In this document: one piece after another, positions 1-32,000 of the stretch
Position numbering within the stretch: position 1 is the first letter of the stretch
How the letters are laid out: each line of letters starts with the position of its first letter
Source: Candidatus Methylospira mobilis
Lineage (GTDB): Bacteria > Pseudomonadota > Gammaproteobacteria > Methylococcales > Methylococcaceae
Length of the DNA stretch: 32,000 bases
NCBI RefSeq assembly: GCF_009498235.1
Contig: NZ_CP044205.1
Location: 4,597,816 to 4,629,815, forward strand
Direction of reading: 5' to 3'
The notes under the pieces: model-generated
The model's input: the letters and a program-made list of their open reading frames with translations, nothing else
Database searches by the model: none
What the model was told of the DNA's origin: nothing
Translations under genes and position numbers: made by a program

Positions 1-1252
1 CAGTAATCCGTACCGGTGTAATCGTATTTTCCAGCTGCCGGCCATCGGTCAAGAGCAAGGCCACGCGTTGATAGTCCGGCGTATAACCGGAAATTATGTC
101 CAAGCCTGTTTGCTCTGGGGCGGGTTTAGCCTGTTCCCAAAGTATCTCTGCGATGCTGCCAAGCAGATGAGCTTGCGCTTGTGTTTTTTGCCGCTCGGCC
201 AGCAAATGCAGAACCCGGCTGCGTTCGCGTTTGACAGTCTCGGAAACCTGATCCGGCAGCGTTGCGGCTTTGGTGCCGTTACGTAGCGAATAACTGAAAA
301 TATGGATATGCCCGAAGCCCAGCGCTTCGATAAACGCCAGGGTGTCCTCCCATTCCTGCCCGGTTTCGCCGGGAAAACCGACTATGATATCCGTGGTGAT
401 ATTGATGCCGGGTACGGCGCTACGCAGCCGCTGAACCAATGCGGCAAAATCCTGGGTCTTGCAACGGCGCGCCATGCGCCGCAGCACGCTGTCGGAACCG
501 CTTTGCAGCGGCAGGTGCAGGTGCGGCATGAAGCGGGGGTTCTGCATCAGCGAAAAAAAACCTTCGGGTATATCCCAGGGTTCCAGCGAGCCCAGACGCA
601 AGCGCGGAATCGACGTTCTATCGAGCACCGTTGCAACCAATTCACCGAGATTAAGCCCCAGATCGCTGCCATAACCGCCCAGATGCACGCCGGTCAGAAT
701 AAACTCCTGTACGCCCTGATTATGCAGCCGGTTTATCTCTTCGACGATTTCGTCCAGCGTGCGGCTCTTTTCCTCGCCGCGCGCGCTGGTGACGATGCAA
801 AAGGTGCAGCGATAGCGGCAACCGTCCTGCACCTTGATGAATGCGCGCTGACGACCGCGCTTGAACAGCGAGTTTTCGCCCGGTTCGGAAGAAAATGCCG
901 GCATAGCCGCCAGATTCAGACGCTCAGCGGCTATATCGATCAGCCGGCTTTTTTCGGTATTGCCGATCACCAGGTCGACGCCCAGCGACTCAGCCACTTC
1001 CTGCGGATTGAGCGTCGCATAGCAACCGCTGACCACCAGCTTGGCGCCGGGCGCTTCGCGATGCGTGCGGCGGATAATCTGCCGCGATTTCTTCACCGCA
1101 TCCTGGGTGACAGCGCAGGAGTTCAGCACCACCAGGTCGGCATCCTGATGATGCGCCACTATCTGATGTCCGGCGGCGTCCAGCTGCTGCGCCCAAGTTT
1201 CCAGCTCGGCTTCATTGAGGCGGCAGCCGAGGGTTTTTAAGTTAACGCGCAT
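1..1252 (-). CDS. mtaB: MiaB-family radical-SAM tRNA methylthiotransferase, MtaB-like (C-terminus beyond window edge)
   Basis: It is missing from the ORF track because it has no stop codon inside the window. My minus-strand translation from ATG 1252-1250 reads MRVNLKTLGCRLNEAELETWAQQLDAAGHQIV...VLNSCAVT...FIKVQDGCRYRCTFCIV...LHLPLQSGSDSVLRRM...IVGFPGET. It carries the N-terminal UPF0004 cysteines, the CxxxCxxC radical-SAM motif and the GFPGET motif. It lies 20 nt downstream of the ftsK stop on the same strand. The MtaB versus MiaB/RimO subfamily call rests on the N-terminal TLGCRLNxxE pattern only. Confidence 0.75.
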   Translation of the reverse strand, partial: MRVNLKTLGCRLNEAELETWAQQLDAAGHQIVAHHQDADLVVLNSCAVTQDAVKKSRQIIRRTHREAPGAKLVVSGCYATLNPQEVAESLGVDLVIGNTEKSRLIDIAAERLNLAAMPAFSSEPGENSLFKRGRQRAFIKVQDGCRYRCTFCIVTSARGEEKSRTLDEIVEEINRLHNQGVQEFILTGVHLGGYGSDLGLNLGELVATVLDRTSIPRLRLGSLEPWDIPEGFFSLMQNPRFMPHLHLPLQSGSDSVLRRMARRCKTQDFAALVQRLRSAVPGINITTDIIVGFPGETGQEWEDTLAFIEALGFGHIHIFSYSLRNGTKAATLPDQVSETVKRERSRVLHLLAERQKTQAQAHLLGSIAEILWEQAKPAPEQTGLDIISGYTPDYQRVALLLTDGRQLENTITPVRIT

Positions 1253-1271
1253 GAAAATATTCGCGCTTTTT

Positions 1272-3590
1272 CTAAACTTCCGGAGGCGGCGGCGCCAGCA
1301 CTTCGCGGCTGCCGTTGGTTTCCGCCGGGCCGACGATGCCGGCGCTCTCCATTTCTTCGATCATGCGCGCGGCGCGGTTATAGCCGACCTTGAAGCGGCG
1401 CTGCACGCCGGAAATGGAGGCTTTGCGCGATTCGGTGACGAAACGCACCGCTTCGTCGTACAGGGCGTCCAGATCGTCGCCGCCGTCGCCATTGCCGCCG
1501 CGCGAGCTTCCGCCGCCTTCGCTGCCGTCTTCGGTAAAGCGGGTGATTTCTTCTATGTAATCGGCGTGTCCGGTTGTCTTCAAAAACTCGACGATATCGT
1601 GCACTTCCTGATCGGAAACGAAGGCGCCGTGCGCGCGCATCGGGATGCCCGCGCCCGGCGGTAAAAACAGCATGTCGCCATTGCCGAGCAGGGCTTCGGC
1701 GCCGCTTTGGTCGATGACGGTGCGCGAGTCGATGCGCGAAGAGACCTGGAACGACAGACGCGTCGGAATATTGGCCTTGATCAACCCGGTTAAAACATCC
1801 ACGGAGGGGCGCTGCGTCGCCAGTATCAGGTGCAAGCCGGCGGCGCGCGCCTTCTGCGCCAGACGCGCGATCAGTTCTTCCACCTTCTTGCCGACGATCA
1901 TCATCATGTCGGCCAGCTCGTCGATCACGATCACGATAAACGGCAGCGGCGCCAGTTCCGGCGGCCCGTCTTCGGTAACGGACAGGTTCGGTTTCCATGT
2001 GGGGTCCAGCAGCGGCGCGCCGTTTTTGATCGCGGCCTTTACCTTCTCGTTGTAACCGGCGAGATTGCGCACGCCGAGCTTGGACATCAGCGCATAACGC
2101 CGCTCCATTTCCGCGACGCACCAGCGCAGGGAGTTGGCCGCTTCCTTCATGTCGGTTACCACCGGCGTCAGCAGATGCGGAATATCGGCGTATATCGACA
2201 GCTCCAGCATTTTCGGGTCGATCATGATCAGCCGCACTTCTTCCGGCGTAGCCTTGTACAACATGCTCAGGATCATTACGTTGATCGCTACCGATTTGCC
2301 CGAACCGGTGGTGCCTGCAACCAGCAGGTGCGGCATTTTGGCAAGGTTGGCGACCACGGGCTCGCCGCTGATGCTTTTGCCAAGCACCAGCGTCAGCGGC
2401 GATTCGGCGTGCTGATAAACATCGGAAGCCAGCACCGAATGCAACAAAACCATCTCGCGTTCTTCGTTGGGTATTTCCAGACCGATCAGCGATTTTCCCG
2501 GGATGATTTCGACAACCCGTACGCTGGTTACCGACAGCGCGCGCGCCAGATCCTTGGCGAGCCCGGTGATGCGGCTGACTTTGATGCCGGCGGCAGGCTG
2601 GATTTCAAAGCGGGTAATTACCGGGCCGGGATGGATTTCCGCGACGGTAACCGACACGCCGAAATCGGCCAGTATGCTTTCCACCAGCCGCGACATGTCT
2701 TCCAGCGCTTCATCGCTATAGCCCTGGGTTTCGGGCGCCTGATCATTCAGTAAATCCAGCGGGGGCAACTCGCCGCTATGCGTCGGCGGCTGCAGGAAAG
2801 CGGAAGCTGCCGGTTTGGACACCACTGGCCTGGGTTCTGCCGGTCTGCGTTGTTCGACAGGCGCAGGTTTCGGCTTGATTTCCGGAGCCGGTCTGGGGGC
2901 GTGCACGGGCGCATGGACTTCGGCTTGCTCTTGAGTCTCGACAGGCGCGCTGCTCCGCTTGCTTGCCGGGGCAAATAGCGACAGAACCGCATTGATTACA
3001 TACAGCGCACTTTTTCCGGCGATATCGATCACGCTTATCCAAGACAAACCGGTATACAGCGAAACACCGGATAAAAAAGCCGCTACCAGAAATGCAAATG
3101 CGCCGGTACGCCCGAAATTGCCGGTCAACAAATCTGCGACCGCTTCTCCCATAATACCGCCGCTGCCTTCGGGCAGTTTGACCGCGACTTTGCTCAGCTT
3201 CAAAGTGGCAAGTCCGGCGCCAGCGCTCAGCGCGCTCGCCATGCCCAGCCACTGCACGACATGGCCGGCAAAACTGCGCGGCATTCCACCATTCCCGCGG
3301 CTGACGGTATAACCGTAACCGGCAAGTAGAAAAGGCAGCAGCCAGGCTATCAGGCCCAGTTGCGTCAGACTGAAATCGGAAATCAGCGCGCCTAACGCGC
3401 CTCCGCCGTTTGCCAGCTTCCTACCGTATTCGGAATGCGACCAGCCTGCGTCGTTCGGGTTAAACGTGATCAATGCCACCAGCACAAACAGCCCGACGGC
3501 CGCATAAGCCAAAAAAATCGCTTCGCGCAGACCTCGTCCGAGCATTGCCCCTATATCCGTCGCCAGACTTTTTTTGACAGGTTGTTCCAA
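1272..3590 (-). CDS. ftsK: DNA translocase FtsK
   Basis: This is a 772-aa ORF. It has N-terminal transmembrane helices, a Pro/Ala-rich linker, a motor domain with Walker A GTTGSGKS and Walker [11 protein letters not shown], and a C-terminal gamma winged-helix ([24 protein letters not shown]). The ORF opens with TTG at 3590; an in-frame Met 15 codons downstream is an alternative start. Confidence 0.95.
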
Positions 3591-3722
3591 ATGATCACCG
3601 CTCGATTCGGGTATATGTGTTACAGCGGGTATTTTTTATAACTGCGGCACTATAATCAAGTGCGGATACTCTTGACCAGATAAGACAAGACGTGCAGGCC
3701 CCCCGCTATTTGGGTGCCAGGG

Positions 3723-4691
3723 CTAGCGCCAGAAAATCGCTGCCGGCAATTCTTGCGCCGCGCCGGTCAATGACTCGCCGCCGGTTTCGCGCAGCAGCTG
3801 ATAGATTTTACCGATAGCGGCTTTTTCAGGGTTTCCCCATTGATTGACGATACCGGCGCAATAGTCGCGCCTCAGTATTTTTAATATGTTTTTATCGTTT
3901 TCCTGGGTAAGCGGCGCGATTTTGCTCCAGGCCTGATCCGAACTGCACAGCAGGCTGCGTGCTTCCGCCGACGCGGCGATAAAGGCATCCAGCTCTTTGC
4001 TGTTTTTGAGCGCCCAGCCGTTTTTGAAAACATACCCGAGATTGGGTACGGCGACTTCTATTCCTAGCCCGCGTATCATGTCGCGCCCGTCGAGTATGCG
4101 CCGGTAGCCTTGCGCTTCCTGGCGCGCGGCAAAATGCCAGAAAGTGAGAAGTGCATCCAGTTTCCCGTCCTGCAACTGCTGATTAAGCAGGGGTGGCGCG
4201 GCAAAAACCGGTTGCGCGTCGCGTTCCAGATTCAGCCCTGCCAGGCGGGTCGCGTAGGTTTTTAACAACAACCAGTTTTTGTCCAGACCGCCGCCGGCGA
4301 TTCCCAGCCGTTTGCCGCGCAAATCGGCCAGCGAGCGGACGGCGCCGCCAGCCGAAGCCATGATTGCGCCGGCTTGCGTTGAAAAAGGAATGAACTTGAA
4401 GTCTGCGCCTTGTTGATATTGGTGGGACACCCAAATCCAATCCGTTGCGATGATATCCAGGGTGTTGGCTTGCAGTCCGATTTTGCCGGCATCGGGGTTG
4501 GCGAGCAAATGCACGTCAAGCTCGACGCCATATTTTTTATCAAGTCCTTCGTTACGTATGGCCTCCAGTTCCCAGTTAACGGTTCCGAAAGTCAGCACGC
4601 CGATTTTTATGCTGCCGGATGATGCATCGGCCAGGACGGGTACGGACAGTATGAGTGCGATGAGTGCGGCGATGAATATACGTATCGACAT
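3723..4691 (-). CDS. Periplasmic solute-binding protein, NMT1/SsuA-TauA-like (nitrate/sulfonate/bicarbonate-type fold), with no cognate permease or ATPase in the window
   Basis: This is a 322-aa ORF with a Sec signal peptide (MSIRIFIAALIALILSVPVLA|DA). Its overall pattern resembles type-2 periplasmic binding proteins (IKIGVLTFGTVNWE..., RGKRLGIAGGGLDKNW). Family assignment is by eye, not by HMM. It starts 19 nt after the zapD stop. Confidence 0.6.
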   Translation of the reverse strand: MSIRIFIAALIALILSVPVLADASSGSIKIGVLTFGTVNWELEAIRNEGLDKKYGVELDVHLLANPDAGKIGLQANTLDIIATDWIWVSHQYQQGADFKFIPFSTQAGAIMASAGGAVRSLADLRGKRLGIAGGGLDKNWLLLKTYATRLAGLNLERDAQPVFAAPPLLNQQLQDGKLDALLTFWHFAARQEAQGYRRILDGRDMIRGLGIEVAVPNLGYVFKNGWALKNSKELDAFIAASAEARSLLCSSDQAWSKIAPLTQENDKNILKILRRDYCAGIVNQWGNPEKAAIGKIYQLLRETGGESLTGAAQELPAAIFWR

Positions 4692-4710
4692 GATCTATTT
4701 CCGGTGCCGG

Positions 4711-5478
4711 CTAAAAGGCGCAGCAGCTTAATGTGAATGAAATGCTTTTGGACGTTTGCGCAGGGCGTTCGTGTATGCTTGCATTCATGAAGCGGATGGA
4801 AAAGCGTTGCTTGCCTCCGCTAAACTCGGCGAAGTAGGGAAGCCGGTCATCCAGCTCGACCTGCAGCATCTGGAACGGTAATGCTGCATCCAGGGATTTC
4901 TGGAAAAAGCCGTTGTCCGCTTGCTCCTCAGTGATGTTTGCGCTGTTTCTTATCAGATGCAGCGAGAGGTCTACGGCTTTGCGCAGGGTATCGAGCGAAC
5001 CGATCCAGCCTAGAAGATCCTGCCTGCGCAGATCGTCGTCTTTTCTTAGCCAGTAATGGTAGTAAGGCAAATCAAAAGCGCAGATGGCGCTGAGTGCGGT
5101 GCCTTTTTGGCCTACGGCCTTGAGCAGTTCGTTTTCGGCCATGCACAAGCCGATCTTGTTCTGATTCGAGTATAGCGCTTCGCTGGTTTGCGCTATTTCC
5201 GCCAATAATTTTTCAAGCGCGCCATGCTCTACTTCAGGGTTGTCCATCAGTTTTTCCAGTGAGCCGGTGTAGCGATCCAGCTCCTTGATGCATTCTGATT
5301 TCAGATCGACACGGCCTAAAAAACCAAGTAATTCGAGCAGGCTGCCGACGGTGGAGCTGCTTTCGAACTCGCTGTCGCCGCGCATGAAAAAATCGATGGT
5401 ATCGAAAAGGCGTTCCAAGCGCAAAAATGCGCGTATACGCTCGTTAAGAGGAAACTCATATATGATAGGTGAACTCAT
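4711..5478 (-). CDS. zapD: Cell division protein ZapD (FtsZ-associated)
   Basis: The protein is collinear with E. coli ZapD/YacF. It has IYEFPLNERIRAFLRLE (E. coli VLFEHPLNEKMRTWLRIE), DLKSECIKELDR (VRTELLKELDR), GGKQRFSIRFM (GHKSRFAIRFM) and a C-terminal FTLSCC (FELACC). The ORF opens at TTG 5493; ATG at 5478 is preferred because it fits the E. coli N-terminus. Confidence 0.85.
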   Translation of the reverse strand: MSSPIIYEFPLNERIRAFLRLERLFDTIDFFMRGDSEFESSSTVGSLLELLGFLGRVDLKSECIKELDRYTGSLEKLMDNPEVEHGALEKLLAEIAQTSEALYSNQNKIGLCMAENELLKAVGQKGTALSAICAFDLPYYHYWLRKDDDLRRQDLLGWIGSLDTLRKAVDLSLHLIRNSANITEEQADNGFFQKSLDAALPFQMLQVELDDRLPYFAEFSGGKQRFSIRFMNASIHERPAQTSKSISFTLSCCAF

Positions 5479-5667
5479 CTTTGAGTTTTTCAATTGCTGT
5501 GGTTAGGTAAGCGCATTGGCTGTTAAAGCCACTAATCTTATTGATTATAGCGATTAATCTGGCGGAATTGGTAACTTTCGGCGGTCGGGACGGTGGTATT
5601 TTTCCGGCAGAAGGCGCAATTTCGTTGACACGGCGGCCAACGCTTGCGCCAGCGCCTGTAGGTGCGC

Positions 5668-6948
5668 TTATTTATAAAGCGGGCACGCATTCACTCTGTC
5701 TTCTATGAGCTGTTTAATTTCCTGAAACTCCGCTGATTCGACACTGTGGAAGCGCGTCTGAAAAGCGTATGAACTCAGATGCTCCGGTAAATCCAGAATA
5801 CGAGGCATATAAATGGTTTCTTCTCTTGTTTGGCTGATTTTATTTTGAGTAGTGAGCGCATCTTTGGGGCTGCGCGTCGCCATTTTTCCAAACAAGGTGC
5901 CTGCGCGATCGGCGGCGAGATCGGTGAAACTGAAGCCGCTGCCGCTATGTATATCATTGATTTCTTTTGCAAATCCTATCATATCGGAAAGCGTTCGGTT
6001 GCCAGACATTGCCAGCGTGGCGGACAGCATGAAATGCTGAGCGGTGTCGACCCGCCGATTGAGCAGCGTGCCAAGACGCGGTAATGGCTCCGGTGCGGGT
6101 AATGTGCCATTGTCCGTCAACAGACTCCAGCCGTTTGCGTATGCGGTCAAAACCAGTATTAATGCACGGTTTTCTTCGACGGGATCGCCCAAGCTTGCAG
6201 CGGCTGTTTCCGTACGTGCCTTTGCCAGTTGAAACAGCGGCTGCATCAATGAGCCCAGGCTGATAAAGCGTTTCTTGCCGGATTGCGCTATGAGTTCCGC
6301 CAGCCGGTTGTGATAACTAAGCAAGCGATCCCTGTTTGCCAGGTCTGATTCGAGTTCCTGCGCCTGTCCCGTTGTTGAATTGTTCCAATGCAGTGTAATG
6401 CTGACCTGGTCGCTGCCGATATGAACGCCCTGTACTATCCGGGTGGCGAGGTCGTCATAGTGTTTAATCGAAGGAAATAGTCGCACTGCTTTCATCAGAA
6501 CATAAACCAGCGGTTCCGGAATGACCAGGTGGCCGATATCCAGCCGTCTTATGATGGCGTGCGGCGTGTCGTCATCGGCGATCAGCGCAATATTGAGGTA
6601 TATATTTTTTTGCTGCGTCGGCAATTTTATGGCGGCGCGAAACTCCAGGTGTTTTTCCTTGATGCGCGTTTCGATACGACCCGCCAGCTCTTTTTTCATG
6701 AGCAGAAAATTAGCGATGGCGGTAATGTCTTCCGCCGTTAATCTGAGTGAGCGTAGCGATTTTTGCTGCAAAGGATTTTCACTTGCAGGCTGCAGGTTGA
6801 TATGCGGGGTAGGGAGCGCCAGTGGGTCCGGGTCGTTTGGAAATACCGAGGCTTTCCCCTGAAATGCCAGTTGTACCAGCAATAGTGGAAGTGTGACGAG
6901 CAGGCAGCCCGCCAGTAACGCTGTTTTGAAAAAGCGTCTTTCGTGCAT
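5668..6948 (-). CDS. Hypothetical protein with an N-terminal membrane anchor or signal-anchor
   Basis: This is a 426-aa ORF with no competing long ORF. It has an N-terminal hydrophobic helix (FKTALLAGCLLVTLPLLLVQLAF). I recognise no family; the distinctive motif is HSGSGFSFTDLAADRAGTLFG. Confidence 0.6.
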   Translation of the reverse strand: MHERRFFKTALLAGCLLVTLPLLLVQLAFQGKASVFPNDPDPLALPTPHINLQPASENPLQQKSLRSLRLTAEDITAIANFLLMKKELAGRIETRIKEKHLEFRAAIKLPTQQKNIYLNIALIADDDTPHAIIRRLDIGHLVIPEPLVYVLMKAVRLFPSIKHYDDLATRIVQGVHIGSDQVSITLHWNNSTTGQAQELESDLANRDRLLSYHNRLAELIAQSGKKRFISLGSLMQPLFQLAKARTETAAASLGDPVEENRALILVLTAYANGWSLLTDNGTLPAPEPLPRLGTLLNRRVDTAQHFMLSATLAMSGNRTLSDMIGFAKEINDIHSGSGFSFTDLAADRAGTLFGKMATRSPKDALTTQNKISQTREETIYMPRILDLPEHLSSYAFQTRFHSVESAEFQEIKQLIEDRVNACPLYK

Positions 6949-7262
6949 GGTAAGCGCTGATTTAATGGTTTTTCCGGTAAACCTGAAGCAGGTTATTGAT
7001 TTTATATTAAACGGCGTTGATCAATGTCGAAAAAAATCAGCGCTCAGCATGGTTTCAGCCGGTAATCTCTATTAAAACCGCATAGTCGGGGCCAGCCCGG
7101 CCTGCTATTGGCAGGTTTTGCTGGTTAATTATATCCGAGGAGCGGCGGGTCGGGCATTTTATGACTCCGTGGGCCTATAGGCTGCGCGGGTTGTTTATAA
7201 TGTACTATTTTACTTGGTAATAGATGTTGTTGTATAATCATTTCAAATAATGAGGGAGTGCC

Positions 7263-7745
7263 GTGAGACTGACAACCAAAGGCCGCTATGCAGTTACCGC
7301 CATGCTTGACCTGGCATGCCATGCCGACGGGCGACCGGTTACGCTGACCGATATTGCGAAACGGCAAGCTATTTCCTTGTCTTATCTCGAGCAGCTCTTT
7401 GCCCGCTTGAGGCGGGGAGGCATGGTTGAGGGCGTACGCGGCCCCGGCGGCGGCTACCAATTGAGTAAAGATGCGTCCGAAATCAATATTGCAGAAATAG
7501 TCGCCGCCGTGGATGAGGCGATAGACTCGACGCGCTGCGGCGGCAAAGCCAATTGCCGGGGGGCGGAGCCTTGTTTGACGCATGAACTATGGATGGGGCT
7601 TAGTGAGCAGATCAGGCAGTATCTGTCGACGATAACGCTTGCGGATGTTTTGCAGCAGCGCTCGGCGCGAGGTGCGGAGTCGGCAGCTAACCGTCATGAA
7701 CAACATGTCGAGGTAACCGCCCGCGTCGCGCTTGATTTCAGATAG
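7263..7745 (+). CDS. iscR: Rrf2-family [2Fe-2S] transcriptional regulator IscR
   Basis: The start is GTG, with GAGGGA 6 nt upstream. The protein is near-collinear with E. coli IscR ([18 protein letters not shown]..., [25 protein letters not shown]). The cluster ligands are in the IscR spacing C-x5-C-x5-C-x2-H ([17 protein letters not shown]). Confidence 0.9.
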
Positions 7746-7757
7746 CAGCGGAAATCG

Positions 7758-8645
7758 TCATAGCTGTGCTTTCACGGCTGCCGCCTGTTCAAGTTCGGCA
7801 ATGCGGCTGTTCAGCAATGCCTGGCGTTTTTGTTTGATCCAATCGTACCATTGCGACAGTCCTTCACCGCCGGTCGCGGTCAGCTGAATAATGTCGGCCT
7901 CGGCATTCACCTGGCGCACATAGTGCAGACAACGCTCCAGATCGAAACTCAAATACGGCAATAAATCGATCTTGTTGATCAGCACCAGCCCGGCGCGATG
8001 GAACATGTCCGGGTATTTCAGCGGCTTGTCCTCGCCTTCGGTAACCGACAAAATCACCACTTTGGCGGCCTCGCCGAGATCGAACAAGGCCGGGCATACC
8101 AGGTTGCCGACATTTTCGATGAACAGCACGGAATGATCGGCCGGTTTCAGCGTGATTATAGCCTGTTCGACCATGCGCCCGTCCAGGTGGCAGCCCTTGC
8201 CGGTATTGATCTGTACTGCGCCTGCTCCGGTGGCGCGTATGCGCTCGGCGTCGTTTTCGGTTTGCTGATCGCCCTCGATCACATTCAGCGCATACTGGTT
8301 TTTCAGGTCTTGTATGCTGCGTTCGAGTAAACTGGTTTTACCGGAGCCGGGGCTGGACACCAAGTTGAGCGCGAGTATGCAGTGTTCGTCGAAATAGCGC
8401 CGGTTGCGCGCTGCGTCGGCATCGTTGCGGCCGAGGATGTCCTGTTCGATCTTGATGATGCGCGCCTGACTCAGGCCGCCGATGTGCAGACCGGCAGGCC
8501 CCAGCCCATAGTGGTGATGGTGGGAATGCCCGTGCGCATGGTCGTGAGGATGATCGTGGTTATGTTGATGATCGCCGTGATGATGTGCATGCGCAGTATC
8601 TTCCGCATGGCTGTGAGTGTCGCCGCAACCGCATACTGTACACAT
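7758..8645 (-). CDS. hypB: Hydrogenase nickel-incorporation GTPase HypB (with His-rich Ni-storage stretch)
   Basis: It has an N-terminal MCTVCGCG metal site and a His-rich tract ([35 protein letters not shown]). It also has a G1 P-loop (GSPGSGKT) and an NKIDL G4 motif. Its start directly abuts the hypA stop. Confidence 0.95.
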
Positions 8646-8987
8646 TTACTCTACCTCCAGAGCTGTAATTTTCAATTCCTCGCCGCCGGTAATTTGCAGC
8701 TGGTGTCCATCGCACAGCGGACAAGGCGCTTGATAATTGCCCACGGAGACCTGTCTGCTGCATTCGAAGCACCAGGCCGTTCCGGGAGTTTCGGTAATTT
8801 CCAGCACCGCCTGTTCGGCGGGGCCGTCCTTGCGCAGAAACTCGAAACCGAACTGCAAAGCCTCGGGATCGACGCCCGCCATCGGGCCTATCGCCAGACA
8901 GACCTTGCGCACGCGCGTAAAGCGCTGTTCGCGCGCCTGCGCGTCGATGATATCAATGATGCCCTGGCAAAGCGATAGTTCGTGCAT
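8646..8987 (-). CDS. hypA: Hydrogenase nickel-insertion protein HypA
   Basis: This is a 113-aa ORF with an MHELSLCQ N-terminus (the MHE nickel site) and a zinc site CFEC...CPLC. Confidence 0.9.
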   Translation of the reverse strand: MHELSLCQGIIDIIDAQAREQRFTRVRKVCLAIGPMAGVDPEALQFGFEFLRKDGPAEQAVLEITETPGTAWCFECSRQVSVGNYQAPCPLCDGHQLQITGGEELKITALEVE

Positions 8988-8992
8988 GGCTG

Positions 8993-10156
8993 TTATTGTA
9001 CGCCATGTTCGAGTAGAACATTAAACGCAACGCAAGGGTCCAGCGTTGCAACCCAGGCTTCTATCCGCCGTTGCAGATGTTCTTCATCACGGGCATCCTG
9101 GCCGGTCAGCGCGGAAGAGAGCAGGCCCAGTGGATGAAAGTTCCATTGCGTCGGCGCGATGATGCGGTAAGCGGCGATCAGTCCGTCACGCACTTCTACG
9201 CGATGCAGCAAACGACCGCGCGATGCCTCGACCTGCACCAGCGCCGTGCCGTTGGCCGCAGGCACCGCGCAGGCGGATAACTTGCTGCATGTGGGAAGCT
9301 GTCGAGGCAGGCTATCGAACAACAGGCGTATTTCCAGTAAACGCGCCAGACTGCGTGCGTATAAACCGTTGCCATGCGTGGTCACGGCTTCCCTGATCAA
9401 TGGATGAACGGCCAGACGCGTGTAGGCATTGGTTTCACAAGGTTTGCCGCGCCAGTGGGGCGCGGCCAGGAACGCCTCGGCGTTTGACCCGCTCAGTACG
9501 GCTTCCAACTCTTCGGTTGCAGTCGATGGCAAGTGCTGGGTGTCGGCCTGACCAAATCCGGCCCACTCCGTTTGTGCGTAATGTTGCATGTAGCGTGCCG
9601 CAACACAAGCCTGGTCGCGTTGCCATTCGCCGACACCGGTAAGCGAAGGGTGGGTCCAGCCGAGAAAATCGCCCAGCATCGCATGCAGGCCAGACGACAA
9701 TGCGCATAACGCCTGTTCATAGGCGGACGCGTCAGGCGCAAGCGTCCCATAGGGAAATTGATAGAGCGCGGAGCTGTCCAGCGCCTTGCCGAATGCCTGC
9801 GCCGCCGCCAACATCGCTTGCGGCAACTCGGGTGTGATCTCTCCCGAAGATAAGTTAAGCAGCAGGTTCAACGCATGCTCCTTGATGATTTCCACGCTGC
9901 CGGCTATGGCGCGAAATTGTCCGACTGCAGGTGGAGCCGGAGCCAGCAACGCCTGCTCGAACGCGTTGACTGCGGCGCGCTGATGCGCATGTCCGCACAG
10001 CGCAAACATCAGCGAGAACAACTGGATGGCCTCCTGCGGCGTTTTTCCGTACGCCAGCTTGTCGACCGTCTGCACGGCGCGTCCGTGCAGTTTGACCCCG
10101 GCGATCCTGCCGTCAGCTATGCCGCAACGAATCGATAGTTCGCTTTTGCGATTCAC
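8993..10156 (-). CDS. hupK: HupK/HoxV-type hydrogenase maturation scaffold (NiFe large-subunit-like)
   Basis: This 387-aa ORF sits at the hupK position between the rubredoxin and hypA. It carries degenerate large-subunit motifs, keeping one Cys of each pair (LCGHAH for RxCGxCxxxH; DPCVAF for DPCxxC). Its GTG start overlaps the hupI stop (GTGA). Confidence 0.7.
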   Translation of the reverse strand: MNRKSELSIRCGIADGRIAGVKLHGRAVQTVDKLAYGKTPQEAIQLFSLMFALCGHAHQRAAVNAFEQALLAPAPPAVGQFRAIAGSVEIIKEHALNLLLNLSSGEITPELPQAMLAAAQAFGKALDSSALYQFPYGTLAPDASAYEQALCALSSGLHAMLGDFLGWTHPSLTGVGEWQRDQACVAARYMQHYAQTEWAGFGQADTQHLPSTATEELEAVLSGSNAEAFLAAPHWRGKPCETNAYTRLAVHPLIREAVTTHGNGLYARSLARLLEIRLLFDSLPRQLPTCSKLSACAVPAANGTALVQVEASRGRLLHRVEVRDGLIAAYRIIAPTQWNFHPLGLLSSALTGQDARDEEHLQRRIEAWVATLDPCVAFNVLLEHGVQ

Positions 10157-10341
10157 TCGCGTTCTGTCGCGTCCGCACAGGCCAGAAACACCTGCCTGGG
10201 GTTATCGCATTGCGGACAGCTCCAATCCGGCGGCAACTGCTCGAATCGGGTTCCGGCGGCAATCTGCGCACTGTCGTCGCCCAGTTCCGGGTCGTAGAGA
10301 TACCAGCAAATCCGGCACTCGTAACAGCCTGAACGGCTCAT
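10153..10341 (-). CDS. hupI: Rubredoxin (HupI-type, hydrogenase-associated)
   Basis: This is a 62-aa protein, MSRSGCYECRICWYLYDPELGD...PPDWSCPQCDNPRQVF, with two CxxC knuckles. The start is taken at the internal ATG 10341, which overlaps the hupH stop (ATGA). The longer 126-aa ORF version is rejected. Confidence 0.85.
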   Translation of the reverse strand: MSRSGCYECRICWYLYDPELGDDSAQIAAGTRFEQLPPDWSCPQCDNPRQVFLACADATERE

Positions 10342-11192
10342 GTTTCGTTTACCGTTTCCAGCTCCGCGCTTATGGACCGCAAACGTTCGAGCGTGTCTTC
10401 CAAGTCTTCGCGCGCGGCGAGGGCGACTTGGGGCATATCGGTGACTTCCAGCGTATTCAGTATTAACTGCTCGCCGGAGTTGAAATACTGCACCCACCAG
10501 ACATGCGGAAAGCGCGTCAGGCTGATACGGCAATCGCCATAGCCGCGCGACAATATCGACAATCCGGCCAGGCCCAGCGTTTCCACCAGAAAAGCGTTGT
10601 CTTCCGGCGACAGCGGCAACAGGGACAGGTTTATGATTTCTTCGCGCCCGGCGGCAAACGCCCCGGACTTTGCGGACAGTTCATGGAGCAGGGCGGGGGC
10701 GTTCATGAGCCCGGTCGGAAAGGTTTGCGGCAATTCAGCTTTCAGATCCTGGGTTTTTGCTGTCGCGAGTATGATGCCGGGGATATCGCCTGTTTCCAGG
10801 TAATCCTGCTGCAACTGCCCTCCCTGTGCGATTTGCACATGCCAGACGCCGGTAAAAACGGCCTCATCGACCATTACACTTTGCCCGGATCGATCTGCCA
10901 GGATGCTGATTTCCCCGGTGCCGAGCAGTTCGCGCGTAAATTTTACCGTTGCGGCATCGTGCGGCGATAGATCGACAGGGGTGCTGCCGACGCCGTTTAA
11001 ACAATTGACCAGCCCTTGTTTCAGCTGTGCCAGGATGTGGCGGCCATCTCCCTCGACGGAAACATCGTATAAGGAAGGCGCGGCAAAGGTATGCATCGCC
11101 TCCGGCATCGCTACATAGCGGCAATCGGGATCGTCGTAAGGGCTGATCGGCTCAGCGCAGTCGGAAGCTATTTCGAGATGTTTATCGAGCAC
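10338..11192 (-). CDS. hupH: Hydrogenase expression/formation protein HupH (HoxQ family)
   Basis: This is a 284-aa ORF with a GTG start. Its C-terminal region (LSILSRGYGDCRISLTRFPHVWWVQYFNSGEQLILNTLEV) matches the HupH C-terminal domain pattern as I remember it. It lies upstream of the rubredoxin, hupK and hypAB. Confidence 0.7.
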   Translation of the reverse strand: MLDKHLEIASDCAEPISPYDDPDCRYVAMPEAMHTFAAPSLYDVSVEGDGRHILAQLKQGLVNCLNGVGSTPVDLSPHDAATVKFTRELLGTGEISILADRSGQSVMVDEAVFTGVWHVQIAQGGQLQQDYLETGDIPGIILATAKTQDLKAELPQTFPTGLMNAPALLHELSAKSGAFAAGREEIINLSLLPLSPEDNAFLVETLGLAGLSILSRGYGDCRISLTRFPHVWWVQYFNSGEQLILNTLEVTDMPQVALAAREDLEDTLERLRSISAELETVNET

Positions 11193-11374
11193 TTGGTTCG
11201 CCCAGTTCGGTTAAATACCAGACATACGAGAATATTGGCGCAGTCCTTCACAACCGCCCGGCCAGTAAAAACACTATAAATGATTAACCGTTGACCTTCC
11301 AGCGATAGTTTTGCCGCAAAGCTGCGAAATCCAATCGGCTTTTGGCGTCCTGACAAAAAATCGGCTCGTCAGCC

Positions 11375-12196
11375 TTAATCGCAGTTCCTTGATTGAACGT
11401 CATTTTCTGTTTTATTCCAAAGTGCAGGCCTGAACATTGACCATACTCCGACCAAGATCGCCGGAACACTGAGCCATTGCCCCATACTCAGCGCCCAGGC
11501 GCTGTCCAGCGTGGACTGATCAGCCTTGAAATATTCCATGACGAAGCGCGCTCCGAACACCAGCGCCAGAAAACGCCCGAACAACAGGCCCGGAGGGCAG
11601 TTCGATGTATGTCGCAGGTAAAAACGTAGCTGCAAGAGAAAAATCAGCAGGTAACACAGCGCTTCGTAGAGTTGCACTGGATGGCGGGGAACCGCATCGA
11701 TGCGCGTGAACACCACGGCCCAAGGCTGATCGCCGGGTTTTCCGAGGATTTCCGAGTTGCAGTAATTGCCCAGACGAATCAGAAAACCGCAAGCCGGCGC
11801 CCAAATGGAAATCCGGTCGCATATCCATAAAAACGGCTGCTCAGGAAAACGCCGTGCATACAGCCAAAGCGAAATCAGCACCCCGACTACGGCGCCGTGA
11901 CTGGCCAGGCCTCCTTCCCATATCGCGAAAATCTTCGCCGGGTGCGCGAAATAGAAATCGGGATTGTAAAACAGCACATGGAACAGTCTGGAGCCGACCA
12001 CAGTGCCGGCGATGATATGGAACAGCAGGTCGTGCACCTGATCGACAGGCTTGTTTTCGCGTTTGAATATCACCATGAAAAACGGCGTGCCCAATGCGAA
12101 AGTTGAAGCAAACAGCAGGCCGTACCAGTACACCGGCACTGTGGTGCTGCCGAAGTGCAGCGCAAACGCGACGGGGTCCGGATTCCAGGTCAGCAT
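11375..12196 (-). CDS. lgt: Prolipoprotein diacylglyceryl transferase (Lgt) homologue, divergent type
   Basis: This is a 273-aa polytopic membrane protein collinear with Lgt. Shared elements are VYWYGLLF, IWEGGLASHGAVVG (E. coli VWDGGMSFHGGLIG), RLGNYCNSEILG (RLGNFINGELWG), PRHPVQLYEA (PRHPSQLYEL), RFVMEYFK (RIIVEFFR) and SMGQWLSVP (SMGQILSIP). It starts 9 nt after the CYP51-Fdx stop. Confidence 0.8.
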   Translation of the reverse strand: MLTWNPDPVAFALHFGSTTVPVYWYGLLFASTFALGTPFFMVIFKRENKPVDQVHDLLFHIIAGTVVGSRLFHVLFYNPDFYFAHPAKIFAIWEGGLASHGAVVGVLISLWLYARRFPEQPFLWICDRISIWAPACGFLIRLGNYCNSEILGKPGDQPWAVVFTRIDAVPRHPVQLYEALCYLLIFLLQLRFYLRHTSNCPPGLLFGRFLALVFGARFVMEYFKADQSTLDSAWALSMGQWLSVPAILVGVWSMFRPALWNKTENDVQSRNCD

Positions 12197-12205
12197 AGGG
12201 TAGTG

Positions 12206-13834
12206 CTAGCCGGTCTGAGTGATGCGGATTGCCTGGGTCGGGCAATATTTTTCCGCCTGCCGCGCTTTTTCCAGCAGCGCGTGATCGGCCTGCGCATCAA
12301 GCAGCGTAACGCGTCCTTCTTCATCGACATGGAAAATTTCCGGCGCTTCCCCCGTGCAGGCGCCGTGACCTTTGCAAAGATCCATATCGATTTCTACCTG
12401 AAAGCCGGCCGCTGCGTGCGGGCAACCTCCGGCAGCCTGGTGGTGTAGACCGGGCGATGCGTTGTCTGAGCTGGCGGTTGACGCGCGGTTATTCCGCTGG
12501 TAGCGGATCAAGCAGGGCGAGCCGGGCTCGACTACCATTTTTTTATAGTCGTCGCGGTAGCTTTCCGCGGGGGCTGACAGTTCGAAGCGGTAGCGCATCA
12601 GTAACACGCTGATGATGGCTTTGATCTGGAACAGCGCAAAGGCATTGCCGGAGCATTTGTGTCTGCCGCCGCCAAATGCCTGCCAGCCGTACAGATTGCG
12701 GTCTTCGCCGCGTTCGGGCGCATACCGGTCGGGGTCGAATTGCTCGGGGTTCGGAAACAGCTCGGCGCTGCGATGTGTTACCGAAGGCGCGGCGCAGACA
12801 AACTGTCCCGCCTTGATCACAAAATTCTTTACGCGAAAATCCTTGACGACTTTGCGCATCAGGATGATCAACGGCGGGTGCAGTCTCAGTACTTCCCTGA
12901 TTACATTTTCCAGGCGCGGCATCTGCCGTAACGATTCGAAGGTGACCGGGTTGCCGTCGCCGAACAACCCTTCCAGTTCCTGTTGCACCGCTTGCAGATG
13001 TTCTGGGTGACGCAGCAGTTCGATCAATACCCAGGCGGTAGTGCCTGAGCTGGTGTGGTGGCCTGCAAATACCGCGGCGATCAGCATGCCGGTGATTTCG
13101 TGCGCGCTGAGTTTGCTGCCGTCGTCGTAGCGCGCGTCGATCAGCGCCTGGAAGACGTTGGTCGACTGTTCCCGGCTGTGCGCGCGTTTTTCCATGATGG
13201 CGGCCACCAGCTCCTGCAGGCGCGCGCGCGCGCGGTCCCTGCGCTTGAATACCGGCAGCGGCAGGTAGGGGAAAACATAGGCTACCGGCTGTATGCCGTG
13301 TTCCAGATCGTGATAGATTTCGGCGAACTGCTCGTTGAGCTCGTGGCGGAATTCCGATCCGAGCAGACAGTGGCTGGAAGTATAGATGGTCAGCAGTTTG
13401 GTGAATTCCAGCAGGTCGAGTTGCCCGCTTTCGCCCCAGTTTTGAATCAGTCCTTCGACTTCGGCAACGATGGTGTCGGAATAGGTGCGCATCGGTTTGT
13501 CGCGCAGCGCCGGCATCAGCATTTGCAATTGCTGGTTTTTACGTTCGATCGGCGCATCGAACACCACGCCTTTTCCGAATATCGGCGTCATGATTTTGTA
13601 GGCCGGCCCTTGATCCAGCACATCGTCAGGAGCTCGGTAAAACGCCTCGCTGGCTTCGGCGCCTGTCAGCAATACCATGTTCTGATGAAACATTTTGAAT
13701 TCGGCGACATCCCCGAGCCGGGCGCGCAGTCGCATCATGAAGTCATGGGGGTTCTTGCCGAAGTCGAGTATATGTCCGAGCAGCGGCAGCGAGCCGCTCA
13801 GTTTGGGCGGTGTCAGGGCGTCTTGATTATTCAT
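12206..13834 (-). CDS. cyp51: Sterol 14-alpha-demethylase CYP51 fused to a C-terminal 3Fe-4S-type ferredoxin
   Basis: This is a 542-aa ORF. It has the CYP51 B'-helix signature YKIMTPIFGKGVVFDA, the I-helix AGHHTSS and the heme loop FGGGRHKCSGNAFA. A Ser/Ala-rich linker (NNRASTASSDNASPG...AAAG) follows. The last ~64 aa form a ferredoxin (VEIDMDLCKGHGACTGEAPEIF...AEKYCPTQAIRI). Confidence 0.93.
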   Translation of the reverse strand: MNNQDALTPPKLSGSLPLLGHILDFGKNPHDFMMRLRARLGDVAEFKMFHQNMVLLTGAEASEAFYRAPDDVLDQGPAYKIMTPIFGKGVVFDAPIERKNQQLQMLMPALRDKPMRTYSDTIVAEVEGLIQNWGESGQLDLLEFTKLLTIYTSSHCLLGSEFRHELNEQFAEIYHDLEHGIQPVAYVFPYLPLPVFKRRDRARARLQELVAAIMEKRAHSREQSTNVFQALIDARYDDGSKLSAHEITGMLIAAVFAGHHTSSGTTAWVLIELLRHPEHLQAVQQELEGLFGDGNPVTFESLRQMPRLENVIREVLRLHPPLIILMRKVVKDFRVKNFVIKAGQFVCAAPSVTHRSAELFPNPEQFDPDRYAPERGEDRNLYGWQAFGGGRHKCSGNAFALFQIKAIISVLLMRYRFELSAPAESYRDDYKKMVVEPGSPCLIRYQRNNRASTASSDNASPGLHHQAAGGCPHAAAGFQVEIDMDLCKGHGACTGEAPEIFHVDEEGRVTLLDAQADHALLEKARQAEKYCPTQAIRITQTG

Positions 13835-13919
13835 GAGTGTCCAACGAATCCGTTATGGGATGATCCGGTGATGATAAAGTATTGCTATGATATTTATTAG
13901 ATGCGCCGCACATGAGAAC

Positions 13920-13988
13920 ATCTTTTTTATCGTTATTTATCTTTTTTATCTTTTAATCAACGCAAATTTATCTTTTAATCAACGCAAA
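13920..13988. repeat. AT-rich direct-repeat array in the cyp51 / NTF2-like divergent intergenic region
   Basis: 'tttatcttttaatcaacgcaaa' is perfectly and tandemly duplicated at 13945-13966 and 13967-13988. 'atcttttttatc' occurs at 13920-13931 and 13939-13950. The core ATCTTTT therefore appears four times. Confidence 0.9.
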
Positions 13989-14000
13989 GGAAAAATCAAC

Positions 14001-14603
14001 GTGCCTGCTTACCCTCGTGAAGAACTGGAAGAAATGGTGGCGCGCTGGCTGCAGGCCAACCGCGTGGCGGAAAACCAAGGCGACTGGATTAAAAGTCTGG
14101 GCGCTATGTACACGGAAGACGCTGAATATGGCTGGAACATGGGACCTAACCGCGAGTTTCTGGCGCGCGGGCGGCGTGAAATCGAAGAATGGGCTTTGGG
14201 CGCTCACATGGAAGGGTTCGAAAAATGGCGTTACCCTTACGACAAGATTATCATTGATGATAAACAAGGTGAAATAATCGGCATCTGGCGTCAGGTAGCG
14301 CCGGTGCTGCGCCCGGATGGCAGCGAATACGAAGTAGCCGGTCTGGGCGGTTCGTGGTTCCGCTATGGCGGTAACTTTCAATGGAGCTGGCAGCGCGATT
14401 TTTTCGATTTGGGCAATGCGAAGGCTATGTTCATGGATCTGGCGGCCGATGGCCGGCTTGAACCTTCGGTCAAGCGGCGTCTGGGTAAGCTGGCGCGCGG
14501 ACAGGCGCTTCCCGGCGTATATGCGTTGCATGCATCGCCGGGTGTTCTGCATGGCGCGAAAGCGCTCTTTACCATGGCGCGGATTGCCTTACTGGGAAAA
14601 TAA
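14001..14603 (+). CDS. Uncharacterised NTF2/SnoaL-like fold protein (200 aa)
   Basis: The start is GTG 14001, with AAGGA 10 nt upstream. The longer 238-aa ORF N-terminus reads through the AT-rich repeats and looks non-coding. The sequence pattern (N-terminal helix EELEEMVARWLQANRVAENQGDW, ...YTEDAEYGW..., a beta-rich half IIGIWRQVAP...YEVAGLGGSWFRYGGNFQWSWQRDFFD) resembles SnoaL/NTF2-family proteins. The fold call is by eye. Confidence 0.55.
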   Translation: MPAYPREELEEMVARWLQANRVAENQGDWIKSLGAMYTEDAEYGWNMGPNREFLARGRREIEEWALGAHMEGFEKWRYPYDKIIIDDKQGEIIGIWRQVAPVLRPDGSEYEVAGLGGSWFRYGGNFQWSWQRDFFDLGNAKAMFMDLAADGRLEPSVKRRLGKLARGQALPGVYALHASPGVLHGAKALFTMARIALLGK

Positions 14604-14708
14604 GCTTTGGTAGTTTTGTTTATGTATTTGTATTTTAGTACAGTAATGGTAATAGGCAGTCCGCCGATAATTATTTGTAGACGCAAGTATTGTTTTGTCG
14701 CAGAATAT

Positions 14709-14741
14709 CCACAAAGTGTGGAAAGTATACCAGTAGTGTGG
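14709..14741. promoter_or_regulatory. Short inverted repeat plus direct repeat upstream of the cyclase gene (possible operator)
   Basis: 'ccaca-aag-tgtgg' lies at 14709-14721. 'agtgtgg' recurs at 14715-14721 and 14735-14741, a 20-nt period. The element lies inside a 275-bp non-coding gap. Confidence 0.2.
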
Positions 14742-14878
14742 CGGGTCAGATTAAAGCCTATGAGTTAGTCAGGCAATTTCGCGCACAGGAATACGGGCTG
14801 TACACTCCGTGGTGAGATTTTCGGCCGATGTGGATGCAGTCTTGTCACGCTTGAAAGAATCCGGAAATATTTGGTCAC

Positions 14879-16888
14879 ATGACAGTATCGAATAAGGACG
14901 ACCCACAAGACAGTGCGCTATTAACCCGGGAAGCAATACTCGGGTCGTCTAGACGAGCTCAACAGTATCTGCTGTCATTGCAGAAAACGGAAGGGGATTG
15001 GGAAGGCGAGATGGTTTGGTGCAGCATGATACTTGCCCAGGCAGTGATCGTGCGCACCATCACCGGGCATCCCTATACTGAAAGTGAAAAGCGGCTTATT
15101 GTCCGGCATTTTAGCGTAACTCAAGCGACGGATGGTTCATGGGGGATGCATCCGGAATCTCCGGGCTATGTTTTTTTCACCACGCTTGCCTATGTAGCGC
15201 TGCGTCTGCTCGGGCTGTCTCCACAGGATGATCTGCCGGCGCGCGGACTAAGCTGGATACATGCGCAGCCGCAGGGCGTCAAAGCCATACCTACCTGGGG
15301 AAAATTCTGGCTGGCCTTGCTGGATCTGTACGACTACCGCGGTTTGAATTCTGTCCCGCCGGAGTTGTTTTTGTTGCCTGAATGGCTGCCGTTCCATCCC
15401 CGCCGTTATTATTGCCATACACGCCAGATTTATCTGGCGATTGCTTATCTTTTCGGTTTGAGATTTCGTGCCGAATTGCCGGATGGATTGCGTGACAGCC
15501 TGAGGCAGGAGCTTTATGGCGATGAGTATGCGCAAATAGACTTCGCTGCGTTGAGACATCTGTTGGCTCCCAGTGATGTTTACGTGCCGATTACCCCGCT
15601 GTTGCGCGGTGTTTACGATCTGCTTGCCGCCTATGAGAGCGTGCATAGCAAGGCATTGCGCAATAAAGCCTTGGGGTTGTGTTTGAAACATATCGTTTAT
15701 GAGCTGAAAGTCAGCAATTATCAAGGTATTTCCCCGGTAAGCGGTCTATTGAACTGCCTGGTGTTGTTTGCAACGGATAAGCAGCACCCCGAATTGGCGC
15801 CGAGTCTGGCCGGAATAGAGACTTGGCGCTGGCAGGATGAAGAGGAAGGTTTGCGATATGTGGGCGCACACTCCAATACATGGGATACCGCTTTTGTATT
15901 GCAGGCGCTGGCCGAGATGCGTGCGCCGGCTCCGGAGGTTAATGGTGCGGTCAATCGCGCGCATGCCTTTTTGGCGCGCGCGCAGATCGTTGACGAATTG
16001 CCCGATTACCAGTCTCACTGGCGCGATAGCGCGCTGGGTGGCTGGTGTTTTTCCGATGGCCGCCATCGCTGGCCGGTCAGCGATTGCGCCGCCGAAGCGT
16101 TAAGCGCGTTGTTGTCGCTCTATGAGCATCCGGACATGTCGATAGACCGTCCGTTCGAGCGCCTACGCCTGGATCAGGCTGCGGACTTCATTCTGTCCAG
16201 GCAGAATGCCGATGGCGGTTTTGGCACCTACGAACGCCGGCGCGGTGGTAAACTGCTGGAAAAGGTTAATCCATCGGAAATGTTCGGTCAGTGCATGACC
16301 GAGCTTTCCTATATCGAATGCACCAGTTCGTCGCTGGCGGCTCTCGCGCATTACCGTAAACGCTTTCCATCGCATACAATAACAGGATTAAATGGCGCGA
16401 TAGCTCGGGCTGTGACTTTTTTGCGTGCCCAGCAGCTCAAGGATGGTTCTTTTCAGGGGTTTTGGGGCATCAACTATACTTATGCCTGTTTTCATGTCGT
16501 GCGTAGTTTGCGCATGGCTGAGGTTGCAGTGGATGATGGATTAGTGCAATCTGTGGCACAATGGTTGCTGACGCATCAAAAGCCAGATGGCGGTTGGGGC
16601 GAGCATTATACGAGTTGTCTTGGCGGTCGCTATATCGAACATGAGCAAAGCCAGGTCGTGATGACCGGTTGGGCGCTGATGGCGCTGGTTGAGGTATGCC
16701 CGCATGATCATGTTGCGATTCGGCGCGGTTACGGCTGGCTGCTGACGCAACAGCTTGAGAGCGGCGCATGGCCGCGCCAAGCGGTAAATGGGGTTTTTTT
16801 TGGGGCAGCCATGCTGGATTATCGTTTATATCACAGCTATTTCCCCGCTTGGGCGATATTCCGTCTGGCGCGCTTGCTGGGTGAATAG
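14879..16888 (+). CDS. osc: Oxidosqualene cyclase (lanosterol/cycloartenol/parkeol synthase class)
   Basis: This is a 669-aa ORF with multiple QW repeats (RQNADGGFGTYE, QLKDGSFQGFWG, QKPDGGWGEHY, QLESGAWPRQ). The catalytic motif is VSDCAAE (the OSC-type DCTAE), not the DxDD of squalene-hopene cyclases. The WDTAF motif is present. Confidence 0.92.
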   Translation: MTVSNKDDPQDSALLTREAILGSSRRAQQYLLSLQKTEGDWEGEMVWCSMILAQAVIVRTITGHPYTESEKRLIVRHFSVTQATDGSWGMHPESPGYVFFTTLAYVALRLLGLSPQDDLPARGLSWIHAQPQGVKAIPTWGKFWLALLDLYDYRGLNSVPPELFLLPEWLPFHPRRYYCHTRQIYLAIAYLFGLRFRAELPDGLRDSLRQELYGDEYAQIDFAALRHLLAPSDVYVPITPLLRGVYDLLAAYESVHSKALRNKALGLCLKHIVYELKVSNYQGISPVSGLLNCLVLFATDKQHPELAPSLAGIETWRWQDEEEGLRYVGAHSNTWDTAFVLQALAEMRAPAPEVNGAVNRAHAFLARAQIVDELPDYQSHWRDSALGGWCFSDGRHRWPVSDCAAEALSALLSLYEHPDMSIDRPFERLRLDQAADFILSRQNADGGFGTYERRRGGKLLEKVNPSEMFGQCMTELSYIECTSSSLAALAHYRKRFPSHTITGLNGAIARAVTFLRAQQLKDGSFQGFWGINYTYACFHVVRSLRMAEVAVDDGLVQSVAQWLLTHQKPDGGWGEHYTSCLGGRYIEHEQSQVVMTGWALMALVEVCPHDHVAIRRGYGWLLTQQLESGAWPRQAVNGVFFGAAMLDYRLYHSYFPAWAIFRLARLLGE

Positions 16889-16997
16889 GGTTAAGCGTAC
16901 TTGATCAGCTGCGAGGTTGACTGGTGCGGTTTGGAATGGCCGTGGGCATGTGGCGAATTTGCCAGCATATAATTTTAGCTAATTTCAGGAGCTTGAA

Positions 16998-18353
16998 ATG
17001 CAAGAAACGACAGCTAACCGTGAGCGTGTAGATGTCCTTATTGCCGGAGGGAGCATAGCGGGTGTCGCGGCAGCGGCGGCGCTTGCTCAGTTGGGATTGC
17101 GGGTATTGATCGTCGAGCCTTCGCCGGACCAGGGCCGGCGTCTCGCCGGAGAATTAGTGCATCCACCCGGTATCGATGGACTACGAGAGCTTGGGTTGCT
17201 TGCCGAGCACGATGGTTTGGGGCAGAAGGTGCAGGGATTCGCCGTGTTTTCCCAGGGAGGGGAGGCCGGACCGCAGCCCATGGTCTTGCCTTACGGCGAG
17301 GTAGACGGCAAACGCCCGGTAGGGCTGGCTATCGAGCATACGACTCTGAAGGAGCGATTGCTGGAGCGCGTAAAAACCTTTAACGCCGTTGACGTCTGGC
17401 AAGGAGCTCGCGTAACCGCGATGAATTCCGTGGAGGGAGGATCGTATGTTGCTACTGTGGATACCGGTTCTGCCGAGTCTGAATTGCGCGTTCATGCCAG
17501 ACTGATACTGGGGGCGGACGGGCCGATGTCGCAAATGCGCAAGATGATCGGTATCCAGTACGAAACTCAGCGCTATTCCGGCATGATGGGTACGGAAGTC
17601 AGTGATGCGCATTTACCCTATCACGGCTATGGTAATATCTTCCTGAACCAGGTGGGAGTGTCCTATGCCTATGCGATAGGCGGCGGCCGCGTACGCGTGA
17701 TGTTCGAAATTCTGAAGGGTGCGGATCAGAAGGGATCGATAGCTGCGCATTTGGCGGCGTTCCCTGATGAATTCAGACGGGAAGTGCAGGAAGCCATGAT
17801 GGCCAGCAAACCGCTGGCGGCGGCGAACTACTGCATCATTCCGGAAACCACGGTCAAAGGCAACGTCGCCCTGATAGGCGACGCGCGCGGCTGCTGTCAT
17901 CCGCTGACGGCGTCCGGCATCACTGCCGCCGTTAAGGATGCGTTTGTGCTGCGCGACGCTTTGCGTAAGCATAACCTGGATGTAACCGCCGCCCTGCGCG
18001 AGTATGCGCAGGTGTGCGATCAATTGCAGCTAACCCGTCGCACTCTGGCGGAAGAACTGCGCGAAGCGTTTCTTGCCGAAACGCCGCAGGCGAAATTGCT
18101 CAAGCAATGTATCTTTTCCTACTGGAAAACCAGTCCGCAGGGACGCGCCGAGTCCATGAATCTGCTGTCCACGCTGAATAGCAGCATTATTGCGCTGGCA
18201 GTGCAGTACGCGATGGTGGCGCTGCAGGCTTTCCGGTTGCTGCCGCAATGGATAAAAAGCAATGCGCTGATGGATTGGGTCCGCGGCGTGATCGGTCTGC
18301 TTTTCAAAAGCTTGAGCTTTCAATATGTGGCGATAACACAGCGAGTCAAATAG
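16998..18353 (+). CDS. sqmo: Squalene monooxygenase (squalene epoxidase), FAD-dependent
   Basis: This is a 451-aa ORF with AGGAG 7 nt upstream. It has the dinucleotide fold DVLIAGGSIAGVAAAAALA...VLIVE. GELVHPPGI matches the eukaryotic GELLQPGG motif, and GDARGCCHPLTASGITAAV matches GDAxNMRHPLTGGGMT. It lies directly downstream of the cyclase. Confidence 0.88.
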   Translation: MQETTANRERVDVLIAGGSIAGVAAAAALAQLGLRVLIVEPSPDQGRRLAGELVHPPGIDGLRELGLLAEHDGLGQKVQGFAVFSQGGEAGPQPMVLPYGEVDGKRPVGLAIEHTTLKERLLERVKTFNAVDVWQGARVTAMNSVEGGSYVATVDTGSAESELRVHARLILGADGPMSQMRKMIGIQYETQRYSGMMGTEVSDAHLPYHGYGNIFLNQVGVSYAYAIGGGRVRVMFEILKGADQKGSIAAHLAAFPDEFRREVQEAMMASKPLAAANYCIIPETTVKGNVALIGDARGCCHPLTASGITAAVKDAFVLRDALRKHNLDVTAALREYAQVCDQLQLTRRTLAEELREAFLAETPQAKLLKQCIFSYWKTSPQGRAESMNLLSTLNSSIIALAVQYAMVALQAFRLLPQWIKSNALMDWVRGVIGLLFKSLSFQYVAITQRVK

Positions 18354-18407
18354 TCCGTTCCGTCCTGGCGTTCGCGCCGGGCTTGATAGTTGATTCGGAT
18401 TCGAGAA

Positions 18408-18434
18408 GCAGGCCGCGCACGCGCGGCCTGCTTT
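18408..18434. terminator. GC-rich hairpin terminator between convergent sqmo and tsaD
   Basis: The 'gcaggccgcgc-ac-gcgcggcctgc' near-perfect palindrome lies at 18408-18431 and is followed by ttt on the plus strand. The U-tract is weaker on the minus strand. Confidence 0.7.
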
Positions 18435-18442
18435 CGTTCTGC

Positions 18443-19453
18443 TCAGGGCTTGGTAAGCTGATCCAGCGACCAGCGCGGACGCACCCGTATTTCGCTTCCT
18501 GCCTGGATTTCGCCCGACAAAAACCGTTGACAGCCTGCAAACGCTATCATTGCGCCATTGTCTGTGCAAAACTCGGGCCGAGGGTAGTACACTTCGAAGC
18601 CGTCCTGGCGCGCCAGTTCCGTAAAGCGGGAACGTATGCGTCCGTTGGCGCTGACGCCTCCGGCGATGACCAGTGTTTTGATTCCGGTGGCGGCAATGGC
18701 GCGGCGGCATTTAATCGCCAGCGTATCCACAACCGCTTCCTGGAAGGCGACGGCAATGTCAGCCTTGTCTTGACGGCTGCCCCCGGTGGCGGCGAATGTC
18801 GTGAGGGCGTGGGTTTTGAGACCGCTGAAGCTGAAGTCCAGGCCTGGGCGGTCGGTCATCGGGCGCGGGAATTTAAAACGTCCGGGTTGCCCCTGTTCGG
18901 CCAGTTTAGCCAGCTCGGGTCCGCCTGGGTAAGGCAGTCCCAGCATCTTGGCTGTTTTATCGAAGGCTTCTCCTGCCGCATCGTCAACCGACTCGCCCAG
19001 GGTTTCGTAATGTCCCATCGTCGCAACCTTGACCAGTAGTGTATGTCCGCCCGAAACCAGTAATGCGATAAAAGGGAAGCGAGGCGCACGGCTCTCCAAT
19101 AAGGGAGCAAGCAGATGCCCTTCCAAATGATGGATGGCCAGCGCCGGGACGCGCCAGGCCCATGCGATGCTGCGCGCTACCGATGCGCCCACCATTAGCG
19201 CGCCGGCCAGCCCCGGTCCGGCGGTATAAGCGACACCGCCGATGGTTGGCTCGCCGGCATCACGGATAACGCTGCGGACCAGTGGAATAATTTTTCGAAC
19301 ATGATCGCGAGACGCCAATTCCGGCACTACGCCGCCGTACTCCTGATGTATGCCGATCTGACTGAAGAGCCGGTGCGCCAACAAGCCTTGCTGCGCATGG
19401 TAAATTGCGACGCCGGTTTCATCGCAGGAGGTTTCAATGCCAAGGATATTCAT
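18443..19453 (-). CDS. tsaD: tRNA N6-adenosine threonylcarbamoyltransferase TsaD (Kae1/Gcp)
   Basis: This is a 336-aa ORF that begins [18 protein letters not shown]. It has the metal site HHLEGHL and [10 protein letters not shown] near the C-terminus. It is divergent from rpsU, as in many Proteobacteria. Confidence 0.95.
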
Positions 19454-19505
19454 GAATTAATTGTACTGTAGTTTACTGTTTGGCAGAAATTTTCGAGTTT
19501 TAGCT

Positions 19506-19534
19506 TTTAATTTATGCTGTCAGGCGGGTATAAT
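19506..19534 (+). promoter_or_regulatory. Candidate sigma-70 promoter for rpsU operon
   Basis: TTTAAT (19506-19511), a 17-nt spacer, then TATAAT (19529-19534), about 80 nt upstream of the rpsU ATG. The call rests on sequence pattern only. Confidence 0.35.
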
Positions 19535-19612
19535 CGTGAATTCGAGTGGGGGCGACCGGTAGGGTCCGGCCTCCGTGTCAGAATAGTTTGTGTAGATAAC
19601 GCGGGAAGTTAC

Positions 19613-19846
19613 ATGCCATCCATCAGAATTAGAGAAAACGAGCCTTTTGAAATCGCCATTCGCCGCTTCAAACGCGCCTGCGAAAAAGCTGGCGTACTGT
19701 CCGAAGTGCGCCGCCGTGAAGCTTACGAGAAGCCTACCGAAGAGCGTAAGCGCAAAGCGGCGGCAGCGATCAAGCGCCATTTGAAGAAGCTTTCCCGCGA
19801 ACGTTTTGCCTTGCAGAACCTGCGCAAAGGGCGTCCGGTAGTTTGA
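19613..19846 (+). CDS. rpsU: 30S ribosomal protein S21
   Basis: The internal ATG at 19613 gives [48 protein letters not shown]... This is collinear with E. coli S21 ([42 protein letters not shown]...). Confidence 0.95.
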
Positions 19847-19866
19847 TTGCAGTCTGGTTGTGAGCT

Positions 19867-20322
19867 ATGACAGATACGCTTAAGCGCCGCATACAGGATG
19901 ACATGAAGCTCGCGATGAAAGCGGGCGACAAGTCTCGTCTGGGAGTCATCCGTCTCATCCTTGCTGCCGTGAAACAGCGCGAAGTGGATGAGCGCATAGA
20001 ACTGGATGATGCCCAGGTTCTTGTCGTGCTCGATAAAATGGTCAAGCAGCGACGCGAATCCGTTTCCCAGTACTCTGCCGCGAACCGTAATGATCTGGCT
20101 GAAGTAGAGCAAAACGAAATCCTGATCATACAGGATTATTTGCCGCCAGCGCTGAGCGCTGAGGAGATCGAAGGGATGATAGCAACAGCCGTCAAGGATG
20201 CCGCGGCCACCACTGTAGGCGACATGGGCAAGGTGATGGCCTTATTGAAACCCTTGCTGCAAGGCCGGGCGGATGTAGGGGCGGTCAGCGCCCAGGTCAG
20301 AGCAAAACTGAGCGGCGCTTAA
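19867..20322 (+). CDS. yqeY: GatB/YqeY domain-containing protein
   Basis: This 151-aa ORF has the pattern IQDDMKLAMKAGDKSRLGVIRLILAAVKQREVDER...DMGKVMALLKP, typical of YqeY. Its position between rpsU and dnaG is conserved. Confidence 0.85.
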   Translation: MTDTLKRRIQDDMKLAMKAGDKSRLGVIRLILAAVKQREVDERIELDDAQVLVVLDKMVKQRRESVSQYSAANRNDLAEVEQNEILIIQDYLPPALSAEEIEGMIATAVKDAAATTVGDMGKVMALLKPLLQGRADVGAVSAQVRAKLSGA

Positions 20323-20415
20323 TTTCTCGCGAGGCTCTGTCGCAATGATGCAGGATGTATAGTGGCGCTGTCCTGCTGATATCTACCGCGCCTGCTACTG
20401 TGTGCAGGTTCGTTT

Positions 20416-22131
20416 ATGGCTGGCAAGATACCGAAATCGTTCATCGACGAATTGATCAGCTGCACCGATCTGGTTGATCTGATTGATGCGCGTGTGCCTC
20501 TAAAAAGAATAGGGAGCAATTTTACGGCTCGCTGTCCATTTCACGATGAGAAAACTCCCAGTTTCAGTGTAAACAGAGAAAAGCAGTTCTATCATTGCTT
20601 CGGCTGTGGCGCCAACGGCAACGCCATCAGTTTTTTGATGGATTACGAGCGTCAGGGCTTCGTCGAAGCCGTCGAAACATTGGCCGATATGGCCGGTCTG
20701 ACCGTTCCCAGCGAGGCGGTGAACCAGCATACGCCGGTTGACAATAATCAGAACGTCTATGCTTTGCAGCAGCAGGCAGCCGACTATTACACTCAACAGT
20801 TAAAGGAACATCCCGAGTCGAAACGCGCGGTCGATTATCTGAAGCAGCGCGGCGTCAGCGGTGAAATCGCCGCGCGTTATCACTTGGGCTATGCATCCTC
20901 CGGTTGGCAGAATCTGCCCAAATCGTTCTCGCCCGAGCTGTTGCGAGCAGCCGGACTGAGCGTCACTAATGAGCAAGGTCATAGTTATGATCGTTTCCGC
21001 AACCGCATCATGTTCCCGATTCGGGATCGCCGTGGCCGGGTCATAGGCTTCGGCGGGCGCGTAATTAATACGGAGGATACGCCTAAGTATCTGAATTCTC
21101 CGGAAACGGTGGTTTTTAAAAAGGGCCGGGAAGTGTACGGCCTTCACGAATTGCTTGCTGCGGTACGAAAGCCGGAACGAATTCTGATAGTGGAAGGCTA
21201 CATGGATGTAATCGCGCTGGCGCAGATGGGCTTTCCCTGCGCCGTGGCGACGCTGGGAACTGCGACATCGGGCGAGCACGTGCAATTGCTGTTCCGCTAT
21301 GCTCATGAGCTTGTTTTTTGTTTCGACGGCGACGTAGCGGGACAAAATGCCGCCTGGAAAGCGGCGGAAACCAGTCTGCCCTATCTGCGCGACGATAAGC
21401 ATATACGTTTTTTATCGCTCCCGGCGCAGCACGATCCGGATACGCTGATTCGGGAAGAAGGCCTGGAGCGTTTCGAGCTGCGCGTCAAAAGCGCTCTGCC
21501 GTTTTCCGAATATTTTTTCCAGCAATTGGGACAAAAGATAGACGCCGGGTCAATTGAGGGGCAGGCCAGTCTGGCGCAAATGGCAAGGCCGCTGCTCGAA
21601 AAAATTCCGGCGGGAGCATTTAAGGACGGGATGCTGGCGCGTCTTGCGGATAAAACCGGTCAGGAACGGAAACAAACATTGCTGCGGCCCCGGCGCACCG
21701 GAAACGTCAGACCTGCGCTTGCACGCACCGTACCGTCGACATTGCGAGCTATTGTCGTGATGTTGCTGCAAAATCCTTCGTTTTTCGCATTGATGGATGC
21801 AGAAACGCGTGTGCTGCTGGAAACGCATGAAAAGGCCGGTTTGCTGATCAGAAAGCTGGCGCATGTCTGGGAGGGGAATCCTTCCATTCAACTCGGAGGA
21901 ATACTTGAATCTTTCAGGGGTGAGCCTGAAGAAACTCAAGTGCGGCAGCTGAGTGTATGGGATGACCCGCTACTTGCCAAAAAGACCGAGGTTGATTTTC
22001 TGGATGCGATCAGAGCTTTTGTGCGCAACCTCAAGGAAGAACGGCTCAGTACTTTGATAAGAAAGGCAAAAGTTATTGATCTGTCGGACGTTGAACGGAA
22101 CGAAATGCGAAAGTTACTGTCCCAGAAATGA
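20416..22131 (+). CDS. dnaG: DNA primase DnaG
   Basis: This is a 571-aa ORF. It has the CHC2 zinc finger CPFHDEKTPSFSVNREKQFYHCFGCGANGN and a TOPRIM region (ILIVEGYMDVIAL...FDGDVAGQNAA). Confidence 0.95.
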   Translation: MAGKIPKSFIDELISCTDLVDLIDARVPLKRIGSNFTARCPFHDEKTPSFSVNREKQFYHCFGCGANGNAISFLMDYERQGFVEAVETLADMAGLTVPSEAVNQHTPVDNNQNVYALQQQAADYYTQQLKEHPESKRAVDYLKQRGVSGEIAARYHLGYASSGWQNLPKSFSPELLRAAGLSVTNEQGHSYDRFRNRIMFPIRDRRGRVIGFGGRVINTEDTPKYLNSPETVVFKKGREVYGLHELLAAVRKPERILIVEGYMDVIALAQMGFPCAVATLGTATSGEHVQLLFRYAHELVFCFDGDVAGQNAAWKAAETSLPYLRDDKHIRFLSLPAQHDPDTLIREEGLERFELRVKSALPFSEYFFQQLGQKIDAGSIEGQASLAQMARPLLEKIPAGAFKDGMLARLADKTGQERKQTLLRPRRTGNVRPALARTVPSTLRAIVVMLLQNPSFFALMDAETRVLLETHEKAGLLIRKLAHVWEGNPSIQLGGILESFRGEPEETQVRQLSVWDDPLLAKKTEVDFLDAIRAFVRNLKEERLSTLIRKAKVIDLSDVERNEMRKLLSQK

Positions 22132-22182
22132 TATTTCGCGACACAGGGCCCTTGAAGAATGAAGGGCTGATGACTATATTGC

Positions 22183-22211
22183 TTTAATCTGGTAATACTT
22201 TTACTTATAAT
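22183..22211 (+). promoter_or_regulatory. Candidate sigma-70 promoter for rpoD in the dnaG-rpoD gap
   Basis: TTTAAT (22183-22188), a 17-nt spacer, then TATAAT (22206-22211). The hexamer pair and spacing are the same as in the rpsU candidate. The call rests on pattern only. Confidence 0.3.
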
Positions 22212-22256
22212 GAAAAGTTGGATTTTTGTGGCGCCAGGAACCAATCGGATCAGTCG

Positions 22257-24050
22257 ATGACTCAAGAACAGCAGCAATCACAGCTTAGAGAACTTATTGC
22301 CAAGGGTCGGGCGCAGGGCTACCTGACTTATGCCGAGGTAAATGACCATTTGCCTGGTGATATTGTCGATCCCGAGCAGATGGAAGACATAGTCGGGATT
22401 ATCAGCAACATGGGCATCGAAGTCCATGAAGAAGTGCCTGATACCGACCTGATCGCCGGCAATGCGGTCGTATCCGAAGACGATGAGGATGAGGCGGCGG
22501 AAGTTGCCGCGGCCCTCGCATCGGTGGATGCGGAGCTCGGTAGAACCACGGACCCGGTACGCATGTACATGCGTGAAATGGGTACGGTAGAACTGCTGAC
22601 CCGTGAAGGCGAGTTGAAAATAGCCAAACGTATCGAAGCAGGTTTGAACCGTGCTGCGATGGAGCTGGTGCGTTTCCCGTTGGCGGTCGAGCACTTTATT
22701 GCTTCGTTTGACCGTCTGGAAGAAAACGGCTTGAAAGTTTCCGATCTGATCTCGGCGATTGTCGATCCCAACGCGCCGGAACCGGTGGTGCTGGACGAGG
22801 GGGTCGAAGCTGAAGTGGCCGAGGATGCCGAGAGCGGGCCTGATCCCGAACTGGTGCGCGAAAAGCTCGAAGCGTTTAAAAAACAGTATAAAGTTGCCGT
22901 GCAGGCACAGAACAAGCACGGTAAGGATCATGAGCGTGCAGCTAAAGCATTTGCCGATCTGGGGGAAAGCTTTCTCGAATTCAAGAAAACGCCGCTCTTT
23001 TTCAAGGAGCTGACCGATACCTTGCATGGTTCCGTGGAAAAAATCCGTGAACAGGAACGGTTCATCATGAATCTAGCCATCAGCAAGGCAAAAATTCCGA
23101 AGAGCGAGTTCCTGTCTGCTTTCCTGGGTAACGAAACCTCAGCGGAATGGCTTAATGTGATTCTTGGACGCGGAACAGCTTCTGCGCAGGCGTTATCCGG
23201 CTATGCGGACGATATCAAGCGCGCGCAGTCGAAAATGGCGGCGATCGAAAAGGAAAGCGGCTTGTCGGTGGCTGAGATCAAACAGATCAACAGTTCGATG
23301 TCTATTGGCGAAAGAAACGCGCGTGAAGCCAAGCGCGAAATGATAGAAGCCAACTTAAGGCTGGTCATTTCCATCGCGAAGAAATATACTAACAGGGGTC
23401 TGCAGTTCCTCGATCTGATTCAGGAAGGTAATATCGGCCTGATGAAGGCGGTCGACAAGTTCGAGTACCGCCGGGGCTACAAATTCTCGACCTATGCCAC
23501 GTGGTGGATACGTCAGGCGATTACGCGTTCGATTGCGGATCAGGCTCGCACCATACGCATACCGGTGCACATGATCGAAACGATCAACAAGCTGAACCGT
23601 ATTTCGCGGCAGATGCTGCAGGAGATGGGCCGCGAGCCTACCCCGGACGAGCTGGCGGTGCGCATGGAAATGCCGGAAGACAAAGTGCGTAAAGTACTCA
23701 AGATCGCCAAGGAGCCGATCTCCATGGAGACGCCAATAGGCGACGACGAGGATTCGCACTTGGGAGATTTCATTGAAGACTCGCGCGTGATGTCGCCGAT
23801 TGAATCAGCGACGGTTGCGGGGCTCCGTGAAACCACCCAGCAGGTGCTGGCAGGTCTTACCGCGCGTGAAGCCAAAGTACTCAGAATGCGCTTCGGGATC
23901 GATATGAATACCGACCACACGCTGGAAGAAGTCGGCAAACAATTCGATGTAACCCGAGAGCGCATACGGCAGATAGAGGCAAAAGCCTTGCGTAAACTAC
24001 GGCATCCGTCGCGGTCCGAGCAGCTCAAGAGCTTTCTTGACATAGAGTGA
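22257..24050 (+). CDS. rpoD: RNA polymerase sigma-70 factor RpoD
   Basis: Start ATG 22257 gives [33 protein letters not shown] (region 1.1). It has an acidic spacer, region 2 ([58 protein letters not shown]) and region 4 ([30 protein letters not shown]). The track ORF opens at an upstream TTG (22218), which I do not prefer. Confidence 0.95.
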
Positions 24051-24057
24051 CAATTTC

Positions 24058-24134
<77 letters not shown>

Positions 24135-24142
24135 AGAAAAAC

Positions 24143-24175
24143 AAAGGCTTGCATGCTATGCAAGCCTTTTTTATT
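24143..24175 (+). terminator. Rho-independent terminator after tRNA/rpoD
   Basis: The hairpin is 'aaaggcttgca-tgcta-tgcaagccttt', followed by a T6 tract (24167-24172). Confidence 0.85.
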
Positions 24176-24243
24176 TCACCAATTTGCCTCTCAGGTACAA
24201 TTTCGGTACAGTGCTCAGCACAAAACACTGTAGCGAGGGTCTT

Positions 24244-25326
24244 GTGGCGACCATTGTTAAGACAGATTCCGGCACCTGGAAAGCGGTTATCCGAAAGGCC
24301 GGATGGCCGGACTGCGGCCAAGACTTTTCGCACTAAACGGGATGCTGAAGATTGGTCACGACGCACTGAAGATAAAATAGTTCGCGGTATCCATATTCAG
24401 CGTGCACCCGCTGAACGCATGACGGTTAAAGCCGCTCTTGAAAAATACCAGACCGAAGTAACGCCGACCAAACGGCAATCAACGCAATCCGCAGAGGTTA
24501 GAAGGGCAGCAATTCTGATAGCTAATTTAGGGAAATATTCCCTTATTGCCCTTACTGCTGAAATTATTGCCCAATATCGCGATGAGCGTCTTGCCGGCGA
24601 CTTGAACGATAAAGGCGAGCGCGTGCCACGTAGTAACAGCACCGTTCGCCTGGAGCTTGCCCTTCTGGGGCATATGTTCACGGTGGCCACCAAGGAATGG
24701 GGCTTGGGGTTGACCTATACCCGGTTCTCAACATCCGTCGCCCTGCTCCCTGCCCAGGGCGAAACCGCCGACTTTCTACCGAAGAAGAACAGCGGCTTTT
24801 CGAAGCTGTTGCCGCGTACTCAAACCTCATGCTGGGTTGGATTGCCGGTATCGCCATTACCACTGGCATGCGTTGGTCTGAGATTTTGACGCTGCGTCGC
24901 AACCAGGTTGACATTGAACGCCGCATCGTGCGGCTGCTCGAAACCAAAAATACCTCTCCGCGCACCGTGCCATTGAGCAAGGAAGCTACCGAGTATTTTC
25001 GGCAGGCGCTGAATAATCCGATTCGCCCCCTTGATACGGATTTGATTTTGTTTGGCGAGCCGGGCAAGGATGGCAAGCGCAAGCCTTATCAGTTCAACGC
25101 AGTCTGGGTGCGGCTGAAAAAGAAGCTGGAGTTAGATGACTTCCATTTCCACGATTTGCGCCATGAAGCGGTTAGCCGCTTTGTCGCGTCGGGTTTGAGC
25201 GATCAAGAAGTTTCCTCGATCAGCGGCCACCGCTCGATGCAAATGTTGAAACGCTACACCCATTTGCGCGCTGAGGATTTGGTCGATAACTTGGATAAGT
25301 TGGCCACAATCGACTCTTTAAAGTAA
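24244..25326 (+). pseudogene. Tyrosine recombinase / phage-type integrase, disrupted by two frameshifts
   Basis: Three ORF pieces read as one integrase. The first is (GTG 24244) MATIVKTDSGTWKAVIRKAGWP. After a shift near 24310 comes TAAKTFRTKRDAEDWSRRTEDKIVRG...KEWGLGLTY. After a shift near 24720 comes NPVLNIRRPAP...GMRWSEILTL...HFHDLRHEAVS...GHRSMQMLKRYTHL, which has the catalytic R, HxxR and H...Y. Confidence 0.85.
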
Positions 25327-26552
25327 CGGCGACATTTTTTTATTCTATCTGAAACGGATTTTTTGTGACGGATATTTAGGGTATCCGCTATTTTCTGTTG
25401 ACTCAATCCCTCCCGCTGCATCCTTAGAATTTGAATATCAAGCTCTTTCAAGCTTGGTGCGTGTGCATAATCATAAGCAAATCGTCTGATTACCTTATCG
25501 GCTTCAATATCGACGCCGGGGAAGCAGCTCAAAATACTGTAGCTTTGTATCAGAGTCGATTGAAACCGCTCCTTAAGCTTTTTGCGGGCGATTCCATTTT
25601 GTTGGCTAAAATTGCCGTAGTCGTGATCTCTGCAAAAGCGTCGGCTGTTGTATGTATCGTTTTTATTCTCTTTTTGGTTATTTTCGTTTTCTGCGTGAGC
25701 GGAGAGCCGCCAACACATCTCGCAAAAGGGATAATGCTCATTATTATGGAGTGGCAGTTCGTCAATTGCGCCGCTATTTCCTGGTTGCTTGCGGCTGATT
25801 AGAGACTCCAACAAACATAGCAAAGATTCTAACGTAGCTATTATGGGTTCAACTTCGCTCCGCATCGATTCATATTGTCCTGTAAGGTGCAACGCTCTGA
25901 TACAGGCTCTAAACTCACCCTCAATGGATATCAAATTTCCTGTTTTTGCAAAACAACGCTTAGCTTCCTGGGACAGCGTCGAGTCCGAGTAAAATAAATC
26001 CGCCAATTGCGAAAGATAAGAGCGGACAGCACCATCAATATCCCGCCGCAAAAAAGTCCACACCGAGCGGTTTTTCATATTTAGGCTGAGCGAAGGGCGG
26101 TCGTCAACGTTTTTCGTGAATTTGGAGATGGCAGCCGCAACTACAGGATCGCAGTTTGGCCGTGGCAAACAAAAATCGATCAGCGGGTCAGGCCGGAATT
26201 CGGTTTTCGTGCGCTTTTTTCTCGGTTTGATTTCGGTTGGGAACTGGCCCTCTACCAGCGCTGAGGCGAGCATTGAGGTGAGCTTTTCCATGCTCCAACC
26301 GCAATTATTAACGATTACGAAATGACCCGGCGGAATTGGGGGATCTAACTCGCCTGTCGGCCAGACCTGTTTCTGTTTTTGGGGTTTATAAATCAGCTTT
26401 TTCGTTCCGTCAGGATATGTGCGCCAAACCTCGCCTTGCAGAGTGCGCATGAGACATGGGGTGGAATGCCTGATAAAAGTTTTGTCCATAACGGATACGT
26501 TTTTTGTCTGGTTGTGGGGTCTACGGGTTTCTATTGAAAACCCCGTGCACAT
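25254..26552 (-). CDS. Hypothetical protein, low-GC, with central Cys/His motif and C-terminal helix-turn-helix
   Basis: This is an intact ORF that opens at TTG 26567. ATG 26552 is preferred because GAGG lies 7 nt upstream, giving 432 aa. It has a CxxC...CxxH motif (YPFCEMCW ... RRFCRDHDY). The C-terminal GLSQQKIADTLNIRHKKSVSDRIKK resembles sigma-r4/resolvase-type HTH domains. I recognise no family. Confidence 0.6.
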   Translation of the reverse strand: MCTGFSIETRRPHNQTKNVSVMDKTFIRHSTPCLMRTLQGEVWRTYPDGTKKLIYKPQKQKQVWPTGELDPPIPPGHFVIVNNCGWSMEKLTSMLASALVEGQFPTEIKPRKKRTKTEFRPDPLIDFCLPRPNCDPVVAAAISKFTKNVDDRPSLSLNMKNRSVWTFLRRDIDGAVRSYLSQLADLFYSDSTLSQEAKRCFAKTGNLISIEGEFRACIRALHLTGQYESMRSEVEPIIATLESLLCLLESLISRKQPGNSGAIDELPLHNNEHYPFCEMCWRLSAHAENENNQKENKNDTYNSRRFCRDHDYGNFSQQNGIARKKLKERFQSTLIQSYSILSCFPGVDIEADKVIRRFAYDYAHAPSLKELDIQILRMQREGLSQQKIADTLNIRHKKSVSDRIKKCRRYFKESIVANLSKLSTKSSARKWV

Positions 26553-26579
26553 TGGCAGGCCTCGCAAGTCTCACTCGCG

Positions 26580-26596
26580 TATACTAGTATATTATA
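26580..26596. promoter_or_regulatory. 12-bp perfect palindrome overlapping a minus-strand TATAAT box (candidate operator/promoter of the 432-aa ORF)
   Basis: 'tatactagtata' lies at 26580-26591. The minus-strand 'tataat' is the complement of 26591-26596. A related half-site, 'atactagactatat', lies at 26706-26719. Confidence 0.4.
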
Positions 26597-26745
26597 GTTT
26601 TCTAATTCATTAGCGTGGGCGGGTAAGGGGGGCGCAGGTTGTTATGTTCGGCCCGACAAGTTCAGGTAACTTTCAGGCTTGGAACAGACTGGGTATCGTG
26701 TCGTGATACTAGACTATATGTGAGTCAACACACCGGAGCATCGCA

Positions 26746-27461
26746 TTGAACCACGCACTTAAAAAACTGAACGACGAACTGTCCGCCGCACGCGCAACAT
26801 TGACGCAGGCGCTTGTTGCTGGCGAAGACACGACGGAGGCGCGGGCGGCTATCGCGAGGATCGAAAGCGAGATTGCCTTACTGGAACGTCAGTCCCGCGA
26901 ATCTGCTGAGTCGTCCAGGCTGGCGGCTGAGTCTGTCATTGAGAGTATGGCGCTCGAACTTGCACACCAGACGCACGATGCCATTGCAGCCGCCGCCGAA
27001 TTGCCGGGCCTGACAGAGATAGCGGGCGAGCCGTTGCCTGAATTGCCCAAAAACCCGGAAATTGCGCGTGCTGCGTTTGCCGTTGCCCGTGCAAGCGCCG
27101 CGCTGGAGCGGGCCGAGGCCGATTTTAAGCCGCACGCCGCGGGTGTCAGTGCGTTACGGGAGCGGCAAGCCGATAACTGTCTGTTATCAAATCAATTAAG
27201 CAGCGGCGTCTGAATGGCGATGAGCGTGCCAGTGACGCTATCGAACTTGAGTTGTTGATGTCCGACGCAACCGCGCTTGGTGCGCTGGATGTTGCGCATA
27301 CCGAACTGGAGCGATTGCAAAAAGTGGCCGTTTTTGATGCGGCCAAAGCACGCGTTCAGCAGGCTGAGGCCGTGTTTGTTGATGCGTGGCGCTTGATGGT
27401 TTCGAGTGGTCGCGCGGTTGGCAAATACTCACCCTGGGCTGAGTATCAGGCCAACCCTGCA
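26746..27461 (+). pseudogene. Alpha-helical/coiled-coil hypothetical protein, frameshifted
   Basis: The first piece is a 155-aa ORF (TTG 26746, with GGAG 7 nt upstream) that ends at 27213. Another frame is open from 27177 and continues the same Ala/Glu/Arg-rich helical sequence (LSVIKSIKQRRLNGDERASDAIELELLMSDATALG...). This implies a frameshift near 27170-27180. I recognise no family. Confidence 0.45.
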
Positions 27462-29647
<2,186 letters not shown>

Positions 29648-29699
29648 CTACTCCGGATACTTTATTAAAACCAAAGGGGAAGGCAGCGGGTATTGAGAC

Positions 29700-29815
29700 T
29701 GTTTGCGGCTTTACCTACGCCGGTATTATCCGGATCAGGTTCAAAGAGTGTCTCTCAGCCTTTGCTTTTACCCTTATTAAAGTTAAAGGTTAAGCGCGGG
29801 CACCCCCAGCCTTAG
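29700..29815 (-). promoter_or_regulatory. TPP (THI-box) riboswitch in the thiC leader
   Basis: The minus strand reads ...ggctgGGGGTGCc-[extended P3 hairpin gctt-a-accttt/aagggt-aa-aagc]-aaggCTGAGAgacactctttGAACCTGATCCGGATAATACCGGCGTAGGtaaagcc... All the conserved TPP aptamer blocks are in canonical order, about 60 nt upstream of the thiC ATG. Confidence 0.9.
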
Positions 29816-29834
29816 CTGGGGCTAAACTAAGCCA

Positions 29835-30380
29835 TTAGCGTCCGTTTTGCAAGTGTGACGATGCACTGGAGCCTGCTTGTCTGCCGGGGGCGAGTTGATT
29901 TGGGGTGTCGAAATGCGTCAGCCTGCAAAGATGGCTTTCCGTTTCGCACCAGCGTTCCGTCGTCAGAGTAATCGATGCGACGCCGCAGGTCGGGATGTTG
30001 GTGATATGCGCGTCGGTGAGGTCGTTCGTCAGCGTGGTCAGGTCGGGGTTATGCCCTATCAGCAGCACGCATTGCCATTGATCGGAGAAATTGCGTATCA
30101 GTTCGAGCAAAGCGTCGACGCCCTGCATGTATATGGCTTCTTCGATGAGGATTTGATCGCGCGGGTAGTCCAGTAAATCCGAGATTATATTGGCGGTTTT
30201 GATAGCGCGCGCGGCGGGGCTGGAAAATATCCTGTCCGGGTGTATGTCCATCTCGCGCAGGCGTTGTCCTATGAGATAGCGATCCTGTTTTCCTCGCTTG
30301 TTGAGAGGCCGGTCGCGGTCGGTGAGATCTGCGTGCTTCCAGCTGGATTTGGCATGACGAATCAGCGTCAGTGTTTTCAT
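29835..30380 (-). CDS. sixA: Histidine-phosphatase-family protein, SixA-like phosphohistidine phosphatase
   Basis: This is a 181-aa ORF. It has the MKTLTLIRHAKSSW catalytic RHA motif, RPLNKRGKQD, and LLIGHNPDLT (GHNP). Confidence 0.75.
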   Translation of the reverse strand: MKTLTLIRHAKSSWKHADLTDRDRPLNKRGKQDRYLIGQRLREMDIHPDRIFSSPAARAIKTANIISDLLDYPRDQILIEEAIYMQGVDALLELIRNFSDQWQCVLLIGHNPDLTTLTNDLTDAHITNIPTCGVASITLTTERWCETESHLCRLTHFDTPNQLAPGRQAGSSASSHLQNGR

Positions 30381-30617
30381 TCGGATATTTTTATCGGTGC
30401 TAAGCGCCGGTTGCTGAAATTGCCTGCCGGACGTTAAATTTTGTCAAACTTAAAGATACTGCATTTTTACCTGTCAATGTATACTTGGCGCATAATAGAA
30501 GCTGTATATCCATAAATGGCGCATGCAGCTCGTTTCGATGTTCTGCGTAGCGCACCGGTTGCCGGGTAAGGACCTGGCGAACACAAAAATCAATGAGAGG
30601 AGTTCCCGGTTTTAGCC

Positions 30618-32000
30618 ATGAGAAAACCAATCGCGATGTTCTGGTTGTGTATGCTTTTCCTGTTTACACGGCTTGCGTTGGCCGAGGAAGGGGCTCAGCC
30701 CCCGGTTGCCGCGCTTCAACCCAGGGTTTTTGCGTTCGCCGAAGTCGAACAGCAGGCAAAGGATCTTGCAACGCGCCCTTATGCGAAAGACGATGGCGGG
30801 TTGCCGGAGTTTCTTGGGAAGCTGGATGCCGATCAATACCGCGCCATCAATTTTCGTCAGGACAAGTCGCTCTGGCGCGATGAAGGCCTGCCGTTTCAGG
30901 TTCAGTTTTATCACCGCGGTTTTATTTTTCGCAACAGGGTAAATGTCAATGTCGTGGAACAGGGTAATGCGGCGCGTCTGGCCTATAGTCCCGAGCTGTT
31001 CGATTTCGGGAAAAATTCGCCTCAGGGGCCGTTACCTGCCGATTTGGGCTTTGCCGGCCTGCGTTTTCATTATCCGTTGCATCGCGACGGCAATCCCGAC
31101 GAATTTGCCGTTTTTCTGGGGGCCAGTTATTTCCGGGCGGTAGGGCTGGGGCAGATTTACGGCATTTCGGCCAGAGGGCTGGCGATCGACACCGGTTTGC
31201 CCAAGGCGGAAGAGTTTCCCGTTTTCAAGGAGTTCTGGATTGAAAAGCCGGCCCGGCAGAGCGACCAGCTCGTGGTTTACGCATTGCTCGACAGTCCCAG
31301 CGCAACGGGAGCGTACCGTTTTGTCATTCATCCCGGCATGGAAATCGGTATGGAGGTCAGTGCGCATATCTATGCGCGTAAAGGCACGGAGCGTATCGGT
31401 ATCGCGCCGCTGACCAGCATGTTTTTCCATGGAGAGAACACTGACCGGTTTTTCGACGACACGCGTCCGGAGGTTCACGATTCCGATGGATTGCTGACCT
31501 TGCGCAGCAATGGCGAACGTGTATGGCGTCCGTTGAACAATCCCAAGCATTTGCGCATCAGCGTCTTTCGCGACCAGAACCCCCGCGGGTTCGGCCTGAT
31601 GACGCGAGATCGCAATTTCGAGCACTACCAGGATTTGGGGTCGCACTATGAGCAGCGGCCCAGCGCCTGGATTGAAACTATCGGGAACTGGGGCGCGGGT
31701 TCCGTGTATCTGATCGAAATACCCAGCGATGCGGAAAAGTACGATAATATCGTTGCGTTCTGGGTGCCGGACCAGCCCATGGACGGAACCAGGGATTTCA
31801 GCTTCCAGTATCGGTTGCATTTCAGGCCGGATGAGCCGGCAGCTCCTGATCTGGCGCATGTCAATGAAACGCGTATCGGCTCATCCCTGCTCTCCGGGGC
31901 CGAAACGGATGCGCGACATTTCGTGGTAGACTTTCAAGGCGACGCCATGAATCGCTATGGCGACAAGGCATTGATCGATGCCGATATCAGCGCCTCTTCC
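30618..32000 (+). CDS. opgG: Periplasmic glucan biosynthesis protein OpgG/MdoG family (3' end beyond window)
   Basis: It is missing from the ORF track because there is no stop in the window. My translation from ATG 30618 reads MRKPIAMFWLCMLFLFTRLALA (signal peptide), then ...LGFAGLRFHYPL...EFAVFLGASYFRAVG...YGISARGLAIDTG...EEFPVFKEFWIEKP...YALLDSPSATGAYRFVIHPG...GIAPLTSMFFHGEN...EVHDSDGLL...NPRGFGLMTRDRNFEHYQDL...RPSAWIE...G.VYLIEIPSDAEKYDNIVAFWVP. It could be either the OpgG or OpgD paralogue. Confidence 0.88.
   Translation, partial: MRKPIAMFWLCMLFLFTRLALAEEGAQPPVAALQPRVFAFAEVEQQAKDLATRPYAKDDGGLPEFLGKLDADQYRAINFRQDKSLWRDEGLPFQVQFYHRGFIFRNRVNVNVVEQGNAARLAYSPELFDFGKNSPQGPLPADLGFAGLRFHYPLHRDGNPDEFAVFLGASYFRAVGLGQIYGISARGLAIDTGLPKAEEFPVFKEFWIEKPARQSDQLVVYALLDSPSATGAYRFVIHPGMEIGMEVSAHIYARKGTERIGIAPLTSMFFHGENTDRFFDDTRPEVHDSDGLLTLRSNGERVWRPLNNPKHLRISVFRDQNPRGFGLMTRDRNFEHYQDLGSHYEQRPSAWIETIGNWGAGSVYLIEIPSDAEKYDNIVAFWVPDQPMDGTRDFSFQYRLHFRPDEPAAPDLAHVNETRIGSSLLSGAETDARHFVVDFQGDAMNRYGDKALIDADISASS

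Follow-up and report, generated by a model that had tools for sequence, protein, structure and literature searches.

A probable core sterol-biosynthesis cluster of Candidatus Methylospira mobilis, with an 8,14-sterol reductase orthologue and an lgt gene at its edge

The window analyzed here, a stretch of 32,000 nucleotides from the methanotroph Candidatus Methylospira mobilis (Methylococcaceae), carries five adjacent genes spanning 6,979 bp (Table 1). All five were confirmed at the coordinates of the original prediction, and their products match QFY44796-QFY44800 exactly. The ORFs are full length and intact, and their GC content (0.52–0.59) resembles that of the flanks. The genes would form two divergent transcription units around a common promoter region, with Bsr, OSC, and SQMO in the rightward unit and CYP51fx followed by lgt in the leftward unit.

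Table 1. Genes and putative promoter region of the sterol locus (positions in the window)
Feature	Position	Strand	Description
Lgt (prolipoprotein diacylglyceryl transferase)	11375-12196	-	273 aa; Pfam LGT 213 bits; TIGR00544 150.6 (cutoff 118.9)
CYP51fx (sterol 14alpha-demethylase)	12206-13834	-	542 aa; p450 residues 10-421 + Fer4_15 480-538
Intergenic (putative promoter) region	13835-14000		166 bp, between divergent CYP51fx and Bsr
8,14-Bsr (bacterial 8,14-sterol reductase; assigned by orthology)	14001-14603	+	200 aa; GTG start; AAGGA ribosome-binding site
OSC	14879-16888	+	669 aa; TIGR03463 osq_cycl 927.2 bits (cutoff 851)
SQMO	16998-18353	+	451 aa; Pfam SE 82.9 bits (cutoff 20.1) + FAD_binding_3

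Three of the products belong to the families expected of a bacterial sterol locus, as had been proposed. CYP51fx and the structure of the M. capsulatus CYP51-ferredoxin fusion can be aligned along their whole length, ferredoxin domain included (6mcw; E 7.7e-260, residues 4-539), and CYP51fx also matches M. tuberculosis CYP51 (about E 1e-135). Its translation shows FGGGRHKCSG, the haem-Cys motif, and AGHHTSS, the helix-I motif, and residues 480-538 also match Fer4_13. Among PDB entries, SQMO (squalene monooxygenase) best matches the human enzyme (6c6n, E 4.7e-20), and the NCBI/UniRef name is squalene monooxygenase / FAD-dependent oxidoreductase. SQMO is the divergent bacterial form that goes with Group-1 OSC, and it follows OSC in 13 related loci of the Group-1 type.

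The cyclase was predicted to be an OSC and not a hopene cyclase, and this assignment holds. In addition to passing the TIGR03463 cutoff, the protein contains the motif VSDCAAE, which holds the catalytic Asp, and its best PDB match is human lanosterol synthase (1w6k, 476 bits, versus 159 bits for SHC). The hopene_cyclase model scores 259 bits, below its cutoff of 431, and a hopene cyclase was rejected. At the position of human V453 the enzyme has Val, the lanosterol type by the published criterion (PMC4919349); at that of human C449 it has His (cycloartenol-like), and at 381 Ala. It is a 2,3-oxidosqualene cyclase of the Group-1 bacterial lanosterol-synthase type, and its presumed product, lanosterol, is assigned from V453 alone.

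The fourth gene, an NTF2-like ORF between CYP51fx and OSC, appears from its sequence to be the orthologue of 8,14-Bsr, an enzyme that turns the CYP51 product into an 8(14)-sterol and whose function has been demonstrated experimentally for homologues from M. capsulatus, Sandaracinus, and M. tuberculosis (Lee, Giner and Welander, J Bacteriol 2026, PMC13277303). When the cloning and mutagenesis primers for M. capsulatus MCA0111 (Table S3 of PMC13277303) were translated, the resulting peptides matched residues 1-5, 32-41, 38-48, 73-83, 75-85, 128-138, and 131-141 of the Methylospira protein with identical numbering. The six residues studied in 8,14-Bsr (Y37, Y43, Y78, Y80, D133, and D136; PMC13277303) are invariant in our alignment of 21 sequences. 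Members of this family share 67–77% identity, almost all of them have 200 aa, and the Methylospira protein is about 70–77% identical to those from Methylococcaceae. The predicted structure of the Methylospira protein shows an NTF2-like fold. The gene adjoins CYP51fx, as described in PMC13277303.

Several elements in the intergenic region between CYP51fx and Bsr may be regulatory. An alignment of 10 such regions revealed a conserved motif, CATGAGAACATCTTT, at 13911-13925 (+), with an extended -10-like sequence, TGcTATGAT, upstream of it. A 22-bp unit is perfectly duplicated in tandem (two copies) at 13945-13988; the close relative L013 has this unit in single copy. Across 1.19 Mb x2, the motif CATGNNNNCATYTTT has 18 matches; 16 of these precede Bsr by 49–90 nt in clusters that share the window's arrangement, with CYP51fx divergent, although several of the 16 loci are duplicate contig copies or near-identical, leaving roughly six different sequences.

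Tight linkage of OSC, SQMO, and CYP51 had been regarded as unusual, but it is the rule and not the exception: CYP51fx, Bsr, OSC, and SQMO occur together in 28 of 35 related metagenomic loci with adequate flanks, and Fig. 1b of PMC13277303 depicts such tight, CYP51-linked clusters. Among these metagenomic loci are 10 of Group 1, seven of which share the divergent arrangement of the window. The same order (DHCR24-like, CYP51fx, then divergently Bsr, OSC, SQMO) is found in Methylocaldum szegediense (L093) and Methylococcus sp. EFPC2 (L094), where identities to the window are 71–73% for CYP51fx, 72% for Bsr, 64–67% for OSC, and 59–64% for SQMO, and the motif CATG....CATYTTT upstream of Bsr is common to all three. 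The FAD_binding_4 gene downstream of CYP51fx in these two species is DHCR24-like, a putative C-24 reductase, whereas in the window the same slot holds lgt and then hydrogenase-maturation genes, with no DHCR24 remnant; elsewhere, the slot is variable.

The four genes are also adjacent in the metagenomic Group-2 methanotroph loci (L050-L092), but there all are co-directional. Although Bsr (67–70%) and CYP51fx (60–63%) of these loci resemble those of the window, their OSC is a eukaryote-like protein of 747 aa that falls under the TIGR03463 cutoff and is 34% identical to the window's, and their SQMO is likewise eukaryote-like (Pfam SE 280 bits; about 23% identity). Some add SdmB-like, SdmA-like, and BstABC-like genes after the core. 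The split of OSC into Groups 1 and 2 has been published (PMC4919349). M. capsulatus has the same four families, namely SQMO, OSC, CYP51fx (H156_RS0104645; 6mcw), and 8,14-Bsr (MCA0111 / H156_RS0106965), but its Bsr gene sits among genes without a known sterol role, whereas all four are contiguous in Methylospira. Taken together, SQMO, OSC, CYP51fx, and Bsr are the conserved core sterol cluster of Methylococcaceae.

The fifth gene, lgt, starts 9 nt past the CYP51fx stop codon, and as no terminator was seen in the junction sequence, the two genes are probably co-transcribed. Window Lgt belongs to the same Pfam and TIGR families as E. coli Lgt, a phosphatidylglycerol:prolipoprotein diacylglyceryl transferase (5azb/5azc), and, when aligned to 5azb, keeps Y26, H103, R143, N146, E151, G154, R239, and E243; it is nevertheless fairly distant (109 bits), having Val in place of Y235 and Lys in place of R246. 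The proteins nearest to it are Lgts from Methylococcaceae, and after these come Lgts from Ignavibacteriales, Salisaeta, and Plasticicumulans. We judge Lgt to be a housekeeping bystander outside the sterol pathway; a lineage-specific rearrangement would have put an ordinary lgt directly downstream of CYP51fx.

Could Lgt instead have been recruited into the CYP51 operon, either as a sterol-pathway enzyme that places a diacylglyceryl or other lipid group on the sterol 3-OH or to lipidate sterol-transport lipoproteins? The 9-nt spacing implies co-expression and could reflect function and not accident; the adjacency is kept in relatives with an Lgt of 87% identity, and Lgts of the Methylospira lineage carry substitutions such as RLFH where other aligned Lgts have RLGH. 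A second lgt copy in the genome, if present, would make window Lgt a possible specialized paralogue. However, of 80 related Bsr-centered loci, just one has lgt next to the sterol genes, namely that of a closely related member of the lineage (Bsr 98% identical), and none of the 35 with adequate flanks has it there. In M. szegediense and EFPC2, which represent two other sterol-producing genera, the nearest Lgt relatives found are encoded away from the sterol clusters (in EFPC2, the positions are about 3.65 Mb for lgt and about 1.13 Mb for the cluster). Their identity to window Lgt (59–62%) is in the range of that of SQMO and OSC, vertically inherited neighbors, and therefore fits vertical orthology. 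As Lgt also scores above the equivalog cutoff and retains every residue known to be required for modifying prolipoproteins, recruitment into the sterol pathway is very improbable.

Two further alternatives are slimmer still. One is that the NTF2-like ORF encodes a protein resembling ketosteroid isomerases or polyketide cyclases that does something other than 8,14-reduction, acting, for example, as a simple isomerase or as a carrier of sterols. The protein has no recognizable cofactor-binding site, a PDB sequence search gave no match, its only Pfam match is a weak, sub-cutoff hit to SnoaL_4, and its AlphaFold model (pLDDT 82.8) matches NTF2/SnoaL/PhzAB/KSI folds only. Yet it is collinear with the characterized family, agrees with the M. 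capsulatus peptides that surround each of the mutated residues, and has the same genomic partner, a CYP51-ferredoxin; moreover, even distant homologues from M. tuberculosis and a myxobacterium carried out the 8,14-Bsr reaction (PMC13277303), making a different role very improbable. We give equally little credence to the idea that the cluster is a recently acquired horizontal island or a decaying remnant and not a working native pathway. Methanotroph OSC phylogeny does disagree with the species tree, with both Group 1 and Group 2 types occurring (PMC4919349), and an integrase island linked to a tRNA is found at a distance of 6 kb. But tsaD, rpsU, yqeY, dnaG, and rpoD stand between that island and the sterol genes, the ORFs are intact and match their flanks in GC content, and several genera of Methylococcaceae carry the same four-gene block, with identities that rise and fall together.

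These results change how the two genes that the original prediction called unassigned passengers, and proposed as the place to look for missing chemistry, are best viewed. For the NTF2-like ORF, which is embedded in the locus, the proposal was apt: the gene is conserved beside CYP51, OSC, and SQMO across methanotrophs and has an assigned role because it corresponds to the 8,14-Bsr characterized in 2026 (PMC13277303), so that its sterol function was already published. Lgt probably does lack a specific sterol role, but it sits at the edge of the locus and is not a conserved passenger. Random variation of neighbors among related genomes, which had been named as counting against the prediction, is seen in the synteny comparison for lgt and not for the NTF2-like gene. 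Later-step genes were said to be absent, and the window indeed contains no DHCR24-like, Rieske/SDR (SdmAB), or C-14 reductase genes; C-4 demethylation, C-24 reduction, and BstABC transport are not encoded within the window.

We therefore consider it very likely that the locus is the core sterol-biosynthesis cluster of a gammaproteobacterial methanotroph, with the NTF2-like gene an 8,14-Bsr orthologue and Lgt without a specific sterol role. Each enzyme's family assignment was tested here on its sequence; the steps they catalyze are extrapolated from orthologues characterized in M. capsulatus. SQMO would epoxidize squalene to 2,3-oxidosqualene, which the Group-1 OSC would cyclize, presumably to lanosterol. 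The self-sufficient CYP51-ferredoxin fusion would then strip the 14alpha-methyl group to yield 4,4-dimethylcholesta-8,14,24-trienol, and 8,14-Bsr would reduce and isomerize this 8,14-diene to 4,4-dimethylcholesta-8(14),24-dienol. Because M. capsulatus has the same four enzyme families, a CYP51fx that aligns throughout, and the same Bsr residues, the product predicted for Methylospira is the same as in M. capsulatus. The Ca. Methylospira mobilis genome paper nowhere mentions sterols. The cluster is the ordinary four-gene sterol set of a methane-oxidizing bacterium, of a kind already known, and its predicted product would be the hallmark methanotroph sterol core.

All five open reading frames named in the original prediction are present, with coordinates exactly as claimed, and an exact-sequence look-up matches the five proteins to Candidatus Methylospira mobilis (Methylococcaceae) QFY44796–QFY44800, which NCBI names Lgt, cytochrome P450, NTF2 family protein, 2,3-oxidosqualene cyclase and FAD-dependent oxidoreductase/squalene monooxygenase. 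The genome paper of strain Shm1 nowhere mentions sterol, squalene or lanosterol, and the locus is an uncharacterised example of a well-known cluster type. The observation itself is confirmed and its interpretation is partly supported: of the two genes described as passengers, a study published in 2026 accounts for one, and the best explanation for the other is that it is a housekeeping neighbour.

Genes of the sterol locus, with the matches that identify them
Gene	Position	Strand	Evidence
Lgt homologue	11375-12196	-	Pfam LGT 213 bits; TIGR00544 150.6 bits
CYP51-ferredoxin fusion (CYP51fx)	12206-13834	-	Pfam p450 + Fer4_15/Fer4_13; 6mcw alignment
NTF2-like ORF (8,14-Bsr, by orthology)	14001-14603	+	sub-threshold SnoaL_4; primer peptides; modelled NTF2 fold
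Oxidosqualene cyclase (OSC)	14879-16888	+	TIGR03463 927 bits
Squalene monooxygenase (SQMO)	16998-18353	+	Pfam SE 82.9 bits

Prompted by a hypothetical protein of the NTF2 superfamily whose gene lies with the sterol genes of methanotrophs, Lee, Giner and Welander (J Bacteriol 2026; PMC13277303) found by heterologous expression that M. capsulatus MCA0111/H156_RS0106965 converts 4,4-dimethylcholesta-8,14,24-trienol, the CYP51 product, to 4,4-dimethylcholesta-8(14),24-dienol, and named the enzyme 8,14-Bsr (bacterial 8,14-sterol reductase). Mutating the pocket residues Y37, Y43, Y78 or D133 lowers its function, and the mechanism proposed is addition of hydride to C-15 followed by protonation of C-9 (Lee et al., 2026; PMC13277303). 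For comparison with the M. capsulatus enzyme, we used peptides translated from the cloning and mutagenesis primers in Table S3 of that study (PMC13277303). The peptides (MPAYP, SLGAM[Y]TEDA, TEDAE[Y]GWNMG, FEQWR[Y]PYDHV, WSWQR[D]FFDLG and QRDFF[D]LGNVK) match the NTF2-like protein of the window at residues 1, 32, 38, 73, 128 and 131, so the two proteins share a common residue numbering. Y37, Y43, Y78, Y80, D133 and D136 are found at the same numbers in the window protein and are invariant in an alignment of 21 sequences. The family is uniform, nearly always 200 aa long and 67–77% identical across Methylococcaceae. Together, this uniformity, the invariant residues and the matched peptides and numbering identify the NTF2-like gene, at the level of sequence, as an 8,14-Bsr orthologue, whose product is predicted to turn the trienol into the 8(14),24-dienol. 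The gene divergently adjoins CYP51fx, with 166 bp between them, and 50 of 80 related loci also pair the two. The original suggestion that the embedded genes were the place to look for missing chemistry was correct for this ORF, and that chemistry had already been published (PMC13277303).

In Pfam, the ORF matches only SnoaL_4, below threshold. Since a PDB sequence search with it returned only spurious matches to designed repeat proteins, we turned to modelling and Foldseek to establish the fold. In the AlphaFold model (21 homologues; pLDDT 82.8, pTM 0.77), an alpha+beta core extends to residue ~135 and is followed by C-terminal helices at residues 137–149, 155–165 and 182–198, and the Foldseek matches of the model in the PDB are NTF2, SnoaL-like, PhzA/B and KSI folds only. 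As modelled, the protein is the NTF2-like cone of ~200 aa with extra C-terminal helices that characterises Bsr.

The correct start of Bsr is the GTG at 14001, which gives 200 aa. A 238-aa form that begins with ATG at 13887 and is annotated in one RefSeq record was rejected because the extension consists of AT-rich intergenic region and a tandem duplication, because nearly every homologue is 200 aa long and starts with the conserved MPAYP-like N-terminus, and because the GTG has an AAGGA ribosome-binding site in front of it. The duplication, a perfect 22-bp x2 repeat (TTTATCTTTTAATCAACGCAAA) at 13945–13988 directly upstream of this ribosome-binding site, gives rise to the spurious extended ORF. 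The corresponding region of L013, a locus from a close relative, has one copy of the 22-bp unit and lacks the duplication.

The remaining sterol genes could also be assigned to families. CYP51fx combines a CYP51-clade P450 and, at its C-terminus, an Fe-S ferredoxin domain in a single polypeptide (Pfam p450 at residues 10–421, Fer4_15/Fer4_13 at 480–538); it aligns over its full length (residues 4–539; E 7.7e-260) with the M. capsulatus crystal structure 6mcw, and its matches from the 1st to the 56th are all CYP51. The cyclase is an OSC, as originally proposed, and not a hopene cyclase: TIGR03463 scores above its cutoff of 851 bits, and its VSDCAAE aligns with the catalytic VSDCTAE of the human enzyme, the site of D455, making it of the DCxAE rather than the DxDD type. 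A hopene-cyclase identity was rejected, as the hopene-cyclase model TIGR01507 reaches 259 bits against a cutoff of 431 and human lanosterol synthase (476 bits) is far ahead of SHC (159 bits). In bacteria, position 453 (human numbering) is alone diagnostic of product (Wei et al., 2016; PMC4919349); the window OSC has Val aligned to human V453, not the Ile of cycloartenol formation, which points to lanosterol as the predicted product. Positions 449 (His) and 381 (Ala) are outside the eukaryotic lanosterol-synthase pattern. SQMO, 109 nt downstream of OSC, is an FAD-dependent SE-domain monooxygenase with predicted squalene epoxidation activity; its Pfam SE score is above the cutoff of 20.1 bits, and its best solved relative and top PDB match is human squalene monooxygenase, SQLE.

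From these family memberships, which were tested here, and from reaction chemistry that we infer from orthologues, a four-step pathway can be proposed. SQMO would convert squalene to 2,3-oxidosqualene, which OSC would cyclise to lanosterol. CYP51fx, receiving electrons through its own ferredoxin domain, would then take off the 14alpha-methyl group to give the 8,14,24-trienol, and Bsr would convert this to 4,4-dimethylcholesta-8(14),24-dienol. As the original prediction noted for later steps, the window holds no coding genes for C-4 demethylation or C-24 reduction, nor for sterol transport. In other methanotrophs, the cluster is joined by SdmB-like (SDR/3beta-HSD), SdmA-like (Rieske), MMPL (BstA-like), phosphonate-binding-type (BstB-like) and DHCR24-like genes. 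A DHCR24-like FAD_binding_4 gene (521–548 aa) lies downstream of CYP51fx in Methylocaldum szegediense (L093, 6616–8193, -), Methylococcus sp. EFPC2 (L094, 6625–8190, -) and related metagenomic loci (L014–L019). This gene is missing from the Methylospira window, where a tblastn search for a DHCR24-like remnant found none (best E-value 0.23).

How usual is such an arrangement? The original prediction considered close linkage to CYP51 to be unusual. Scanning metagenomes with the Bsr alignment as seed gave 80 loci, in which sterol genes were called by tblastn: CYP51fx was present in 50 of the 80, OSC in 50 and SQMO in 42. Among the 35 loci in which the sequence extends at least 2.5 kb upstream and at least 4.8 kb downstream of Bsr, 28 hold all four genes together, three have OSC and SQMO only, and four have none. 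By these counts, tight CYP51 linkage is the norm in this family, not the exception.

The clusters have two architectures. In the first, that of the window, CYP51fx is divergent from Bsr-OSC-SQMO and the OSCs are 63–68% identical. In the second (related loci L050–L092; for example L064 10683–12926, L053 5651–7015, L055 14539–15594 and L084 15734–16840), CYP51fx, Bsr, OSC and SQMO lie on one strand. Whereas the window OSC belongs to Group 1, the OSC of the second architecture is a eukaryote-like Group 2 enzyme of 747 aa that is 34% identical to it, and SQMO is likewise eukaryote-like (Pfam SE 280 bits, compared with the low 82.9 bits of the window SQMO). This Group 1/Group 2 split of OSC among methanotrophs has been described (Wei et al., 2016; PMC4919349). 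Bsr and CYP51fx are conserved in both architectures despite the swapped OSC and SQMO types. Some loci of the second architecture continue with SdmB-like SDR, SdmA-like Rieske and MMPL/SBP/lipoprotein (BstABC-like) genes.

The same synteny comparison separates the two supposed passengers: the NTF2 gene recurs with CYP51fx, OSC and SQMO, but the place occupied by Lgt (prolipoprotein diacylglyceryl transferase) is variable, with a DHCR24-like FAD_binding_4 protein, BstABC-like transporter genes or unrelated genes beyond CYP51fx. Lgt is not a conserved member of the methanotroph sterol cluster, as it lacks recurrent adjacency across genera. It adjoins sterol genes in only one of the 80 Bsr-centred loci, L013, which belongs to the same lineage (a close relative, with 98% identical Bsr), and among the 35 well-flanked loci none has an Lgt match even at E 1e-3. 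Seen from the Lgt side, adjacency to CYP51fx is confined to close relatives with 87% identical Lgt. The next closest homologues (59–62%), in the complete genomes of M. szegediense and Methylococcus sp. EFPC2, have unrelated gene neighbours, and the cluster DHCR24-like, CYP51fx / Bsr, OSC, SQMO of both species lies away from lgt (in EFPC2, at ~1.13 Mb and ~3.65 Mb, respectively). Lgt divergence between these genomes is on par with that of SQMO (59–64%) and OSC (64–67%), as expected of a vertically inherited orthologue. A genome-collection scan reached no Methylococcaceae genome with the Lgt peptide patterns used, which were lineage-specific and unsuitable; its five matches were distant loci from alpha-proteobacteria, Chlamydiae or Bacteroidota. 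The protein itself is above the equivalog cutoff of TIGR00544 (118.9 bits) and keeps Y26, H103, R143, N146, E151, G154, R239 and E243 of E. coli Lgt in the 5azb alignment; the essential positions Y26, R143, N146, E151, G154, R239 and E243 are invariant among 13 relatives. At residues ~69–73, the Methylospira-lineage proteins (the window Lgt and its relatives P0001 and P0002) have RLFH, the other ten aligned have RLGH and E. coli has RIGY; RLFH differs from RLGH by a Gly-to-Phe change within a transmembrane helix. Lgt is best explained as a housekeeping neighbour of the sterol cluster. In the simplest reading, a rearrangement in the Methylospira lineage would have brought lgt, together with the hydrogenase-maturation genes hupH, rubredoxin, hupK-like, hypA and hypB, next to the 3′ end of CYP51fx.

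Since lgt starts 9 nt past the CYP51fx stop with no terminator in between, the two genes are probably co-transcribed as one unit. On the other side of CYP51fx, the 166-bp divergent region contains the motif CATGNNNNCATYTTT at 13911–13925 (+), which is also found at matching positions in related loci of several genera (L013–L019, L029, L030, L093 and L094). All the sequence compared (1.19 Mb, both strands) has 18 matches, where we estimate about one by chance. Sixteen of the 18 lie 49–90 nt upstream of Bsr in window-type clusters with divergent CYP51fx; these include duplicate contig copies and near-identical loci and represent about six different sequences. The motif is preceded by an extended -10-like TGnTATnAT box, and in L014–L016 it forms a perfect CATGAAA-N7-TTTCATG inverted repeat, which has one mismatch in L017–L019 and L093. 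Rfam identified no RNA family within the sterol locus, and promoter and terminator consensus scans of the locus did no better than on shuffled sequence. The conserved CATG-N4-CATYTTT element may be an operator or leader element for a regulator of bacterial sterol synthesis. To our knowledge, no such regulator is known. It could also be imagined that lgt was captured into the CYP51fx transcription unit in the Methylospira lineage, or that this Lgt has gained a sterol-related acceptor. Taken together, we regard these readings of lgt and of the element as improbable. If true, lgt capture would tie the maturation of lipoproteins to the supply of sterols, for example through outer-membrane sterol transporters such as BstC, a putative lipoprotein.

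Several features flank the locus. The hydrogenase-maturation genes, hupH to hypB, form a [NiFe]-hydrogenase maturation block at 7758–11192 (-), directly downstream of lgt on the same strand, in which the hupK-like gene encodes 387 aa with a NiFeSe_Hases C-terminal match. An Rrf2-family regulator follows at 7263–7745 (+). Between it and ftsK/zapD are a 426-aa ORF with no Pfam match (5668–6948, -) and a 322-aa secreted NMT1-like substrate-binding protein (3723–4691, -; a weak match of 24.6 bits), neither with an evident sterol link. On the other flank, tRNA-Met(CAT) (24058–24134) comes right after rpoD and is followed by a phage-type integrase that is split into overlapping ORFs (24149–24889 and 24697–25326) and probably frameshifted. 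Past the integrase are a 437-aa ORF without a Pfam match (25254–26567, -), a 155-aa ORF and a ParE-toxin-domain ORF (27252–27773). GC content falls to 0.457 in 24058–27773, a segment that resembles a small integrated island undergoing decay. A TPP riboswitch (Rfam RF00059, 58.9 bits; 29694–29817, -) lies upstream of a 624-aa ORF (27770–29644, -) that, judged by its translation only, looks like thiC.

Our comparison, by synteny alone, independently leads back to the gene for the 8(14) double bond shown in 2026. Across methanotroph lineages, CYP51fx, Bsr, OSC and SQMO are conserved as a module of four genes, and Candidatus Methylospira mobilis, a spiral-shaped, microaerophilic methanotroph of wetlands, joins the predicted producers of 8(14)-unsaturated 4,4-dimethyl sterols.

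Follow-up and report, generated by a model that had tools for sequence, protein, structure and literature searches.

[quoted passage not shown] Comparative genomics of sterol-producing and non-producing methanotrophs had led to a hypothetical protein of the NTF2 superfamily, encoded close to sterol genes in a number of methanotrophs (PMC13277303). Co-expression of the Methylococcus capsulatus gene (H156_RS0106965, also listed as H156DRAFT_2205 and MCA0111; PMC13277303 and its supplement) with CYP51-Fdx in lanosterol-producing Escherichia coli turned all detectable 4,4-dimethylcholesta-8,14,24-trienol into 4,4-dimethylcholesta-8(14),24-dienol, a product identified by NMR, while lanosterol itself was no substrate (PMC13277303). 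Conversion was impaired in the variants D133A, Y43F/A, Y37A and Y78A and unimpaired in Y37F, Y78F, Y80F/A and D136A; far more distant homologs from Mycobacterium tuberculosis and a Sandaracinus MAG were active, too (PMC13277303). These activity data come from in vivo co-expression in E. coli (PMC13277303).

Here, we describe the corresponding gene, bsr, in Candidatus Methylospira mobilis, to which the DNA was also assigned by an exact-sequence match (CP135727.1). The window, i.e., the whole stretch of DNA that was analysed, comprises 32,000 nucleotides (NZ_CP044205.1, positions 4,597,816 to 4,629,815) and holds four sterol-pathway genes arranged around a single divergent control region, with cyp51-fdx leading away on one side and bsr, osc and sqmo on the other (Table 1). 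The cyp51-fdx product matches Pfam p450 (3e-77) as well as the M. capsulatus CYP51fx of PDB 6MCW (E 1e-259), where both the P450 and the ferredoxin part are covered, and osc, on the strand of bsr, begins 275 nt downstream of it. On one flank follow ftsK, zapD, hypB, hupH, a hydrogenase-like gene and lgt, on the other tsaD, dnaG, rpoD and thiC (Pfam/NCBIfam scan). Since the remaining window ORFs scanned are housekeeping genes or have no Pfam match, the sterol genes constitute a four-gene island. An earlier note on this DNA had described a 200-aa ORF divergent from cyp51-fdx across a 166-bp repeat-bearing spacer and on the same strand as osc and sqmo, and this layout holds in every point.

Table 1. 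Features of the sterol gene island and of bsr (positions in the window)
Feature	Position	Strand	Remarks and basis
cyp51-fdx, sterol 14alpha-demethylase with C-terminal 4Fe-4S ferredoxin, 542 aa	12206..13834	-	Pfam, PDB 6MCW
Ferredoxin domain of cyp51-fdx	approx. 12221-12397	-	Pfam Fer4_15, Fer4_13
AT-rich spacer between cyp51-fdx and bsr	13835..14000	.	exactly 166 bp, 33% GC
22-nt unit TTTATCTTTTAATCAACGCAAA, two copies, perfect tandem duplication	13945..13988	+	spacer repeat scan
bsr (WP_153250763.1, Ca. Methylospira mobilis)	14001..14603	+	200 codons, GTG start, TAA stop; translation
Y37 codon of bsr	14109-14111	+	pocket residue
Y43 codon of bsr	14127-14129	+	pocket residue
Y78 codon of bsr	14232-14234	+	pocket residue
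Y80 codon of bsr	14238-14240	+	pocket residue
D133 codon of bsr	14397-14399	+	pocket residue
D136 codon of bsr	14406-14408	+	pocket residue
bsr C-terminal helix, aa 182-198	14544..14594	+	DSSP of model, alignment, hydropathy
osc, 2,3-oxidosqualene cyclase	14879..16888	+	TIGR03463 927 bits (cutoff 851); NCBI name agrees
sqmo, squalene monooxygenase/epoxidase	16998..18353	+	Pfam SE 2.5e-23, FAD_binding_3

For bsr, RefSeq holds two versions of the reading frame, the one of 200 aa listed in Table 1 and a longer one of 238 aa starting at the ATG at 13887 (WP_228125002.1). All homologs in the alignment open with M-P-A-Y-P-R at the position of the GTG, which favours this start over the upstream ATG; an AGGA Shine-Dalgarno motif as ribosome-binding site lies 8-11 nt 5' of the GTG, and nearly all Methylococcaceae homologs among the matches listed are about 200 aa long. 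With 2069 database homologs, the ORF is a real gene, far beyond what chance would produce.

The reference for the functional assignment is a gene of M. capsulatus Texas (NZ_AUKJ01000018.1; L012 in our set of loci), a strain which yielded one Bsr homolog only. The ORF L012:10001-10603 opens with atgcccgcctacccc and closes with ctgtcgggcggctga. Exactly these letters correspond to the gene-specific 3' portions of AL373 and AL374, the published cloning primers, and the mutagenesis primers for Y37A, Y43A, Y78A and Y80A match inside the ORF (PMC13277303); this ORF is therefore the characterised gene. The window protein aligns with its product over 199 of 200 aa without gaps, at 73% identity and 86% positives, and the E value of 1e-114 lies well below the BLASTp threshold of E <= 1e-30 by which Bsr homologs were defined in PMC13277303. 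All six probed positions, Y37, Y43, Y78, Y80, D133 and D136, are present with numbering identical to that of the M. capsulatus protein. Across an alignment of 50 homologs from Methylococcaceae and Acidimicrobiales, five of them do not vary, and the conservation of Y37 is at least 90%.

The database homologs mentioned above were counted at E <= 1e-3 (best E 7e-120), and the best 120 of the 2069 share 67-90% identity with the window protein. Named sources among these 120 are Methylococcus, Methylocaldum, Methylotetracoccus, Methyloparacoccus, Methylolobus and Ca. Methylocalor, and their proteins are annotated solely as “nuclear transport factor 2 family protein.” An exhaustive HMMER scan of 1.84 billion representatives clustered at 50% identity returned no more than 306 clusters at E <= 1e-3, of which 30 reach E <= 1e-30. 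The family is thus narrow, so that a paralog with another function is hardly to be expected at 73% identity, and the assumption of a common function at this identity is a safe one because much more distant homologs retain activity. The window protein is a close 8,14-Bsr ortholog that very probably turns the 8,14-diene released by CYP51 into the 8(14)-ene, and we infer that the Methylospira protein would itself carry out the Bsr reaction. The view in the earlier note that the gene is uncharacterised and that no enzyme is assigned to the 8(14) position has been overtaken by the assignment of 8,14-Bsr in 2026 (PMC13277303). The function of the gene family is already published, and the note is an essentially correct independent prediction of it.

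The proposed NTF2/SnoaL pattern is weak at the level of sequence and clear at the level of structure. SnoaL_4 is the only Pfam family detected (E 1.3e-3, 19.2 bits, under the 24-bit cutoff), and the curated thresholds of the KSI/NTF2-clan families SnoaL_4, SnoaL_2 and NTF2 are not reached; there is no NCBIfam match, and neither the single sequence nor a 50-sequence profile retrieved a PDB chain related by sequence. The AlphaFold2 model computed on the 50-sequence alignment has a pLDDT of 92.4 and a pTM of 0.84. Helices at residues 6-26, 29-36 and 58-65 and then a curved sheet give the order of elements of an NTF2-like alpha+beta cone, after which three more helices follow (137-149, 155-165 and 182-198). 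A Foldseek search against the PDB gave 250 matches at E <= 1e-3, and the best 50 of these 250 are all NTF2-like, at 12-22% identity and with target-normalised TM-scores of 0.55-0.75. They include ketosteroid isomerase (KSI), SnoaL-like cyclases and limonene epoxide hydrolase, the three families against which the earlier note had proposed to search, next to PhzA/B, [4+2] cyclases, designed NTF2 proteins, PrhC and NsrQ. The fold predicted in the earlier note is thus confirmed. Bsr is seen as a soluble enzyme, some 200 aa long and with the cone of the NTF2 fold.

Hydrophobicity is highest at residues 182-198 (Kyte-Doolittle over 19 residues, 1.17), with a peak value below the transmembrane range, and no transmembrane segment was found in Bsr. 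This last helix is kept in the Methylococcaceae homologs and missing from those of the Acidimicrobiales in the alignment. It may serve as a peripheral membrane contact or as a contact to a partner protein (CYP51).

The genomic context was compared by tblastn with the window CYP51, ferredoxin, OSC and SQMO against 80 loci found with Bsr as query (32 of Methylococcaceae type and 48 from Acidimicrobiales MAGs). Among the 32 Methylococcaceae loci, a divergent cyp51-fdx lies upstream of bsr in 14, osc is found in 15, and both are present in 12. The complete layout of the window, in which bsr is likewise co-localised with CYP51 through the divergent fusion gene 166 bp away, occurs at nine loci (L003, L004, L006, L014, L015, L016, L018, L027 and L032), while osc and sqmo are located upstream, beyond cyp51-fdx, at three others (L009, L010 and L020). 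Twelve of the 32, including M. capsulatus, have neither cyp51-fdx nor osc near bsr, although the sequence extends at least 3 kb to each side; this agrees with the published position of the M. capsulatus gene amid unrelated genes (PMC13277303, Fig. 1c). Linkage to sterol genes is consequently supportive, but not universal. A co-directional order cyp51, fdx, bsr is found in 38 of the 48 Acidimicrobiales loci, whose Bsr proteins share 55-62% identity with the window protein, and osc was found within 10 kb of bsr in none of the 48. The association of cyp51-fdx with bsr hence recurs in two phyla, and the synteny sought by the earlier note is found in both Methylococcaceae and Acidimicrobiales.

In uncultured Acidimicrobiales, operons of the type TetR-P450-SDR-cyp51-fdx-bsr are widespread; they were not reported from the search of cultured genomes in PMC13277303. 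Some Acidimicrobiales lineages carry an intact bsr beside the SDR gene, with both P450 genes lost and the ferredoxin gene decayed.

The spacer between cyp51-fdx and bsr presumably holds the promoters of both genes, and a consensus scan of its 166 bp detected none. Its tandem duplication stops 12 nt short of the bsr start codon and overlaps the start of the ribosome-binding site; a 15-nt near-repeat is present in addition. A comparable repeat is missing from the corresponding spacers of 10 other Methylococcaceae loci, and the 80 loci share no conserved spacer element. The 22-nt duplication is thus specific to the lineage of the window.

The Bsr reaction is a net two-electron reduction of a diene in which the double bond that remains changes its place, and in E. 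coli a single protein is enough for it. CYP51-Fdx strips the 14alpha-methyl group from lanosterol to give the conjugated 8,14-diene, 4,4-dimethylcholesta-8,14,24-trienol, and in the proposed course the hydrophobic cone of Bsr would take up this product. Bsr would then add the equivalent of H2 at the diene ends, C-15 and C-9, leaving a single double bond at C-8(14); for the diene C9=C8-C14=C15, the addition of a hydride and a proton at its ends would amount to a formal 1,4-reduction. Tyr43, the hydroxyl group of which is needed in the M. capsulatus enzyme, and Asp133 would be the catalytic residues, and Tyr37 and Tyr78, positions at which aromaticity matters, would contribute aromatic packing on the sterol rings.

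Both the order of the chemical steps and the reductant are what we infer at this point. The authors of the enzyme study proposed that a hydride, possibly from NADPH, is transferred to C-15, whereupon the allylic anion takes up a proton at C-9 (PMC13277303). Because canonical Delta14-reductases work via carbocationic high-energy intermediates (PMC3791929), the reverse polarity is at least as plausible for Bsr: Tyr43/Asp133 would first protonate C-15, and the resulting allylic cation would then accept a hydride at C-9. As to the reductant, the Bsr of the window contains no Cys, and no His is conserved in the 50-homolog alignment, so that a metal or Fe-S redox centre is unlikely. Most likely, the reductant is a bound hydride carrier, probably NAD(P)H or another one present in E. 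coli. No recognisable nucleotide-binding motif was found in Bsr; a candidate for the carrier site is G114-L-G-G-S118, an invariant Gly-rich loop, and so are the additional helices at the C-terminus. Furthermore, a host helper protein may take part in the published E. coli conversion.

A more far-reaching version, to which we give an outside chance, would see in Bsr the first ene-reductase of the NTF2 fold, receiving electrons via the CYP51-linked ferredoxin or a new nucleotide site and having a second role independent of CYP51. The ferredoxin, which is always fused to or located beside the partner CYP51, might feed electrons to Bsr; alternatively, a new mode of nucleotide binding could make use of the G114-S118 loop and the family-specific C-terminal helices. 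Either option would explain the paired inheritance of Bsr and a ferredoxin-linked CYP51. The retention of bsr beside the SDR gene after loss of the P450 genes suggests the second role, which could concern other, possibly exogenous, steroid dienes.

Apart from catalysis by Bsr itself, the protein could act as a non-catalytic sterol binder which pulls out the sterol produced by CYP51 and passes it on to an oxidoreductase, of the host or a partner, for the actual chemistry, akin to the sterol-binding or handover role considered in the earlier note. That all activity data were obtained in vivo, that the lack of Cys and of conserved His leaves no obvious redox centre, and that an SDR gene accompanies bsr in the Acidimicrobiales operons would be in line with this idea. 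However, the conservative exchange Y43F, like Y43A and D133A, lowers conversion, which points to catalytic side chains (PMC13277303), Bsr proteins of three phyla are active in E. coli with the M. capsulatus CYP51 as the only co-evolved partner, and the Pfam scan of the window ORFs revealed no SDR gene in the sterol cluster. We therefore consider such a handover function very unlikely.

Less probable still is a pure isomerase, for which a separate reductase would remove the Delta14 bond and the NTF2 protein would shift the double bond of the resulting Delta8 sterol to Delta8(14) in the manner of KSI. The earlier note had favoured a sterol double-bond isomerase, and its choice of protein, substrate source and product was right, as the M. 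capsulatus ortholog takes the 8,14-diene from CYP51 and delivers the 8(14) sterol; the reaction type was not, the overall change being a net reduction rather than a pure isomerisation. E. coli has no sterol reductase, and with CYP51 and Bsr alone two ring double bonds become one there. Moreover, reduction and isomerisation were not uncoupled in any mutant, an ERG24 homolog is absent from most methanotrophs (PMC13277303), and Pfam detected an ERG4/ERG24 domain neither in bsr nor in any other window ORF scanned. [quoted passage not shown] Finally, an unrelated SnoaL/NTF2 protein, polyketide-cyclase-like or other, standing beside sterol genes by chance, as the sub-threshold SnoaL_4 hit as sole Pfam match and the generic NCBI annotation might suggest, is effectively refuted by the gapless 73% identity to a characterised, primer-verified enzyme with every probed residue present, and the synteny recurs in two phyla.

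With Bsr as the diene reductase of the island, Ca. Methylospira mobilis, a methanotroph of peat bogs, is predicted to contain 8(14)-unsaturated 4,4-dimethyl (or further processed) sterols; our literature search found no paper on the sterols of this organism. The window locus adds nothing fundamentally new to PMC13277303. Of remaining interest are the hydride donor and mechanism of a reductase of the NTF2 fold, the Acidimicrobiales operons and the Bsr copies lacking a CYP51. In addition, the compact four-gene island would be convenient for heterologous reconstruction.

Among known systems, the M. capsulatus 8,14-Bsr is closest: like the window protein, it comprises 200 aa with the same six pocket residues and an NTF2 cone followed by C-terminal helices, and it belongs to a Methylococcaceae host with a ferredoxin-fused CYP51 as partner. 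The two differ in their genomic setting, bsr being embedded in the sterol cluster in Ca. Methylospira and situated amid unrelated genes in M. capsulatus.

Several proteins resemble Bsr in fold. KSI (PDB 1OH0, 6UAD, 1W00) shares the NTF2 cone (Foldseek E about 1e-5, TM-score normalised to the target 0.7), the binding of a steroid nucleus in a hydrophobic pocket, a chemistry based on Tyr and Asp and the allylic shift of a double bond. However, its identity to Bsr is 15-18% without detectable sequence homology, its reaction requires a 3-keto group and involves no net reduction, and at the C-terminus Bsr is longer by about 60 residues (three helices). With no sequence match at threshold level and with catalytic residues that do not superpose according to PMC13277303, Bsr is not a member of the KSI family. 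SnoaL-like cyclases, limonene-1,2-epoxide hydrolase and PhzA/B are the best structural matches, and SnoaL_4 gives the weak Pfam signal; these proteins differ in substrates and chemistry, at 12-22% identity and below the Pfam gathering score.

In terms of function, the counterparts are ERG24, TM7SF2, LBR and MaSR1 of Methylotuvimicrobium alcaliphilum, which likewise act on a Delta8,14-diene in a net two-electron reduction directly after CYP51. These reductases have an unrelated integral-membrane fold, use NADPH and yield a Delta8 product by 1,2-addition at C-14/C-15, whereas Bsr, predicted to be soluble and of NTF2 fold, would reach the 8(14) product by formal 1,4-addition. Bsr is no multi-pass membrane protein with an ERG4_ERG24 domain, as the ERG24 type is, and Bsr and ERG24/TM7SF2/MaSR1 are functional analogues, not homologs.

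Beyond the Methylococcaceae, homologs of the 8,14-sterol reductase Bsr were found in a co-directional operon class of uncultured Acidimicrobiales, in which a TetR gene is followed by genes for a P450, an SDR, CYP51, a 65-aa ferredoxin and Bsr (L082, see table; L033 and L040-L080 are also listed for this class). The homologs comprise about 186 aa and share 55-62% identity with the window protein. The core arrangement cyp51-fdx-bsr was present in 38 of the 48 Acidimicrobiales loci, and none of the 48 featured an oxidosqualene cyclase within 10 kb. This operon class is not mentioned in the study characterising M. capsulatus Bsr, the search of which covered cultured genomes only (Lee, Giner and Welander, J Bacteriol 2026; PMC13277303).

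An adjacent CYP51 was absent in 10 of the 48 loci (L083 and L084; also listed are L034-L039, L052, L058, L065 and L067). Both P450 genes are missing at L083 and L084, and the 64-aa ORF preceding bsr at L084 represents a decayed ferredoxin, which kept ...YCPTHALSIEED and lost the N-terminal Cys/His cluster motif. Yet the Bsr encoded at both loci (P0125) is intact and has kept every invariant pocket residue in our alignment of 50 homologs (A1), which suggests that Bsr is maintained there without its usual partner.

Features of the window and of the Acidimicrobiales loci, with their coordinates
Feature	Coordinates	Remarks
TetR, P450, SDR, CYP51, 65-aa ferredoxin, Bsr homolog (in this order)	L082:4751-9564	co-directional; uncultured Acidimicrobiales MAG, 3.19-Mb contig
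TetR, SDR and intact Bsr kept, both P450 genes missing	L083:7264-9570; L084:7265-9570	
Hydrogenase maturation/accessory genes	window:7758-11192	hypB, hupH, NiFe hydrogenase large-subunit-like ORF
15-nt repeat	window:13920-13953	related to 22-nt unit
Perfect tandem duplication	window:13945-13988	22-nt AT-rich unit, TTTATCTTTTAATCAACGCAAA
Gly-rich loop G114-L-G-G-S118	window:14340-14354	invariant
Hydrophobic C-terminal helix, aa 182-198	window:14544-14594	Methylococcaceae-specific
bsr-osc spacer	window:14604-14878	275 nt

With respect to the protein itself, the Bsr encoded in the window contains no Cys and lacks a conserved His. The Gly-rich loop and the C-terminal helix, neither of which is among the residues mutated in PMC13277303, are candidate elements for contacting a cofactor, the membrane or a partner. 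In supplementary Table S3 of the same paper, primer AL379 is named 'D131A', whereas its sequence (W-S-W-Q-R-[A]-F-F-D-L-G, compared with L012:10385-10417 of M. capsulatus Texas) alters D133 in the 200-aa numbering of the main text. The mismatch concerns only the label and has no bearing on the conclusions.

Upstream of bsr, 12 nt separate the end of the 22-nt duplication from the start codon, and the duplication reaches into the beginning of the ribosome-binding site. The cyp51-bsr spacers at 10 further Methylococcaceae loci contain no comparable repeat, and the duplication consequently reflects either slippage of recent origin or a regulatory site specific to this lineage. RefSeq holds a 200-aa (WP_153250763.1) and a 238-aa version of the window protein (WP_228125002.1, ATG at 13887). 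The additional 38 N-terminal residues (window:13887-14000) would derive from translating the AT-rich repeat region and are present in none of the homologs; the longer annotation is probably a start-codon error.

Downstream, the bsr-osc spacer contains no predicted terminator and a single, weak promoter-like site (14842-14871). Several other Methylococcaceae loci show a similar bsr-to-osc match spacing of close to 300 nt, with no sequence conservation relative to the window spacer. The hydrogenase genes, located just past lgt, adjoin the sterol island and have no apparent connection to the sterol genes; their large-subunit-like ORF (387 aa) appears truncated, its match being confined to the C-terminal portion of the Pfam model.

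In its layout, the Acidimicrobiales TetR-P450-SDR-cyp51-fdx-bsr operon probably resembles the Rv0767c-Rv0762c region of M. tuberculosis.
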